A DNA stretch of 63,905 bases, the filler included, from Candidatus Aminicenantales bacterium (lineage in GTDB: Bacteria > Acidobacteriota > Aminicenantia > Aminicenantales > UBA4085), in NCBI GenBank assembly GCA_049515535.1. It is 5 parts of 5 records of this genome, joined end to end, with 100 filler letters (N's around TTAATTAATTAA, not from the genome) between each part and the next. Parts side by side here need not be neighbours in the genome. Positions count along the whole stretch, not along the records: positions 27,887 to 39,773 come from JBEKTZ010000008.1; 4 more parts are not named here. One strand, written 5' to 3'. A program made the translations under genes and the position numbers. Below the pieces are notes generated by a model that saw nothing but the letters and a program-made list of their open reading frames with translations, ran no database searches and was not told the DNA's origin. Below are positions 1 to 63,905 of the stretch, in pieces. The first letter of the stretch is position 1; each line of letters opens with the position of its first letter.

Positions 1-127
1 GCCGGGCCAGAGACCGGATGAACTCAGAGCCGGGGATGATGTCGCCATAGCAGATCGCTTTGCGGGAGTACATGCCCCCCATCATACTTGACTAGTGTAG
101 TGTCCACCATGTATCTGACCCAGCACA
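1..127 (-). mobile_element. Left end of an IS481-family insertion sequence (terminal IR 100-127 plus first codons of the transposase), running off the window start
   Basis: 100-127 GTGTCCACCATGTATCTGACCCAGCACA is nearly identical to the IR at 39974-40000 (GTGTCCGCCATGTCCTGACCCAGTACA), which follows an integrase-core C-terminus. The element end reads TGT on the minus strand. A minus ORF starts at 73 (MYSRKAICYGDIIPGSEFIRSLAR...). Confidence 0.7.
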
Positions 128-331
128 GGAGGCGGCTCGGAGCCGAAGATCCTCGTCATCGCTCATCGTCATAAACCCTATCCGCGAATCCGTGCGCCGA
201 ACGGATGGACATCATGTTTTTACGCTGATCCGTCTGATCGGATCTTGAAATTGCCGGTTGAATTCAATACAGTTGGATATGAAAATGAACCATCTTTTCT
301 CGCGCTCCACATTTTCTCAAGGAGGTCAAAC

Positions 332-2989
332 ATGAAAAAAATATTTTCCATAGCAAGCTGCCTTTTCTTGATTCTGGCCGCGGCGATCGCGTCGCAGACC
401 AAGACAAAAACCATCCGGCCCGACGGCGATAGAGCCCTCGAACACGTTAAATTCCTCGCCTCCGACGCGATGAGAGGAAGGAAATCCGCGACGCCGGAAT
501 TTCAGAAGGCCGCGGACTATGTCGCGGCTAAAATGAAAGAATACGGGCTGCGCCCGGGAGGCGAGAACGGGACCTGGTTCCAGGAGGTTCCCTTCAAGAA
601 CTGGACGGATTTCGAACAACCGCTCAGGCTGGAAATCCTTTCTCCCGAGCGGCGGATTTATTTTCCCGGGCGCGGGCGCGATTTCACTCCCGTGAACGGC
701 ACGGGTTCAGGGATCACAAAAGGGCCGTTGATATTCGCGGGCTACGGCGTCGTATCCGAAAAATCGAAATGGAACGATTTCGACGGGCTCGATCCGAAAG
801 GCAAAATCCTTCTTCTCCTTCCGGATTCGCCTGCCGTTCTTGATGAGGGCGAGAAAAAAGAATGGTCCCTAGAGAAAAAGATCAAGCTGGCTCAGGAAAA
901 AGGGGCGATCGGGATCATCGAGATGGACCTTTCGGAACCGGGCCAGGCTCCCGTCCGTCGCCCGGCCTCTTCAGTGTCGAAACCGGGGACTTGCCCGAAG
1001 GATTTTGTCGTCTTTCGCGCCGGAAGAAATTTCCTCGACGACGTTTTCTATATCTCGAAAAAAAGCTGGAAAGACCTCGTGAGCAAGACGATCCGGCTCA
1101 AGAAAAGCCAGACAGCCTCTTTAGATGCCTCCGTCGAAATGGAGGCCCATTTCATTCAAGAAGACAGAAAATCGGTGAATGTCATTGGAGTCTTACGCGG
1201 TTCCGATCCGAAGCTCAAGGGCGAAATCGTCATGATGGGCGGACATCTCGATCATTTAGGAGTCGGGCTCGATGGGTTTATATATCCCGGAGCCGATGAC
1301 AACGCGGGCTCGGCCGCCGTCTCTCTGGAAACAGCGCGCACTCTCATTGCCGGCGGATTCAAGCCGGCCCGGACGATCGTTTTTGCGGCCTGGGTCGGAG
1401 AAGAAATAGGGGCCGTTGGCTCGCGCTACTACACGGAACATCCGCTTTTCCCCCTCGACAAGACCGTCCTCTATATGAATATCGACATGGTCGGGACCGG
1501 CGATTCGGATCTTTACGTCGGCGGAATGTATGAATATGGGCAGCTCTACGACCTTATCAAGGCGAAAATGGATCCCGAGACGAAGAAAAAGCTTTGCTAC
1601 CGTCTAAATTATCGGGGCTCGGACCATACCTCGTTTTGGGCCAAGGGCGTCGCCTCGATCAGCCTGCGCACGGGAAACGTCCTGACCCGATCCCTGGACG
1701 ACGAGCATCCCGAATACCATTGTCCGGGCGACCGGCCCGAGCTCATCGATCCGGGATTATTGCGGATAGCCGCCCAATACCATTATGATATCCTCATGAA
1801 CCTGGCCAACAGCAAGGAGAACCTGCTCGATCCCAAGTTCCGGACGGAGTTCATCCATAAAGATGCCGCTGTCGTGGACATGCATTGCGACACGATCGGA
1901 CGTTCCATGAGCGGAGAGGATCTCCGCCAGGATCTCGAGAAAGGCCACATCGACATTCCCAAGCTCAAACGAGGGGCGGTGGATCTGCAGGTCTTTGCCT
2001 GCTATGTTCCTGTGCCGGCCAACGACTTGGAAAAATCGCAGGCCGCCAAAAAAGCCTTCGACCAAATCGATGCCTGCCATAAGCTTGCCGTGGAAAATCC
2101 CAATGACCTGGAAATCGTCCGATCGTATGAGGATTTTCAAAAAATCCGGAATAACGGCAAGACCGGCATGCTGATCGCCATCGAAGGAGGCTACGCTATC
2201 GAGAACGATCTCGGCCTTCTTCGGTCGTTCTATAGGCAGGGTGTGCGGCTCATGACCCTCACCCACTGGAACCGAACGGACTGGGCCGACGCGTCGGGGG
2301 ACGCGAAAGCGGAGCTGGGAGGCCTGACCGACTTCGGCGAATCGGTCATCAAGGAAATGAATCGATTGGGCATGATCATCGATGTTTCCCATGCCCATGA
2401 TGAAACGTTTTGGGACGTCATCCGTGTCTCGAGCGTCCCGATCGTCGCATCTCATTCCTGTTGCCGCGCCCTGGCGATCCATCACCGGAACATGAGCGAT
2501 GATATGCTCAGAGCGCTGGCCAAGAACGGCGGCGTCATCGGCATCAATTTTTCCCCCGGATTTCTGAACGCCGAGAATGATAAAAAGCTGAGCGACCTGT
2601 CGGCCGAGATCGCGAAAAGACACGGCTTGCCTGAGGATTACCGGGAGATTATGAAGGCCGAGCCCGAAAAACGGGACAAATTTCTCGCCGAATTTAAGGT
2701 TAAATCCGACCAACTCAAGAAGTCGTTGGCCCCTGTCGATGTCAAGACGGTCGTGGATCATATCGACCATGTCGTCAAGATCACGGGAAATGCCGATCAT
2801 GTCGGCCTTGGGTCGGATTTCGATGGCATCTCCGACACACCGGTGGGATTGGAAAATGCGGGACGGCTTATGAATATCACGAAAGAGCTTATGTCCAGAG
2901 GCTACAAAGAAGAGGACATCCGAAAGATTCTAGGCGGCAATTTTCTCCGTGTTTTCGAGGCCGTGGGCCGGGCTGCCGTCAAAAATTAG
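332..2989 (+). CDS. Secreted fusion of M28 aminopeptidase (with PA domain) and M19 membrane dipeptidase
   Basis: ATG at 332 after AAGGAGG, with a signal peptide. M28 motifs GHLDHLG, GADDNAGS, GEEIG, NIDMVG, SDH, YH. M19 motifs DMHCD, IEGG, DVSH, ASHS, GSDFDG. Confidence 0.9.
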   Translation: MKKIFSIASCLFLILAAAIASQTKTKTIRPDGDRALEHVKFLASDAMRGRKSATPEFQKAADYVAAKMKEYGLRPGGENGTWFQEVPFKNWTDFEQPLRLEILSPERRIYFPGRGRDFTPVNGTGSGITKGPLIFAGYGVVSEKSKWNDFDGLDPKGKILLLLPDSPAVLDEGEKKEWSLEKKIKLAQEKGAIGIIEMDLSEPGQAPVRRPASSVSKPGTCPKDFVVFRAGRNFLDDVFYISKKSWKDLVSKTIRLKKSQTASLDASVEMEAHFIQEDRKSVNVIGVLRGSDPKLKGEIVMMGGHLDHLGVGLDGFIYPGADDNAGSAAVSLETARTLIAGGFKPARTIVFAAWVGEEIGAVGSRYYTEHPLFPLDKTVLYMNIDMVGTGDSDLYVGGMYEYGQLYDLIKAKMDPETKKKLCYRLNYRGSDHTSFWAKGVASISLRTGNVLTRSLDDEHPEYHCPGDRPELIDPGLLRIAAQYHYDILMNLANSKENLLDPKFRTEFIHKDAAVVDMHCDTIGRSMSGEDLRQDLEKGHIDIPKLKRGAVDLQVFACYVPVPANDLEKSQAAKKAFDQIDACHKLAVENPNDLEIVRSYEDFQKIRNNGKTGMLIAIEGGYAIENDLGLLRSFYRQGVRLMTLTHWNRTDWADASGDAKAELGGLTDFGESVIKEMNRLGMIIDVSHAHDETFWDVIRVSSVPIVASHSCCRALAIHHRNMSDDMLRALAKNGGVIGINFSPGFLNAENDKKLSDLSAEIAKRHGLPEDYREIMKAEPEKRDKFLAEFKVKSDQLKKSLAPVDVKTVVDHIDHVVKITGNADHVGLGSDFDGISDTPVGLENAGRLMNITKELMSRGYKEEDIRKILGGNFLRVFEAVGRAAVKN

Positions 2990-2992
2990 GGA

Positions 2993-3832
2993 ATGCCGAT
3001 GAAACCCCGTTATGGCTGCCTTGAAAAGGAATTGACCCATTATACGTGCCATAGGACCCCGCGGCCGCCTAAGATCGACGGCCGGCTGGACGATGCCTGT
3101 TGGCAAAAAGCTCAGAAATCGCCCCGCTTTGTGGATCTCGTCACCGGGGCCCCCGGCTTTCTGGATACCCGGATGGCCGCGCTCTGGGACGACCGGAATT
3201 TTTATGTCGCGTTTTGGATTGAAGAACCCAACGTCCAAGCGCACTTGACCGAGCGGGATTCCTTCATTTGGACCGAGAATGACGTCGAACTCTTCATCGC
3301 CGGCCCGGATGGCTACTATGAATTCCAGGTCAATGCCCTGGGCACGATCTATGAAGTCTTTTATATCTGGCAGGACGCCCATAAAAAGGGCGGCTTTTTC
3401 GACAGGCCTGAATTCGATCTCTATGCTCTTCATGACGTCGACGTCCTAGGCGGCTTTCAGGACGCAAGCCGGCACGGAAAACATCCTCGCGGTAAGAGCT
3501 GGGCGTTTATGGACTGGGATTTTCCCGGGCTGAAATGGGCCGTTCGCGTCGACGGTACGCTGAACGACGACAGAGACATCGATAGGGGCTGGACTGTGGA
3601 AATGGCCCTGCCATGGGAAGGCATGGCTCTTCTCGCCCAGGGCCGTCCCCTGCCACCCCTGCCCGGCGATATCTGGCGTATGGATTTTTCGCGGTTCGAG
3701 GCCCTGTCTAGTTGCGGCCTCCGGGTTCAACCCGACCCGGGATGGGCTTTGAACAAACACGGCGTTTATGATTCGCATATTCCGGAATGCTTCTCCTTCA
3801 TCCATTTTTCGGAAGAGCCCGTCAGATTGTAA
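2993..3832 (+). CDS. Carbohydrate-binding family 9-like (DOMON-like) protein
   Basis: PKIDGRLDDACW, LWDDRNFYVAF, DVELFI, YYEFQVN, GWTVEMALPW, GDIWRMDFSR are typical of CBM9-like proteins. Confidence 0.8.
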   Translation: MPMKPRYGCLEKELTHYTCHRTPRPPKIDGRLDDACWQKAQKSPRFVDLVTGAPGFLDTRMAALWDDRNFYVAFWIEEPNVQAHLTERDSFIWTENDVELFIAGPDGYYEFQVNALGTIYEVFYIWQDAHKKGGFFDRPEFDLYALHDVDVLGGFQDASRHGKHPRGKSWAFMDWDFPGLKWAVRVDGTLNDDRDIDRGWTVEMALPWEGMALLAQGRPLPPLPGDIWRMDFSRFEALSSCGLRVQPDPGWALNKHGVYDSHIPECFSFIHFSEEPVRL

Positions 3833-3908
3833 AGGCCTTGAAACGTACCGGGCTTATGGCCTTTTTCTCGAGTAAAGGGAGGTCGCTCTTTTCATTTTCC
3901 CGGCAGAT

Positions 3909-5297
3909 ATGATATTTTATGATGAGCCCAAGGAATTCGGCCGTAAGACATCTATGTTCAAACAAAAACGGGCGATCATGTGCTTAGGACTGCTGGGCGT
4001 GTTGCCCTTGGCCGTCGTGACCGGCCTCTTTGGCCAGGGCAGCTCGCCTTTTCCCGTGATCCATTACAAGCTGAGGAACGGCCTGGAAGTCATTCTTTCG
4101 GAAGATCTTTCCCTCCCTCTGGTGTCAGTAGCTGTAGCATATAATGTCGGTTCAATCCACGAGCCTCCCGGGAAAACAGGGCTTGCCTACTTGATGGAGA
4201 ACTTGATGTTCTCCTCCGGCTCGGCCAATATCGCCCCCTTCCAGCACTTCAATTTCATCAACCACGCGGGAGGACAGTTCAACGGCGTTGCCGTGGAAGA
4301 CAAGACACTGTTCTATCAAACCGTCCCCTCGAACCAGCTTGGCCTTGTCCTTTGGCTCGAATCGGACCGGATGATGTCGTTGGACCTCAACGAAGCCTCA
4401 TTCGAACAGCAACGGACTTACCTCCTCGAAGATCTAAGCCAAAGACGTGTGAATGAGCCGTATTTCGAAAGCTTCGTCGCCTTCGATCAATATCTCTATT
4501 CGGATTTTGCCCACAGCCATTCCCTTCTGGGATCGGAAGACAACATCCGGAACCTCACCCTGGAGGATGTCAAATCTTTCTATTCGACGTTTTATGTCCC
4601 CAATAATGCCGTCCTTTGCATCACGGGGAACTTCAACGCGCTCCGGACGAGAGAGCTCGTGGCCCGGTATTTCGAAAACATTCCGCCGGGCAAAGACGTC
4701 CCTCAATCCTTTGCGCCGCTGGTCTACACGAAAAAGCCGATCGTCGCGTCGTTTGTCGATCGCTTCGCGGCGGCACCCGCCTTTCATATGGGCTTCCGCA
4801 TGGCCCCGGCGATATCGAACGATCACTATACGTTGACCATTATCGATTATATCCTCTTCCGAGCACGAAGCTCGCGGCTGATCCGGCGTCTCTTGAACCC
4901 CGACAATAAGATCGCCTACCAGGTATCCGGAGGCATCGAGCAAAGAAAGGACCGAGTGACCTATAAAATTTTCTGCGTCGTGAACACGCCGGGGATGGGT
5001 GATCAGTGTCAGAATGCGATTTTTTCGGAGCTCGACAAGTTGAAAAAGATCTTCATTTCGGACGATGATCTGGCCCGTTACAAAACCGTGTTCAGGCAGG
5101 ATTATCTCGGCCGCTTATCCACATCGATGGATAAGGCCATCTATCTCTGCGAGTCCTATTTATCCCTCGGAAATTTCGACGATTTGCCGCTTGAACTCGA
5201 GAAATTCATGAAAGTCTCTCCCAACGATATCATCCCCTTCGTCAATAGATATTTCACGGTGGACAACAGCGTCATCCTCAACGTGAAAACGAGATGA
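3909..5297 (+). CDS. M16 (pitrilysin/insulinase) family protein, alpha-type, zinc motif degenerate
   Basis: LRNGLEVIL, YNVGS, WLESDRM and FYVPNNAVL are M16 signatures. The HxxEH position reads YLMEN. The true start may be 3954. Confidence 0.85.
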   Translation: MIFYDEPKEFGRKTSMFKQKRAIMCLGLLGVLPLAVVTGLFGQGSSPFPVIHYKLRNGLEVILSEDLSLPLVSVAVAYNVGSIHEPPGKTGLAYLMENLMFSSGSANIAPFQHFNFINHAGGQFNGVAVEDKTLFYQTVPSNQLGLVLWLESDRMMSLDLNEASFEQQRTYLLEDLSQRRVNEPYFESFVAFDQYLYSDFAHSHSLLGSEDNIRNLTLEDVKSFYSTFYVPNNAVLCITGNFNALRTRELVARYFENIPPGKDVPQSFAPLVYTKKPIVASFVDRFAAAPAFHMGFRMAPAISNDHYTLTIIDYILFRARSSRLIRRLLNPDNKIAYQVSGGIEQRKDRVTYKIFCVVNTPGMGDQCQNAIFSELDKLKKIFISDDDLARYKTVFRQDYLGRLSTSMDKAIYLCESYLSLGNFDDLPLELEKFMKVSPNDIIPFVNRYFTVDNSVILNVKTR

Positions 5298-6763
5298 AGA
5301 AAATCTGGGTCGTTATGGGCATTTTCGTCATCCTCTCGGGGATTCCTCTCTATCCCCAGCAGGAACATTTCCGGAGATTCCCGCCACCGCCCGATCCGCT
5401 CCAGGAATTGAAACTGCCCCCGATCGCATCCGCTCTTTTATCCAACGGCTTGGGCGTTTCGGTCGTCTCCCGCGAAAACGTGCCGTTCATGAGCGTCCAG
5501 CTCGTTGTCTTCGCCGGGGAGGTTTTTTCTTCCGGCAAGCTTCCCGGCACGGCCACTTTTGCCGCCGGCATGTTCGGACGGGGAACGCTGATACATTCGG
5601 CCTCTGACATCGACGAGATCATGGAATCGATCGGTGGGACGTTGTCCGTCGCCGTGAACCAGGACTACGTTCTCGTGACCTTCAATTTCTTGGAAGAGCA
5701 CCTCGATCAGGCCCTCGATCTTCTGAGCCAGATGATCCTCCAGCCCAATTTCGCCGAGAACGAGATCGCCTCTATCAAACGGAGGACAGCTTATGATCTT
5801 ATCGATAAGGAACGGGATCCACAATTCGTCGGCAAACGGACGCTGCTGCGACTGTTGTTCAAGGACCATCCCTATGCAAAACAGGCGTTTTCCAGTGAGG
5901 TTGTCAAGAACTGGAACCAGGCAGACCTCATGGATTTCTTCGATCGCTATTATCGACCCAATAACGCTCACATCATCCTGACTGGAAACATCAGCCTCGG
6001 AGCGGCAACCCGCAAAGTGAGCCATTATTTGAGCACATGGCGGCCTCAGGACATCCCGCCCGTATTTCCTCTCATTCCCAAGCCCCCCGATAAGGACAAA
6101 ATCTGTCTGATCGACGTCCCCCAGGCCAAAAATTGCGCGATTTATATCGGAGCGGCCTTTCCAACGCCCACTGTCCAAGAACGTTTTGACCTGACGGTTC
6201 TCAATCAAATCCTCGGCGGCACATTCGCCTCCCGCCTGTTCATGAACTTGAGGGAATCCAAACAGTACGCGAAGTTCGCTTTCAGCGAAATCAACTTTCT
6301 CAAGGATGGCGGCGTCTTTTTCGCTCAGGCCTTGGACGTCAATCCCCAGACCCTTATCCCCGCGGTTCAGGAAATCCAGAGGGAGATCAAGGCCCTGACC
6401 GGCGAGCCGATCTCGTTCCAAGAAATCGAACAGGCTAAATCTTTTCTCATGCACCACTTTCCTCTTGAAATCGAGCGGTTCAATGACATGGGCGCTCGAG
6501 CAGCCGAAATCAAAGCGCGAGACGGCGGAGACGAGGGCTGGAACAAGTACTATGAGCAGGTCAAGCTCGTCGACGCCGGAAGAGTCTTCGATGCCGCCCA
6601 GAAGTTCCTCCTCCAGCCGTTCTATATCGTCATTGCCGGAGACAAGAACGTCCTTTTCAAGAGTTTCATCGATTTCGACACATACGATGTTTACGACAAC
6701 AAAGGCCAATTTCAATACAGCGTGACCAAAGACAAGAAAGGAGCCTTGAATGAAGCTCGTTGA
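5294..6763 (+). CDS. M16 family non-catalytic (beta-type) subunit
   Basis: LSNGLGVSVV, YYRPNNA, ILGGTFASRLFMNLRE; signal peptide; ATGA overlap with the upstream gene. Confidence 0.85.
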   Translation: MKKIWVVMGIFVILSGIPLYPQQEHFRRFPPPPDPLQELKLPPIASALLSNGLGVSVVSRENVPFMSVQLVVFAGEVFSSGKLPGTATFAAGMFGRGTLIHSASDIDEIMESIGGTLSVAVNQDYVLVTFNFLEEHLDQALDLLSQMILQPNFAENEIASIKRRTAYDLIDKERDPQFVGKRTLLRLLFKDHPYAKQAFSSEVVKNWNQADLMDFFDRYYRPNNAHIILTGNISLGAATRKVSHYLSTWRPQDIPPVFPLIPKPPDKDKICLIDVPQAKNCAIYIGAAFPTPTVQERFDLTVLNQILGGTFASRLFMNLRESKQYAKFAFSEINFLKDGGVFFAQALDVNPQTLIPAVQEIQREIKALTGEPISFQEIEQAKSFLMHHFPLEIERFNDMGARAAEIKARDGGDEGWNKYYEQVKLVDAGRVFDAAQKFLLQPFYIVIAGDKNVLFKSFIDFDTYDVYDNKGQFQYSVTKDKKGALNEAR

Positions 6764-8435
6764 ATGCGTTCCCAACTTCAGCGAAGGCCGGAATAAGGAC
6801 AAGATCCAAGCGATCATCCGGGAAATCGAAACGACTCCGGGGATCAAGCTCCTCGATGTGGACCCGGGAGAATCGACCAACCGCACCGTAGTGACGTTCA
6901 TCGGCTCGCCCGATGCGGCGTTGGAAGCCGCCTTCAAGGCGATCAAGAAGGCCGCCGAAGTCCTGGATATGCGCCAACACAGAGGCGCCCACAGCCGGAT
7001 AGGCGCGACGGATGTCTTCCCCTTCGTCCCCGTCTCCGGCATCACGATGGCCGAGTGCGTGGAACTGGCCCGCGGCCTCGGACGCCGCGTAGCGGCCGAG
7101 CTCGGCATTCCTGTCTATTTCTATGAGGAAGCGGCGTCCAAACCGGAACGGCGGAATCTGGCTGTTATCCGCGCCGGCGAATACGAAGGATTGCCGGAAA
7201 AATTGAAAGATCCGGAATGGGCGCCCGACTGCGGGGACCCCGTGTTCAACGCTAAATCGGGTGCGACCGTCATCGGAGCGAGAGAATTTCTCATCGCCTA
7301 CAATGTCAACCTGAATACCAGGGACAGGAAGCTTGCCGCGGAGATCGCCCTGGATATCCGGGAAAGCGGACGGGCCAAGCGCGATAAGGACGGGAATATC
7401 CTCCGCGAAGACTCCGGAAACGCCATCAAGCTTCCAGGGAAGTTCCCGCAGGTGAAAGCCGTGGGCTGGTATATCGAGGATTACGGCATCGCTCAGATTT
7501 CCATTAATTTTACGAACTACAAGATTTCGCCCATTCCCATCGTCTTCGACGAAGTCGTTCGCCTCGCTGAAAAACTCGGACTTCGCGTCACCGGCAGCGA
7601 GCTCGTGGGATTGATCCCGAAGGAAGCGCTGTTAGCCGCCGGGCGCCATTACCTTGAGAAACAAGGAAAAAGTCCGGGAGTTCCCGAGGAAGAGCTCATC
7701 CGGACGGCCGTCCTGTCGCTGGGACTGAGCGATGTGGTCCCTTTCGACGCCAGGAAAAAAATCATAGAATATCAGTTCGAGGAGCCCGCTCATTTGTTGG
7801 TCAAGAAAAACCTCCGCGCGTTCGTCAATGAGCTGTCCATGGACTCGCCCACACCCGGAGGCGGAAGCACAGCGGCCCTCTGCGGCGCGCTGTCCGCGGC
7901 GCTCTCGTCCATGGTCGCCAACTTAACGGTCGGCAAGAAAGGCTACGAAAAGTCCTTTTCCGACATGAAGCGGACCGCGGTCCGCGCCCAACAGCTGAAA
8001 GACGACTTTCTCGGCCTGGTGGATCGGGATACCGATGCCTTCAATAAGGTGATGGACGCCCTCCGCCTGCCCAAAGCGAGCGAGGAGCAGAAAAAAGAGC
8101 GCGACGCCTCCCTCGAAGCGGCGACCAAAGAAGCCACGCTCGTGCCGTTCCAGACCCTCGAAAAAAGCGTGGAGCTTCTGAAGCTCGCGAAAAAGACGGT
8201 CCTCAAAGGGAATCGCAATTCGATGAGCGACGCGGGCGTCGCCGCCCTGACGGCCAGGGCGGCAGCCGAAGGCGCCTATTACAATGTCCGGATCAATCTT
8301 CCGGGCATCCAGGACGAAACGTTCAGAATCAAGACGAGAAAGCAGGCCGTTTCGCTCAGAAACAAGATCTGCCGGATGGCCGAGACTATCGCCAAACTCG
8401 TCGAAAAAGAATTCAACAAGACGGTGAACGGCTAG
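6750..8435 (+). CDS. ftcD: Glutamate formiminotransferase / formiminotetrahydrofolate cyclodeaminase (bifunctional)
   Basis: MKLVECVPNFSEGR, NRTVVT and HSRIGATDV N-terminus; cyclodeaminase domain SPTPGGGS, SDAGVA, NVRINL. Confidence 0.95.
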   Translation: MKLVECVPNFSEGRNKDKIQAIIREIETTPGIKLLDVDPGESTNRTVVTFIGSPDAALEAAFKAIKKAAEVLDMRQHRGAHSRIGATDVFPFVPVSGITMAECVELARGLGRRVAAELGIPVYFYEEAASKPERRNLAVIRAGEYEGLPEKLKDPEWAPDCGDPVFNAKSGATVIGAREFLIAYNVNLNTRDRKLAAEIALDIRESGRAKRDKDGNILREDSGNAIKLPGKFPQVKAVGWYIEDYGIAQISINFTNYKISPIPIVFDEVVRLAEKLGLRVTGSELVGLIPKEALLAAGRHYLEKQGKSPGVPEEELIRTAVLSLGLSDVVPFDARKKIIEYQFEEPAHLLVKKNLRAFVNELSMDSPTPGGGSTAALCGALSAALSSMVANLTVGKKGYEKSFSDMKRTAVRAQQLKDDFLGLVDRDTDAFNKVMDALRLPKASEEQKKERDASLEAATKEATLVPFQTLEKSVELLKLAKKTVLKGNRNSMSDAGVAALTARAAAEGAYYNVRINLPGIQDETFRIKTRKQAVSLRNKICRMAETIAKLVEKEFNKTVNG

Positions 8436-8486
8436 GAAGGGGCGGGTCTGGACGGCAAAAGTTCTGCCCTCGACAGCCGTTTGCGT

Positions 8487-9302
8487 TCAGATTTTGAACA
8501 TTCTTCGTAAAAGAAAAAAGAACCCGAACAGCACGAAACTGACGAGGACGATCATCCCCGATACGGGAAGGTCCAAGAAAAAGGCCAGGATCAGCCCGGC
8601 AATGACGGAAACGAAGGCCACGCCGCAGGACAGGATGATCGCCGTCTTGAAATTCGATGCCAGCTGAAGGCCGGCCGCGGCCGGGATTACGATCAAGGCG
8701 GAAACCAGGAGAATCCCCACAACCCTCATGCCCAGGACGATCGTGATCGAAGCCAGGATCGTGATCAGAGTGTCGAGACGCCGGACGCGTATGCCGGAGA
8801 CCATGGCGGATTCTCTGTCGAAGGTCAAATACATGAACTTCCGATAATTGCCGATGACGAGCGCGACGACCGCGCCCGCAAGTCCCATCGAGAGCCAAAC
8901 TTCGATCGGATCGATGGCCAGGATCTCGCCGAACAAGTAATTCAAGAGGGCCACGCTGAAATTGCGGGACATCGTGGCCAGAACGATGCCCAGAGCCATG
9001 GCCACGCTGCTGACCACGGCGATGGCCGTATCGCCATGAAGGCCGGCGCTCTCCTTGAGCTTCATGATGACCAGGGAGGCGAGGATGGAAAAGACCAGCG
9101 CGACGGCGAGCGGCATGACCCGCAGAAAAAGGCCGAGAGCGACGCCGGCGAAGGTGATATGCGCCAGGCCGTGGCCGATCATGGCATCTCTCCTCAAAAG
9201 GAGAAAAACTCCGAGAACCGCACAGGCGAGGGCGATGAAGATCCCGGCCAGAAGAGCTCTGTGAAGGAATCCGTAGGTCAGAAGCGCTTGCATGGGCGGC
9301 AT
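8487..9302 (-). CDS. znuB: Zn/Mn ABC transporter permease
   Basis: ABC-3 permease motifs GHGLAH, YLFGEIL, VGILLVSAL; adjacent ATPase and binding protein. Confidence 0.9.
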   Translation of the reverse strand: MPPMQALLTYGFLHRALLAGIFIALACAVLGVFLLLRRDAMIGHGLAHITFAGVALGLFLRVMPLAVALVFSILASLVIMKLKESAGLHGDTAIAVVSSVAMALGIVLATMSRNFSVALLNYLFGEILAIDPIEVWLSMGLAGAVVALVIGNYRKFMYLTFDRESAMVSGIRVRRLDTLITILASITIVLGMRVVGILLVSALIVIPAAAGLQLASNFKTAIILSCGVAFVSVIAGLILAFFLDLPVSGMIVLVSFVLFGFFFLLRRMFKI

Positions 9303-9305
9303 CGC

Positions 9306-10073
9306 CTAGTGTTGATGAGAAACGAGGTGGTGCCCGCCGGCCAGCATGCCTTTCATCGTATCCGAACGGCAGAATTCCTCATGGCTTCCGTGATAAACCA
9401 GCCTTTGATTCAAACATGCGACTCGGGATATATGGCGGTCCACGATCCCGATATCATGGGTGATCAGGACGACCGTGATGTTCTCCTTCTTGTTTAAATG
9501 AGCGAGAAGATCATAGAAATGTTCCTGTGTCTCGGCGTCGACCCCCGTGGTCGGTTCGTCGAGAAAAAGGATCCGAGGCCTGTTGACGATGGCCCGAGCT
9601 ATGAAAACGCGCTGCTGCTGCCCTCCGGAGAGTCGGCCGATCCGGCGGTTTTCGAACTCCTGCATGTCCACAACGGCAAGGGCATGGCGGATGGCGGCTT
9701 CTTCTTCCTGGCGTTTCAATGGAAAAATGCGCCGCGAGGGCCGGATGGCCATGGCTACGACTTCCCTGGCCGACGCAGGAAACAAAGGGTCAAAATGCGT
9801 GGCCTTTTGGGGAATATAGCCGATCCTCGGCCAGTCCTCGAATTCGTCGAGGCTCTTGCCCATAACCAGGATCCGCCCTTGAGTCGGCTTCAGCAGTCCC
9901 AGGATGAGCTTCACCAGCGTCGTTTTTCCGGATCCGTTGGGTCCGATGATGGCCAGAAAATCGCCGGAGGTGATCGGCAGGGTCACGTCCAGGAGGACGG
10001 GAGCGTGCCCATAGCCGAACGAGACGTTTTCGACGGAAATCAACGTCCGACCGTCAGCGGCAGGATAGTCCAT
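9306..10073 (-). CDS. znuC: Zn/Mn ABC transporter ATP-binding protein
   Basis: GPNGSGKTT, LSGGQQQR, LDEPT, THD, VACLN. Confidence 0.92.
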   Translation of the reverse strand: MDYPAADGRTLISVENVSFGYGHAPVLLDVTLPITSGDFLAIIGPNGSGKTTLVKLILGLLKPTQGRILVMGKSLDEFEDWPRIGYIPQKATHFDPLFPASAREVVAMAIRPSRRIFPLKRQEEEAAIRHALAVVDMQEFENRRIGRLSGGQQQRVFIARAIVNRPRILFLDEPTTGVDAETQEHFYDLLAHLNKKENITVVLITHDIGIVDRHISRVACLNQRLVYHGSHEEFCRSDTMKGMLAGGHHLVSHQH

Positions 10074-10992
10074 GCTTGAAGCTCTCTAAGTTCTCTCGCA
10101 TGAGGCCGATGAAGGTGGTCCCCGCCTCTATTTGTTCCTTGGTCAGATTATGGCCCGGATTCAATAGACGCGTGTCGGCGCCGATCTCCTTGGCGATAAG
10201 GCGGGCCATTTTATCGCTTACGCTCTGTTCGAAAAAGATCGTTTTGATGCCGCGCTTCTTGGCTTCGGTGATGATCCAGGCCAGGTCCTTTGGCGTCGGA
10301 GCGGCGTCGGGGCTCAAGCCATAGACGGCGATTTGTTCGAGACCGTAGCGGCGGGCCAGATAGCCGAACGCGGCATGCCCTCCGAAGATGAACGCTTTTT
10401 GCGCGCACCCGAGGAAGGTTTCGCGATATTGATCGTCCAGGAGGCGGAGCTTTTGTTTGCAAGCCGAAGCGGCTCGTTCGAAAACCGCGGAATTGTCGGG
10501 TTCAATGTCCTTGAGCAGCGCGGCGATCTTATCGACCAGGATCTGGTCGAGGCCGAAATCGAGCCAGACGTGAGGATCGAGGGTTTCCCCTTCGTGTCCA
10601 TGGCTTCGCTCACCCTGATCGGCCGGCAATAACGGGAGCCCCCGCCCCGCTTCCAGGGTCCTCAAGCCCGGCCTGGCCGCGCTGTCTAAAATATCCTTCG
10701 CCCAGGGTTCGAGGTTTTGTCCTATATAAATGAAAACGTCCAACGCCGCGAATTTTTTGATATCGCTGACACGGGGCTGCCATGTATGGACTTCGGCCCC
10801 GGGCGGCAAGAGAAGGGTCACCTCTCCCCTTTCTCCCGCCACTTCACGGGCGAACTCGAGAAGGGGAAAAACGGTCGTCATGATCCTGATTTTCGGACGG
10901 CCCTGAGCCTGAAGATTCTGCGCGGTTGGGGGTCCGTCCGTCGTCCACAGGACCAACATGGCGAGAACGATGACGTTTTTGATTCTTTTCAT
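10054..10992 (-). CDS. znuA: Zn ABC transporter substrate-binding protein
   Basis: PPGAEVHTW, His-rich loop HGHE, DPHVWLD, HAAFGY. Start taken at MKRIK (10992). Confidence 0.9.
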   Translation of the reverse strand: MKRIKNVIVLAMLVLWTTDGPPTAQNLQAQGRPKIRIMTTVFPLLEFAREVAGERGEVTLLLPPGAEVHTWQPRVSDIKKFAALDVFIYIGQNLEPWAKDILDSAARPGLRTLEAGRGLPLLPADQGERSHGHEGETLDPHVWLDFGLDQILVDKIAALLKDIEPDNSAVFERAASACKQKLRLLDDQYRETFLGCAQKAFIFGGHAAFGYLARRYGLEQIAVYGLSPDAAPTPKDLAWIITEAKKRGIKTIFFEQSVSDKMARLIAKEIGADTRLLNPGHNLTKEQIEAGTTFIGLMRENLESFKHGLSCR

Positions 10993-11121
10993 GGAACGGC
11001 CATCGGATGGCACCGCAGAGGCATTGTAAAGAAAGCCCGGCCGAAAAGTCAAATAAGCTTGAACGGACATGTTTTTTATGGCATGATTTTGCTTTGAACA
11101 ATCATTCGTGGAGGGAACGCC

Positions 11122-12576
11122 ATGTCCGCAAATTTGAGCGAATTGAAGCCATCTCATCTTTGGAAGCATTTCGAACACATATTGAAGATACCCCACTGTT
11201 CAGGTTGCGAAAAGGGTCTGGCCGATTATATCGGGGCCCACGCTAAAAGCCTGGGACTGATCTGGAAAAGAGATAAAGCGGGTAATGTCATTGTCCGAAA
11301 GCCGGCTTCACCCGGTCAAGAAAATGCGAAAACGATCATTTTTCAGGGCCATTTGGACATGGTCTGCGAGAAAAACGCCGATGTCCGCCATGACTTCGCC
11401 AAGGATCCGCTCCAAGCCGAAATCAAGGACGGCTGGGTCCACGCGAAGGGGACCACTCTCGGAGCTGATAACGGCATCGGAGTCGCGTCCTGCCTGGCCA
11501 TTATGGAGGACGCGTCGCTCGTCCACGGCCCCCTGGAGTTTCTTTTCACGGTCGACGAAGAGACCGGGTTGAACGGGGCCCGGGGGATCGAGCCCGGAGC
11601 GCTCAAAGGGAAAAAACTGATCAATCTGGACAGCGAAGAAGAAGGAACGTTCACGATCGGATGCGCCGGGGGTGCCGAGTCCGAGATTTCGTTTCCGTTG
11701 AAAAGAAAGAAATCCAAACTCAAAAACGCGTATCGGCTGAAAATCGGAGGCCTGCGCGGCGGACATTCCGGGCTCGATATCAATCAGGGCCGGGCCAACG
11801 CCATCAAACTGGCGGCCAGGATCCTTTGGCGGGCGGCAGCCCAATTCCCTATCGAGTTGCTCCGGATCGAGGGCGGGAACAAGCATAACGCCATTCCCCG
11901 CGAGGCCGTGGCGGATTTTCTCTTGGATCCGTCCAAAGTGAGGGCCTTCAAAGCGTTCCTGGAAAAAGAAGCCGACCGGATCAAAATCGAATACGGTTCG
12001 GTCGAAAAGGATTTTCAATGCGCCCTGGACGAAATCAAGCTCAAGAATGACGATCCTCTGACGTCCGCTTCTCAAGCGGGTTTGATCAATTTCCTGTTTT
12101 CCTGCCCGCACGGCGTCCTCCGGATGCATCCTGAGATTCCCGGTCTCGTCGAGACTTCGACGAATCTGGCGATCATCCGCTGCTCCAGAACCGCGGCGCG
12201 GATCACCTGCAGCAGCCGGAGCTCGGTCGGCCCCGCCCTCGAAACCACGCGTTTCATGCTCAAGTCGCTCGTCCAGCTCTCGGGATCTCAAATCAAACAG
12301 CCTGACGGCTATCCGGGTTGGGCGCCCGACCTGCGATCCGAACTTTTAGAAACGATGAAAGGCGTCCATCAGAAGATCTTCGGCCGGGAAGCCCGGATCG
12401 TCGCGGTTCACGCCGGCTTGGAGTGCGGAATCATCGGCGAAAAATTCCCGGGCATGGACATGATTTCGTTCGGCCCGACGATCACGCATCCGCATTCTCC
12501 CGAAGAGGGCGTCGAGATCGCCTCGGTGGAAAATTTCTGGAAGCTCTTGACGGCGACCCTGAAGGAGCTGGCCTAA
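11122..12576 (+). CDS. pepD: Aminoacyl-histidine dipeptidase (M20C)
   Basis: QGHLDMVCEK, TLGADNGIG, VDEETG, NLDSEE, GGHSG, HAGLECG, PHSP. Confidence 0.95.
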   Translation: MSANLSELKPSHLWKHFEHILKIPHCSGCEKGLADYIGAHAKSLGLIWKRDKAGNVIVRKPASPGQENAKTIIFQGHLDMVCEKNADVRHDFAKDPLQAEIKDGWVHAKGTTLGADNGIGVASCLAIMEDASLVHGPLEFLFTVDEETGLNGARGIEPGALKGKKLINLDSEEEGTFTIGCAGGAESEISFPLKRKKSKLKNAYRLKIGGLRGGHSGLDINQGRANAIKLAARILWRAAAQFPIELLRIEGGNKHNAIPREAVADFLLDPSKVRAFKAFLEKEADRIKIEYGSVEKDFQCALDEIKLKNDDPLTSASQAGLINFLFSCPHGVLRMHPEIPGLVETSTNLAIIRCSRTAARITCSSRSSVGPALETTRFMLKSLVQLSGSQIKQPDGYPGWAPDLRSELLETMKGVHQKIFGREARIVAVHAGLECGIIGEKFPGMDMISFGPTITHPHSPEEGVEIASVENFWKLLTATLKELA

Positions 12577-12657
12577 TCTCGGCCTTCCATTTTTCTCGTT
12601 CTTGCTATTTTTTCTCATTTTTTTTAGGATAAGGAAAATCCTGGGAAAGGATGTGCC

Positions 12658-15600
12658 ATGGGGAAAAAATTTTCTTTCGTTTTTTTCGCCGTCTGTTTGA
12701 TCCTGGCTTCGACGTCATTCATAAGCTGTAAAAAGAAGGAGCCTCCCCGTAGCCCGCTTTCCCAGGTCGCTGAGATCAAGGGAGACCTTCAAGTCCTCAA
12801 TGTCAGTCCCAAAGGACAGGTCCAGACGGCGGCGGAAGCCGCCGAGATCGTGGTGATATTCGATCATCCGATGGCAACACTCGAGCCGCTTCCGACGGAA
12901 GAGAAAACGAACGTCCTCAGGCTCGAGCCGTCATTTCCCGGAAGCTGCCGATGGATGGGCACGAAAACGCTGGCCTTCATCCCCAAGGAAAAATTCCCGT
13001 ATGGAACGGAGATCCAATTGACCCTGCCCGCGGGGACGCGGTCGATCGATGGATATGTTTTGAAACGGGATTTTTCTTGGAGCTTCAGCACGGCTCGTCC
13101 CCGGCTCATCAACCACGCTCCTCGGGAAAACGAAAAACAGCTGAAACTGGATACGGAAGCTTTCCTGATTTTCAATTCTCCCATGGACGAAGGCAAGGCC
13201 AAGTCTTACATGTCCTTCACCGGCGTCGGCCCTGACGGGACGGAACAATCGCTCGGCTTCGCCGTTTCGCATCCTTCAGCGGAGAAACTCAAATCCGCCG
13301 ACATCCCGAACCCGCCGGACGATATTCTCCTTCTCAAACCGGACGACAGGCTTAAGCCGGGCTATGCGTATTCCGTCGAACTCAAGGCCGGCTTGCCGGG
13401 AAAAGAGGGGTCTTTGGGCCTGGAAAAAAACGCTTTTTTCAGCTTCGAAACCTTCAAATCCTTCGAATTCCTTGCCTTGGAGTCCGAGGGCGGCTATGAC
13501 CCGTACGCACCCCTTCAATTCAAATTTTCAAACCGCGTCATCTATAGGGATTTCGTCGAAAAACTGAGATTTGAACCCAAGGTGGAAATCCCCGATTACT
13601 ATTCGTCCTGGGACCAGGGCAACGACGTCCTCTATATATCTCTTCCGCTCCTGCCGGAGACCAAATATGCCTGCCGGATCGCCGCCGATTTGAAGGACGA
13701 ATTCGGCAACACCCTCGGCAAGGAGAGGGCGTTCGAATTCACGACGTCTTCCTACCGGCCATCCGTGAGCCTGACGACGGGACACGGCGTTCTTGAAGCT
13801 TACGGCGATCTCAACTATCCCCTTTATGCCGTGAACACCGCCCAGGTCAGGCTTCAGGCCGCTCTCGTCGGAAAAGACGAAGTTATTCCGATTCTGATGA
13901 ACGAAAAGTGCTTCAGGGAAAACGAATCTTTCTTGCCCCGCCCGGATTTTTTCCAGTTCGACAAGCCGCTGAGTCTCCGTTTACCCAGAAACAAGCGGCA
14001 GATCATTCCCCTGGGCGTCAAGGACTTCCTTGGTGAACGTTCATATGGATTCGTGATGATTCAGCTCGACACGTACGCCGAAGATAAATGGAGCCGCTAT
14101 CCCAAGGCGTTTCTCCAGGTCACGAACCTCGGCATCACGGGGAAGTTTTCTCCCGATAACGACGCCATCTGGGTCACGGAATTGAAGACGGGCCAGCCCG
14201 TCGCCGAAGCCGAGATCGAGATCCGCGACGATACGAACGTCCTCCGTTGGCAGGGCAAGACCGACAATGAGGGCAAAGCTCTAGCGCCGGGCTGGAAGCG
14301 GCTCGGCGGTTTCCACGTCCAGAACGAATGGAGCAAACCCCAGCAATGGGTTTTCGCCCGCCGCGGCGGCGATATCGCTTTCGCCTCCTCGGAATGGGGA
14401 ACCGGAATCGATCCTTACCGTTTCGGCATCACTTATGATTGGGACCCCGAACCGGAGAAAATCCAAGGCACAATCTTCACCGAGCGCGGGATCTATCGCG
14501 CCGGGGAGCCGGTTCACATCAAGGGCATCATCCGCAAAAGAGAGAAAGGCCAATGGCGGCTTCCGTCGGTCAAAAGCGTCGCTTGCGAGATCAAGGATCC
14601 GTTCCAGAAAACGGTCCATAAAAGCAGCGCCGACCTCGATGCCTACGGCTCTTTCACGATCGACCTTGAAACGCGCGAGGACGCTTCCCTGGGCTATTAT
14701 CGCGTTCTGGCCAAAGTCCCTCCCGACGCACCCGGAGAAAAGGAGACCATCGTTTCCGAATCATTCCGCATCGAAGCGTTCCGGCCCGCGGAATTCGAGG
14801 TCCACCTCCGCTCCCTCAAGGACAGTTTCGTATTCGGCGATTCCTTTGAAGCCGAGATCCGAGCCAGCTATCTCTTCGGCGGGACCATGGCCGGACAGAA
14901 AGCGAACTGGACGCTTCGCCTGAATCCGACGTCGTTCACTCCTCCGGGCCATAAAGGATTCATCTTCGGCAACGAGTTCGAGGCCCTTTCCGACGAAGAG
15001 AATAGGACCGAGAAAAGCCGGCTCATCACTTCGGGCGAAGGGACGTTGGGCCCCGACGGGAAAATCGGGATCAAAGCGCCGCTTCTCGCCGAAAAGGAGA
15101 GCGCTACGGTCAGCGCGGCGCTCGAGGCCACGGTCCAAAGCCCCAGCCGGCGTTCGATTTCGAACAGGATCCAAACGCTCGTCCATCAGGGCGATTTTTA
15201 CATCGGCCTCAAGCCTCAGGCTTCCTTTTTGAAAAAGGGCGAAAATATCCCGGTCCAGGTCATCACCACCGCTCCGGACGGCTCCTCGGCCCCGGAGAAG
15301 AAAGTGACGGTCAAGCTCGCCAAGCGCGAGTGGCGCTCGGTGCGCAGGGCCGGCGTCGGCGGCCGTTTCAAATGGATTTCGGAAAAAGTCGATACCGAGG
15401 TCGGATCGAAAGACGTCAGGACGAAAAAGGACGCCGTCGAAATCGCCTTCAAACCCGAAAAATCCGGACTCTATGTTCTCTCGGCCTTCGGCCAGGACGA
15501 CCGCAAAAACCGGATCGGGACGACGACCTTTATTTACGTCACCGGCGCGGATTACGTTCCGTGGGAAAGGAAGGACGATAACGCCGTCGAATTGGTCGCC

Positions 15601-18342
15601 GATAGCGACGCTTATAAACCCGGCGACAAAGCCAGGATTCTCGTCAAGTCGCCCTATGAGCGGGCCAAAGCCCTGGTTACGATCGAACGCGAGTTCATCC
15701 TCCAGACGCAGGTCCTCGATATCCAAGGCAGCACGAGCGAGATCGAAATTCCCATCACTCCGGAACATATTCCCAATATCTTCATTTCCGTGCTCCTTGT
15801 CCAGGGACGGACGTCCCAGCCGGCCAACGCCGAATCCGAAGACGTCGGCAAGCCGTCTTTCAAGATCGGATACGCCCGTTTGAGCGTGGATCCCTCGGAA
15901 AAACGCCTGTCCGTCGACGTGACGACTCAGAAGCAGAATTTCAAGCCGAGAGACCGAGTCACGCTCCATCTTAGGGTGAAGGATGCGAAGGGCGGAGCAG
16001 CGCCTGCCTCGCTCGCCCTGGCCGTCGTGGATGTCGGCGTCCTCAACCTCATCGGCTACCAGACCCCAGATCCTTTCGATCAATTCTACGGGGAAAAAGC
16101 CCTTTCGGTCCAGACCTCGGAAACACGGCTGCACGTCGTCGGCCAGCGCAACTACAGCGAAAAGGGAGAGAATGTCGGCGGCGGCGGAGTCGCGGAAGCC
16201 ATGGCGGCCCCAGGCCTCGGGGAATTCGAGCTTCGCGGCGATTTCAAATCCACGGCCTACTGGAACCCCTCGGTCATCACCGACGATAAGGGCGAGGCCA
16301 CGGTCGATTTCACTTTGCCCGATAACCTGACGACGTTCCGTATTATGGCCGTCGCCCAGACCAAGGACTCCCGATTTGGACGGAATGAGGCCAACGTCAA
16401 GGTATCTAAACCCATTCTGCTCCTCCCCTCGATTCCTCGCTTCGCGCGCGTGGGTGACGTTTTCCAAGCGGGCGTCGTCGTCCATAATTTTTCCGCTCAG
16501 AAAGGCAATATCGCGATCTCCGTCGAGGCCAAAGGAATCGCTCTTCCCGATAAAAAGAACACGAGCGAAATCGTCTTAGCCCCGGGTGAATCGCAGGAAG
16601 TCCTTTATGCCTTTGAGGCCGATGCTCCCGGCCGGGCCGTTTTCGCTTTCAGGGCAAGAATGGGCGAGGAAACGGACGGCCTCGAGCTGACCATTCCGGT
16701 CGAGCTCCCTCGTCCGACCGAATCGGTCGCGACCTACGATCAGGTGATCCAAGAAGCCAAAGAAGAAAACGTTTCCATCCCGGACACGATCTATCCCGCC
16801 GAAAGCCGCATCGAAGTGATGGCTGCCGCCTCGGCGCTGGCCGGCCTCAACGGGACGGTGGATTATCTGACGAACTATCCTTATCTTTGCCTCGAACAAC
16901 GCCTGTCGTCGATCCTCCCCTATCTCGTCGCCCCGCAGGTCATCCAAGACTTCAAGCTCAGCGTGCTCGAACCGAAAGACATCAAAAAACTCATTCAAAA
17001 TAGTCTGAAAGAGATCTATGCCTGCCAGAAGGAAAGCGGTGGGTTCAGCCTCTGGCCGGATTCCACTTTCGAATCCCCGTTCGTGTCCTGCTATGCGGCG
17101 TTCGCCCTAATGAAAGCCCAGGCCGGGGGATATGACGTCAATACGATGCGTCTTGCCCAGGCCCTGACCTATCTCAAGAATTTCATCAAGGCTAAGCCGG
17201 ACGAGGCTTCCCCCTATAACCCCCGAAGCCTCAAGACGGCTCAGGCGTATGCCCTCTACGATCTGGCCTTGGCCGGCCGGCCCGAACCCGCATATGCCGA
17301 AAAACTTTTCCTGGAGCGCGAAAACCTCGCCCTCTTCGGTCGGGCTTATCTTCTCAAGGCTTTGTTTTTGGGTCATGGGACGCCGGCGGCCCAATCCACG
17401 ATGCTCCAGGAATTGCTCAACAAGATCAAAGTCACGCCCGCGGACGCCCATTTTGAAGAAGACGATGAAAATGGATTGCGCTGGATCTATACCTCCAACG
17501 CTCGAACGACAGCGGTCATCCTTCAAAGCCTGCTGGAAATCGGCGCTGATCACCCCTCGATTCCGGCCGTCGTGAAATGGCTCGTCGCCAAACGGACGTC
17601 CGGTCATTGGCACTCCACGCAGGAGAACTTCTTCGTCTTTTATGCGCTCAATGATTTTTACACGACCCAGGAAAAAGGGAAGCCCGGTTTCAAAGCGGTC
17701 ATATCCCTGGCGAAAAAAACGCTTCTTCAAGAGACCTTCACCTCGGTGAACCAGACCGCGAAATCCTCCCTGCCCTTAACGGATTTCAAGTCAGGCAAAG
17801 ACCTTCCCCTGAAAATCGAAAAAAAGGGAGAGGGGATCCTTTACTACGGCGCGCGATTGACCTATGCGCCGAAACAAAAGCTGGAGCCTCGGGACGAGGG
17901 CTTCGCCGTATACAAGAAGATCGAGTCCCTCGACGGTAAGCCGCTCGAAGCCGTCAAAGCCGGATCTCTCGTCCTCGTGACCCTTCAGGTCGTCGTGCCG
18001 AAAGAAAGCCTGTTCGTCGTCGTGAATGATCCTTTGCCGGCGGGATTGGAAGCGGTCAACGCGAGCTTCTTGACCGAAAGCGAGGAACAGCAGAGGAAGC
18101 TCGAACAGCTTGACGATTCGGAAGGGCGAACCTGGTGGGAAGGCTTCAATCATATCGAAACGCATGACAACCGCGTCCTCCTTTTCGCGGATTCGTTGCG
18201 CGCGGGAATCCATACCCACCGCTACCTGGCCCGGGCTCTTTCGTTCGGCCGGTTCACGGTGCCGGGCTCCACGGCGGAAGAGATGTATGCGCCCGAAGTC
18301 TTCGGTCGCAGCGTCGAACAATCGGTGAAGATCGTGAAGTGA
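12658..18342 (+). CDS. Bacterial alpha-2-macroglobulin lipoprotein
   Basis: Lipobox ..FISC, TERGIYRAGE, LPDNLTTFR, thioester YPYLCLEQ, DPLPAGLE, EEMYAPE; followed by pbpC. Confidence 0.95.
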   Translation: MGKKFSFVFFAVCLILASTSFISCKKKEPPRSPLSQVAEIKGDLQVLNVSPKGQVQTAAEAAEIVVIFDHPMATLEPLPTEEKTNVLRLEPSFPGSCRWMGTKTLAFIPKEKFPYGTEIQLTLPAGTRSIDGYVLKRDFSWSFSTARPRLINHAPRENEKQLKLDTEAFLIFNSPMDEGKAKSYMSFTGVGPDGTEQSLGFAVSHPSAEKLKSADIPNPPDDILLLKPDDRLKPGYAYSVELKAGLPGKEGSLGLEKNAFFSFETFKSFEFLALESEGGYDPYAPLQFKFSNRVIYRDFVEKLRFEPKVEIPDYYSSWDQGNDVLYISLPLLPETKYACRIAADLKDEFGNTLGKERAFEFTTSSYRPSVSLTTGHGVLEAYGDLNYPLYAVNTAQVRLQAALVGKDEVIPILMNEKCFRENESFLPRPDFFQFDKPLSLRLPRNKRQIIPLGVKDFLGERSYGFVMIQLDTYAEDKWSRYPKAFLQVTNLGITGKFSPDNDAIWVTELKTGQPVAEAEIEIRDDTNVLRWQGKTDNEGKALAPGWKRLGGFHVQNEWSKPQQWVFARRGGDIAFASSEWGTGIDPYRFGITYDWDPEPEKIQGTIFTERGIYRAGEPVHIKGIIRKREKGQWRLPSVKSVACEIKDPFQKTVHKSSADLDAYGSFTIDLETREDASLGYYRVLAKVPPDAPGEKETIVSESFRIEAFRPAEFEVHLRSLKDSFVFGDSFEAEIRASYLFGGTMAGQKANWTLRLNPTSFTPPGHKGFIFGNEFEALSDEENRTEKSRLITSGEGTLGPDGKIGIKAPLLAEKESATVSAALEATVQSPSRRSISNRIQTLVHQGDFYIGLKPQASFLKKGENIPVQVITTAPDGSSAPEKKVTVKLAKREWRSVRRAGVGGRFKWISEKVDTEVGSKDVRTKKDAVEIAFKPEKSGLYVLSAFGQDDRKNRIGTTTFIYVTGADYVPWERKDDNAVELVADSDAYKPGDKARILVKSPYERAKALVTIEREFILQTQVLDIQGSTSEIEIPITPEHIPNIFISVLLVQGRTSQPANAESEDVGKPSFKIGYARLSVDPSEKRLSVDVTTQKQNFKPRDRVTLHLRVKDAKGGAAPASLALAVVDVGVLNLIGYQTPDPFDQFYGEKALSVQTSETRLHVVGQRNYSEKGENVGGGGVAEAMAAPGLGEFELRGDFKSTAYWNPSVITDDKGEATVDFTLPDNLTTFRIMAVAQTKDSRFGRNEANVKVSKPILLLPSIPRFARVGDVFQAGVVVHNFSAQKGNIAISVEAKGIALPDKKNTSEIVLAPGESQEVLYAFEADAPGRAVFAFRARMGEETDGLELTIPVELPRPTESVATYDQVIQEAKEENVSIPDTIYPAESRIEVMAAASALAGLNGTVDYLTNYPYLCLEQRLSSILPYLVAPQVIQDFKLSVLEPKDIKKLIQNSLKEIYACQKESGGFSLWPDSTFESPFVSCYAAFALMKAQAGGYDVNTMRLAQALTYLKNFIKAKPDEASPYNPRSLKTAQAYALYDLALAGRPEPAYAEKLFLERENLALFGRAYLLKALFLGHGTPAAQSTMLQELLNKIKVTPADAHFEEDDENGLRWIYTSNARTTAVILQSLLEIGADHPSIPAVVKWLVAKRTSGHWHSTQENFFVFYALNDFYTTQEKGKPGFKAVISLAKKTLLQETFTSVNQTAKSSLPLTDFKSGKDLPLKIEKKGEGILYYGARLTYAPKQKLEPRDEGFAVYKKIESLDGKPLEAVKAGSLVLVTLQVVVPKESLFVVVNDPLPAGLEAVNASFLTESEEQQRKLEQLDDSEGRTWWEGFNHIETHDNRVLLFADSLRAGIHTHRYLARALSFGRFTVPGSTAEEMYAPEVFGRSVEQSVKIVK

Positions 18343-20609
18343 GACTCCCGAGCAAAAAGCGGACGGTTCTTCTCGCCGGGCTGAGCGTTTGTTTTCTGTT
18401 TGTCGCGTCTTTTTACGCACCGATCTCCCGCCGCCGGCTCGACCGGAAGCCTGTCATCTCGCTCCGTCTCGAGGACCGGACGGGCGTTCTTTTACGTGAA
18501 ATTCTCTCGGACGAAGCCGGCCGCTGTCGCTGGGTCGGACTGAAGGACATTTCGCCTTTTCTCCTATCGGCGGCGATCGCGTCCGAGGACAGGTATTATT
18601 TCGCTCATTCGGGCGTTAATCCCTATGCCGTCCTCCGGGCTTTTCTCCAAAACCTCAAAAGCCGGAGGGTCGTGTCCGGCGCCTCGACCATCACCCAGCA
18701 GGTCGTTCGCAACGTTTATCATTTCCGTCGAAACGTGTTTTCGAAAATCGTCGAAGCCTGGCTGGCCGTAAGGCTCGAGCACACTCTTTCCAAGGAAGAG
18801 ATCCTTGTCCAGTATCTCAACCGCATTTCTTACGGCAATCAGGCGTTCGGTATCGAGGCCGCGTCCCGGTTGTATTTCGACAAGCCCGCGGCGGATCTGA
18901 GCCTGGCCGAGTCCACTTTTCTGTCGACCCTTCCCCGCTCTCCCTCGGAATTGAATCCGTATCGCCATTCCACGGCCGCCGTGAAGAACCAGAAAGATCT
19001 GCTCCATCGAATGAAAGACTTCGGTTTCATTACGGAAGAGACGACGGCCCGAGCCCTCGACGAGCCTCTGAACCTGCGTTCAGAAAACGAAAAATTCCGG
19101 GCGCCGCATTTTTGCGATTTTATCCTGGCCCGGATCTCTTCCGAAGAGAGGCGGACGATGGCCGTCATACGGACGACCTTGGACTACGGCCTCCAGGCCA
19201 AGGTCGAAACGCTGACCGCAAACCATTTGGCCTCCCTCGAAAAGAAAGGCATCTCCAACGCCGCCGCGATCGTCCTGGACAATCGGACGGGCGAGATCCT
19301 CAGTATGGCCGGATCGCGCGATTTTTTCGACGAACGACACGACGGCCAGGTGAACGGCGCGCTCTCGCTCCGGCAGCCGGGTTCGACCATGAAACCGCTG
19401 ACTTACGCTCTGGCCCTCGAAAACGGCATGACGGCCGCCACGATCCTGGATGACATCCCGACTCGGTTTTCGACCATGGAAGGGAGTTTCACGCCGGAGA
19501 ATTACGACGAAAAATATCATGGTCCCATCCGGCTGCGCAGCGCGTTGGCCAGCTCCTACAACATCCCGGCCGTCGCCGTTCTTCAAACCCTGGGACCGGA
19601 CCTCCTTTATCGACGACTCAAGGATCTCGAATTCGCCAGCCTTCGTCAAACGCCGGGTTTCTATGGAGTGGGTTTGACTTTAGGAAACGGCGAAGTGACG
19701 CTGCTCGAGCTTGTCCGCGCGTATTCCGCGATCGCCCGAGGAGGCACGTTCCTCGAAGATCAATCGGTCCTGAAAATCACGATGAAAAACGGGACGGAGA
19801 AAATCTTTTTGCGGGATCCTTCTCCCCGTCCCGTATTTTCCCCGGATGCCGCTTATATCATCACGCATATTCTCTCGGACAAAGACGCCCGGGTGCCTAC
19901 GTTCGGATATCATTCTCCGCTCAATTTTCCTTTTTCCGTAGCGGCTAAGACGGGGACGTCCAAGGATTTCCGGGACAATTGGACCATCGGCTACACGCCT
20001 CGGTACACGGTGGGCGTGTGGGCAGGCAATTTCGACGGAGCGCCGATGCAGAATGTCTCCGGTATTTCCGGCGCCGGTCCCCTATTCAGGGACATCATGC
20101 TGCTCCTTTCCCCGGGAGATCAGGACTCCTTCGAAGAACCCAAAGGGCTGGTCCACGTCCGGATCTGTCCGCTGTCGGGGGAACTTCCCTCGTCCCTGTG
20201 CCCGAACGCGATCGACGAGATCTTCATTCCCGGAACGGAGCCGAAGACGTTCTGCCGGCTGCCGCATGACAAAGAAAAGAAGACGGCGACCCCCGTTATC
20301 GGAAGCTCGCGGCTTCCGATAAACGATTTTTCGATCTCTTTCCCCCAGGACGGAGACGTCTTCAAGATCGATCCGGTGTTGAGGCGCGACTATCAGACGA
20401 TCCGGCTCAACGTCTTGATTCCCGGCGGAATCGAGGTCCAATCCGTGGAGTGGCGGATCAACAGCCGGAAGACTGGAAGCGCCGGTTTCCCCTTCGCTAT
20501 CGCCTGGAATCTGACGCCGGGTTCCTATACAATAACGGCTCGGGCGCTTCTCAAGGCGGGAAGCCTCGAAAGCCGCCCGGTCAAGATCACGGTTTTATCA
20601 TCGTTATAA
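18339..20609 (+). CDS. pbpC: Penicillin-binding protein 1C
   Basis: EDRYY, GASTITQQ, RQPGSTMKP, SYN, KTGTS; canonical partner of alpha-2-macroglobulin. Confidence 0.95.
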   Translation: MRLPSKKRTVLLAGLSVCFLFVASFYAPISRRRLDRKPVISLRLEDRTGVLLREILSDEAGRCRWVGLKDISPFLLSAAIASEDRYYFAHSGVNPYAVLRAFLQNLKSRRVVSGASTITQQVVRNVYHFRRNVFSKIVEAWLAVRLEHTLSKEEILVQYLNRISYGNQAFGIEAASRLYFDKPAADLSLAESTFLSTLPRSPSELNPYRHSTAAVKNQKDLLHRMKDFGFITEETTARALDEPLNLRSENEKFRAPHFCDFILARISSEERRTMAVIRTTLDYGLQAKVETLTANHLASLEKKGISNAAAIVLDNRTGEILSMAGSRDFFDERHDGQVNGALSLRQPGSTMKPLTYALALENGMTAATILDDIPTRFSTMEGSFTPENYDEKYHGPIRLRSALASSYNIPAVAVLQTLGPDLLYRRLKDLEFASLRQTPGFYGVGLTLGNGEVTLLELVRAYSAIARGGTFLEDQSVLKITMKNGTEKIFLRDPSPRPVFSPDAAYIITHILSDKDARVPTFGYHSPLNFPFSVAAKTGTSKDFRDNWTIGYTPRYTVGVWAGNFDGAPMQNVSGISGAGPLFRDIMLLLSPGDQDSFEEPKGLVHVRICPLSGELPSSLCPNAIDEIFIPGTEPKTFCRLPHDKEKKTATPVIGSSRLPINDFSISFPQDGDVFKIDPVLRRDYQTIRLNVLIPGGIEVQSVEWRINSRKTGSAGFPFAIAWNLTPGSYTITARALLKAGSLESRPVKITVLSSL

Positions 20610-20720
20610 AATCGTTATAAAGGAGATCTCAGGATTAAACGTCGAGACGTCTTGATCTCCCTAAGTGCCCTGAGCGTCTTTTTCGCAAATTTTCTGCGTT
20701 CTCAACCAAGGAGTCCATCG

Positions 20721-21101
20721 ATGAAAAAAGAAGTCAAAACGGACAAAGCTCCCCAAGCCATCGGCCCCTATTCGCAGGGCATCATCGCCAATGGCTTCAT
20801 TTTCTGCTCCGGACAGATCCCTCTTATTCCTGAGACCGGAGCTCTCGTCCAGGGGACGATCGAAGATCAGACCCGCCAGGTTCTCAAAAATCTGTCGGCC
20901 GTGCTCGAGGCCGCGGGAAGCTCGCTCGACCAGGTCGTCAAGGCCACCGTCTTTCTTCAGGACATGAACGACTTCGCGGCCATGAACAAGGTCTATGGGG
21001 AGTTCTTCAAAGTGCCGTTCCCCGCTCGCGCCGCCGTCCAAGTCGCCCGGCTGCCGCGGGACGTCAAGGTCGAAATCGAAGCCGTCGCCGTGTCGAAATA
21101 G
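20721..21101 (+). CDS. ridA: RidA family enamine/imine deaminase
   Basis: [42 protein letters not shown] before ATG 20721. Confidence 0.93.
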
Positions 21102-21140
21102 ACTGGACTTCAGCGTCTCGCTCCACTAAAATATTCGTCC

Positions 21141-21359
21141 ATGCCTCTCTATGAATTCATCTGCGACGCCTGCGGACAACGCTTCGAGACGCTTGTCCGG
21201 ATCGGACGGGAAAAGGACGTCGTCTGTGTTTCCTGCGGGAGCCGCGGTATCCGGAAAATCTTCTCCGCGTTCGGCATCGGAGGCGGAGGGAGCCGGCTCA
21301 AATCCTCCTCGGCGGGCTGTTCGACTTGCTCAAGCAAATCCTGCAGCACATGTAAATAA
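21141..21359 (+). CDS. FmdB-family zinc-ribbon protein
   Basis: MPLYEFICDACG...CVSCGS plus C-terminal CSTCSSKSCSTC. Confidence 0.85.
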   Translation: MPLYEFICDACGQRFETLVRIGREKDVVCVSCGSRGIRKIFSAFGIGGGGSRLKSSSAGCSTCSSKSCSTCK

Positions 21360-21362
21360 GTC

Positions 21363-23357
21363 ATGAACATCCGGATCGGCATTGACACCGGCGGCACGTT
21401 CACGGATTTCGTGATCCTGGCCGGAGGCAAGATCCTCACCAAAAAGATCCCCTCGACCCCCGCCGATCCTTCCTGCGCGATCCTCGAGGGTCTGCGCGAA
21501 TTCCTCGTTGGAGGAGCGAATCCAGCGCTCATTCACGGGACAACGGTCGCGACGAACGCCTTGCTTGAACGGAAAGGCGGCCGGATCGGCCTCATCACGA
21601 CCGAAGGCTACGAGGATGTCCTTTTCATCGGGCGCCAGACGAGACGGATGTTGTACGGCCTCAAGGGCGAGCGCCGGAGTCCCATCATCGAGCGGAAATT
21701 CAGCTTCGGACTCGCGGAAAGGACCTCGGCTGACGGACGCGTGGAAAGGGCCCCCCGGGCTGGAGACATCAAGGTCATTCTCGATAAGATCCAGGCTTTG
21801 GGCCTCGAAGCCGTGGCCGTTTCGCTCATCAATTCTTATGCCAATACGGCCAATGAACGGGCCATCATGAAAGAGCTTAAAAAACGAAGGATGCTCGCTT
21901 CCGTGTCCAGCCTCCTTCTTCCAGAGTACCGCGAATACGAACGGACCTCCACGGTCGCCGTCAACGCCTATTTGATGCCGGTCCTCGACCGCTATCTCTC
22001 CGCTCTTGAAAAGAAGCTCGGCGGGGCGGAGTTGCGGATCATGCAATCCAATGAGGGTTACATCTCGGCCTCGAAGGCCAAGGCCGAGCCCATCAGGACC
22101 GCGTTATCCGGTCCTGCGGGCGGCGTCGTCGGATCTTTCTATCTGGCCAAGGCCGCAGGATTCGGCAAGATCATCAGTTTCGATATGGGCGGGACGTCCA
22201 CGGACGTGTCCCTGATCGAGGGCCGCATTCGAAGGACGAGCGAAAGCGCGATCGGCGATTTCCCGGTCCGGTTCCCGATCATCGATATCCATTCGGTGGG
22301 AGCCGGAGGAGGTTCGATCGCCTACGCGGACCAGGGGGGATCTCTTCGCGTCGGACCGCAAAGCGCGGGCGCTGACCCTGGTCCGGCCTGCTACGGCCGC
22401 GGCGAGCTGCCGACCGTCACGGACGCCAACCTCGTTTTGGGCCGCATCGATCCCGATTTCTTTCTCGGCGGAAAAATGAAGCTCCACCCGGAACGAAGCC
22501 TGAAGGCTATAAGCCGGCTCGGCCGAAAAATTTGCAAATCTCCTCTTGAAGCGGCCCAGGGCATCATCGACATCGCCAACGCCAATATGGAAAAGGCCAT
22601 CCGCCTGATCTCCATCGAACGCGGCTTCGATCCGCGGGATTTCGGGCTCTTTTCCTTCGGCGGCGCCGGAGGCATGCACGCAGCCGATATGGCGGCTCAT
22701 CTCCAGATGAAAGCCGTGATCGTTCCGAATAATTCCGGCGTCCTTTCGGCTTTCGGCCTGCTGCTGGCCGACTCCGTGAAGGATTATTCGCGATCCGTAC
22801 TCAAGCCGGTCCGGCGTTTCCGGGCGTCCGAACTGGACGCTCTGTTCAAAAAACTCGAGAGTCGGGGCAGAAGGGACATGGGCGAAGACGGGTTCGCCTC
22901 CGCTTCGATCGTTTTCGAGCGGACACTCGATATGCGCTATGGCGGACAATCTTACGAGATCAATATTCCTTATGCCGGAAAGGCCGGCGCCCCCCTGGAA
23001 ACGGCTTTTCACCGTGAGCACCAAAAACTGTATTCCTATGCCCAGCCCGAAAGTCCAATGGAGATCGTCAATATTCGTCTTAAGGCGCGTGGGATTTCCA
23101 AAAAGTTCCGCTTTCGTAAAATGAACGAAGGACCGGACGTCTCGCCCCGATCGGCCCTCCGAAAGAAACAGAATATTCATTACAAAGGCAAAAAATGGAT
23201 GGGAGCCGTTTACGATCGAGCTCTCCTCGCGCCCGGAGCGCGGCTCAGCGGCCCGGCGCTGGTCATGGACTTCGGCTCGACAACATTCGTTCCGCCCGGA
23301 TATCGTCTCCGCGTGGACGGCCATCTCAACCTCGTCTTGAGGAAGGGCAAGGATTAA
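21363..23357 (+). CDS. Hydantoinase/oxoprolinase subunit A
   Basis: IDTGGTFTD, HGTTVATNALLE, SGPAGG, DMGGTSTD, SAGADPGPACYG. Confidence 0.93.
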   Translation: MNIRIGIDTGGTFTDFVILAGGKILTKKIPSTPADPSCAILEGLREFLVGGANPALIHGTTVATNALLERKGGRIGLITTEGYEDVLFIGRQTRRMLYGLKGERRSPIIERKFSFGLAERTSADGRVERAPRAGDIKVILDKIQALGLEAVAVSLINSYANTANERAIMKELKKRRMLASVSSLLLPEYREYERTSTVAVNAYLMPVLDRYLSALEKKLGGAELRIMQSNEGYISASKAKAEPIRTALSGPAGGVVGSFYLAKAAGFGKIISFDMGGTSTDVSLIEGRIRRTSESAIGDFPVRFPIIDIHSVGAGGGSIAYADQGGSLRVGPQSAGADPGPACYGRGELPTVTDANLVLGRIDPDFFLGGKMKLHPERSLKAISRLGRKICKSPLEAAQGIIDIANANMEKAIRLISIERGFDPRDFGLFSFGGAGGMHAADMAAHLQMKAVIVPNNSGVLSAFGLLLADSVKDYSRSVLKPVRRFRASELDALFKKLESRGRRDMGEDGFASASIVFERTLDMRYGGQSYEINIPYAGKAGAPLETAFHREHQKLYSYAQPESPMEIVNIRLKARGISKKFRFRKMNEGPDVSPRSALRKKQNIHYKGKKWMGAVYDRALLAPGARLSGPALVMDFGSTTFVPPGYRLRVDGHLNLVLRKGKD

Positions 23358-24923
23358 ATGGCGAGATATGATCCCATCGAGCTCGAGCTCTTCAAGAACG
23401 CGTTCGTTTCGATAGCGGAAGAGATGGGCGCCGTCCTCGGTCGGACCGCCCTCTCCCCTAATATCAAAGAGCGGAAGGACTATTCTTGCGCCGTGTTCAA
23501 CAGCCGGGGCGAAACGCTCGCCCAAGGCTCCCATATTCCCGTCCACCTCGGGGCCATGCCGCTATCCGTGCGCGCGGCCATGCGGGCGGTCCGGTTCGAA
23601 GAGGGCGATCTGATCATCCTCAATGACCCTTATCACGGAGGAACCCATCTCCCGGACGTGACCTGCATCGCTCCTGTTTTCTTCGCGAATAAACCGGCCT
23701 TTTTCGTCGCCAATCGCGCCCATCATTCGGATATCGGAGGAATGACGCCCGGAAGCATGCCTCTCGCGACCGAAATTTTCCAGGAGGGCCTGATCCTTCC
23801 TCCGCTCAAGCTGGTGCGCAAGGGAAGGATGAATGAGGATGTCCTGCGCTTGATCCTGGCCAACGTCCGGACTCCCGAAGAGCGCAAAGGCGACCTTCTC
23901 GCCCAAACGGCCGCTTGCGAAAAAGGAAGGAACCGGGTTCGCGAAGCGGTCGAGAAGCACGGCCTGGCTAAAATCCTGCGCTATTCCGCCTTGATTCAAG
24001 ATTATACGGAGAAATACCTGAGGGCGACCATTCGGGACATTCCCGATGGAGACTACGGGTTCGAAGATTTCATGGATGACGACGGCTTCTCGGAAGACCC
24101 GGTCAAAATCCGCGTCACGATCCGCGTCCGCGGAAGCCGGGCCGAGGTCGATTTCCGAGGCTCTTCGCCCCAGGTTAAAGGCGGGATCAACGCCAACGCG
24201 GCGGTCACGCTTTCCGCCGTCCTTTATGTCTTCCGCTCGTTGATCGAAGAGGACATCCCTTTCAACACGGGACTCCTGCGCCCGCTTCGGATCATCGCAC
24301 CTTCTGGCCTGCTCGTGAGCGCTCAATATCCCGCGGCGACGGCCGCCGGGAACGTCGAAACGTCCCAGCGGATCGTGGACGTGCTGCTCGGGGCGCTGGC
24401 CAAAGCCGTGCCCGACAAAATCCCAGCGGCGAGCCAGGGCACCATGAACAACGTCACCATCGGCGGATATGACCCGCGCCGCAAAAAGAATTTTGCCTAT
24501 TATGAGACGATCGGGGGCGGAATGGGAGCGAGCCGGGAGAACGACGGCTTAAGCGGCGTCCATACGCATATGACCAACTCTCTCAATACGCCTCTCGAAG
24601 CCCTCGAAAATTACCTGCCGATCCGCATCCGAAAGTACGCCATCCGCGACGGCTCCGGCGGCCGGGGACGGACGAGGGGCGGCGACGGCCTCATCAGGGA
24701 ATATGAATTTTCGATTCCCGCTCAAGTCACAATCATGTCCGACCGCAGGAAATTCCCGCCCTACGGTCTGAACGGCGGCCGTCCGGGCGCTCGGGGAAAA
24801 AATGTTCTTATCTCGGGAGGAAAATGGACCGTTTTGAAGTCTAAAGCGAATATTCTCGTCAAGCCTGGAGACATTCTGCGTATAGAAACGCCCGGCGGCG
24901 GCGGTTTCGGCCGGCCGCTTTGA
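23358..24923 (+). CDS. Hydantoinase/oxoprolinase subunit B
   Basis: [47 protein letters not shown]. Confidence 0.93.
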
Positions 24924-25015
24924 CAAAAGATATTGGCCGCACGGCCGATATTTTCGCCGATATGAATATTCGAACGGCGCTGCGACACAAATCTATGATT
25001 CAAGAGGGCACCAGG

Positions 25016-26146
25016 ATGAAAAAATATTCTCTCGTTTTTTCCATCGTCGTTCTTTTATGGATGTCATTTCCTTTGGACACGCTCAGAGCTCAAACAGCGA
25101 ATTCCTCAGTCCCGTTCCAGGTTTGCGGCGTTTGGACCCACCCCGGCTTTTTCGGAACGGACGAAAAAGAGGCGACCAAGAAGATCCGAACGACGCTCGA
25201 TGATTATGTCCATTCCGGGATCAATACCGTCATGGTGATGATCAAGGGCACGAACGGCTATGTCTATTATCAAAGCCGGCTGGGGACGAAAGACCCGGCG
25301 TATTCCTGGGATTTCTTCGGCGTCTTTCTCAAGGAAGCGCAGAAACGCAAGATCACGGTCCATCCCTGGTTTTGCGTCTTTCCCGAAGGCGCTGTGGTCG
25401 GGCAAGTCCGGCAACATCCCGAATGGCTCATCCGCTCAGCGGAGAACGAGATGGTCGGCGTCGTCAATCCCGCGCTCCCCGAGGTGCGGGCCTACGAGAT
25501 CGGTTTGATGATCGAACTGGTGAAGAGATATCCCGTGGATTGGGTCCATCTCGATTACATCCGTTTTCCGTCCTCGCCCCGCGAAGTCTATTTCAGCTGG
25601 GACGGCCGGACGCGCTCGCAGTTCAAGGACTATTCGGGCATGGATCCGGCGGACATGAAAGCGCGGGATTCCGGCAATATGATGTGGGACGAATGGATCG
25701 CCTGGAACGGTGAGCGCGTCACCCAATTCGTCAAAGAACTCAAGGACGCCTTGAAGTCCGTCGGGCGTCCGGTGAAAATCTCGGCGGCGGTCTTCCCCGC
25801 CGCGGACAAGGCGAAAGTCCTCATCGGTCAGGACTGGGAGAGTTGGGCGAAACAGGGATTAGTGGACATGCTGTGTCCCATGCTCTACACGAACCAGGCC
25901 GGCCTCTTCGAAAAATATACGCGCGAAGCGGTGGATATCGGGCGGGGAAAATGTTTAGTCTGTCCCGGCATCGGCATCGGCACGTCGCACAATAAAAATA
26001 CGCCCCAAGGCATGCGGGAGCAGATCGGCATTTCCAAAAAACAAGGGGGTGACGGCGTGATTTTCTTTTCGTCGTCCAGCCTGACGGCCGATTTTCTTGA
26101 AAAACTCAACGAGAGCCGTGCTTCGGCTCCCCGCATCAATAAATGA
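25016..26146 (+). CDS. Secreted glycosyl hydrolase-like 10 (GHL10/YddW-like) protein
   Basis: Signal peptide from MKKYS; VHPWF, HPEWL, VNPALPEVR, HLDYIRFP, QDWESW, PMLY. Confidence 0.8.
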   Translation: MKKYSLVFSIVVLLWMSFPLDTLRAQTANSSVPFQVCGVWTHPGFFGTDEKEATKKIRTTLDDYVHSGINTVMVMIKGTNGYVYYQSRLGTKDPAYSWDFFGVFLKEAQKRKITVHPWFCVFPEGAVVGQVRQHPEWLIRSAENEMVGVVNPALPEVRAYEIGLMIELVKRYPVDWVHLDYIRFPSSPREVYFSWDGRTRSQFKDYSGMDPADMKARDSGNMMWDEWIAWNGERVTQFVKELKDALKSVGRPVKISAAVFPAADKAKVLIGQDWESWAKQGLVDMLCPMLYTNQAGLFEKYTREAVDIGRGKCLVCPGIGIGTSHNKNTPQGMREQIGISKKQGGDGVIFFSSSSLTADFLEKLNESRASAPRINK

Positions 26147-26618
26147 CTTTTTTCAGCTTTTTCTTTTCGATGAGAAGCCGGCCCTGGTAAGAGACGTAAT
26201 TGAGGAGGATCAGGACGCGGTCTTGGTCGGAGAGGTCCTTTTTGAAGATGCCGCGCAAGCCTTTGAAGGCCCCTTCGACGACTTCGATTTCGTCGCCCAG
26301 GGAAGGCTCTACGCCGTATTTTGAGAATTCGATGAAACCCTCGACTTCTCTGGCCTTGAGCTCTTGGATGATCTGCTCGTCCATAGGGATCGGACCATCA
26401 TCGTTGCCGATGATCCGCTTCACGCCTCGAGTGTATTTGACCAGCTTGAACTGCTCGGGATAGCTGAAAAGAATGAATTGATAGCTGGGAAAGAATGGCT
26501 TGACGCGGTTTCCGTCGCGATATTTGGGATTATAGATCTTGAGGCCGCCCTCTTGGAACATCCTTTCAACCTGGAATTCCTTCTTCGACTTCACGTTGAG
26601 GACGTACCATTTTTCCAT
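26136..26618 (-). CDS. NusG/RfaH-family transcription antitermination factor (specialised paralogue)
   Basis: NGN domain WYVLNVKSKKE...PFFPSYQF...YTRGV; KOW domain GDEIEVVEGAFKGLRGIF, RVLILL. Confidence 0.85.
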   Translation of the reverse strand: MEKWYVLNVKSKKEFQVERMFQEGGLKIYNPKYRDGNRVKPFFPSYQFILFSYPEQFKLVKYTRGVKRIIGNDDGPIPMDEQIIQELKAREVEGFIEFSKYGVEPSLGDEIEVVEGAFKGLRGIFKKDLSDQDRVLILLNYVSYQGRLLIEKKKLKKVIY

Positions 26619-26622
26619 GGGA

Positions 26623-27465
26623 TCAGGCTTTCTTTTTATCCGCCAGGCCGAAGCGGCTGTAGATGTCCGGCCTCCGGTCGGGCAGGAAATGCCGACGGGC
26701 ATGAGATTGGGAAACAGCCTCGAGATCGCAATCCGCGAAAAGGATATGCTCCCGGTCGCGCGGCGCCCTTGCCATGACCTGACCGGAGGGATCGGTGACG
26801 AACGACTCTCCCGAAAAATGGAGAATCTCTTCCTTTCCCACCCGGTTCACGAGCGCGCCGAAATAGCCGTTCTGCAAGGACGCAATCCGGATCTCTCCTT
26901 CATAAAGACCTTCCCCCCATTCGTCGAGGATGCCGGCCTGGGGAACGACGACGATCTCGGCTCCCTGGATCGCCAACTCCCGCATGTACTCTGGAAAATG
27001 GCGGTCATAGCATATGGCCACTCCGATTTTCCCGATCTTCGTGTCATAGACGAGCCGCGGATTGCTCCCCGGCGCGTAATATCCTTGCTCGTGGAACCCG
27101 GGCCCATCCATGATGTGGACCATGCGCGTCGTTCCGAGCAGCCTTCCGTCGGCGTCGATGAGCGGAGATGAGTCGAAAGTTTTCGCGCCGTCCGACTCGA
27201 AAAGATTCAAAACCGCCACGGTGCCGTAACGCTTGGCCAACCCGGCGAATTCTTCCGTGAGAGGGCCGGGAACGGTCTGAGCGAACGAACGGAAATCAGC
27301 CTGTTCCGTCGAAGGGACCTGCGGCAGAAACGGCAAAAACGCGAGCTCGGCGTAGGCAATGAGCTGGGCGCCCTGGCGGGCCGCTTCGTGAAAAGCGGAT
27401 ACGCCGCGCCTCAAATTATCCTCGAGATCCCGGGACGCGCTCTGCTGGATAAGGGCGATTCTCAT
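26623..27465 (-). CDS. Carbon-nitrogen hydrolase (N-carbamoylputrescine amidase-like)
   Basis: YAEL, VAICYDRHFPE, NRVGKE, FSGESF. The usual catalytic Lys position reads RMVHI. Confidence 0.85.
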   Translation of the reverse strand: MRIALIQQSASRDLEDNLRRGVSAFHEAARQGAQLIAYAELAFLPFLPQVPSTEQADFRSFAQTVPGPLTEEFAGLAKRYGTVAVLNLFESDGAKTFDSSPLIDADGRLLGTTRMVHIMDGPGFHEQGYYAPGSNPRLVYDTKIGKIGVAICYDRHFPEYMRELAIQGAEIVVVPQAGILDEWGEGLYEGEIRIASLQNGYFGALVNRVGKEEILHFSGESFVTDPSGQVMARAPRDREHILFADCDLEAVSQSHARRHFLPDRRPDIYSRFGLADKKKA

Positions 27466-27489
27466 ATTTCGGAATCTTCCTGGGCGTTC

Positions 27490-27786
27490 TTAGATTTTGA
27501 CGGCTTCTTCGACCTTTGCCGGCTTTTTAGGAATCGGCCGGCCCAGGACTTTGCGGCCGTCCTTGGTCACGAGAACATCGTCCTCGATCCGGATCCCGCC
27601 GAAATTCCGATAGGCCTCGAGCTTGTCATAGGCCACGAAGTCCGTGAACTTATTCTCTTTTTTCCACTTATCGATCAGCGCGGGGATGAAATAGATGCCC
27701 GGTTCCACCGTGAGCACGTGGCCGGGCTTGACTTCCTTGGCCATGCGGAGATAGGCCAAGCCGAATTGCTTGCTTCTCTGCACGGT
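27490..27786 (-). CDS. Xaa-Pro aminopeptidase (M24) C-terminus, truncated by contig end
   Basis: TVEPGIYFIP and GGIRIEDDVLVT. Confidence 0.88.
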   Translation of the reverse strand, partial: TVQRSKQFGLAYLRMAKEVKPGHVLTVEPGIYFIPALIDKWKKENKFTDFVAYDKLEAYRNFGGIRIEDDVLVTKDGRKVLGRPIPKKPAKVEEAVKI

Positions 27787-27886
27787 NNNNNNNNNNNNNN
27801 NNNNNNNNNNNNNNNNNNNNNNNNNNNNNNTTAATTAATTAANNNNNNNNNNNNNNNNNNNNNNNNNNNNNNNNNNNNNNNNNNNN
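27787..27886. other. Artificial contig linker
   Basis: N-run around TTAATTAATTAA (stops in all six frames); the same linker occurs four times. Confidence 0.99.
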
Positions 27887-29170
27887 CGTCTTTTCGGCGA
27901 TTCCCGCCGCTTGCTGAGCGGTCCGCTTGAGCGACGCGGCTCCGTCGAGGATTCCGGTTCCGGAATCCTGACGCGCGTCCGTTTCTCCCGGCGCTGAAGC
28001 GATGACGATTCTTGGCGGCAAGTTCGTCTCGTCCAAAGACGTCCCGTCGCACAGGACCATCGATTCATAGATCACGTTCTCCAGCTCCCTGACGTTCCCC
28101 GGCCAGGAATAGCGCCGAAGATGTTCCAGGGCCTTCCCGGAAATGCCCCGGATTTCCTTTTTCAATTCGCCGCCGTATTTTTTGAGAAAATGCTCGCAGA
28201 GCAAATGGATGTCCTCTTTCCGTTCCCTGAGCGGCGGCAGGTGAAGGGGCAGGACGGCGAGCCGGAAATAGAGGTCCTCGCGGAAGCTCCCCTTCCGGAT
28301 TTCCTCGTCCAGCGTCTTGTTCGTGGCGGCGATGACCCGGACGTCCACGGGGATCGTTTTGGTGCCGCCCACCTTGACGATCTCTCGCTCGCCCAAGGCG
28401 CGCAGCAGTTTGACCTGGGCTTCCTGCGAAAGCTCACCGACTTCGTCCAGGAAAATCGTCCCGTGCTGGGCGAGTTCGAATTTTCCGGTCGTCTCCGCCT
28501 TCGCGTCCGTGAAGGCGCCTTTGCTGTGCCCGAAAAACTCGGACTCGACCAGGTCGCGGGGAATCGCCCCGCAATTCACCACGACGAAGGGGCCGTCTTT
28601 ACGAGGGCCCGCGAAGTGGATGGCCCGGGCGACGAGCTCCTTGCCCGTTCCGCTCTCGCCCGTGATCAAGGCCGTGCCGTCCACGCGGGCGATGCGATGC
28701 ATCATCTGAAAGACCGAATTCATCCTGGCGCCGGCGCCGACGATATTGGAAAAGCTGAAGCGCGAGGTCAACTCAGTCTTCAGGACTTCGACTTCGGCCT
28801 CGAGCTTTCTGACCTCGAGCGCCCGCCCGATCATCAGCAGCAGCTCCTCGTTGTCCACGGGCTTCTCCAGGTAGGCATAGGCGCCCAGCTTGGTCGCCTC
28901 CACGGCGCTCTTGATGGTCCCGTAGGCCGTGATGATGAGGATCTGGCACTTCGGGCATTTCCGTTTGATGCCGGACAGCACGTCCAGGCCGGGCCTGTCC
29001 GGCAGATTCATGTCGAGCAGGACGACATCGGGCCCGAAAAATCCGGCTTTCTCCAGCCCTTCGGCCCCGCTCCCCGCGCTCTCCGTGAGATAGCCTTTCT
29101 CGCGGAGGAGGAGAGTGAAAATGTCGCGGATTTTTCTTTCATCGTCGATGATGAGCAGCTTGAATTTCAT
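27887..29170 (-). CDS. Sigma54-dependent response regulator (NtrC/AtoC family), C-terminal HTH cut off by contig end
   Basis: Receiver IIDDE...LLDMNLPD, Walker A GESGTGKE, GAFTDA, FLDEVGE, WPGNVRELEN. Confidence 0.95.
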
Positions 29171-29185
29171 GGCGCGCTTTTTCTT

Positions 29186-30430
29186 TCAATAAAGAGGGAG
29201 GCTGATCAGGACCGTCGTCCCCTGGCCCGGCTTGCTTTTCACTTCAATGTCGCCCTTGTGGGATTTGACGATATTGTAACAGATGGACAAGCCCAGGCCC
29301 GTCCCGCCCTTTTTCGTCGTGAAAAACGGGTCAAAGATCCGGTCCATGGTCTCCTCCAAGATGCCTTCTCCGGTGTCGGCGACGGTGACGACCGCTTTCC
29401 GTCCGTCTTTAAGGAGAGCCTTCACGGTCAACCGTCCGCCGCCAGGCATGGCCTGGAGAGCGTTGAGAAAAACGTTCAGGAACAGCTGTTTGAGCTGGGC
29501 CCGGTCGCCCCGAATGAGAAGCGGCGTCGGCGGGACATCCAGGGAAACGGCGACATTATGCGTTTTGGTCTGAAACGAGACGAGTTCGAGGCTCTCTTCG
29601 ATCGTTTCGCGAAGTTCGTGCCGCTCCCGGACGATCTCCGACGGCCGCGAGAAAGAGAGGAGCGCCGAAACGATCTTGTCGATCCGTTCCGTTTCCTGAA
29701 CGGCGGACTCCAGGAGCTTTCGCGAAGTCTCGTCCTGGCTCTTCGACTCCAGATATTGCAGGGACGAACGGATGGCCGTCAAGGGATTGCGGATTTCGTG
29801 CGCCGCTCCGGCCGCCAGTTCGCCGACGGTCGCCAGCTTGTCGGCCCGGGACATTCGCCGCAACCGCTCGCGCTGCTCTTTAAAGAGGAGCGCGTTCTCC
29901 AGGCCGATGCTGGCCGGCGGAAGAAGCGAAGAGATGAAGGAGATCTCGAGTTTGGTGAACGGCTCGCAGCCCGGCTTCGTGCCGACGAGGAGGATCCCGA
30001 TGAGCCGGTTCATGGAGATCAAGGGGAAAGACATCTCGACGCCGAGCGCTTCGAGGACGTCGGTCTCCTGGCGCACCAAATACTCGAGGACGTCGGACTT
30101 CCGCGACAGGTCCAGATGCGTCTCGTTGACTTTGAGCCATTTCACCAGCCGTGAATTTCTTGCCAGCGAGATCGTTCGGACCTCGTCCTCGGCGGCGTTC
30201 GCCGATGCCGCGCACACGAATCGGCCCGTATCCGCGTCGAAGGTCAGCAGGATGAGCTTGGATTCGGGAATCACCTCCCGGATCTTGCCCAGGAAATTGC
30301 GGGAGATGTGGTCGTAATCTTCGATCAGGTTGACGCTGTCCTCGAACTCCTTAAACGCCCGGAGCGGCAGTTGCTCCCGCTGTTTTTTGCGGCTCAGCGT
30401 CCGCCGGAAAGGAGCGAAGATGCTTTTCAT
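29186..30430 (-). CDS. Sensor histidine kinase (GAF-like + HisKA + HATPase), no obvious TM helix
   Basis: AAHEIRNPL, NALQAM, DTGEGI, FDPFFTTK, GTGLGL. Confidence 0.92.
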   Translation of the reverse strand: MKSIFAPFRRTLSRKKQREQLPLRAFKEFEDSVNLIEDYDHISRNFLGKIREVIPESKLILLTFDADTGRFVCAASANAAEDEVRTISLARNSRLVKWLKVNETHLDLSRKSDVLEYLVRQETDVLEALGVEMSFPLISMNRLIGILLVGTKPGCEPFTKLEISFISSLLPPASIGLENALLFKEQRERLRRMSRADKLATVGELAAGAAHEIRNPLTAIRSSLQYLESKSQDETSRKLLESAVQETERIDKIVSALLSFSRPSEIVRERHELRETIEESLELVSFQTKTHNVAVSLDVPPTPLLIRGDRAQLKQLFLNVFLNALQAMPGGGRLTVKALLKDGRKAVVTVADTGEGILEETMDRIFDPFFTTKKGGTGLGLSICYNIVKSHKGDIEVKSKPGQGTTVLISLPLY

Positions 30431-30536
30431 AGCCGGGGCTCAATCGCTATTATATACCGGGGGATGAGAGCAAACCATCCTTTCCCTCGCTCCGTTTTAG
30501 AGATGAGGCCTTGTGGCCCTTGAGCTTAAAACCTCA

Positions 30537-31934
30537 TTATCGGACGTCATAACGGACGAAGAGGACGAAGCTCAGGAGGAAAGCCAGGCAGGCATACGCG
30601 GCGATGGCGATCAGGAAGGGCATTGCCGGCTTGAGCCGTTCGGAGAAAGACATCGGCTTCTCGATGAACTGGGGAACCGTGGCGAACGCCGCGGGAAGGC
30701 GCGTCGTGGAGACGTCCTCGTTGGGGTTGTACCAGTGCGGGCTCTTGGGATCACCAACGTCGATGGTTTTGAAAAAGGCCAGAAATTGGCCTTGATAGAT
30801 ATGGAAATCGTCCCAGGCCTTGCGATAGCGGGGATAGCCGCCGCCAACCGCCGCTTCCGCAAGGAACTGGAAGAGCATCACGGGCGAAGCGGCCGTCAGG
30901 GAGCGCGTCCGCTCGAACTGCCGGAACATGCTCTGATAGTAGGGATCGCGGATAGACTTCTCGGCGTCCATCCGCTTGCGCTGGAGGTCCGCCCGCAATT
31001 CGTGTTGGGGCAAAAAGGGATTGCCGGAGTTCATCATCCAGCTGCCCGGAGGCGCGGCCTTGCTCAGGTCGTCGAAGACCCGCGTCACCCTGGCCGAGAC
31101 GGATTCCGATTTTTCGATGGGATAGACGGTCTTGGCCAGGAACGCGCTGGAGTTGGGGATGACGACGGCGAAAAGCAGCCAGCACGTGAGGGCCAGGAGC
31201 AGGCTGACGCTGGAACTGCGGGCCGCCACCGAGCAAAAAAGGCCGATCGCCGACAGGACGGCCGCCATCAGGGTAGCGGCGGCCATGAATCCCGCGATCT
31301 CGATAAGGACCGCGGACGTCAGGGGGACCCCGCCCGCCAGGAGGACGATCAGGAGGCTGAGGATGATGCCCGGGACGACGATGGCCAGAAAGGTGAAGAT
31401 GGCGCTCAGGTATTTCCCGAAGAGAAGGGTCCCCCGGGATACGGAATTGGATAGAGCCAGGGCCAACGTTTTATCCTCCTTCTCGCCAGAGATCGCGTCG
31501 AAGGTGAACAGCAGGGCAACGAAGCTCAGGATCATGGCCACGATATAGGACCAGTTCAATTCCTCGAAAGCGTTCAGGAGCGGATTGGTGCTCCCGCTTC
31601 TGTTCAGGAAGGAGAAGACGTTCCAGGCGCTGAAGACGATGCCGTTGGGCAGGTACTTCTCCTTGCCGTCGGTGATGAACGCGTTGTCCCTCGGTCGCAA
31701 GGGATAGGTGCGGCGCGTGACGGCCAGGGAAGTCGCGCTTTGCTCGGCTTGGGTCTTCATTTCGGACCGGAATTGGGTCTCGGCCTGGCGATAATTAGCC
31801 AGGGCGTTGCGGTGGCTTCGGGTGAAGGAAAACGTGCCGGCCACGAAGATGCCCAGGACGAGAACGAGGGAAAGAATGAACCTCAGGCTGTAGAGGTTGT
31901 GCTGGATCTCGCGCTTGAGGATGGTTTTCAGCAT
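30537..31934 (-). CDS. ABC-2-type exporter permease (paralogue 1)
   Basis: TILKREI, DAISGEKEDKTL, LLFGKY, C-terminal RYDVR. Confidence 0.88.
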   Translation of the reverse strand: MLKTILKREIQHNLYSLRFILSLVLVLGIFVAGTFSFTRSHRNALANYRQAETQFRSEMKTQAEQSATSLAVTRRTYPLRPRDNAFITDGKEKYLPNGIVFSAWNVFSFLNRSGSTNPLLNAFEELNWSYIVAMILSFVALLFTFDAISGEKEDKTLALALSNSVSRGTLLFGKYLSAIFTFLAIVVPGIILSLLIVLLAGGVPLTSAVLIEIAGFMAAATLMAAVLSAIGLFCSVAARSSSVSLLLALTCWLLFAVVIPNSSAFLAKTVYPIEKSESVSARVTRVFDDLSKAAPPGSWMMNSGNPFLPQHELRADLQRKRMDAEKSIRDPYYQSMFRQFERTRSLTAASPVMLFQFLAEAAVGGGYPRYRKAWDDFHIYQGQFLAFFKTIDVGDPKSPHWYNPNEDVSTTRLPAAFATVPQFIEKPMSFSERLKPAMPFLIAIAAYACLAFLLSFVLFVRYDVR

Positions 31935-31937
31935 GGC

Positions 31938-33545
31938 TCACCTGACGTCGTAGCGGATGAACGCGACATAGCCCAGATAAAACAGCAGGACAATCTCGAC
32001 GAGGAGCAGGCCGATCCGGGGAATGGTTCCAGCCAGGCCCGCAAGCAGGGAGTCCGCCCGGTCGGGAAATTTGGGCATGTCGGAAATGTCGAGATAGGAG
32101 AAGTCGCCGGGATTGTCGTAGGGGACCTTGACCGTTTGCAGGGCCTGCCAGCGGGCCAGGAAATCCTTCTGTTTCCCGGCCCACTCGTCGTATTCCCGCA
32201 TGGTCTTGAAGCGGCCCCCGGTCCGTTTTTCCACGAGCTGGTCGCCCGTGAGCATGGCCTCGGGAGGGGTGGGCGTGATGTAGCGGAAGGAAGCGAAGAT
32301 GTTCTTGCCCTGGAGATACCGGACGAACGTTTCGCGGTATTGGCGGGCCCTGTCCAGGTCCCGCTCGTGCGACCGCACGTCGGTGGAACAGAGGGCCGAG
32401 GCGATGAGCCGGAACACGCCGGCGGGAGAAACCATGGCGATCCCTTCCGCGACCCGCGATTGATGGACGAGACCGTCCAGGTAGGATTTCTGAGCGGCCC
32501 ATTTTTTATCGGCATAATCGATCAGGAGGGGACCTTCGATAATCGAAGCTAGCCGCTCCTGCTCGAATTTCGATTTCGAGCAGCCGTACGTTTCTCTGTA
32601 GCCGTCGGCCCCCCCGTTCATATACCAATTGATGTCCCAATCTGGCTCGGGCAGGGCCTTCCGGCGATCTTTGAGCTCGCTATCCCTCTCCTTGTCCAAG
32701 TCGGCCAGCACCCGGGTCAGATTTTCCCGTGAAGGCGCCCCGACGAAGCTTTCGGCCGCATACGCGGAGAGGTTGGGGACGATGAAGACTAAGAAAACCC
32801 AGACGAACAGGCAGACAATGAGACTGGTCACCGACGTCCGAGAACGGGCGGAGATGAAAAGACCGATGAAAATGAAAACCGCCAGGTAAACCAGGCTGGC
32901 CCCGAAGAGCAGGGCGATGCGGCCCCATTCCAAGCCGGAGAAGCTTGCGTTCTCGGAAATCAAGACGAGGAAGGCGCTGAGGAGAAAACAGAAGATGAGG
33001 ATCGGCAGGAGCGTCAGCAGAATGCCCAGGACTTTGCCCGCCAGGACCGTGGAACGGCCGAGCGAGTTGGACATCTGCAGCTTCAATGTGCCGCTTTCCT
33101 TTTCCCGGCTGAAGGCGTCGTAGCTGAAGAGAAGCGCCAGGAGCGAGAAGATGATCGCAGCTATGTCCACGAAATCGACCGAGAAAAACGAGGCGAGGAA
33201 GGGATTATCGCGGACCGCCGCTTTTCCCTCGGTCAACAGGGGCTTCTCTCCAAGGAGAATTTTCACGCGATTTCCCAATTGGGATCGGATGCCGTGGCTG
33301 AAAACGCTCAGCGGCTCCGGGGGAAAAACGATCGTCGGCCGTAGACCGGAGTAGACGTAAACCTCCTTCGTGGCCTTGTCCGCGGAATCTCGGTCCTGGC
33401 GATAGAGGACGGATTGATCGCGGTAATCGGAAACGTTGAGGAGGATGCTGAACGGGATGAGGACGAGACAGAGAAGAAAGCCGATGGCGAAACGGGCCGT
33501 GAGCAGGTTGCAAAGAAAGTCTTTCTTGGCGATGTGGTAAATCAT
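31938..33545 (-). CDS. ABC-2-type exporter permease (paralogue 2)
   Basis: IAKKDF, YDAFSREKESGTLKL, LAGKV, C-terminal RYDVR. Confidence 0.88.
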   Translation of the reverse strand: MIYHIAKKDFLCNLLTARFAIGFLLCLVLIPFSILLNVSDYRDQSVLYRQDRDSADKATKEVYVYSGLRPTIVFPPEPLSVFSHGIRSQLGNRVKILLGEKPLLTEGKAAVRDNPFLASFFSVDFVDIAAIIFSLLALLFSYDAFSREKESGTLKLQMSNSLGRSTVLAGKVLGILLTLLPILIFCFLLSAFLVLISENASFSGLEWGRIALLFGASLVYLAVFIFIGLFISARSRTSVTSLIVCLFVWVFLVFIVPNLSAYAAESFVGAPSRENLTRVLADLDKERDSELKDRRKALPEPDWDINWYMNGGADGYRETYGCSKSKFEQERLASIIEGPLLIDYADKKWAAQKSYLDGLVHQSRVAEGIAMVSPAGVFRLIASALCSTDVRSHERDLDRARQYRETFVRYLQGKNIFASFRYITPTPPEAMLTGDQLVEKRTGGRFKTMREYDEWAGKQKDFLARWQALQTVKVPYDNPGDFSYLDISDMPKFPDRADSLLAGLAGTIPRIGLLLVEIVLLFYLGYVAFIRYDVR

Positions 33546-33810
33546 GTCGGGATCTTCCTCAACCTATTCAACTCCAATAATAATCCGCAATCGCGTCTCA
33601 TTATTGAGCAAGTTTCATACCATTTTCAATTCCTGGCCGGAAGAAATGGATGATCCTCTGCATAATGATCAGCTAATCCCGCAAACCCTCGGGGATCTCC
33701 ATTATTCTTGGGAAACGCATTGCCCAACGCCTGGTAAAGTCTTACCCGGTATTCTCCGCGGTATCCGCCTCTCGCCCGATCTTCTTCCGAGACCTCAACT
33801 CGTTTCTTCA

Positions 33811-33826
33811 TGGCACGAAAATTGCT
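33811..33826 (+). promoter_or_regulatory. Sigma54 (-24/-12) promoter of the tolC operon
   Basis: TGGCACGAAAATTGCT matches consensus TGGCACG-N4-TTGC exactly, ending about 80 bp upstream of the tolC ATG; an EBP is encoded in the divergent operon. Confidence 0.9.
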
Positions 33827-33903
33827 CTAAATGTAACCGAAATCGGGCCATTTCGTATTAAAATAAGAAATGTCGGAATCAAGCGATAACGTGGAGAGAG
33901 CGC

Positions 33904-35469
33904 ATGAATAAGTCTTTTTGGAAATTCATTGGATTTCTCGGCGTCGTTCTCCTGGCCGCCGGGACATCCTGGCCACAACAAGAACCGGGCAAACTCGGTC
34001 TGAACGATTGCATCGTCCAGGCCGTCAAGCGGAACCTGGGAGTGGCGGTACAGGTCTACAGCTTCGAGTACTATGACCTGGCCGTTTCCCGGGCGAAGGA
34101 GAAATACCTCCCGGATCTTTCCTTCAATTTCAAGAAGAATAGCCAAAATTCGGCATCGTTCTCCTGGATGGATGCCGCCGAAGTTTCGTCGTCTTCTTAT
34201 TCGAGTTACGATGCAACGCTCAGCCAGGCCATGCCTTTCGGCGGAAAGTTAACGGCCGACCTGAACACATACAAGAACTTGACGAACTCCCGGTTTTCAA
34301 CGATCAATCCAGTTTATAGCGGCACACTGACCTTCTCCTTCCAGCAGCCGCTGCTTCGGGATTTCGGGCTCCAGACGAGCCAGAAGGATATTCTCGTGGC
34401 CCGGAACAGCCTGGATATCGCCGAGAGCGACTTGAAAAACACGCTCCTCGGGACGGTCTATTCCGTCGAGCAAACCTACTGGGAACTCGTGTTGAGCATC
34501 GAATCGCTCAAGGTCCGGCGCCAATCCCTGAAACTGGCCGAGGACCTCCTGGATCAGGACCGGAAAAAAGTGAACATCGGGACCCTCGCTCCCAAGGAAA
34601 TCCTGAGCGTTCAATCCGACGTGGCTTCGCGCAAAGCGGATATTCTCCAAGCGCAGTCGCAGGTCAAAGACTACGTGGACACGTTGAAAACCCTCATCAA
34701 CGCCGGGAATTTGAAGAGCGACGAGGACATCGTTCCGGCCGAAATGCCGCCCTTCGAGAAAAAGGTCATCAGCGTGGATGAGGCTTTCGCCTTGGCTTTG
34801 AAGAACAGGCCGGACCTCCAATCCTCCGATCTCACCATCAAAAACAGGGAATTGGACTATTCCTACGCCAAGAACCAGAGTCTCCCGGCCTTGAATTTGA
34901 ACGCCAGCTATTGGAGCCCGGGCATCTCGGGCGACCGGATCCTCTACCTCGACGACAACCCGCTGACCGGGATCATTTTGGGCAGGGTTCCCGGAGGCGC
35001 GTCCGCAGCCATGCGCGACGCTCTCAATTTCAAATATCAAAACTGGTCCGTCAATCTTTCGCTTGACGTCCCGCTGAACACCGTATTTTCCCGGGCGGCC
35101 CGAGCCCAGGCCAAAACCGCCCTGGACCAGGAATTGGCCCGCCTGAAAAACCTGGAGCAACAGGTTTACCTTGAAATCCGGAAGGCGGTCCGGGGCGTCG
35201 AGACCAATTACGAGAGAGTCAATGCCTACAAACTCGCCCGCGAGCTCGCCGAACAGAAGCTGGCCGCGGAGGAAACAAAGCTCCAGGCCGGGCTGAGCAC
35301 GACATTCGTGGTCCTTTCCTACCAGAGAGACCTGGCCAGCGCTAAGCTGATGGAACTGGGGGCTCTCATCGATTACACGCTTTCAGTCGCCGGTCTGGAA
35401 AAGTCCATGGGCACCGGCCTGGACAAGCATCATATCAAATTGACGGACGCCTTGGAGGTCAAATCATGA
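33904..35469 (+). CDS. TolC-family outer membrane efflux protein
   Basis: Signal peptide; two OEP repeats (QPLLRDFG, YWEL, ALKNRPDL, LPALNL, GLST). Confidence 0.9.
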   Translation: MNKSFWKFIGFLGVVLLAAGTSWPQQEPGKLGLNDCIVQAVKRNLGVAVQVYSFEYYDLAVSRAKEKYLPDLSFNFKKNSQNSASFSWMDAAEVSSSSYSSYDATLSQAMPFGGKLTADLNTYKNLTNSRFSTINPVYSGTLTFSFQQPLLRDFGLQTSQKDILVARNSLDIAESDLKNTLLGTVYSVEQTYWELVLSIESLKVRRQSLKLAEDLLDQDRKKVNIGTLAPKEILSVQSDVASRKADILQAQSQVKDYVDTLKTLINAGNLKSDEDIVPAEMPPFEKKVISVDEAFALALKNRPDLQSSDLTIKNRELDYSYAKNQSLPALNLNASYWSPGISGDRILYLDDNPLTGIILGRVPGGASAAMRDALNFKYQNWSVNLSLDVPLNTVFSRAARAQAKTALDQELARLKNLEQQVYLEIRKAVRGVETNYERVNAYKLARELAEQKLAAEETKLQAGLSTTFVVLSYQRDLASAKLMELGALIDYTLSVAGLEKSMGTGLDKHHIKLTDALEVKS

Positions 35470-36953
35470 AAAAACATGCAACGGTCATCACCGCCCTCAT
35501 CATGCTTTTCGCGGCGGCGATTTTCAGCAATGCCCAGGAATCGCAATCCCAAACGATGAAACTTTTACAGCTGAAAAAGGCCCAGCTCACCCTGGAAAAG
35601 AGCAAGGGCGATTTCGGGCGGTCGCTGAAGCTCAAGGAGGAGGGGTTGACCTCCGAGCAGGAATTCGTCCTGACCCAGACGGCCTATCTTCAGGCCCAGG
35701 TCGACTATCAGCAGGCCTTGATCAGCTTCATGGGCAGCGAGGCGCGGATCTCGGTCGCCAGCGCCGTCAAGTTCCAGGACGTCGGAGGCAAAAAATTCGT
35801 CCGGGTCACACTCCGCTATTCCTCGAAAGAGCTCAAAGAGCTGGCCAAGCTGAATATCAGCGCTGAGGATCTTTTCCCCCTGGACTTCATGAAGGAGATC
35901 AGGGACGTCTCCGTTTCCCTGCGTTCGGAGGGTAAGATCATCTCCGATCCTTACGAAAAGACTATCGCTGGCCTTCCCCTCGAAACGGAGAAGGATGTGA
36001 CCTTCCAGCTCCTCAAGGATGTCGAGAACCTCGATGTCAATATTTTCTATTCGGGAAAGAACGAGATGACCTCGGTCTTCCTGCAGAAGGGCGTGAGCGC
36101 CAATATCGTGACGATCAATTCCGCGCAGTTCTCGCAGGAAGCCGACCTCGAAAGCCAGGCCACATTCGATCTGTCGCTGGAAAAATTTTCGGGTGAAGCC
36201 AACGTCTTCAAGCTCGAAATCGCCAACCTTCCCCACCAGATCAATTATGAGTTCAGCGACCCGACGACCCAGGCCCGGCTGTCGCAGATCAAATTCACGG
36301 AAGGCGTGACCAGCATGAAGCTGTCTTTGAAGCTTTATCTCCCCAAGAACGCCGACGCTCAAATCGTGATCGATAAGCCCATCGAGTTCTACGCCTTGAC
36401 GCTCGACATCGACCAGGCGGCCAAGCTCCAGGACCTCCTGGCCAAAAAGCCTCAAATCGGCCCCAAAGACATCGAGACCTTGAAAGCGGGGAGCGTCAGG
36501 CTCGAACTCCTTCCGCGGGGCGTGGGGAAAATCGAGGTCCAGGCGGTCAACCTTTATCATGAGATCAAGGTCGGCGAAAGCGTCGAAATGAAAGTGACGG
36601 TCAAGAACGCGGGGACGAGGAAATTGAACAATATCCGCGTGTTCGCCGACAACATTCCGCTGAATTGGCGGGCCGAGATCCAGCCGGATCTGATCGCCTC
36701 GCTCGCGCAGAGCAAGGAAGAGATCGTCACCATCAAATTTCTGCCGCCCGCGGACGTCGCTGTCGGCGATTACGAGCCGAAGATAAAAACCGAATGCAGC
36801 GCGGACAACCGCAAAGTGGAGTCCGAGGACAAGATCGTCCGCATCCACGTCGCTTCGAAGACCAACGTCCTAGGGATCCTCCTCCTGGTGTTCCTGCTCG
36901 TCGGTCTGCTCGTGGGGATCGTCGTCTTCGGCATCAAGCTGACGCGGCGATAA
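35466..36953 (+). CDS. Periplasmic protein: adaptor-like alpha-hairpin, Ig-like/NEW3 domains, C-terminal TM anchor
   Basis: Signal peptide; helical hairpin containing RSLKLKEEGLTS; VTVKNAG...PLNW...PPADVAVGDY (NEW3-like); terminal hydrophobic helix followed by KLTRR. Confidence 0.8.
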   Translation: MKKHATVITALIMLFAAAIFSNAQESQSQTMKLLQLKKAQLTLEKSKGDFGRSLKLKEEGLTSEQEFVLTQTAYLQAQVDYQQALISFMGSEARISVASAVKFQDVGGKKFVRVTLRYSSKELKELAKLNISAEDLFPLDFMKEIRDVSVSLRSEGKIISDPYEKTIAGLPLETEKDVTFQLLKDVENLDVNIFYSGKNEMTSVFLQKGVSANIVTINSAQFSQEADLESQATFDLSLEKFSGEANVFKLEIANLPHQINYEFSDPTTQARLSQIKFTEGVTSMKLSLKLYLPKNADAQIVIDKPIEFYALTLDIDQAAKLQDLLAKKPQIGPKDIETLKAGSVRLELLPRGVGKIEVQAVNLYHEIKVGESVEMKVTVKNAGTRKLNNIRVFADNIPLNWRAEIQPDLIASLAQSKEEIVTIKFLPPADVAVGDYEPKIKTECSADNRKVESEDKIVRIHVASKTNVLGILLLVFLLVGLLVGIVVFGIKLTRR

Positions 36954-36991
36954 GGCCACACAGAAAAAGAGTGTCCAAGGGGAGGCAAGAA

Positions 36992-38434
36992 TTGTTTAAA
37001 AATATCGTCCGGAAGGAAATCCTCGAGAACATCTTCAGCTATCGCTTCCCGCTCTTCGCCCTCATCTGCCTCACCCTCGTTCCGCTGAGCCTCTACGTCA
37101 ACAATGTCGACTACGGCAAGCGGTTGAGGGATTACAGCGAACAGATGCGGCTGGCCGACGAGGCCGGATCGTCCATGACGATGAGGGACCTCATGTCCGG
37201 GACGGTCGCCATAAAGGGGTTTCGCCGGCCGGCGCTCCTTTCCGTGTTCACCCAGGGCCTTGAAAGCGCGATGCCGAGGTTCTACGAGTTCACGCAGGAC
37301 GGGGTCAAGCCCGGCGAATCCTCGAGCGGCGACGAGTCGGTCCTCTCGGTCCAGGGGAAGGTCGATTTCGTTTTTCTCGTCCAGATGGTTCTCTGCCTGA
37401 TCGGGCTATTATTCGCTTCGGACATGATCTCTGGCGAAAAAGAAACGGGAACGCTCCGGGCAATGCTCTCGAACAGGCTCCCCCGGGATACGATCCTCAG
37501 CGGCAAGATCGCCGGAGGCTTTCTGGCGCTTTGGCTGCCGTTCGGCCTATCGTTCATCTTGGGAGCCCTCCTTCTTCTTCCGGGGTCCTATCCATTTTTC
37601 GGCGGCGATACGCCGGCCCGCATCCTGGTCATCCTGCTCGCCACGTCCTTTTTCCTCCTCATATACTACATCCTCGGGATGGCCGTCTCGACTAGTTCGG
37701 CGAAAAGCCGGACGTCGGCCATTGCCATCCTTCTTATCTGGGCCTTTTTTCAATTGATTGCCCCCAAGCTGAGCGGGATGATCGCCTCGGTCGTCTATCC
37801 CATCCGGACGGAAACGGCTGTCTCGCTCGAAAAATCCCTGCTGGCCAAGTCGATCGACACGGAAACGGCGAAGGAATTGGGCCGGCAATATGACCTCATC
37901 TTTGGAGTCGGGCGTCAGGGGACCGCCGACGATGAAAAGTCGCCGGAGAGAAAAAAATGGGACACGGCCAAGAGCGACATCGAACAGAGCGCTCGAGACC
38001 GGAAAGCGCTGGAGGTAGGCCGGATCGACGAGACCTACCAGCGGGAAAAACGAAGGCAACAAACTCTGGCCGTGAACATTTCCCTGGTATCCCCGAGCGC
38101 GGCCTTCGCCCGATTGATCGCCGATGTCTGCGGAACGGGCGAGGTCGAACGAACGAAGTACGCGGAAGCCGTGCTGGCTTACCAGAAAGCCCTCGACAGC
38201 GAGCTGTTCAGCAAGGTCAAACGCACGATCATGATCCATCCAAGCGGCGGGACCACGCTGGGGTTCATGACGCTGCCCGTGGATTTCAAGAAGCTGCCGA
38301 AATTTTCCATGGCGCCGTCGTCGCTGGCGGAGGTTTTCAAAGCCAATGGAAACAGCCTGGTCTCGCTCGTGTTCTGGCTGATTGCGCCGTTCGCGGTCGC
38401 CTATGTCCGATTCCTGAAATACGACGTCCGGTGA
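36992..38434 (+). CDS. ABC-2-type exporter permease (paralogue 3)
   Basis: TTG start at 36992 after GGGAGG (MFKNIVRKEI); DMISGEKETGTLR; C-terminal KYDVR. Confidence 0.87.
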   Translation: MFKNIVRKEILENIFSYRFPLFALICLTLVPLSLYVNNVDYGKRLRDYSEQMRLADEAGSSMTMRDLMSGTVAIKGFRRPALLSVFTQGLESAMPRFYEFTQDGVKPGESSSGDESVLSVQGKVDFVFLVQMVLCLIGLLFASDMISGEKETGTLRAMLSNRLPRDTILSGKIAGGFLALWLPFGLSFILGALLLLPGSYPFFGGDTPARILVILLATSFFLLIYYILGMAVSTSSAKSRTSAIAILLIWAFFQLIAPKLSGMIASVVYPIRTETAVSLEKSLLAKSIDTETAKELGRQYDLIFGVGRQGTADDEKSPERKKWDTAKSDIEQSARDRKALEVGRIDETYQREKRRQQTLAVNISLVSPSAAFARLIADVCGTGEVERTKYAEAVLAYQKALDSELFSKVKRTIMIHPSGGTTLGFMTLPVDFKKLPKFSMAPSSLAEVFKANGNSLVSLVFWLIAPFAVAYVRFLKYDVR

Positions 38435-38473
38435 GGACATTCTAAGAATGAATTTCATATTTGGGAGGATACG

Positions 38474-39214
38474 ATGAGTCAACAAAAACTGTACTTGAAG
38501 GCCGACGACCTCTCGAAGAGGTACGAGGACGGGGTCCTGGCCCTGGACCATCTGAACCTGGAGGTCCGGGCGGGCGAGGTCTATTGTCTTCTCGGTGCGA
38601 ACGGCGCGGGTAAAACCACCACGATCAACCTTTTCCTGAACTTCATCCCGCCGACGACGGGAACGTGCTATATCAACGGCATCGACGTAACGCGCGACCC
38701 TCTCGAAGCGAAAAAATACGTCGCCTTCGTCTCCGAGAACGTCATGCTCTACGGCAATTTCACCGCTCGGCAGAACCTCGACTTTTTCGCCAAGCTGGGC
38801 GGCAAAACGGATCTCGGCAAAGCGCAGTATTACCAGGTCATGCGCCGGGTCTCGCTTCAGGAAAAAGCGTTCGAGCAGCGGGTCAAGAATTTCTCCAAGG
38901 GCATGCGGCAGAAGCTCGGGATCTCGATCGCCATCATCAAAAATGCGCCGGCCATCCTCCTCGACGAGCCGACGTCGGGGTTGGACCCGAAAGCGGCGGA
39001 AGAATTCTTGGAAATCCTGGCCGAGCTGAAAGGCGAGGGCAAGGCCATCCTGATGTCCACCCACGACATTTTCCGGGCCAAAGAGATCGGCGACCGCGTC
39101 GGTATCATGAAGGAAGGCCGGCTGGTCATGGAGCGGACCCGCGAAGAGTTGCAGTACGAGGACCTGGTCAAGATCTACATCGATTACATGAAATCCGAAC
39201 CCTTAACGGCGTAA
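38474..39214 (+). CDS. ABC transporter ATP-binding protein
   Basis: GANGAGKTT, FSKGMRQK, LDEPTSGLDP, STHD. Confidence 0.95.
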   Translation: MSQQKLYLKADDLSKRYEDGVLALDHLNLEVRAGEVYCLLGANGAGKTTTINLFLNFIPPTTGTCYINGIDVTRDPLEAKKYVAFVSENVMLYGNFTARQNLDFFAKLGGKTDLGKAQYYQVMRRVSLQEKAFEQRVKNFSKGMRQKLGISIAIIKNAPAILLDEPTSGLDPKAAEEFLEILAELKGEGKAILMSTHDIFRAKEIGDRVGIMKEGRLVMERTREELQYEDLVKIYIDYMKSEPLTA

Positions 39215-39301
39215 AGACAAAAGACCGGAGGCCGGGCCGCCGTGCCGTCCGGCGAAGGATCGGGATAGCCGCGAGCCGATGCCTTCAAGGAGAGGGAAAA
39301 C

Positions 39302-39773
39302 ATGCTGAAAACCATCATCAAAAAAGAGATCCTGGAAACCATCACCAGCGCGAAGTTCGTCTTTACCTTCCTGCTCTGCGCCGTCCTCATCCTTCTTTCG
39401 GTTTACACCGGCCTTTCCAACTTCCGGGCCGACCAGAAGGAATTCACCGCGGCCGTGTCCCTGAACAAGAAAAACCTGGAAAACCAGTCGAGCTACACGT
39501 CCCTAGCCGACTTGGGAACGAAGATTAATAAGGCGCCCCAGGTTCTAAGCGCCATCGCAAGCGGCGTGGATGAAGCTGTCGGCCGCGTCGCGACGGTCAA
39601 CGTTAAATACGATCCCAATTTGGTCGATTCGAAATACGGGAGCAATCCCGTGTTCTCGGTCTTCGGCGCGCTCGATTTGACCTTCATCGTCAAGATCGTG
39701 CTCAGCCTTTTCGCCATCCTCTTCACCTACGATGCCATCGTCGGCGAAAAGGAAAGAGGCACCTTGAAACTGA
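39302..39773 (+). CDS. ABC-2-type exporter permease (paralogue 4), truncated by contig end
   Basis: TIIKKEI, YDAIVGEKERGTLKL. Confidence 0.87.
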
Positions 39774-39873
39774 NNNNNNNNNNNNNNNNNNNNNNNNNNN
39801 NNNNNNNNNNNNNNNNNTTAATTAATTAANNNNNNNNNNNNNNNNNNNNNNNNNNNNNNNNNNNNNNNNNNNN
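39774..39873. other. Artificial contig linker
   Basis: N-run with TTAATTAATTAA. Confidence 0.99.
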
Positions 39874-40000
39874 CGCGTATGAGTTTAACTATATTCGTCC
39901 CCATCAATCGCTAGCCTACCAGACGCCCTATGAGTACTTTCAGAAATGGAAGCGATCCCACAAGGCGAAAGAGGTGTCCGCCATGTCCTGACCCAGTACA
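39874..40000 (+). mobile_element. Right end of an IS481-family element (transposase C-terminus plus IR 39974-40000)
   Basis: 39875-39991 translates to AYEFNYIRPHQSLAYQTPYEY...*, an integrase-core tail (N..RPH.SL...TP). The element ends in ACA and its IR matches 100-127. Confidence 0.85.
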
Positions 40001-40112
40001 TTATATTGACAGTAAGCATCTTTTCAATTAATAATATTTTTTGTGATCATACTAAGCCATACGCGCAGTACCACATGTATTAATTTAACGAGAATCCACT
40101 TCTATTACGTTA

Positions 40113-40581
40113 ATGACTAAACCAAAAGGAAACTATCAAGGGACAGTTCTTTGTTGGTATATGTTTAATTTGGTTTTACCCTTAATACCTTTTGTCATTG
40201 CTGGTATTATTCGTCTAACAATATTTGAACATTTCGATATTAAGCTCGCTACATTTAAAGCTTCAGATTTAGCTATATCAATGGGGATACAATCAATTTT
40301 GGTAAGTCAAAGCATCTTAAACTATCCGAGATTACTTGATAATCCAAATAAGAGAAGAGATGCCCATAATAAATCGTTTGTGTTTTTAATTATGGCGCTT
40401 GTATTTTTTTGTTTTATTTATACTTTTTGAATTTTTTTCCCTTCTTTATGAAAAAACAGCCCAAGAATATGCAAATTCTGCTCAAGATACTTTACAAATT
40501 ATAACCTTTATTTTGTTTATAGTTATGTTACGACATATTTTTCAAATCCAAAAGTCGTTTAAGCTCAAGGCAGAATGGTGA
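40113..40581 (+). pseudogene. Hypothetical ~155 aa multi-pass membrane protein split by a +1 frameshift in a T7 run
   Basis: ORFs 40113-40430 and 40399-40581 fuse if one T is removed from 40404-40410; about four hydrophobic segments; AT-rich. Confidence 0.65.
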
Positions 40582-41624
40582 TTAGAAAATTTCTAATTTT
40601 GTTAAATCGAGATAAAGTTGCATCTCTGGCAATGTTGGGCTTTTTAATTTTTATTACTGGATTATTATCGTCTTTACCTATTTTTTCTAATTCCCATAGC
40701 ACTTTTGAAAACATCTTATCAAAAATATTGATTTTATTTGGTGCCATGCTATTTGGTGTAGCTTTATTTTTTAATTTAAATCGAAGTACTCCACGAGCAT
40801 ATAATATCGCAATTATTGGATTTCCTCGTTCAGGAAAAACAACCTTAATCACATCTCTTTTTAAAGAAATTTTCGCTACGAGAATAATTGGAGTTAAAGC
40901 TGCCCCGAGGGGAAGCACAACTATAGAAAGAATTAATGAAAATATGGAAAAACTCGAACGCGGAAGGGCAATTGGGCCCACAGAAGATCAAACAAGATTT
41001 TCTTATGCAACAAATATATCAATAAAAAAGGGGCTGTTTACTACTTATTATAAAGTCGAATTTGGTGATTTTCCCGGCGATGACACCGAGAAGTATGTGA
41101 ACAAATATGGCGATTGGCTACATAAAACTGAATTTTTTCAATGGGTTATGGAATGTGATGCTCTAATATTTGTAATTGATTTAGCGGAATATTTGAAAAA
41201 TTACAATATAAATAATGATTATATTTCCATTATTTCTAAAGCTGTTCGTGCTGCTTGGCAATATTACTATGAATTTAATAGGCTCCGAATTAAAAGCTCT
41301 GAATTAAGAAGAAGACCTATTGTATTGACTTTTACTAAAGTAGATTCAATTGAAATATATAATAAATATTCTTCTTCACGAAATAATTATCAGCAGGCTT
41401 TAATGGAAAATAGTTTTGGCAAATTAGTACCATCGGTCCATGAAATCGATCCAGATAATATTATTGAATGCAAAAAAATCGTTTTAGATGATTTTTCGGA
41501 GTTAATTAAATATTTACAAAATGAATCAAATAATTTTCGTTTTGTATTTACTAGTTGCTTTGGCACAATAAATGGCAAAAAAATAGGTATGGAAGATCTT
41601 ATAAGTTCAATATTCCCATCGTAA
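40575..41624 (+). CDS. Membrane-anchored TRAFAC-class P-loop GTPase
   Basis: Two N-terminal hydrophobic helices; G1 GFPRSGKTT, G2-like GPT, G3 DFPG, G4 TKVD, G5-like TSC. Confidence 0.85.
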   Translation: MVIRKFLILLNRDKVASLAMLGFLIFITGLLSSLPIFSNSHSTFENILSKILILFGAMLFGVALFFNLNRSTPRAYNIAIIGFPRSGKTTLITSLFKEIFATRIIGVKAAPRGSTTIERINENMEKLERGRAIGPTEDQTRFSYATNISIKKGLFTTYYKVEFGDFPGDDTEKYVNKYGDWLHKTEFFQWVMECDALIFVIDLAEYLKNYNINNDYISIISKAVRAAWQYYYEFNRLRIKSSELRRRPIVLTFTKVDSIEIYNKYSSSRNNYQQALMENSFGKLVPSVHEIDPDNIIECKKIVLDDFSELIKYLQNESNNFRFVFTSCFGTINGKKIGMEDLISSIFPS

Positions 41625-42035
41625 TATAGAGAGTTTTTCAATAAAAATATTATTTCTAATTATTATTCACATTAGGAAGAATAACCTAGCTATTATTTAA
41701 ATTCTTAAATAAGAAAATGACTTAATAAAATATAAATTCCTATAAATGATTATGCGCTCACCTATATACGTCAGTTGTATTCCCTTTAGAAATAATTAGA
41801 CCAAATATTATTAATTCGCGGATGATGTTTATCCATGACGTTCTCTACTGCCCTATAAACCAAGACATTGTATCGATTCCAAATAAAGGGCGACAGAATT
41901 GTGCGTCGAGATATTCCACATAAGGTGTTATAACAAAGCACCCTGACCTACCCCACCTTATTTCCTCGATTATCTATCGGTTAGCCTTATTAATATTTTT
42001 GGTCTGATTAAGCCAAATTGAGCCATTTTTAGCGA

Positions 42036-42248
42036 TTTTGTCCTCAATTTTGTCCACACGGCGGAAGGGGCTGTCTATTCAGGCCTCTGGACGGTCACGT
42101 CAGAGGTCGTGAGTTCAAGTCTCGTCGGCTCCGCCATTCAAATCCCTTATAATCTGAAGGATACGTTCTATTCCGCGCAGTTTTCCTTTCCGCTCCAATA
42201 CCGTAGTTTACCCGCTTTTCAATCGAATCTGTGACATATTTGTGACAT
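42036..42248. repeat. Short direct repeats flanking the att core (arm-type integrase site candidates)
   Basis: ATTTTGTCC twice at about 42035-42055 and TGTGACAT twice at 42230-42237 and 42241-42248. Confidence 0.55.
42094..42136 (+). other. 3' fragment of tRNA-Asp(GTC), probable att core of an integrative element
   Basis: GTCACGTCAGAGGTCGTGAGTTCAAGTCTCGTCGGCTCCGCCA gives the anticodon, T-arm, acceptor 3' strand and CCA. The upstream sequence cannot form the 5' half. Confidence 0.85.
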
Positions 42249-42353
42249 GGGGAGCGGTTTGCTATTCGTATTTGACTCACTCTTTTTATTAGTGTTATTC
42301 TTTTGCCTGGAAGCTAAAAAAAAGGGGCTTTGAAAAAGGAAAGCTGTAACATA

Positions 42354-44475
42354 ATGAGTCCATTTACGGAATACCTCGCCTCCATTAATAAAGAACTGGG
42401 TGGAGGCGCTGCGACAGAAAACACTTACCGTCCCGCTCTGAAAGCTTTGTTGGAAGCCTTCGCCGAAGGAATCACCGCCACCAACGAACCCAAGCGCATG
42501 CTCTACGGAGCGCCCGATTTCAACATCACCCGCAAGAAAGTGCTCCTCGGCTACGTCGAGACCAAAGACATCGGCACAAACATCACCGAAATGGAGCAGG
42601 GCAAAGGGCCGCACGGAAAGCAGTTCATCCGCTACCGCGACGGCCTGCCGAATTGGATTCTGACCGACTACCTCGAATTTCGCTGGTTCGTGAACGGCAA
42701 AAAGCGGCTTTCCGCCCGCATCGCCGAGCTCGACGCTAAAAGCAAAATCAAACCGACCTAAGACGGCGAACAAAAGTTGGGCCAACTCTTCAACGCATTT
42801 TTAAAAGAACCGGCTTTGACTGTCGCCACAGCCAAAGACCTGGCCGTGAGCATGGCCCACATGACGCGCATCGTCCGCGACCAGATCATCGAATCGTTCA
42901 AGCAAGAGTCAGAAGAAACAGAAAGGCTTCGCGTGAAAGAAGAAACAACCGGCTATGGCCCCTCTCCATCCGCGCGCGGACCTTGGCTCCACAATTGGCT
43001 CGGCGCTTTTCGCGAAACTCTTATCCCCGACCTCAGCGAGCCTCAATTCGCTGATATGTTCGCCCAAACGCTGGCTTACGGCCTTTTCGCCGCGCGCGTC
43101 CACACGCCGCCAGGCAAAGAGTTTTCCCGCGAAATGGCCGCCTACAATCTTCCGAAGACGAATCCGTTTCTCCGCAAGCTCTTTGCCGAAATCGCCGGCG
43201 TGGACATGCCCGACTCCATCGCCTGGGCCGTGGACGACATCGTCGAATTGCTGAAGCATGCCGACATGTCCGAAATTCTCAAGGACTTCGGCAAAGTGAA
43301 AGGCAAAGAAGACCCCGTCGTTCATTTCTATGAAACATTTCTTGCCGCCTATGACCCGAAGATGCGCGAATTGCGCGGCGTCTATTACACGCCCGAACCC
43401 GTCGTCAGCTACATCGTCCGCTCCATCGATCACTTATTGAAGACACGATTCAATCGCCCAAAAGGCCTGGCCGATGAAAACACGCTCATCCTCGATCCGG
43501 CCACCGGCACCGCAACGTTTCTCTATTTCGTCATCGATCATATCTACCAGAGTCTCGCCAAGCAGAAGGGCGCCTGGGACGACTATGTTGTAGCGCATCT
43601 GCTCAACCGCATCTTCGGCTTCGAGCTGCTCATGGCACCCTATGCCGTTGCCCATCTCAAGCTCGGCATGCAACTGGAGCAAACCGGCTACACAGTTCGG
43701 CTCCGACCAACGCCTAGGCATCTTCCTCACCAACACGCTCGAAGAAGCTCCTAAAAAGAGCGAACAGCTCTTCGCCGGCTGGGTCGCCGAAGAAGCCAAT
43801 GCCGCCGCCAGAATTAAACGCGATGAACCGATCCTCATCGTGCTCGGCAATCCGCCATATTCAGGCCACTCAGCAAACCGCAGCCGCGATGAAAAAGGCA
43901 AGCTAACGTTCATCGGCAAACTCATTGAGGACTATAAGGTTGTGGACGGGAAGCCGCTCGGCGAGCGAAATCCCAAGTGGTTGCAAGATGACTACGTGAA
44001 ATTCATTCGCTTTGCCCAGTGGAGGATTGTCAAGACTGGCGAAGGTATAGTCGGCTACATTACAAACCACAGCTACCTCGACAATCCAACTTTTCGTGGT
44101 ATGCGCCAAAGCCTTTTAAAAAGTTTCAACCAAATTTACGTTTACGACTTGCACGGCAGCTCGAAGAAAAAAGAGAGAACACCCGATAGAAGCGAGGACA
44201 AAAACGTATTTGACATACAGCAAGGCGTGGCGATTTTGCTTTGCATGAAAGAGATACGTAATGCGAAATCCGCCTGCATCTTTCATGCAGACCTTTGGGG
44301 CATACGCGAATACAAATACGAATATCTTTATGAAACGGATGTAAGCAAAACCAAATGGACTCAACTAAGGCCGGTTTCTCCGTTCTATTTGTTTGTGCCT
44401 CAGGATACTGGCTTGCGTAATGCATATGAGCAAGGCTGTCCGCTGCAGCCGGTGTCGGGCGGCGCGAATTGCTAA
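42354..44475 (+). pseudogene. Type IIG / type ISP-like restriction-modification enzyme (nuclease + N6-adenine MTase), inactivated
   Basis: PD...ETK nuclease motif, RGVYYTP, LDPATGT, GNPPY. In-frame TAA at 42759-42761, +1 insertion near 43692, and loss of the C-terminal region at about 44437. Confidence 0.88.
44436..44462 (-). other. Truncated attC site (R'' and L'' half only)
   Basis: Minus strand CCGCCCGAC-ACCGGCTGCAGCGGAC just downstream of the 2H gene; resembles the complement of the cassette start GTTAAGCGG. The other half is missing. Confidence 0.6.
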
Positions 44476-44483
44476 GCCTCGCA

Positions 44484-44984
44484 TCATAGCCTAACGCAGA
44501 ACTCAATGGGGCGCTCGCCATCCACTCGATAAACGGCCACTTCTTCGATAACCGTTTGAAATATTGTCCTTATTTTCCGTGCCTCCTCAAGCGCACTAAG
44601 GAAGGCAGCCTTATTCCCAAGGCGACCCACGGTGAGATGAGGAATAAAGGTGTGTTCTACCGACAAATAAGCCGCTAAAGCGCCTGAGTATAAACGGTCA
44701 TGCAGTTCAATGAGTCGATCGTTACCGCGTTTCACGTTCAGGAAGAGATACTCGCCCTCTGAACCGATAATGCCGTGTAACTGAACTGGAAACGGGCCTA
44801 CACCCTGAACGGCTTGTTGAATATGAGTTTGTAAATGTTCTGCGGATAAATGGCTTTCGAACGGGAACACGAGTGTCATATGCGGCTCAATGGTATTCGC
44901 AAGCGGGTCGAATTGCCTCCTGAGTTGGCGGAGGAGATGAAGCTCTTCAAACTTCGGGAAAATTACGATAGCGCGTTTGGACAT
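44484..44984 (-). CDS. 2H phosphoesterase (2'-5' RNA ligase/YjcG-like), integron cassette 3
   Basis: Two HxT motifs, PHMTL and PHLTV. Confidence 0.88.
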   Translation of the reverse strand: MSKRAIVIFPKFEELHLLRQLRRQFDPLANTIEPHMTLVFPFESHLSAEHLQTHIQQAVQGVGPFPVQLHGIIGSEGEYLFLNVKRGNDRLIELHDRLYSGALAAYLSVEHTFIPHLTVGRLGNKAAFLSALEEARKIRTIFQTVIEEVAVYRVDGERPIEFCVRL

Positions 44985-45019
44985 AATTGGATTCTATCTG
45001 CTCTCAGGGTACAAGCACC

Positions 45020-45117
45020 GCTTAACTTTGGGCGGATGAGCTGCGAGATGCCAACTATCCACTTCGATTCTAGTCTGCCTTCCGAGGCGCTCTGTCTGCT
45101 CGATCCGCTCGTTCACA
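45020..45117 (-). other. Integron attC site (98 bp)
   Basis: Minus strand TGTGAAC-GA-GCGGAT(C)GAGC...GCTCATCCGC-CCAAA-GTTAAGC: paired L boxes with an extrahelical C and AAC/GTT cores; overlaps the DUF4062 stop. Confidence 0.85.
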
Positions 45118-46303
45118 ATAAACCTTTGTATTCGAATCCCAATTGAACCGCGAGACGGCGAAGCTCCGGGCCGAGATCCCCTAGATCCGGGCAAGTGAGA
45201 GTCAGCGTCATCTCAAGGGACTGAGGGGCCTTCGTCTCCTCGTACCGTCGTACGGTCTCTCCGATGCGGCGGCGGAGGTCGATCGAAAATGTTTCTATCT
45301 CTTGGATCATGTTCGCCGAAGCTCTCGCGATTATCTCGAGAAGATGGATAAACTCCTCCTTGACCTGAGTCCGCTTGAACTCCGCAGTCCACTCGAGGAT
45401 GCGGCGATAGACCTCCCCTAAGCGCCGAGCGACGTACACAATCGCGTCAGGGTCACCCGGCTCGCCCGGAGCGCCCAGCGCTTCGGGAAGCGCGGTATTC
45501 ACGAGCTTGTTGGCCGACTTCGCGAATGCCCCCAACTCCCCAAGCTTCCCCTGCACCCAATCCACAACTAGATGGAACTCCGTGAGCCTCACTGCCCGTC
45601 CTAAGACGAGACCATACTCTAGGTCCTTTTTGACGCTCGCCAGTTTCGATACTTCATCCAGTAGCACCTGACTAAACAGTATGTACTCCCAGGCAAACAG
45701 CTTCTGGACCGCAATCATAAGCGCTGCTCCCGACAGGTCGGCCAGCGCGTCCGACAGTCCAGAGCCTAGCACCTTCAATCGTACCGCTAACGAGTCCATG
45801 AACAGATACGCAAGTTGGATGCGCAGTATCTCGATGATGTCCTGGGCCGATTCAAACGGGAAGATCCAGTTTTCCTTCGGGTCTCGCAGTGACTCAACAA
45901 ACTCGAAGAGGCTCGGGGAGTCAACTAGTCCCGAGAAGTCGCCCGTTGGATTCTTTCTCCAAATTGGCAGCGTATTAAGAATCGGTTTCTGGACGAACAC
46001 GTAGCGCGGGATTCCCTTCGCCTTTGCCTCAAGGTACTCAAGGTTCGTGATCGACTTTCCGCCACCAGCGACGGAGCCATATCTACCGCCTACGACGAGA
46101 ATAAAGATGTCCGCACGCTCTTTCACTCCCGCCAGACAATTCCCCACGGCATCCAGACTCGGATCTACCGGAAACGAGGGGAACTCAGACAAGACCGGCA
46201 GCATGCCTAATGACTCGAAGAAGAGACGCAGGTCATTTCGTACTTGGGCCAAGTCGTAGCACGTCGAGCTCACAAAAACCGAAGGCTGACGAGAGATGGG
46301 CAT
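45113..46303 (-). CDS. DUF4062 (TIR-like fold) domain protein, integron cassette 2
   Basis: VFVSSTCYDL, DIFILVVGGRYGS, SITNLEYLEA; GAGGAGG RBS before ATG 46303. Confidence 0.88.
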   Translation of the reverse strand: MPISRQPSVFVSSTCYDLAQVRNDLRLFFESLGMLPVLSEFPSFPVDPSLDAVGNCLAGVKERADIFILVVGGRYGSVAGGGKSITNLEYLEAKAKGIPRYVFVQKPILNTLPIWRKNPTGDFSGLVDSPSLFEFVESLRDPKENWIFPFESAQDIIEILRIQLAYLFMDSLAVRLKVLGSGLSDALADLSGAALMIAVQKLFAWEYILFSQVLLDEVSKLASVKKDLEYGLVLGRAVRLTEFHLVVDWVQGKLGELGAFAKSANKLVNTALPEALGAPGEPGDPDAIVYVARRLGEVYRRILEWTAEFKRTQVKEEFIHLLEIIARASANMIQEIETFSIDLRRRIGETVRRYEETKAPQSLEMTLTLTCPDLGDLGPELRRLAVQLGFEYKGLL

Positions 46304-46323
46304 TCCTTCCTCCTCTGATGTAT

Positions 46324-46393
46324 CGCGAACGTCAGCCTTCACCTTCCGGAGGCCTGCCTCGGGTCACCGCTAAGGCGCAAGGTATTGTTCGGT
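46324..46393 (-). other. Integron attC site (70 bp)
   Basis: Minus strand ACCGAAC-AATA-CCTT(G)CGCCTT...AAGGTGAAGG-CTGAC-GTTCGCG. R'' is the exact complement of the cassette start GTTCGGT at 47503-47497. Confidence 0.85.
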
Positions 46394-46396
46394 GCG

Positions 46397-47470
46397 TCAT
46401 GTAGATTCTGCTGGTGGTCGAATCGTACGGCGCCGTGTCACGGGTTTCCTTTCTTCAATTGTGCGATGAAGCATGTGTTCAAGCATTCTTGGGAATTCCA
46501 TGAAAAACATGTGCATTTCTTTGCCACCCATTCCGAATTCCTCCATGAAGGGACCTCGCATCATAATTTCCGAAAAATGATGAATGCGGGTAATCTCTCT
46601 CTTTACCGCCACCGGATCTCCGGATTTTGCTGCTCGATAGGCGTCCATTGCAATTTCGTAAAGCCATGGCGCATCATCGCGGATGACGCTTGCGGCCATG
46701 AGAATTCCGACAGGATCACCAGGATCGCCAGTCATGTGAAGCAAATCCTCAATCATCATGGGGTTAAAGCGGCGAAGACGCTTTCGTCTGAAAGGGTCGC
46801 CGAGTTCGGACATCCGCTCTGCAACTCGTGAAGGTAAATCGCGGACCAAAGCCTTCATCTCTTCTACGAGCCTTGCCATGGGGTTTTCTTCAGTTGGGGG
46901 TTTGTCCCCTTTTCCACCGAGTTTCTCCAGAATCTTGTCCACGGAAGCTTTAAACGCTTTGACTTGTGTTCGGACAACGTCGGCGTCGGGTTCAATTCCG
47001 GGAACACGGCGGGCGAGTTGCAGAACGAGCTTGGTCAATTCCTCTTCGCTGCCGTCGCAGTTTTGGAAATAGTAAAATGGACCAGTGTTCACGCGATTCA
47101 AGGTGACACCAAGGGCAATGCCATGCACCCGCCTGTTGAGCTTACCTTTGGCAACGCCTACTTCGTAAAGTATCCATGGGCGGTCAAGACTGCGCTCTGT
47201 AAAGAGGCAGACGACATCGGACGCGGCTTCGAGCTTGGTCATCAGTTTCTCGTACCACTCGTCGCCAAAATCGATTCCTTCATTGCCCTTCTTGTCGGTT
47301 GAGCGAAACGATTTCAACATTCCGGCGCTAACGCTCTTAAGCAACTTGCTGAAAGCCTCGGCAAGATCACCGTCACGGTTATCGTGGCTGATAAATACGA
47401 GAGGGCCGGTCACATTAGTGGGTAGATCTCTGTCTGCGCTTACCTGTGGTGTTTTTTCTGATTCAGCCAT
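46397..47470 (-). CDS. TIR domain protein with helical C-terminal domain, integron cassette 1
   Basis: VFISH, GIDFGDEW, RPWILYEVG (catalytic Glu position retained). Confidence 0.9.
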   Translation of the reverse strand: MAESEKTPQVSADRDLPTNVTGPLVFISHDNRDGDLAEAFSKLLKSVSAGMLKSFRSTDKKGNEGIDFGDEWYEKLMTKLEAASDVVCLFTERSLDRPWILYEVGVAKGKLNRRVHGIALGVTLNRVNTGPFYYFQNCDGSEEELTKLVLQLARRVPGIEPDADVVRTQVKAFKASVDKILEKLGGKGDKPPTEENPMARLVEEMKALVRDLPSRVAERMSELGDPFRRKRLRRFNPMMIEDLLHMTGDPGDPVGILMAASVIRDDAPWLYEIAMDAYRAAKSGDPVAVKREITRIHHFSEIMMRGPFMEEFGMGGKEMHMFFMEFPRMLEHMLHRTIEERKPVTRRRTIRPPAEST

Positions 47471-47496
47471 TTATTTCTCCTCTTTCCTATCGTTTC

Positions 47497-47530
47497 ACCG
47501 AACAATGTTTATATTTATCCATATAAAACC
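47497..47530 (-). other. Putative attI site heading the cassette array
   Basis: Minus strand GGATAAATATAAACATT-G/TTCGGTG: a GTT core preceded by AT-rich, non-attC sequence. Confidence 0.55.
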
Positions 47531-47889
47531 CTAAGGACGGCATTGAGTGCCGTATAAGACGCCGGTGAATACGGCATCATTTCGGGCCTAATTGCAATGT
47601 TTTCAACATGTCACGTTAATGTGATGTTATTATCATAGTGTTTTATAAGGATCGGCATAAAATACTTCATGACTACCTCAAAAGACTTCGACTGGGCTCC
47701 AAACTCCAGCGCGGCTTTCTTACAGAATAGGAAGCTTGGTTTTCCTCAATAAAGAGCGGTCCTTCGGACGATAAAACACATCCCCCACTTTCCATGGAAA
47801 TATACTAATCAACGCCGGCGGTGTTGTCAATCGCCGCATTTGACATTCCTCCCGGCCTGATATAAGAATCCGTCGGGAGAAAACGAGCG

Positions 47890-48675
47890 ATGAAAAAGGT
47901 TCTCTTGACCGCGGCCGGCTATGATCCATCGGGCGGAGCCGGCGTCCTTCTGGACGTGAAGGTCTTCGCCCAGTTCGGTTTTCACGGCGCGGCGGTTATC
48001 ACAGCGCTGACGACCCAGAACACGCGATCCGTCAAGAACGTCTATGCGCTTCCCCCCGGCTTGATCAGGGAACAGAGCCGGGTCCTCGCCAGAGACATGA
48101 AGTTCGCCGGGATCAAGGTCGGCATGGCCGGCTCTTGGGAAAACCTGAAGGCGATCGGCGAAATATTGACGAAGCTCAAGGATGTCCCGCGCGTCATCGA
48201 TCCCATCTTCCGCTCAAGCTCCGGCGCCTGGCTCCTGGACAAAGGGGCGATCTCCGTTTTCCTGGGCGAAATCCGCGGGAAGGCGACGGTCTTGACTCCT
48301 AATCTGGACGAGGCCGGGCTGATGATCGGAAGCAAGCTCCGGAATATCCCGGACATGAGGGAAGCCGCCGGGGAAATCTTCAGAGTGACGCGTGTCCCCT
48401 GCCTCGTCAAGGGCGGCCACCTCGAGGGAGATGCCGTCAACCTTCTCTATGACGGCCGGCGCGTCTATCTTTTCGGCCAAAAGAAGATCGCCAAAGACGT
48501 CCACGGAACGGGATGTTATTTTTCAGCGGCACTGTTGTGCCACATGGCGCGCGGGAAATCGCTCTCCGCAGCCGCCGAGCTCGCTACGGAAAACACGCGC
48601 GCCGCGATCCGCGGCGCCGTCCTTATCGGCCGCGGCCGTCGGATCTTCTCGTCATTTCTCCTCGGGCACGAATAA
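47890..48675 (+). CDS. thiD: Hydroxymethylpyrimidine/phosphomethylpyrimidine kinase
   Basis: AGYDPSGGAG, TALTTQN, LTPNLDEA, VKGGH, HGTGC. Confidence 0.93.
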   Translation: MKKVLLTAAGYDPSGGAGVLLDVKVFAQFGFHGAAVITALTTQNTRSVKNVYALPPGLIREQSRVLARDMKFAGIKVGMAGSWENLKAIGEILTKLKDVPRVIDPIFRSSSGAWLLDKGAISVFLGEIRGKATVLTPNLDEAGLMIGSKLRNIPDMREAAGEIFRVTRVPCLVKGGHLEGDAVNLLYDGRRVYLFGQKKIAKDVHGTGCYFSAALLCHMARGKSLSAAAELATENTRAAIRGAVLIGRGRRIFSSFLLGHE

Positions 48676-49647
48676 TTCGCTGGCGCGCTGGAGGATTTCA
48701 GGCGAGAATCTCACTTTCTGTCTTTCGGCGGCCTTCAAGTTGAGGCTCATTTTGACGCTGGTCATGTTCTGGAACGGGATCCCGGCCAGGCTCTCGCCGT
48801 CTTTTACCCGCTTCACGATCTGGCCCGTCTTGTATCCCAGATCGTAGAAATCCCAGCCGATGGCCGCGCAGGCGCCGACGCGCGTCGAAAGCACGAAGCC
48901 GCCGAAAAGCGGGAGCCCATTCTCTTCGGCCACTTTGCCGATGGCTTCGAACGAGGCGTTGATCGTATTGTCCGAGATCTGATAAATGACGTCGATCTTC
49001 TTATTGACCAGGGCCTGGGCGGCGAGCAGGACTTCGCTGGAGTTCGCTATCGGCACCGCGATGATCTCGAGGCCCAATTCCGACGCGGCGGAGCGCGCCA
49101 GCTCCAGATAGTACTCCGAATTGCGTTCGGAAGGCGTCCAGAGCGTTCCGATCCTCCTGGCCTTTGGCAGGACCTCGCGGATGAAGGCCAGGGTCTTCCT
49201 GATGGGCACCGCAGAATCCGAGGTCACGCCGGTGACGTTTCCGAGGTGCTCGATCGGCGATATTCCGGCTCTCGTCAGATACGGATTGGCCACCGAGGTG
49301 AACACGATCGGGATCTTTTGCGTGACGATCAGGGCGGCCTGAAGGCCGGGCGTCGAGACCGCCACGATCATATTCACCTTCGCCTTCACGAAATCCTGGG
49401 CGATCCGCTGGACCTCGGAGATATCGCCCCTCGCGTCGCCGATCACCAGCCGAACGTTCAGGCCGTCCTTGAGCCCGCTGTCCGCCAGGGCCCCGATGAA
49501 CCCTCGCCGGACTTCGGCGCTGGTCATGGAGTCAAGGAGTTGAAGATAGCCGATCGTGTACAGAGGCTTTTCGGGCTTGCGGCAAACGGGGAACAATAGA
49601 CAGGCGACCAAGGCAAGGGTGAGATGAACCCGGCCTTTTTTCCCCAT
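48652..49647 (-). CDS. ABC transporter substrate-binding protein (ABC_sub_bind family), no adjacent transporter
   Basis: IPIVFTSVANP, NVTGV, PSERNS, SDNT. Start may be 49647 or 49665. Confidence 0.8.
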   Translation of the reverse strand: MGKKGRVHLTLALVACLLFPVCRKPEKPLYTIGYLQLLDSMTSAEVRRGFIGALADSGLKDGLNVRLVIGDARGDISEVQRIAQDFVKAKVNMIVAVSTPGLQAALIVTQKIPIVFTSVANPYLTRAGISPIEHLGNVTGVTSDSAVPIRKTLAFIREVLPKARRIGTLWTPSERNSEYYLELARSAASELGLEIIAVPIANSSEVLLAAQALVNKKIDVIYQISDNTINASFEAIGKVAEENGLPLFGGFVLSTRVGACAAIGWDFYDLGYKTGQIVKRVKDGESLAGIPFQNMTSVKMSLNLKAAERQKVRFSPEILQRASELFVPEEK

Positions 49648-49673
49648 GTCCTTCAATAAGATCATAATCGAAT

Positions 49674-50678
49674 TTACGTCCCCAGACAAACGTTTCGAAA
49701 AACCCGACGGGAAATGTTCTTGCCGCTCAGGACAAGGACGACCCGCCGGCCTTTGAATCGGGCCGGATATGTCATCAATGCCGCGAGGGCGAGAGCCCCC
49801 GCTCCCTCGACGACCCGGCCATGGATTCCATGGATCGCCCGCATGGCCCGGGCGAGAGTGCGCTCGCTCACGATCAAGATCTCGTCGACGTATTTCCGGC
49901 ACAAAGGAAATGTCACCGAGCCCGGCTCGATCCCTCCGGCCACGGCGTCGGCCAACGTTTTTTTCTCACGGAAATCGACCAAGCGGCCGGCCCTTAACGA
50001 AGCGGCCATGAACGCCGAGCGGGCCGGCTCGCAGCCGACAATTCCGGCCCCCGGACATTCGGATTTCAGATATCCTCCGATGCCGGCGATCAGCCCTCCG
50101 CCGCCGACGGGAACGAGGACATCGGCGGGATCATGAACTTGGTCCAGGATTTCCAGCCCGACCGTCCCCTGTCCATATATGACATCGAGGTCATTGTAAG
50201 GAGAGACGAAAACGTGGCCCTCCTTTTCGGCCTCCCGCCGGGCGAACATTTCCGTTTTTTCGCAGCTCGTGCCGTGGAATCTCAAGTTCGCGCCGGATCT
50301 CCTGATCTTCGCGATCTTGGCCGGCGAAGCGTTCTCGGGAAGATAGAGCGTCAGGGCCACGCCCTCGCGCCCGGCCGCATAGCTCATCGCGAGCCCATGA
50401 TTCCCGGTGGAAGCCGAGACGACGCCTTTTCTTTTTTGGCCGGACGAAAGCGTCCGGATCTTGTTCAAGGCACCCCGGAGCTTGAAAGATCCGGTGGTCT
50501 GCTCACATTCCCATTTCAAATAGACATGGGCGCCGAACATCAGACTCAGGGCCGGGGAATATTCCAAGGGCGTCTTGACGATATCTCCGCGGATGCGCGC
50601 CCACGCCCTTGCGACGCCGTTCGCGAAGGGGGAGGCGGCCTTCCGTTTTTGAGGGACCATGGACGATTCCGCGATCAT
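49674..50678 (-). CDS. PLP-dependent threonine/serine dehydratase
   Basis: TGSFKLRGA, ASTGNHG, GQGTVGLE, VPVGGGGL, SGKN. Start is approximate. Confidence 0.9.
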   Translation of the reverse strand: MIAESSMVPQKRKAASPFANGVARAWARIRGDIVKTPLEYSPALSLMFGAHVYLKWECEQTTGSFKLRGALNKIRTLSSGQKRKGVVSASTGNHGLAMSYAAGREGVALTLYLPENASPAKIAKIRRSGANLRFHGTSCEKTEMFARREAEKEGHVFVSPYNDLDVIYGQGTVGLEILDQVHDPADVLVPVGGGGLIAGIGGYLKSECPGAGIVGCEPARSAFMAASLRAGRLVDFREKKTLADAVAGGIEPGSVTFPLCRKYVDEILIVSERTLARAMRAIHGIHGRVVEGAGALALAALMTYPARFKGRRVVLVLSGKNISRRVFRNVCLGT

Positions 50679-50757
50679 TATAATATATTTTCGCCTCTCG
50701 CGCTCCGGCCCAAATCTTTGTTGGACATTTCGTCCGTTTTTTTTAAAATAGGAGGAC

Positions 50758-51678
50758 ATGACTCGCTATTATGTCGGAACGGCCGGGTGGAGCTACGAAG
50801 ACTGGGAGGGAATCGTTTATCCCGCCGGGCGCGCCGCGAAATTCCATCCCCTCGCCTATTTGGCCGGATACATCAACATCGTCGAGGTCAACAGCACGTT
50901 TTACAGGGCGCCGGCCGCTTATCTATCGCTCTCCTGGGTCAAAAAACTGGACCCCTTCCCTGAATTCCTTCTCTCGGTCAAGCTCCATCAGGTCTTCACC
51001 CATGAACGCCGGGATTTCTCGCAAAAAGAGGTGGACGACTTCAAACGGGGCATCGAGCCGCTCGTCGCGGCCAAAAGGCTGGCCGCCCTCCTCATCCAAT
51101 TTCCCTGGTCTTTTGCCCGGACCGAGGCCCACTTGAGCTATCTCGTCCGGATCTTCGAGCTTTTCGCGGGATATCCGCTCGCCCTGGAAGTCCGGCATTC
51201 CTCCTGGGACGATCCCGGCTTTTACGGGCTGCTCCGCGAGCACAAAGTCGGCTTCTGCAATATCGACCAGCCCGTGATCGGGAAATCCCTGAAGCCGAGC
51301 GCGATCGTCACCACTCCGGAATTCTCTTACGTTCGGCTTCACGGCCGCAATTACAAGGACTGGTTCCGAAAGGACGCGGGCCGCGACGAGCGCTACAATT
51401 ACCTGTACGCCAAAGACGAACTCGCTGACTGGATCCGGAAGATCAAGGATCTCGGAAAGGACAGCGACAGGATTTACGTCATCACGAATAATCATTACCG
51501 GGGACAGGCCCTGGCCAACGCCCTCCAGATCAAGAATATGGTCAGCGGCGAAAAGGTCGAGATTCCCGGCGGACTTCTCAAGCAATATCCCATCCTCGAG
51601 GAGATCGTCAAAAAGATCCGCGAAGGCCAGATGGACCTGTTCGTCAAGGACGGGGACCCGGCCAAGGAAAAAGGCTGA
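50758..51678 (+). CDS. DUF72 (YecE/YunF) family protein
   Basis: GTAGWSY, VEVNSTFY, QFPWSF, EVRHSSW, YVRLHGRN, RYNYLY. Confidence 0.92.
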   Translation: MTRYYVGTAGWSYEDWEGIVYPAGRAAKFHPLAYLAGYINIVEVNSTFYRAPAAYLSLSWVKKLDPFPEFLLSVKLHQVFTHERRDFSQKEVDDFKRGIEPLVAAKRLAALLIQFPWSFARTEAHLSYLVRIFELFAGYPLALEVRHSSWDDPGFYGLLREHKVGFCNIDQPVIGKSLKPSAIVTTPEFSYVRLHGRNYKDWFRKDAGRDERYNYLYAKDELADWIRKIKDLGKDSDRIYVITNNHYRGQALANALQIKNMVSGEKVEIPGGLLKQYPILEEIVKKIREGQMDLFVKDGDPAKEKG

Positions 51679-51683
51679 AGATC

Positions 51684-52928
51684 ATGCCCTGGTGGGAAAA
51701 TTCATTTCTGAAGGTCAAAGAGGGAAAACTCCATCTCGGCCGAACATCCGTCGCCGCGCTCGCGAAAAAATATGGAACGCCGCTCTATGTCTATGGTCGG
51801 GACAGGATCCTGGCCAATTATCGCGGACTCGCGGCGGCCTTCGCCGGGCGGGCGGACGCCGCAGTGCGCATCTGCTACGCGATGAAGGCCAATCCCCACC
51901 GCGGAATCCTCGACGCCCTCAAAACCGAAGGCGCCTGGATCGACGCGGTCTCGCCGGGCGAAGTCCGGGAGGCTCTCGCGGCCGGTTTCCCGCCGGAGAG
52001 GATCCTCTTCACCGGTACAAGCCTCGGAGCGGACGATTTTCGCGAGGCCTTCGCCGTGGACGGCCTGGTGGTCAATGTCGACGCCATCGAGCAGCTCGAG
52101 ATCATGAAGCGGATCCGCGATCGGTGGTTCCGGGCCAGGGACATCCGCGTCTCCTTGCGCTGGAATCCGGGGATCGGCCGCGGCTTTAGCCCGAAGGTCA
52201 TCACCGCCGGAAAAAAATCCAGCGACGGGACCCCCATCAAGTTCGGGATCGAAAAATCCAAACTGCTCGGCGCCTTTGAGAAAGCCGCGCATTACGGGTT
52301 CGCCCCGATCGGCTTGCACCAGCATCTGGGCTCGGGTTGGGTCAAAAAGGATTTTCCGTCGGTCGCGATCGCCGTGGACAATATGATCCAGCAGGCCGCC
52401 GAGCTCGAAAGCCGCGGATTCGCCTTGGAATTCCTGGATTTCGGCGGCGGGTTCGGGCCGCGCTACGCGAAAGAGCAGGGGACTTTTCCTCTCGACCTTT
52501 ACGCGAGGCACATCGGCCGGAAGATGAGACGGGCGAACCTGAAAGTCCAAGCCCTCGCCCTCGAGCCGGGAAAATATCTGGTCGCGGACGCGGGGGTTCT
52601 TTTGCTCCAGGTCGAATATATCAAAGAAAGCTACGGCAACCTGTTCGCCTGCGTCAACGGCGGGACGTACAACACTCTGCCGAGGTCCGCGATCTACGCC
52701 CAGGCCTACCATGAGATTGTCAACGCCTCGCGGGTCGGAGGGGGCAGGACCGTTCCGATCACCATCGCCGGAAACCTGTGCGAAACGGGCGATGTCTTCG
52801 GCAAGGAAATTCCCATGGCCCCGCCCAAGCCGGGCGATATCCTGGCCGTGCTCTGCGCCGGGGCCTATGGCCGGAGCATGGCTTCGCATTTCAATTCGCG
52901 GCCGATTCCAAGGGAAATTCTCATTTAA
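51684..52928 (+). CDS. lysA: Diaminopimelate decarboxylase
   Basis: YAMKAN, DAVSPGE, KFG, HQHLGSG, EPGKY, GNLCETGD, GAYG..MAS.FNSRP. Confidence 0.9.
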   Translation: MPWWENSFLKVKEGKLHLGRTSVAALAKKYGTPLYVYGRDRILANYRGLAAAFAGRADAAVRICYAMKANPHRGILDALKTEGAWIDAVSPGEVREALAAGFPPERILFTGTSLGADDFREAFAVDGLVVNVDAIEQLEIMKRIRDRWFRARDIRVSLRWNPGIGRGFSPKVITAGKKSSDGTPIKFGIEKSKLLGAFEKAAHYGFAPIGLHQHLGSGWVKKDFPSVAIAVDNMIQQAAELESRGFALEFLDFGGGFGPRYAKEQGTFPLDLYARHIGRKMRRANLKVQALALEPGKYLVADAGVLLLQVEYIKESYGNLFACVNGGTYNTLPRSAIYAQAYHEIVNASRVGGGRTVPITIAGNLCETGDVFGKEIPMAPPKPGDILAVLCAGAYGRSMASHFNSRPIPREILI

Positions 52929-52931
52929 AAG

Positions 52932-53275
52932 ATGCCGCTCAAGGTGCCGCTCGCCCATCCGGAACCCGACGCGAAGCGATTCATCCGCATTCTGTCGGGG
53001 AGCGAAAGCGGCGGGCGGGTCCCGCTCGTCGAATATCTCGTCGACGACGCGATCATGAAACCGGTCGTCACCGAGATTTTGGGCCGCCCGTGGGCGGAAT
53101 ACGGCGCGTCGCGTCAAACCCAAAAAGCCCATCTCGACAATTTCATCGCTTTTTGGCTCCGGATGGGCTATGACACCGTCCGTTTCGAACAGGGACTCCC
53201 TTTCACGGAGAGACGGATCTTCGCCTCCGATCCGACCTCGGCCGCGGAAGGAAAGCGGGCCTGGGCCGACCCTGT
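52932..53275 (+). pseudogene. N-terminal fragment of a probable uroporphyrinogen-decarboxylase-like protein
   Basis: Coding-like up to ...FWLRMGYDTVR...RAWAD; the ORF then runs antisense into the convergent gene. The family call is from pattern recall. Confidence 0.45.
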
Positions 53276-53292
53276 CATCCTCATGTCTGTCC

Positions 53293-53823
53293 TCAAAGAA
53301 CGAACGGAAGGAACATTTTCGTCCCGGTCCGATAGGCGGCATATTCGTTTCCGAACTTCGCCAGCATCTCCCGTTCCTCGATCTTGGCGGTCAGATAAAC
53401 CGAAACGAGGACGACGCCGGCGAGGACCGACGTCAGGACCGTGACACGCTTGAGGAAAATCCCGAGGCCCAAAAAAGCGATGGACGCGTAAAGAGGATGC
53501 CGGATGAATTTATAGGCGCCCCGGACGACGAGGCGGGTCGTGTTTTCCAGCTGACCGTCGGGCCGGCCGAGCTTTATCAAGAGATATACGCCGTGGACCG
53601 CCAGGAAGAGCGATAAAATGAGGCAGAGCCAGGCCAGGATGTGAACGACAGAAAACGGTTCGTGAAACCAAAATCGGACGTTCAGCAGAAAAAGCAACAG
53701 GATGCTTTCGAACGCGAAAAACCTGGCGATCCCGTGATAGCGGCGCGCCCGGAGCGAAACCGTCCAGGAGAACCAGAGTAAGAGCACCGACCCGATCGCG
53801 AAAATTACCCAGAAATATTTCAT
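53293..53823 (-). CDS. Isoprenylcysteine carboxyl methyltransferase / PEMT family membrane protein
   Basis: LVVRGAYKFIRHPLY, EEREMLAKFGNEY. Confidence 0.88.
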   Translation of the reverse strand: MKYFWVIFAIGSVLLLWFSWTVSLRARRYHGIARFFAFESILLLFLLNVRFWFHEPFSVVHILAWLCLILSLFLAVHGVYLLIKLGRPDGQLENTTRLVVRGAYKFIRHPLYASIAFLGLGIFLKRVTVLTSVLAGVVLVSVYLTAKIEEREMLAKFGNEYAAYRTGTKMFLPFVL

Positions 53824-54389
53824 AACGGCTGAATCGACCGATAGTGATTGAGAAAAACGAAATCGTCCAAAGCCTGCCGCTCGGGCCGGGTTTTCTCCTG
53901 TTCGATCTGTTTGGGAGTGAGGATCGGATTGAGCGTGGCGGCTTTCTTCCCGATGTTGATCAGCGTAATGACATGATATTCTTCCGGGATGCCGAGAATT
54001 TCTTTCGTTTTTTTTGGGCTGAATCCCGCGATCGGATGGGCGACCAGGCCGAGCTCGGTCGCGCGCAGGATGAGAAAAGCCGAAGCGAGTCCGCAGTCGA
54101 ACTGGTCGTATTCCCGGTCCTTGATGACACAGTCGTCCTCTTTCTTGCTGAAAACCGCGACGATCATCGAGGCGGCATGAATCCAATCGTTGCTGGCCGA
54201 TAGAGCCGCGCGCATTTCGAAAAGCGTTCCCGGATCATGGACGAACACGAAACGCCACGGCTGATTGTTGTTGCAGGACGGCGCGAGCCGGGCATGGCCG
54301 GCGAGATCTTCGATCAATTCTTTCGTGATCTCGACCGGTTCGAGCGAGCGATAGGCCCGCCGGTTCTCGATGGCTTGAGTCACGTCCAT
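53820..54389 (-). CDS. Nitroreductase family protein
   Basis: RRAYR, APSCNNNQPWRF, LRATELGL; GGAGG RBS. Confidence 0.92.
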   Translation of the reverse strand: MDVTQAIENRRAYRSLEPVEITKELIEDLAGHARLAPSCNNNQPWRFVFVHDPGTLFEMRAALSASNDWIHAASMIVAVFSKKEDDCVIKDREYDQFDCGLASAFLILRATELGLVAHPIAGFSPKKTKEILGIPEEYHVITLINIGKKAATLNPILTPKQIEQEKTRPERQALDDFVFLNHYRSIQPL

Positions 54390-54491
54390 GGGGGACCTCC
54401 TCAAAAGGAATCGAATATTCATTATCGTCCATTATCGACCAAGGATCAAACAGGGGTCAAACAAGGGCGCGGGACACCTGACACCCGAATT

Positions 54492-57317
54492 TCAAAACGA
54501 CCGCTGGAAGGAACAGTCGAAGATTTTGGCGAGGCCGGTCCCGTCCATCCGGGCCTCGCCGCGCAGGCAGCAGACGGGCGGCTCGCCGCTGGTGAGGCAT
54601 GGACCGTTCCCCACGCCTTCGAGGATCCCCGTCTCGTCCTCGAAGAGATAAAAATATTTCCGTCCGCCGTTCGTCTCCTTGCCGCGGGCGTCCACGACCC
54701 GGACCACGAGCTCGACCCGGCGGCCGGCGTGCTTCCGCAAATCCTTAATGCGCAAATCGGGCCGCTTCCCCTCATAGAGCGCCAGCGGGTCGCCGTCCGG
54801 ACTGAAGCCGAGCGCGTCGAGCAGCATCTTCGCCTTCTCGCGCGGCTCCAGGTCGGAGGCGATCTCCATGCCTTCGATCCCCTGGAAATAGCGGAGGATC
54901 TGCCGCGTCCGCCGCGCTTCCAGCGAATCGAGGACGCCGGCTTTGATCAGCATGAACAGCTCCGATTTCGAGACGCGCACGCGGGCGAGAAAATCCTCGA
55001 TCGAAGGATACTCCCCGGAGGCCGTCCGCTCCTCGATGATCTTTTCGGCCGTCCGCAGCGGCAGGCCTTTGATCGAGGTGAATCCGACGCGGATGGCTTT
55101 CCCCTCGACCTCGAACTCGCGGCCGCTGCGGTTCACGTCCGGCCCCAGGATGCGGACCCCGAGCCGCTTCGCCTCCTCGACATACTCCGCCAGCATATAA
55201 TAGCCTCCGCCGGCATTGAGGACAGCCGTGAGATACGGCAGGGTGTGATGGGCCTTCAGATAAACGGCCTGGTAGGCCATGGCCGCGTACGAGGCGCTGT
55301 GCGCCTTATTGAAGGAATAGGACGAGAACTTCTCCATCGTCCGCCATAGCTTTTCGACCTCGGCCGCCGTGTAGCCGCGCTCCCCGGCCTCCTTGAAGAA
55401 CCGGCTCCGCAAAATCGGAAGCGGCGATTCTCCCTTGGCTTTGAGGCTGCGACGCAACAGGTCGCCCTCCTCGGGCTGCATGCCCGCCACCCGTTCCGCG
55501 ATCTGCATGACCTGCTCTTCGTAAAGCAGAAGCCCATCCGTCTCGGGCAGGATCTTTTCGAGAAACGGGTCACAGAACGTTCCTCTCCCCTCGCGGCTCC
55601 GGAGCAACTCCTCCTTCATCCCGCTTTCAGTTGGGCCGGGCCGAATGAGGGCCAGGGCCTGGGTCAGCTCGAAAATATTCTCCGGCTTCATCCGGCGCAA
55701 TAAATTCATCATGGCCGGGCTCTCGACCTGGAAGCAGCCGATGGTCTTGGCGTTCTTGAGCAGGCCGAATGTCTTCGCGTCGCCCGCCGGGAGGCCGTTC
55801 AGCCCGAGGCCCGCCTTCGTCGCCGAGACCGCCGCGAGCCCGCGCACCGAAAGCAGGTCGAGCTTGATGAGCTTCAGATCCTCGACCGCGTCCCGGTCGA
55901 AGTGGGACATGACGAAGCCCTTGGCCGATGTCTCGAGGGGCAAGTAACGGCCGGCGGGCGCGGGCGTGAGGATGACGCCTCCGACGTGGAGCGAGATCTC
56001 TCGGTAAACCGAGCTGAGCTCGGAGGCCAGCTTCCAGATCTCGAGGTAGCCGGAAACGGGGGTCGCCTGCTTCATCCAGCTCGGCTCGGCGAAATACGGC
56101 GCTCGCTTGCTCAGCGACCGCGCTTCTCCGGGGGGAAGGCCGAAGGCCCGCGCCGTCTCGTAGAGCGCGGACCGCGCCCCAAAATTCTTCAGGCTGCAGA
56201 CGAAAGCCGCGCCCGTCCGGCCCTGTCCGTATTTTTCAAGGACGTAGGCCAGAATTTTGTCGCGGAAGCGCGAGTCGAAGTCGAGGTCGATGTCCGGCGG
56301 GTCGTCGCGGCCGCCGTTCAGGAACCGCTCGAAATAGAGGTCGAACGCGACGGGATTGACGTGGGAGATGCCGAGCAGGTAGGCGAGAAAAGACGACGCG
56401 CCCGAGCCCTTGAGGTTGTGGAGGATGCCGTTGCGGCGGGCGAAGGCGACGACGTCGCTGACGATGAGAAAGTACGGCGCGAATCCCGAGCGCTCGATGA
56501 CGGCCAGCTCGCGCTGGGCCCGCTGCCGCTCGTCCCAACCGAGGTCTTCGCGCGCGCGGAGCCGGGCGGCGACCTCGTCGCGGAGCGCCACGGGGAAGAG
56601 GTCGGCCGGCAGCGGCGGCACGACGCCGGCGAAGACAAAATCGCATTTCTCAGCGATCTCGAACGTCCAGCGGAAGGCGTCGACCGCGGCCGCGCCGAAT
56701 CTCTTGAGCGCGGAGACTTCCTGGTCCGGGCCGAAAATCTTCATCCGGCGCCGGAGCTTTTCCCATTCGGGCGGGTAGGGGATTTTCTTTTCAATGGCAT
56801 GGATAAGGACCAGCCGCTCGGGACAGGTGACGAACTTGATGGGATTGGCCCAGACGAGCGGGAGGCCGAGGGACCGGGCCAGCGTCCCCGCCCGTTGGAA
56901 GTTGAAAAAATCTGCCCCGACATAAAGATCGCCGGCGGCGCGAAGCCGGTCGAAGACGGCCGTTTCCACAGCCGTCTCTCTCTTCGGCGGCGGCACATAT
57001 ACCGTCACGAGCCCCGCTGCGTCCCCGATCGCCTTTCGGTTGAGGATCTCCATCAAATTTCCGTAGCCCTCGCCCGTCTTGACCAGAAACAGGAACCGCT
57101 CGTCCCCGATCTCGATCTCGCAGCCGTACAGTGCCCGGAATCCTCCGGCCTTCGCCGCGCGCTTCCATTTCGCCCAGCCGTAGAGGTTGCCGGCGTCCGA
57201 AAGCGCCAGAGCGGGAATCTTTTTCCGCGCCGCCCAGGAGGCCAGATCTTCGAGCGTGGCCCCGCCCTTCCCCCGGCTGTAAACGGAATGGACGCGGAGC
57301 GGAACGTGCATGGTCAC
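54492..57317 (-). CDS. dnaE2: DNA polymerase III alpha subunit, compact secondary (DnaE2-like) copy
   Basis: PHP-like N-terminus, KGSGASS, FERFLN..R..PPDIDLDF, KLDLL, FQVESP, YSFNKAHS; only 941 aa; in an operon with lexA and dinB. Confidence 0.85.
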   Translation of the reverse strand: MTMHVPLRVHSVYSRGKGGATLEDLASWAARKKIPALALSDAGNLYGWAKWKRAAKAGGFRALYGCEIEIGDERFLFLVKTGEGYGNLMEILNRKAIGDAAGLVTVYVPPPKRETAVETAVFDRLRAAGDLYVGADFFNFQRAGTLARSLGLPLVWANPIKFVTCPERLVLIHAIEKKIPYPPEWEKLRRRMKIFGPDQEVSALKRFGAAAVDAFRWTFEIAEKCDFVFAGVVPPLPADLFPVALRDEVAARLRAREDLGWDERQRAQRELAVIERSGFAPYFLIVSDVVAFARRNGILHNLKGSGASSFLAYLLGISHVNPVAFDLYFERFLNGGRDDPPDIDLDFDSRFRDKILAYVLEKYGQGRTGAAFVCSLKNFGARSALYETARAFGLPPGEARSLSKRAPYFAEPSWMKQATPVSGYLEIWKLASELSSVYREISLHVGGVILTPAPAGRYLPLETSAKGFVMSHFDRDAVEDLKLIKLDLLSVRGLAAVSATKAGLGLNGLPAGDAKTFGLLKNAKTIGCFQVESPAMMNLLRRMKPENIFELTQALALIRPGPTESGMKEELLRSREGRGTFCDPFLEKILPETDGLLLYEEQVMQIAERVAGMQPEEGDLLRRSLKAKGESPLPILRSRFFKEAGERGYTAAEVEKLWRTMEKFSSYSFNKAHSASYAAMAYQAVYLKAHHTLPYLTAVLNAGGGYYMLAEYVEEAKRLGVRILGPDVNRSGREFEVEGKAIRVGFTSIKGLPLRTAEKIIEERTASGEYPSIEDFLARVRVSKSELFMLIKAGVLDSLEARRTRQILRYFQGIEGMEIASDLEPREKAKMLLDALGFSPDGDPLALYEGKRPDLRIKDLRKHAGRRVELVVRVVDARGKETNGGRKYFYLFEDETGILEGVGNGPCLTSGEPPVCCLRGEARMDGTGLAKIFDCSFQRSF

Positions 57318-57320
57318 GCC

Positions 57321-58553
57321 TTATTTCGTGAGCGAGGCGGTTTTCAGGACGAAGCCGCGGTTCCGGTCGAACGGATAGACCGCGTCGAGCATCTTTTCGC
57401 GGACCGTGAGCACCGAGCCGAATCCGTACTTCTCCCTGACCTGGTCCATGGCCGCGCCCAACCGCTCCTGCTTTTCCGAATACGGCTCGAAAAGCGACAA
57501 CGGCCGGACCCGCGTCAGATCGGAGGCCTTGACCCCGACGAGGCGCAGGGCGAGGCGCGATCCCGCGAACAGCGGCAAGAACATTTCCTCGGCGATCTTG
57601 TAAACGTCGGTCATTTCCTGGCGGGGCGTGAGCATGAGGCGGCGTCGCACCTCGGTCTTGAAATCGGAATAGCGCGCCTTGACCTCGATGACGTGGGCGT
57701 AATAACGGCCCTGCCGCAGGGCGAGCGTCAGCCGGTCGCAGAGATAGGCGAGATGGGCGAGAAGCAGGCGTCGGTCCCACAGGTCCTCGAGGAAGGTCGT
57801 CTCGCGCGAGACGGATTTGGGGACGCCCGCGCTGACGATGGGCCGGCTGTCGATCCCGCGCGACTGGAGATAGATGTCCTCGCCGCCCAGGCCGAAGATC
57901 GAATGGAGCGTCTGGCGCGGCATGCCCCACAGGTCACCGATCTTCTGGATGTTGAGCAGGCGGAGGATGACCTGGGATTTCGGGCCGATGCCGGGGAGGG
58001 CGTCGATCGGAAGACTCCGCAGGAATTCCTCCTCCCGGCCCGGCTCGAGCTCGACATAACCGGCCGGCTTGGCCCGCTTCGCGGCGAGCTTGGCCAGGAT
58101 CTTGTTCGGCGCGGCGCCGACGGAAACGGTGAGCCCGGTTTGGCGCTCGACGCGCGCCTTGATCTCGCGGGCCGTCCGCGAAAACGAAGGGTAGAGCGGA
58201 CGGCAGCGGGTCAGGTCGAGATAGGCTTCGTCGATGGACGCCTCTTCGACATCGGGCGTGTATTCGCGGAGGATGGCGAAGACCTTGTCGGAGAAGGACT
58301 GGTAGACCCGGTAGTTGCCGCGGATGAAGACGCCGTGGGGGCAGAGCTTGTAGGCGTTGCGGAGGGGCATGCCCGAGTGGACGCCGAACTTGCGCGCCTC
58401 GTAGGAGCAGGTCGAAGCCACGCCACGCTCGTGGGGCAGGCCGCCGACGATGACCGGCTTGCCCTTGAGAGAGGGGTTGAGAAGGACCTCGACGGACGCG
58501 AAAAAGGCGTCGATGTCGATATGGACGATGAAGCGGCGCGATGGATTCAACAT
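57321..58553 (-). CDS. dinB: DNA polymerase IV (Y family)
   Basis: HIDIDAFFASVE, CSYEARKFGV, SIDEAYLD, KPAG, RLVGV; clamp-binding-like PLSLF. Confidence 0.93.
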   Translation of the reverse strand: MLNPSRRFIVHIDIDAFFASVEVLLNPSLKGKPVIVGGLPHERGVASTCSYEARKFGVHSGMPLRNAYKLCPHGVFIRGNYRVYQSFSDKVFAILREYTPDVEEASIDEAYLDLTRCRPLYPSFSRTAREIKARVERQTGLTVSVGAAPNKILAKLAAKRAKPAGYVELEPGREEEFLRSLPIDALPGIGPKSQVILRLLNIQKIGDLWGMPRQTLHSIFGLGGEDIYLQSRGIDSRPIVSAGVPKSVSRETTFLEDLWDRRLLLAHLAYLCDRLTLALRQGRYYAHVIEVKARYSDFKTEVRRRLMLTPRQEMTDVYKIAEEMFLPLFAGSRLALRLVGVKASDLTRVRPLSLFEPYSEKQERLGAAMDQVREKYGFGSVLTVREKMLDAVYPFDRNRGFVLKTASLTK

Positions 58554-58616
58554 GGACGTGTTACGTGTCTCCGTTTTTCTCCGAGGAGCGAAGCCATGCG
58601 GCGATCCCCCCCATTT

Positions 58617-59249
58617 TCAATACTTCCTCAGCACTCCGATCACCCGCCCTAAGACCCGGATGTCGCCCGCGACCTCGATCGGCCCGTAGGCGGGGTTCTC
58701 GGGCATGAGAAACGTCCGCCCGTCCTCGCGCCGGAGCCGCTTCAACGTCACCGAACCGTCCTCGAGCATGGCCACGACCATCTCGCCCGGCGCGGCCGTG
58801 TTCGTCCGCTCGAGAAGGACGTTGTCGCCGTCGTCGATGTAGGCATCGATCATGCTCTTGCCCTCGACGCGGATGCAGAAGATGTTGCCGCGGCGACGGC
58901 CGAGCATCCAGTCGGGGATGTCCATCGCCTCGCCCGACGTCTCGAACGCCTCTTTGGCCGGACCGGCGGGGACGAGGCCGGCCAAGGGCACCCGGACCCG
59001 GCCTTCCAGGGCGGCGGGAAAGCCCGCGATCTGCAGGTCTCCCCTGTCGCGCCTCAGGTAGCCTTTTTTCTCAAGGCTCGCGAGGTGCTTGAAGACGGCC
59101 GATGGACTGGCGATGCGGAGAAGGCGTCCGAGCTGGCGGACGGTCGGCGGATAGCCGCGCTCGAGGATGAAGGCCTCGACGGCCTTCAGGATCTTCTCCT
59201 GCCTGGGGGTCAGTTCTTTCCTTATTTTGTTCACCATTTTGTTCACCAT
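58617..59249 (-). CDS. lexA: LexA repressor
   Basis: LTPRQ, GYPPTVRQL, cleavage site VPAG, catalytic GKSM and TLKR, PENP. Start is 59249 or 59237. Confidence 0.93.
   Translation of the reverse strand: MVNKMVNKIRKELTPRQEKILKAVEAFILERGYPPTVRQLGRLLRIASPSAVFKHLASLEKKGYLRRDRGDLQIAGFPAALEGRVRVPLAGLVPAGPAKEAFETSGEAMDIPDWMLGRRRGNIFCIRVEGKSMIDAYIDDGDNVLLERTNTAAPGEMVVAMLEDGSVTLKRLRREDGRTFLMPENPAYGPIEVAGDIRVLGRVIGVLRKY
59224..59249. promoter_or_regulatory. Candidate LexA operator: 12-bp tandem repeat (GTTC-N8-GTTC)
   Basis: ATTTTGTTCACC twice, overlapping the lexA start codon(s). Confidence 0.6.
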
Positions 59250-59253
59250 ACAT

Positions 59254-59282
59254 AAAATAATGCGGCGGGCAGCGTTTGTCAA
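59254..59282 (-). promoter_or_regulatory. Sigma70 promoter of lexA-dinB-dnaE
   Basis: TTGACA-N17-TATTTT ending 4 nt before ATG 59249. Confidence 0.7.
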
Positions 59283-59559
59283 GAGGGAAAACGTCAAAAG
59301 ATTGGAACCTGCTCTACGGTCAGGGAAAACGAGATTTACTTAATGCAAATACTATTTCATGTGGTCATGCCAAACGCAATATTAAATGCGATTAGTCACA
59401 GGAGGCAATCTCTCGAGGAAAAAGCGCCTCGACCCGAGGCGGGCTTTGCACTGCCAGCCGATGGCCACGGTTCAAGGACGGACGCGCCGTTCGGTGATAA
59501 TGTAATACACGGCTTCCCTTCCATGTCGCCGCTTCGGCGCCATCGGTCCGCGTCAAGAC

Positions 59560-59612
59560 ATTTTTGCCTATAGGAAAATAAAAAGGCATATATTTTTGCC
59601 TAGAGGAAAATA
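59560..59612. repeat. Pair of 21-bp quasi-palindromic direct repeats
   Basis: ATTTTTGCCTA(T/G)AGGAAAATA at 59560-59580 and 59592-59612. Confidence 0.75.
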
Positions 59613-59689
59613 CGTGGGGACAACTCCCGAAACTTATTTATCCGCTTGGGCCATATTGCCAATTGAAACTATCACTTGCAATCCGCATG

Positions 59690-59850
59690 AGCTGTGCCGA
59701 TAGACTCCTGGCCGTCGAAGTGAAGAGCGACCAAACCGTGATCGGCGATTTCTTTAAGGGCTTCATCCCCTTCGAGAACGCACTCAAGTGGCGCACTCTC
59801 GGAAAAGCCCTTATCTACGGCGGAGAGAGACGCGAATTTTTCTTCCTTGG
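59690..59850 (+). pseudogene. C-terminal remnant of an AAA ATPase-DUF4143 protein
   Basis: LLAVEVKSDQTVIGDFFKG...LIYGG resembles the family C-terminus; no upstream body. Confidence 0.5.
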
Positions 59851-59858
59851 CTATAGGT

Positions 59859-60403
59859 CTATTTTGTGCTCTTTAACTGTCTTCCTGATTTCCAAGCTGC
59901 AATATCAAGAATCCCAGGATATTTCGGATAAATTTCCCTAGCAAGGTAAATCAATTCTTCATTACTCGCTTCTCTTCTTAATAATCCATTTTCTATGAAA
60001 AACTTTTTTACCTGAACGTCAGGAGCAAGATCAATAGATGCATAATCTTCCATTGGCACTTTAAAATCGCGTATAAGGATATTTGTTGCCACATTAGCAA
60101 TTTTTATTCCTACACCCTTAAATTCAAGAAACCGTCTAATTACTAAAGCGCTCCTTGGCTTATCCCCCCATATATTCGCAGCATTATTTTGATATTTAGA
60201 ATGGATATCTTGGATCGCCAAGTAAAAATTCGTAGCCATCACATTGTTAAATCGGTGTAGGGCATTTTTTGCAAATATTTCCTTAAGATCACCAGAGTTG
60301 ACCCTAAGGAAATGTTTAAATTCAAAAGCACCGATTTCTTTCCCAACTTTGTAGGGAATCACCCAAGCCCTTCCTGCTGTTATCTGTCGATCCATCACAC
60401 AAG
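59859..60403 (-). pseudogene. HhH-GPD / endonuclease III-like protein, 3' part, interrupted by IS630
   Basis: HhH FKGVGIKIANVA and DLAPDVQV; AT-rich; 5' part replaced by an IS end at CTAG 60404-60407. Confidence 0.75.
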
Positions 60404-60530
60404 CTAGTGTTCCGTCTCGGAAATATATTGGCAAAGTCTCTTGATCTTGGCCAGGATGGAATCGGCCGTGGCCGTCCAGGCGAAAGCCTGGGCGCTGGCA
60501 TTTGAATGTTGGACGAAATGATCGATTTTC
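60404..60530 (-). mobile_element. Right end of an IS630-family element
   Basis: Translates to KIDHFVQHSN...AFAWTATADSILAKIKRLCQYISETEH*, with the stop in the CTAG/TA target. Confidence 0.88.
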
Positions 60531-60630
60531 NNNNNNNNNNNNNNNNNNNNNNNNNNNNNNNNNNNNNNNNNNNNTTAATTAATTAANNNNNNNNNNNNNN
60601 NNNNNNNNNNNNNNNNNNNNNNNNNNNNNN
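60531..60630. other. Artificial contig linker
   Basis: N-run with TTAATTAATTAA. Confidence 0.99.
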
Positions 60631-60674
60631 CGGTAACAGTTTAGTCCCTATTTTACCTGCTGGTTATCGGCACC

Positions 60675-62228
60675 TCAGCTTGAATTGTTATACAGCGCCG
60701 CTTGAGCCGTTGCGGTATCAGCGGTGAGGAGGGTTTGCAGAAATTCCCTTGGATGGACGCCTTGTCTTCTGGCGGTTTGCACCAGGCTGGGAAGGATGCT
60801 ATGGTTTTTCAGTCCGCTTTCGGATCGGGTTCCGAAGGATATTTTGCGGAAGATCACCAGATGCCTCAGAGACTGTTCCGCAAGATTATTCGTGGGTGGC
60901 ACGCCGGGATGCCTGAGGAAAGTAAAGAGAAACTTCTGTTCGGGACCTGCGAGATAGCTCCGGAGGGTCTCGGCGGGTTTGAAACGAAGGGTTGGTTTGC
61001 AGATATTGCTCAGTTCCGTGACGGAGCGTTTTTCGATCTTGGCCGCCGCCTTCCAGGGGATATCGCCGGATTTGAGCTTCTCTCCCGCGTCGCAGAGTCG
61101 GGAGCAGAGATCGATGACGCGGTCGCAGAAGAGGCCGACCGCAGCGTCCTTCTCGGTCTGGGGCAGGAGCGCATGTTCCCCGCGGATCTCCTTGGCGTTG
61201 GTGATGAGATGGGCGAGGCAGACCTGCCAGTCCGCTCCGATCCCGTTATAGGCGGCATACCGGTCGCGCACCAGCGTTCCGTCAAAGTCATCACCGAAGA
61301 TGCTTTTCGCCACCTCGGCAGACCGATGTCGATCGATATGAAAGAAGGCGAGATTTTCATTGCCGGCGAACCATACAGAATGCCCCACGCCGTCATTACG
61401 CCAGGAAGTTTCATCGCCATGGACCACGTCGGAGGTCCTGATCTTCTCGCGCAAATCCTCATAGAGCGGTTCCCCCTGCGCTGCCGCTTTGCGGTCGAAC
61501 CCGAGGGCGGAGGCCGGAACAAACTCAAGACCGAACAACTCCCGGAGCAACTCCGTCGTTTTTCGATAGGGAATCCCTATCCGATAGCGTAAATAGATCG
61601 CCACGGACTTTGCGACCGGCCCAATGGGGGCGTTCAACAGCTCACCTTCCCCTGCCTGAACCACAGAACGGTTGCACCGCGCGCAGAATGCCTGCCCATG
61701 CCGATAGCAGGTCACCAGGGTATGGGGCCGGATCACGATATCTTCCTGAAAGTGTTCTTTCGTTTCCTCCATCGGCGTCACGTCGTCCGATTGGCAATGA
61801 GGGCAAATCGTGGGAGCAGGCACGTGGATGATCCGGTCAATATGGTCTGGCTTGGGTCGCACCCATCCCGGATGTCCCTCCGGCGCCCCGCGTTTTTTCT
61901 TCTTCCCCTCGTTGGACAGGGAGGCCCCTTCGACATCCTTTTGCCCCGTCTCCGCGTCTTTCTTCTGATTCGACTTAAATTGCCGTTGATGCAAGGCCTG
62001 AAGTTTCGCCTTCAGTTCTGCATTCTCCCGTTCCAGAACCCGTATCCGCTCATCCCTAACTTTTAACTCCCCATCAAACCCATCGATGATCCGAAGATGT
62101 TCCTGGTATACCTCGGCGGCCCGTCGGTACTCCTCCAGGACCCACTGGGTGGACATTCCGTCCAGATAGGGGCAGCTGTGCCTGTAGAGACATTCAAAAT
62201 CATGGGGCGGATACGGGTAGCGCGGCAC
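60675..62228 (-). CDS. IS66-family transposase
   Basis: Coiled coil, GAPEGHPG, CPHC...CARC, HGDETSW, DRYAAY, QVCLAHL, TNNLAEQSLR, RKISFGTRS. Confidence 0.93.
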   Translation of the reverse strand: MPRYPYPPHDFECLYRHSCPYLDGMSTQWVLEEYRRAAEVYQEHLRIIDGFDGELKVRDERIRVLERENAELKAKLQALHQRQFKSNQKKDAETGQKDVEGASLSNEGKKKKRGAPEGHPGWVRPKPDHIDRIIHVPAPTICPHCQSDDVTPMEETKEHFQEDIVIRPHTLVTCYRHGQAFCARCNRSVVQAGEGELLNAPIGPVAKSVAIYLRYRIGIPYRKTTELLRELFGLEFVPASALGFDRKAAAQGEPLYEDLREKIRTSDVVHGDETSWRNDGVGHSVWFAGNENLAFFHIDRHRSAEVAKSIFGDDFDGTLVRDRYAAYNGIGADWQVCLAHLITNAKEIRGEHALLPQTEKDAAVGLFCDRVIDLCSRLCDAGEKLKSGDIPWKAAAKIEKRSVTELSNICKPTLRFKPAETLRSYLAGPEQKFLFTFLRHPGVPPTNNLAEQSLRHLVIFRKISFGTRSESGLKNHSILPSLVQTARRQGVHPREFLQTLLTADTATAQAALYNNSS

Positions 62229-62230
62229 GC

Positions 62231-62509
62231 CTACTTGTTCTCCAGGTTCAGGATCTCCCAGTTGATTTTGGAGAGCGCCTGGATAAGCGTCCAGAGCCTC
62301 TGGTAACGCCGGCCCATCTCCAAAGCCTTCGGAACAATGTCTTTTCGGGCATAGAGCGTCACGGTTTTCCCTTTCACCTTGGTCGTCAGGCTATGGCCGG
62401 TCATGGAGGGCGACTTGGCGACGGTCCCGATCAGAAAATTATCCAGCATTGAGGCAATGTCTTCCTGGAGCCGGGTCTGCCGCTTTTTCAGGATGTCCGA
62501 TCGACTCAT
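62231..62509 (-). CDS. Small IS accessory protein (DUF6788-like)
   Basis: AGGAGG RBS; LTTKVKGKTVTLY...LSKIN; lies inside the IRs. Confidence 0.7.
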   Translation of the reverse strand: MSRSDILKKRQTRLQEDIASMLDNFLIGTVAKSPSMTGHSLTTKVKGKTVTLYARKDIVPKALEMGRRYQRLWTLIQALSKINWEILNLENK

Positions 62510-62653
62510 GTGAGCCTCCTTCTTTTATATATGAGTATTTATACTCATATTATTTACACAAAAAAACGCCCACAAGTCAAGAACATTCTGGGCGCGTGAC
62601 AAAAAAAGTTCCAAAAGGACTAAACTGTTACCTATTCACCCCGAGCATGATCC

Positions 62654-62753
62654 NNNNNNNNNNNNNNNNNNNNNNNNNNNNNNNNNNNNNNNNNNNNTTA
62701 ATTAATTAANNNNNNNNNNNNNNNNNNNNNNNNNNNNNNNNNNNNNNNNNNNN
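62654..62753. other. Artificial contig linker
   Basis: N-run with TTAATTAATTAA. Confidence 0.99.
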
Positions 62754-62755
62754 TC

Positions 62756-62914
62756 TATCAAGTCGGGCTGACGGCTGCTGAGTTGGCCGTCCTTTCTGCG
62801 GTCCTGAGGTATGCCCTGGACGCCTGCCCGGTAGAGAGCATCGGCGCCGGAGTTGATATTTCTCGCGACGATGTCGAGAATCTCGCCGCCAAGCTCGAGG
62901 GCGTGGGCCGATGA
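62756..62914 (+). CDS. 3' end of a hypothetical protein
   Basis: Open frame YQVGLTAAEL...LEGVGR* whose stop overlaps the next start (ATGA). Confidence 0.5.
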   Translation, partial: YQVGLTAAELAVLSAVLRYALDACPVESIGAGVDISRDDVENLAAKLEGVGR

Positions 62915-63327
62915 GCCTCGCCGAACGCGGTTTCCGGATGAAGCGGGTCTATGAAAACCCAGCCCCAGCGGATGGATTCCGGATTCTCGTGGATAGGCTT
63001 TGGCCGAGGGGAGTCAGCAAGGAGAAGGCGGCCGTCGATCTGTGGCTGAGAGACATCGCCCCAAGCGATTGTCTGAGAAAATGGTTCGGCCACGACCCCC
63101 GGAAATGGCCTGAGTTCATGAAGCGTTATCACCGGGAGCTGGCGGCGAAAAAGGAGCTGATCACTATTGTTGAGAACAGGGTTCGCGACGGAAAAGTGAC
63201 CTTACTCTATGGAGCGGCCGACCGGGAACACAATAACGCCGCAGCGCTTCAAGCCTATCTTGAGAAAAGCCCGAACCCGAGAACCGGGGCCCGGCGTCCG
63301 GGCAGGGCGCCGAGGGGTCGAGTCTGA
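62911..63327 (+). CDS. DUF488 (YeaO-like) protein
   Basis: KRVYE, RILVDRLWPRGVSKE, APS..LRKWFGHDP, HNNA. Confidence 0.92.
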   Translation: MSLAERGFRMKRVYENPAPADGFRILVDRLWPRGVSKEKAAVDLWLRDIAPSDCLRKWFGHDPRKWPEFMKRYHRELAAKKELITIVENRVRDGKVTLLYGAADREHNNAAALQAYLEKSPNPRTGARRPGRAPRGRV

Positions 63328-63339
63328 AGGGGATGAGGG

Positions 63340-63905
63340 ATGCCGGAAATAATTCCTCCCGGGCCTCTGAGCGGCAAGATTGTCATTGTTACGGGCGCCA
63401 CGGGCGGCCTGGGCAGGGTCGTCATCAAGCGCCTTCTCGATACCGGTGCCGTTGTCGCCGCCGTGTATAGAGATGATGAGAAGTTCAAGCAACTCCTCGC
63501 CTACGTCGGCGGGGAACCGAGCGCGCTCGAAGGGATCAGCGCCGACGTCACTCTCGAAACGGACGTCCGGGACATGGTGGAAGCCGTCCTTCGCCGGCAC
63601 GGCCGCGTCGATGTCCTGCTGAATCTTGCCGGAGCCTACAGGGGAGGGGCGGACATTGCCACGATGGAGGAGAGAGACTGGGATTTCTTGATGCAGACGA
63701 ACCTCAAATCGGCCTTCCTGTGTTCTAAAGCCGTTCTCCCTTCGATGATGAAAGCCAACTCTGGACGCATCGTCAGCGTTGCGGCGCGGCCGGCGATAGA
63801 GAAAAAAGGTCGCACGAAAGCGGGAGCGTACGCTGTCTCCAAAGCCGGAGTAGTGGTCCTAACGGAGATTATCGCCGAAGAAATGAAGAAGTTCAATATC
63901 ACTGC
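63340..63905 (+). CDS. Short-chain dehydrogenase/reductase, runs off window end
   Basis: VTGATGGLG, LLNLAG, YAVSK; absent from the ORF track because no stop is reached. Confidence 0.9.
   Translation, partial: MPEIIPPGPLSGKIVIVTGATGGLGRVVIKRLLDTGAVVAAVYRDDEKFKQLLAYVGGEPSALEGISADVTLETDVRDMVEAVLRRHGRVDVLLNLAGAYRGGADIATMEERDWDFLMQTNLKSAFLCSKAVLPSMMKANSGRIVSVAARPAIEKKGRTKAGAYAVSKAGVVVLTEIIAEEMKKFNIT

Follow-up and report, generated by a model that had tools for sequence, protein, structure and literature searches.

A sigma-54-linked locus of NosY-like ABC-2 permeases, a hairpin-Ig protein and a TolC-family gene in an uncultured Aminicenantes bacterium

Introduction

How might an ABC transporter be joined to a TolC-family channel when its gene cluster encodes no recognizable membrane-fusion protein (MFP)? 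Tripartite pumps are generally considered to require an adaptor of the HlyD/MFP family. The question is posed by a locus of an uncultured peat bacterium of the Aminicenantes, seen in a window of 63,905 nucleotides (the whole stretch analyzed: five contig pieces with N spacers between them), in which positions 27887-39773 are the final 11.9 kb of contig C8 (C8:168173-180059). A sequence-only reading had described here two divergent operons suggestive of a sigma-54-controlled, type-I-like secretion or efflux machine, and its gene content and operon arrangement are borne out, each gene lying where it had been placed. The left operon (minus strand) carries genes for two ABC-2 permeases, a soluble histidine kinase and an NtrC-type activator; the right operon (plus strand) carries a TolC-family gene, the gene of a 495-aa hairpin/Ig protein, and genes for a permease, an ATPase and a further permease that is cut short. 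They share a regulatory region with two sigma-54-type promoters and a tandem palindrome.

Results

The permeases are ABC-2 (type V fold) proteins with a six-TM core homologous to NosY. Permease B (465 aa, 30537..31934, minus strand; PF12679, 7.3e-34; six TM; orthogroup B) and permease A (535 aa, 31938..33545, minus strand; PF12679, 7.2e-27, DUF3526 insert, 3e-06; orthogroup A) lie on the left. On the right are permease C (487 aa, ~36971..38434, plus strand, from a presumed GTG start; PF12679, 5.6e-29; AF2 pLDDT 92.5), the DrrA/ABC-2-type ABC ATPase 1 (246 aa, 38474..39214, plus strand; ABC_tran, 1.1e-26; TIGR01188, 5.7e-57, under cut-off) and the first 157 codons of permease D (39302..39773, plus strand; PF12679, 6.7e-12), which is cut by the contig end. 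PF12679 is over its cut-off in all five window permeases. Hydropathy gives six membrane segments and, as the sequence-only reading had noted, large extracytoplasmic loops (TM1-TM2, ~90 aa; TM5-TM6, ~200-250 aa), and the permeases carry a helical periplasmic insert. The three complete permeases do end in YDVR (RYDVR in A and B, KYDVR in C), and in 69 aligned sequences the last R never varies and the D is at least 90% conserved. Compared with solved structures, the permease matches NosY by sequence (E 2.6e-17) and by fold (Z 25.7, rmsd 2.7, 254/267 aligned; TM-score 0.77, normalised to the target), followed by ABCG/ABCA exporters (Z 18-21); for MsbA/PCAT-type chains E exceeds 0.3.

The contig end does not close the locus. 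Permease D is 93% identical to the N-terminus of permease G at the start of contig C17, the last 127 nt being identical, and this near-duplicate accounts for the assembly break. The locus continues on two other contigs, with permease D running on into contig C26, and past the break it gains three permeases and another ATPase; the earlier tally (one ATPase, four permeases) thus stands for the window, while the whole locus, across three contigs, has 7 permeases and 2 ATPases. The suggestion that a cargo may lie beyond the contig end was not borne out, since after these genes come unrelated ones, for a tricorn-type protease and a beta-eliminating lyase, neither of which is a conserved neighbour in relatives. 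Scans of the window stretch, of 8 kb upstream of it, of C26 and of the start of C17 turned up no gene for a secreted substrate (RTX or similar), relatives conserve none either, and the locus lacks any conserved gene for cargo or biosynthesis. In the permease tree, adjacent permeases fall in distinct orthogroups (A/B, E/F, X1/X2, Y1/Y2), and loci hold from 3 to at least 9 permeases with 1-2 ATPases. Such phylogenetically distinct neighbours, varying in number between genomes, fit the heteromeric, exchangeable permeases that had been suggested.

The TolC-family outer-membrane factor (OMP; 521 aa, 33904..35469, plus strand) has two OEP repeats (PF02321, 2.1e-39) and a signal peptide, seen as an N-terminal hydrophobic leader, without a lipobox Cys, and so belongs to the TolC/OEP family; its match to TIGR01844 (1.3e-30) is under the model cut-off, as are those to the named TolC and NodT models. 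Its stop overlaps the start of the hairpin gene as ATGA, an overlap found in 13 of 18 relatives. The genome has 12 OEP genes, and the locus OMP is one of just three with no PF16576 adaptor within 3 kb. The absence of a canonical HlyD/MacA adaptor, observed earlier on this contig, extends further: all 14 PF16576 matches of the genome are on other contigs, and the part of the locus recovered downstream, where a standard membrane-fusion protein might have been found, adds only permeases and an ATPase.

A candidate for the adaptor's place is the 495-aa protein (35466..36953, plus strand; AF2 pLDDT 94). A signal-peptide-like segment (residues 5-23, then SNA-Q, where cleavage would occur) precedes an alpha-hairpin (~24-90), about four beta-sandwich domains, the last of them NEW3/NPCBM_assoc, and a C-terminal TM helix (468-494); the sole other hydrophobic segment, residues 468-486 followed by KLTRR, lies in the latter. 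The modelled hairpin helices (24-58 and 64-90) carry R52, L56 and S63 flanking the turn, giving at the tip the pattern RxxxLxxxxxxS, which PMC3391258 describes as the TolC-binding RLS motif. An alpha-hairpin with an RLS tip, one hallmark of MFPs, is therefore present. The motif is intact in all 20 OMP-linked hairpin proteins versus 18 of 24 others, and a 75-sequence family alignment has R in 52, L in 66 and S in 53. Hairpin and motif are equally conserved where an OMP gene is not nearby, so the hairpin could serve another role.

The likeness to MFP hairpins can be followed by profile and by structure. Over the hairpin region, 7 of 16 profile matches in the PDB are MFP hairpins (TriAB 2.1e-4, MexJ 3.8e-3, ZneB 8.3e-3, 4l8j 0.012, MacA 0.046, AcrA 0.12 and 0.34), which at E 2e-4 to 0.3 are weak matches. 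Structural superposition finds 4l8j (Z 11.1), MexA (11.0), EmrA (10.1), AcrA (10.0) and a MacA chimera (9.9), aligning 66-68 residues at rmsd 1.4-2.1 and 17-21% identity, values to be read beside the unrelated helical hairpins (a designed protein, F-BAR, ROP) at Z 9.3-10 in the same list and the consideration that Z below ~13 for long helices may reflect a common arrangement.

In the rest of its architecture the protein departs from that family. The hairpin lies at the mature N-terminus, and in the AF2 model the chain runs linearly through the beta-sandwiches, without the there-and-back path through lipoyl and beta-barrel domains; its N-terminus is the signal-peptide-like segment and not a membrane helix or lipid anchor; Foldseek with the whole model returns only tandem-Ig proteins. 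None of 75 family members matches an HlyD-type/MFP Pfam model at E <= 0.1, and nine weakly match the OEP model. Given the wrong topology and anchor and the lack of Pfam matches, we rejected membership of the HlyD/MFP family. Clustered at 50% identity, the hairpin family numbers 564 clusters, whose only annotation is as NEW3-domain proteins. Adjacency to the ATPase gene, together with one natural fusion between a permease and a hairpin protein (P0230), makes the protein look like a transporter subunit.

Neighbourhood conservation shows that the locus recurs as a unit. The conserved Aminicenantes order (e.g., L077) has the activator, kinase, permease B and permease A genes divergent from OMP, hairpin protein, (a permease), ATPase 1, one or more permeases, permease E and permease F, after which come converging genes for ATPase 2 and permease G. 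An ATPase gene is adjacent to the hairpin gene or within two genes of it in 29 of 33 close loci, where these permeases occur with it too, and an ATPase gene is beside it in all 11 distant loci. Throughout the phylum, the hairpin protein is accompanied by the ATPase and the permeases. The expected co-occurrence of tolC and the hairpin protein with these permeases thus stands for the hairpin protein, whereas an OMP gene is linked in 19 of 33 close loci and no OEP gene lies within ~6 kb in any of the 11 distant ones. TolC linkage holds only in the Aminicenantes subgroup, and one locus (L032) is a minimal permease-ATPase-hairpin protein operon without an OMP gene.

The regulatory genes and sites point to control of this unit by sigma-54. 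The activator (27887..29170, minus strand) matches Response_reg (5.9e-26), Sigma54_activat (2e-66) and AAA_lid in Pfam; the window holds codons 1 to ~428, its 3' end being cut at 27887 by the spacer, and the full gene (466 aa, with HTH_8) is in the genome at L002:7997-9397. The adjacent histidine kinase (414 aa, 29186..30430, minus strand; Pfam HisKA 1.9e-16, HATPase_c 3.4e-27) has no membrane or hydrophobic segment by hydropathy, and its N-terminal 185 aa appear GAF-like, as judged by eye. The perfect sigma-54 promoter reported earlier is present as an exact TGGCACGAAAATTGCT (33811..33826, plus strand), 77 nt before the first ATG of the OMP gene. Its single match in the window compares with 0.93 expected, and 59 of 100 shuffles have at least one; because the match alone is not beyond chance, the weight of this promoter comes from its position and its conservation, 15 of 19 relatives having an equivalent element ahead of the OMP gene. 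A second sigma-54-type -24/-12 element, TGGTATGAAACTTGCT (33607..33622, minus strand), is 61 nt upstream of permease A, and a matching element is found in all 11 relatives where permease A faces the OMP gene. A loose sigma-54 pattern gives 44 matches in 488 kb, 27 of them inside these intergenic regions. Between the promoters (33710..33746) are the tandem palindromes GGGAAACGCATTGCC and GGTAAAGTCTTACC, whose starts are 23 bp apart; they form a conserved block in a 12-sequence intergenic alignment, they are the sole such pair at that spacing in the genome, and we propose them as the activator's binding site. With rpoN also in the genome, all elements of an NtrB/NtrC-type sigma-54 regulon are there (receiver, AAA+ and HTH_8 domains, partner kinase, -24/-12 promoter), which supports the predicted sigma-54 and two-component control of a conserved unit.

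Discussion

These observations incline us, by a modest measure, to regard the locus as encoding an inducible, tripartite-like, envelope-spanning ABC-2 exporter with a new type of adaptor and swappable permease pairs. In such a system the soluble kinase would sense a cytoplasmic signal and phosphorylate the NtrC-type activator, which would bind the tandem palindrome between the operons and fire both sigma-54 promoters. The NosY-like permeases would dimerise, mostly as heterodimers with the product of the neighbouring permease gene, on one ATPase dimer that they share, a sharing that we infer only from gene counts. The 495-aa protein would be a fixed subunit of the transporter, with its C-terminal helix holding it in the inner membrane, its Ig-like stalk running along the helical periplasmic domains of the permeases and the RLS tip of its N-terminal MFP-like hairpin docking to the TolC-family channel. 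Substrate would pass from the membrane or periplasm out of the cell, the likeliest classes being amphipathic small molecules, lipids and peptides.

It is informative to set this arrangement beside known systems. MacAB-TolC is similarly ATP-driven, with a TolC-family exit duct, a periplasm-spanning adaptor with an RLS-tipped alpha-hairpin, and substrate uptake from the periplasm or outer leaflet, as proposed here. However, MacB is an FtsX-type 4-TM permease whose match to the locus permease is only Z 7.8, and MacA has the canonical MFP build of lipoyl, beta-barrel and membrane-proximal domains with the anchor at its N-terminus, whereas the candidate adaptor of the locus has the hairpin first, then the Ig stalk, then a C-terminal anchor; the locus also has many permease genes per ATPase. 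With no Pfam match to FtsX or MacB_PCD in the locus proteins, and NosY at Z 25.7, a MacB-type (type VII) transporter was rejected. Type I secretion (HlyB-HlyD-TolC) was likewise rejected, as the permeases are PF12679 proteins with a separate ATPase and not fused PF00664 half-transporters; the type-I-like label of the sequence-only reading, with NosY-like ABC-2 permeases and no linked substrate gene, does not hold. YbhG of E. coli is a canonical HlyD-family adaptor, and the locus has no HlyD-family protein. The YbhGFSR system (PMC7190983) nevertheless resembles the locus, in that this ABC-2-type pump combines two distinct permeases with a periplasmic adaptor.

The closest relative by permease is NosDFY(L) of Pseudomonas stutzeri (PDB 7o0y, 7znq), with which the locus shares permease fold and sequence, a separate ATPase and a dedicated periplasmic partner. 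According to PMC13685413, no transport of a substrate across the membrane is known for NosFY, which drives a periplasmic partner, NosDF2Y2 acting by moving it. The locus may then encode a periplasmic mechanotransducer and not an exporter, in which the NosY-like dimer would use ATP hydrolysis to power conformational changes of the hairpin/Ig partner, for example in handing over, assembling or extracting an envelope component, with the TolC-family gene a lineage-specific passenger or serving another step. That NosY is by far the closest solved relative, and that the hairpin-ATPase-permease core occurs without a linked OMP in the distant loci and in the L032 operon, speak for this account, which we nonetheless consider unlikely: the MFP-like hairpin keeps its RLS tip family-wide, the ATGA coupling to the OMP gene recurs, and an unlinked channel would be available, since all genomes looked at belong to diderm groups and this one has 12 OEP genes. 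Copper delivery by a NosDFYL system was rejected, as no NosD beta-helix, NosL lipoprotein or NosZ client was found among the scanned locus proteins, an absence that also counts against the mechanotransducer. Relative to NosY the locus permeases have an extra helical periplasmic insert of ~200 aa (DUF3526), and relative to NosDFYL the locus has an Ig-stalked partner with an MFP-like hairpin, a linked TolC-family gene, sigma-54 control and several permease paralogues.

If the locus is an ABC-2 exporter, a substrate-specific version of it would be a LanFEG/PmtCD/DrrAB-type pump for self-protection or immunity against membrane-active peptides or natural products, with different permease pairs giving different specificities. 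The best named ATPase models (DrrA, 5.7e-57; lantibiotic-protection ABC, 1.8e-44; both under cut-offs) and the PmtCD match to the permease (Z 14.6) agree with it, and in other lineages the cluster lies beside radical-SAM/SPASM genes (L034 and L076) or beside a C39-peptidase ABC exporter and a radical SAM gene (L073). We hold this to be improbable, however, for the Aminicenantes loci share neither a precursor peptide nor a maturase, and the kinase is soluble; Bce-type peptide sensing differs in having a membrane sensor domain on the kinase. Polysaccharide or glycolipid export of the KpsMT-KpsE type, with the hairpin/Ig protein as a co-polymerase-like adaptor and the OMP replacing OPX, is highly improbable, for although KpsMT-KpsE-KpsD (PDB 8tsh) also ties an ABC-2 transporter to the outer membrane by a non-MFP adaptor and the C-terminal Ig domain is from a family found in glycosidases, the likeness is weak (KpsE helical region against the hairpin, Z 9.6, rmsd 1.4, 63 aligned; KpsM against the permease, Z 12.7, far under NosY), lies in the range of common helix arrangements, and comes without the co-polymerase adaptor, OPX partner and linked polysaccharide biosynthesis genes of that system, no glycosyltransferase or OPX gene being conserved in the locus.

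A bolder form of the exporter reading is quite possible, and we offer it tentatively: a new class of periplasmic adaptor, a TolC-docking MFP hairpin on an Ig stalk built in as a subunit of a NosY-like ABC-2 transporter, with exchangeable, substrate-specific permease pairs that share a single ATPase and a single adaptor/TolC conduit. An exporter would then follow an ECF-like modular logic, and a cytoplasmic signal would switch it on through sigma-54. In group II ECF transporters, and with MsiK/MsmK-type ATPases, few ATPase genes serve many membrane subunits; these are importers with unrelated membrane components. Were this form true, the TolC-docking hairpin would be a portable module, keeping its tip motif on another scaffold that is anchored at the opposite end, and the set of transporters able to reach the outer membrane would be wider. 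It would also assign a role to a family that is widespread yet unstudied, account for the DUF3526 insert in permeases of the NosY type, and make the large permease arrays on one or two ATPases a new route to diversity in exporter specificity. The system bears on how its hosts cope with their environment, and all members seen come from uncultured groups: Aminicenantes, other Acidobacteriota and, from one cluster name, Latescibacterota.

Architecture of the locus

Two divergent operons with ABC-2 transporter genes occupy 27887–39773, which is exactly the final 11,887 bases of contig C8 (C8:168173–180059) of the source genome, a 3.45-Mb assembly in 32 contigs that is 94% complete; close homologues are labelled Candidatus Aminicenantes. 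We give a little better than an even chance to the reading that this locus encodes a tripartite-like ABC-2 exporter that is inducible, with a protein made of a helical hairpin, Ig-like domains and a transmembrane helix (the hairpin protein) serving as the adaptor to a TolC-family channel. All of the genes named in the sequence-only reading are present. Leading away from the shared intergenic region, the minus strand carries permease A (535 aa, PF12679 and DUF3526), permease B (465 aa), a histidine kinase (414 aa) and an NtrC-type sigma-54 activator, in that order. The plus strand carries an exact match to the sigma-54 promoter TGGCAC-N5-TTGCT (33811–33826), 77 nt 5′ of the ATG of an OEP/TolC-family gene (the OMP gene, 33904–35469; 521 aa with two OEP repeats), then the gene for the hairpin protein (35466–36953; 495 aa), its start codon sharing ATGA with the OMP stop codon, and after it permease C (487 aa), an ABC ATPase (ATPase 1, 38474–39214; 246 aa) and permease D (157 codons in the window).

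Permease D is cut by the true contig end. The cut in the activator gene at 27887 is a spacer effect and not biology, the genome copy encoding 466 aa with HTH_8. The 63,905 bases of the window are five contig pieces (C2:1–27786, the C8 tail, the whole of C20, C27 and C31) linked by N/TTAATTAATTAA/N spacers at 27787–27886, 39774–39873, 60531–60630 and 62654–62753, and ORFs that enter a spacer, such as the activator read as 443 aa at 27839–29170, are artefacts.

The hairpin protein

The hairpin protein is a member of a large and so far unstudied family. A full scan over 1.84 billion representative proteins places 564 clusters at E ≤ 1e-3, 193 of them at E ≤ 1e-30, and most of the cluster matches span the whole protein length. 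An AlphaFold2 model from a 75-sequence alignment (mean pLDDT 94, pTM 0.76) has an N-terminal hydrophobic leader ending SNA-Q, two helices that form the hairpin (about residues 24–58 and 64–90), approximately four beta-sandwich domains of which the last is Pfam NPCBM_assoc/NEW3, and a C-terminal membrane helix (468–494) with basic residues after it. Because the leader ends in SNA-Q, the signal peptide is probably cleaved and the hairpin would be the part most distant from the inner membrane. The length of the stalk varies within the family, since longer members (P0141, of 718 aa, P0143, P0156 and P0177) repeat the first beta domain in tandem; P0141 has approximately four repeats with a unit of roughly 110 aa.

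By membership, the hairpin protein is not a membrane fusion protein (MFP). None of 75 family members matches an HlyD-type/MFP Pfam model at E ≤ 0.1, nine of the 75 weakly match the OEP model (E ≤ 0.1), and Foldseek with the whole model returned tandem-Ig proteins only (integrins, HYDIN-like proteins, alpha-2-macroglobulin), all generic matches at TM ≤ 0.33. Unlike in MFPs, the chain runs on from the hairpin without passing back through lipoyl and barrel domains, and the anchor lies at the opposite end, in the C-terminal helix. Likeness to MFPs appears in the hairpin. When the family profile was compared with all PDB sequences it matched TriAB (2.1e-4), MexJ (3.8e-3), ZneB (8.3e-3) and 4l8j (0.012), and more weakly MacA (0.046) and AcrA (0.12 and 0.34); MFP hairpins account for 7 of the 16 PDB profile matches, all at profile positions about 23–96. 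In a structural search independent of Foldseek, residues 23–90 align at Z 9.9–11.1 with the hairpins of 4l8j, MexA, EmrA, AcrA and a MacA chimera (rmsd 1.4–2.1 over 66–68 residues, 17–21% identity), in a list where unrelated helical hairpins also reach Z 9.3–10 and long helices need care. These matches to MFP hairpins are weak, and caution is needed in reading them.

At the tip of the hairpin, R52, L56 and S63 fit RxxxLxxxxxxS, the RLS motif; according to PMC3391258 this motif forms the interface with TolC in MacA, AcrA and MexA, and HlyD has a variant of it. Among the 75 family members R is conserved in 52, L in 66 and S in 53. The motif is intact in 38 of the 44 hairpin proteins from fetched loci, that is, in 20/20 of those linked to an OMP gene versus 18/24 of the unlinked ones, the remaining unlinked proteins having conservative variants. 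Unlinked proteins thus preserve it as well as linked ones, which fits docking to a channel encoded elsewhere, given that the source genome alone has 12 OEP genes, and is just as compatible with some other role for the hairpin. P0230, a representative protein of 892 aa, joins a permease to a hairpin protein in a topologically consistent fusion. A search for further fused forms found none at E ≤ 1e-10 among 7999 candidates; that search is weak evidence, so the one fusion remains a lead.

The permeases

Compared with solved structures, a 69-sequence permease profile matched NosY only (E 2.6e-17). The AlphaFold2 model of permease C (pLDDT 92.5, pTM 0.88) aligned best with NosY (Z 25.7, rmsd 2.7, 254/267 residues; Foldseek TM-score 0.77 normalised to the target), followed by ABCG and ABCA exporters (Z 18–21), CcmB (Z 15.3), PmtCD (Z 14.6), KpsM (Z 12.7) and MacB (Z 7.8). 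On these matches, the permeases are ABC-2 (type V fold) membrane domains. They differ from NosY in an extended TM1, an added small beta-sheet and a helical insert of ~200 residues, including a 47-residue helix, between TM5 and TM6; this insert is the DUF3526 region and, by analogy with the usual ABC-2 topology, would be periplasmic. Residues 262–372 of the insert gave generic helical structure matches only (Z about 7). The large loops and YDVR ends that the sequence-only reading described are real: hydropathy gives six membrane segments with two long loops, TM1–TM2 and TM5–TM6, and the proteins end in RYDVR or KYDVR, a family feature in which, across the 69 aligned permeases, the C-terminal R is invariant and D is at least 90% conserved.

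The main rival to the exporter reading is a NosDFY-like periplasmic mechanotransducer, with no export through a channel. NosDF2Y2 itself acts, according to PMC13685413, by ATP-driven changes in a periplasmic partner; we judge such a role unlikely for this locus.

A FastTree tree of the 69 permeases, computed without support values, resolves orthogroups and places neighbouring genes in different groups. Certain pairs recur (A with B, A-like with B-like, E with F, X1 with X2, Y1 with Y2), and groups C, Z and G/D stand as singles. The number of permeases is three in L022, five or six in L015, L026, L008 and L010, seven in the source locus and at least nine in L017, with one or two ATPase genes per locus throughout, and the permease A/B operon itself has no ATPase gene. 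This gene content fits heterodimeric membrane domains that would draw on common ATPases.

Beyond the contig end

A genome search for PF12679 picked up a permease N-terminus on contig C17, cut off by the start of that contig, and a further two permeases close to the beginning of contig C26 (4,948 bp). Each end of C26 carries a 245-aa C-terminal half of a permease, the two copies being in inverted orientation and 93% identical to each other; the N-terminal permease parts at the C8 end and the C17 start are also 93% identical, and the last 127 nt of C8 are the reverse complement of the C17 start. The assembly was therefore interrupted within permeases D and G, which are recent duplicates; each copy lacks ~70 codons as estimated from the 470-aa orthologue in L032. 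C26 reads D-type C-terminus, permease E and permease F, with ATPase 2 (65% identical to ATPase 1) and a G-type C-terminus on the opposite strand. Relatives keep this inner order of permeases E and F converging on opposite-strand ATPase 2 and permease G (L008, L009, L010, L013, L015, L026, L029 and L077), and L005 matches it as far as ATPase 2, where the fetched stretch ends. This synteny supports the path C8 to C26 to C17, with predicted joins, and on that path the whole locus has seven permeases and two ATPases.

The suggestion that a cargo gene might lie past the contig end did not hold: the recovered DNA contains permeases and ATPase 2, and then genes for a tricorn-type protease and a beta-eliminating lyase, neither a conserved neighbour in relatives. 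No standard membrane fusion protein or other canonical adaptor is encoded in this recovered downstream DNA, as the proposal of an atypical adaptor required. On the other flank, beyond the activator, are two ORFs without family and glycosidase-like genes, which are not conserved in relatives.

Regulation

Taken alone, the promoter match does not exceed what chance would give in the window (one match versus 0.93 expected, with at least one in 59 of 100 shuffles); its weight comes from position and conservation. A −24/−12 element lies 5′ of the OMP gene in 15 of the 19 loci from relatives that have the gene and its upstream DNA. A second element, TGGTATGAAACTTGCT (33607–33622), lies on the opposite strand 61 nt from permease A; its counterpart is found in 11/11 loci where permease A faces the OMP gene and is missing from the four where the kinase gene does. 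A loose sigma-54 pattern matches 44 times over related loci totalling 487,795 bp, and 27 of these matches are inside the 19 intergenic regions. Between the two promoters, two palindromes of the GGGTAA-N-TTACCC type (33710–33724 and 33733–33746) fall in a conserved block of a 12-sequence intergenic alignment, and the pair at its 23-bp spacing is the sole occurrence in the genome; it is a candidate activator binding site common to both promoters. A looser palindrome-like pair, GGGAATTCCATTTACC and GGGAATTCTGCTTACC, 48 bp apart in the source genome (G000:C2:173927 and 173975), resembles this candidate site.

The genome has rpoN. The histidine kinase has no hydrophobic segment by hydropathy and so probably senses a cytoplasmic signal; by eye, its N-terminal 185 residues look GAF-like. 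Bce-like sensing via the permeases was set aside because the kinase lacks a membrane segment. If the locus is indeed an exporter, the soluble kinase would relay a cytoplasmic signal to the activator, which would act from the palindrome pair on both sigma-54 promoters; adjacent permeases would form heterodimers on common ATPases, and the hairpin protein would bridge the ABC-2 transporter to the TolC-family channel.

Genome-wide there are 26 sigma-54-type sites: most of the sites lie 5′ of genes for signal-peptide, secreted or envelope proteins (for example C4:126686 and C24:1630), two near-identical type IV pilin-like genes among them, but none is tied to the locus activator. By eye, permease G on C17 has no sigma-54 element upstream.

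Distribution among relatives

We compared 33 loci from a one-genome-per-species collection, with architecture assigned by blastp against the source-locus proteins. An ATPase gene adjoins the hairpin-protein gene or lies at most two genes away in 29 of the 33; in L016 and L024 the stretch ends too soon to show it, and in L031 and L033 the hairpin-protein gene has no ABC genes within 10 kb (L031:9995–12503, L033:9995–11476). One of the latter two genomes is titled Candidatus Aminicenans sakinawicola, and in L031 the gene adjoins genes for a DUF1573/HYDIN-like Ig protein and a DUF6305 protein. The OMP gene is directly 5′ of the hairpin-protein gene in 19 of the 33 loci, with the ATGA overlap in 13 of 18 same-strand relatives. 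A different gene takes that place in nine loci (L023, L027, L028, L030, L032, L014, L031, L033 and L034), this being ATPase 2 in the first five, and L007, L012, L021, L025 and L035 start too near a contig end to show it. L023, L028 and L032, the three of those five with enough sequence, have a minimal permease–ATPase–hairpin protein operon.

At the level of the phylum, a search with the family profile over 301 sampled genomes from 186 genera gave the hairpin protein in 27 genomes, belonging to 18 genera. A Pfam scan of 11 distant neighbourhoods (122 ORFs) found the ATPase adjacent in 11/11, PF12679 permeases nearby in most and an OEP gene in 0/11. Thus, of the expectation that tolC and the hairpin protein accompany these permeases elsewhere, the part concerning the hairpin protein stood, in that it travels with ABC-2 genes in close and distant relatives, but linkage to TolC belongs to the Aminicenantes subgroup.

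Neighbours in other lineages may hint at a peptide cargo. In L034 (L034:923–10721) and L076, which has the same arrangement, the cluster is interleaved with radical-SAM/SPASM, B12-radical-SAM and Lnt-like genes, and in L073 (L073:3874–13103) it has a C39-peptidase ABC exporter for a neighbour, together with a radical-SAM gene and a sigma-54 activator. Such neighbours, and the nearest named models of the ATPase, hint at a pump for immunity to a peptide or natural product, a substrate-specific form of the exporter reading that we hold to be rather doubtful. A capsule-type exporter has little support and is very improbable.

The tripartite efflux pump itself is known, so the system is not categorically new; what would be new here is the adaptor architecture, the permease class and the permease logic. 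In the open literature searched, no account of the hairpin-Ig adaptor type was found, nor any description of DUF3526/NEW3 proteins as ABC-2 partners, and a 2026 adaptor review makes no mention of ABC-2, YbhG, C-terminal transmembrane, atypical or immunoglobulin.

Elsewhere in the window, contig C20 begins (39875–42300) with an integrase-core (rve_3) fragment followed by an island of 30% G+C. The island holds a membrane-anchored GTPase-like ORF (40575–41624) with weak MMR_HSR1 and DO-GTPase matches. A stretch resembling a tRNA 3′ end lies near 42080–42140, where ARAGORN made no tRNA call; taken together, these features have the look of a mobile island beside what remains of a tRNA gene.
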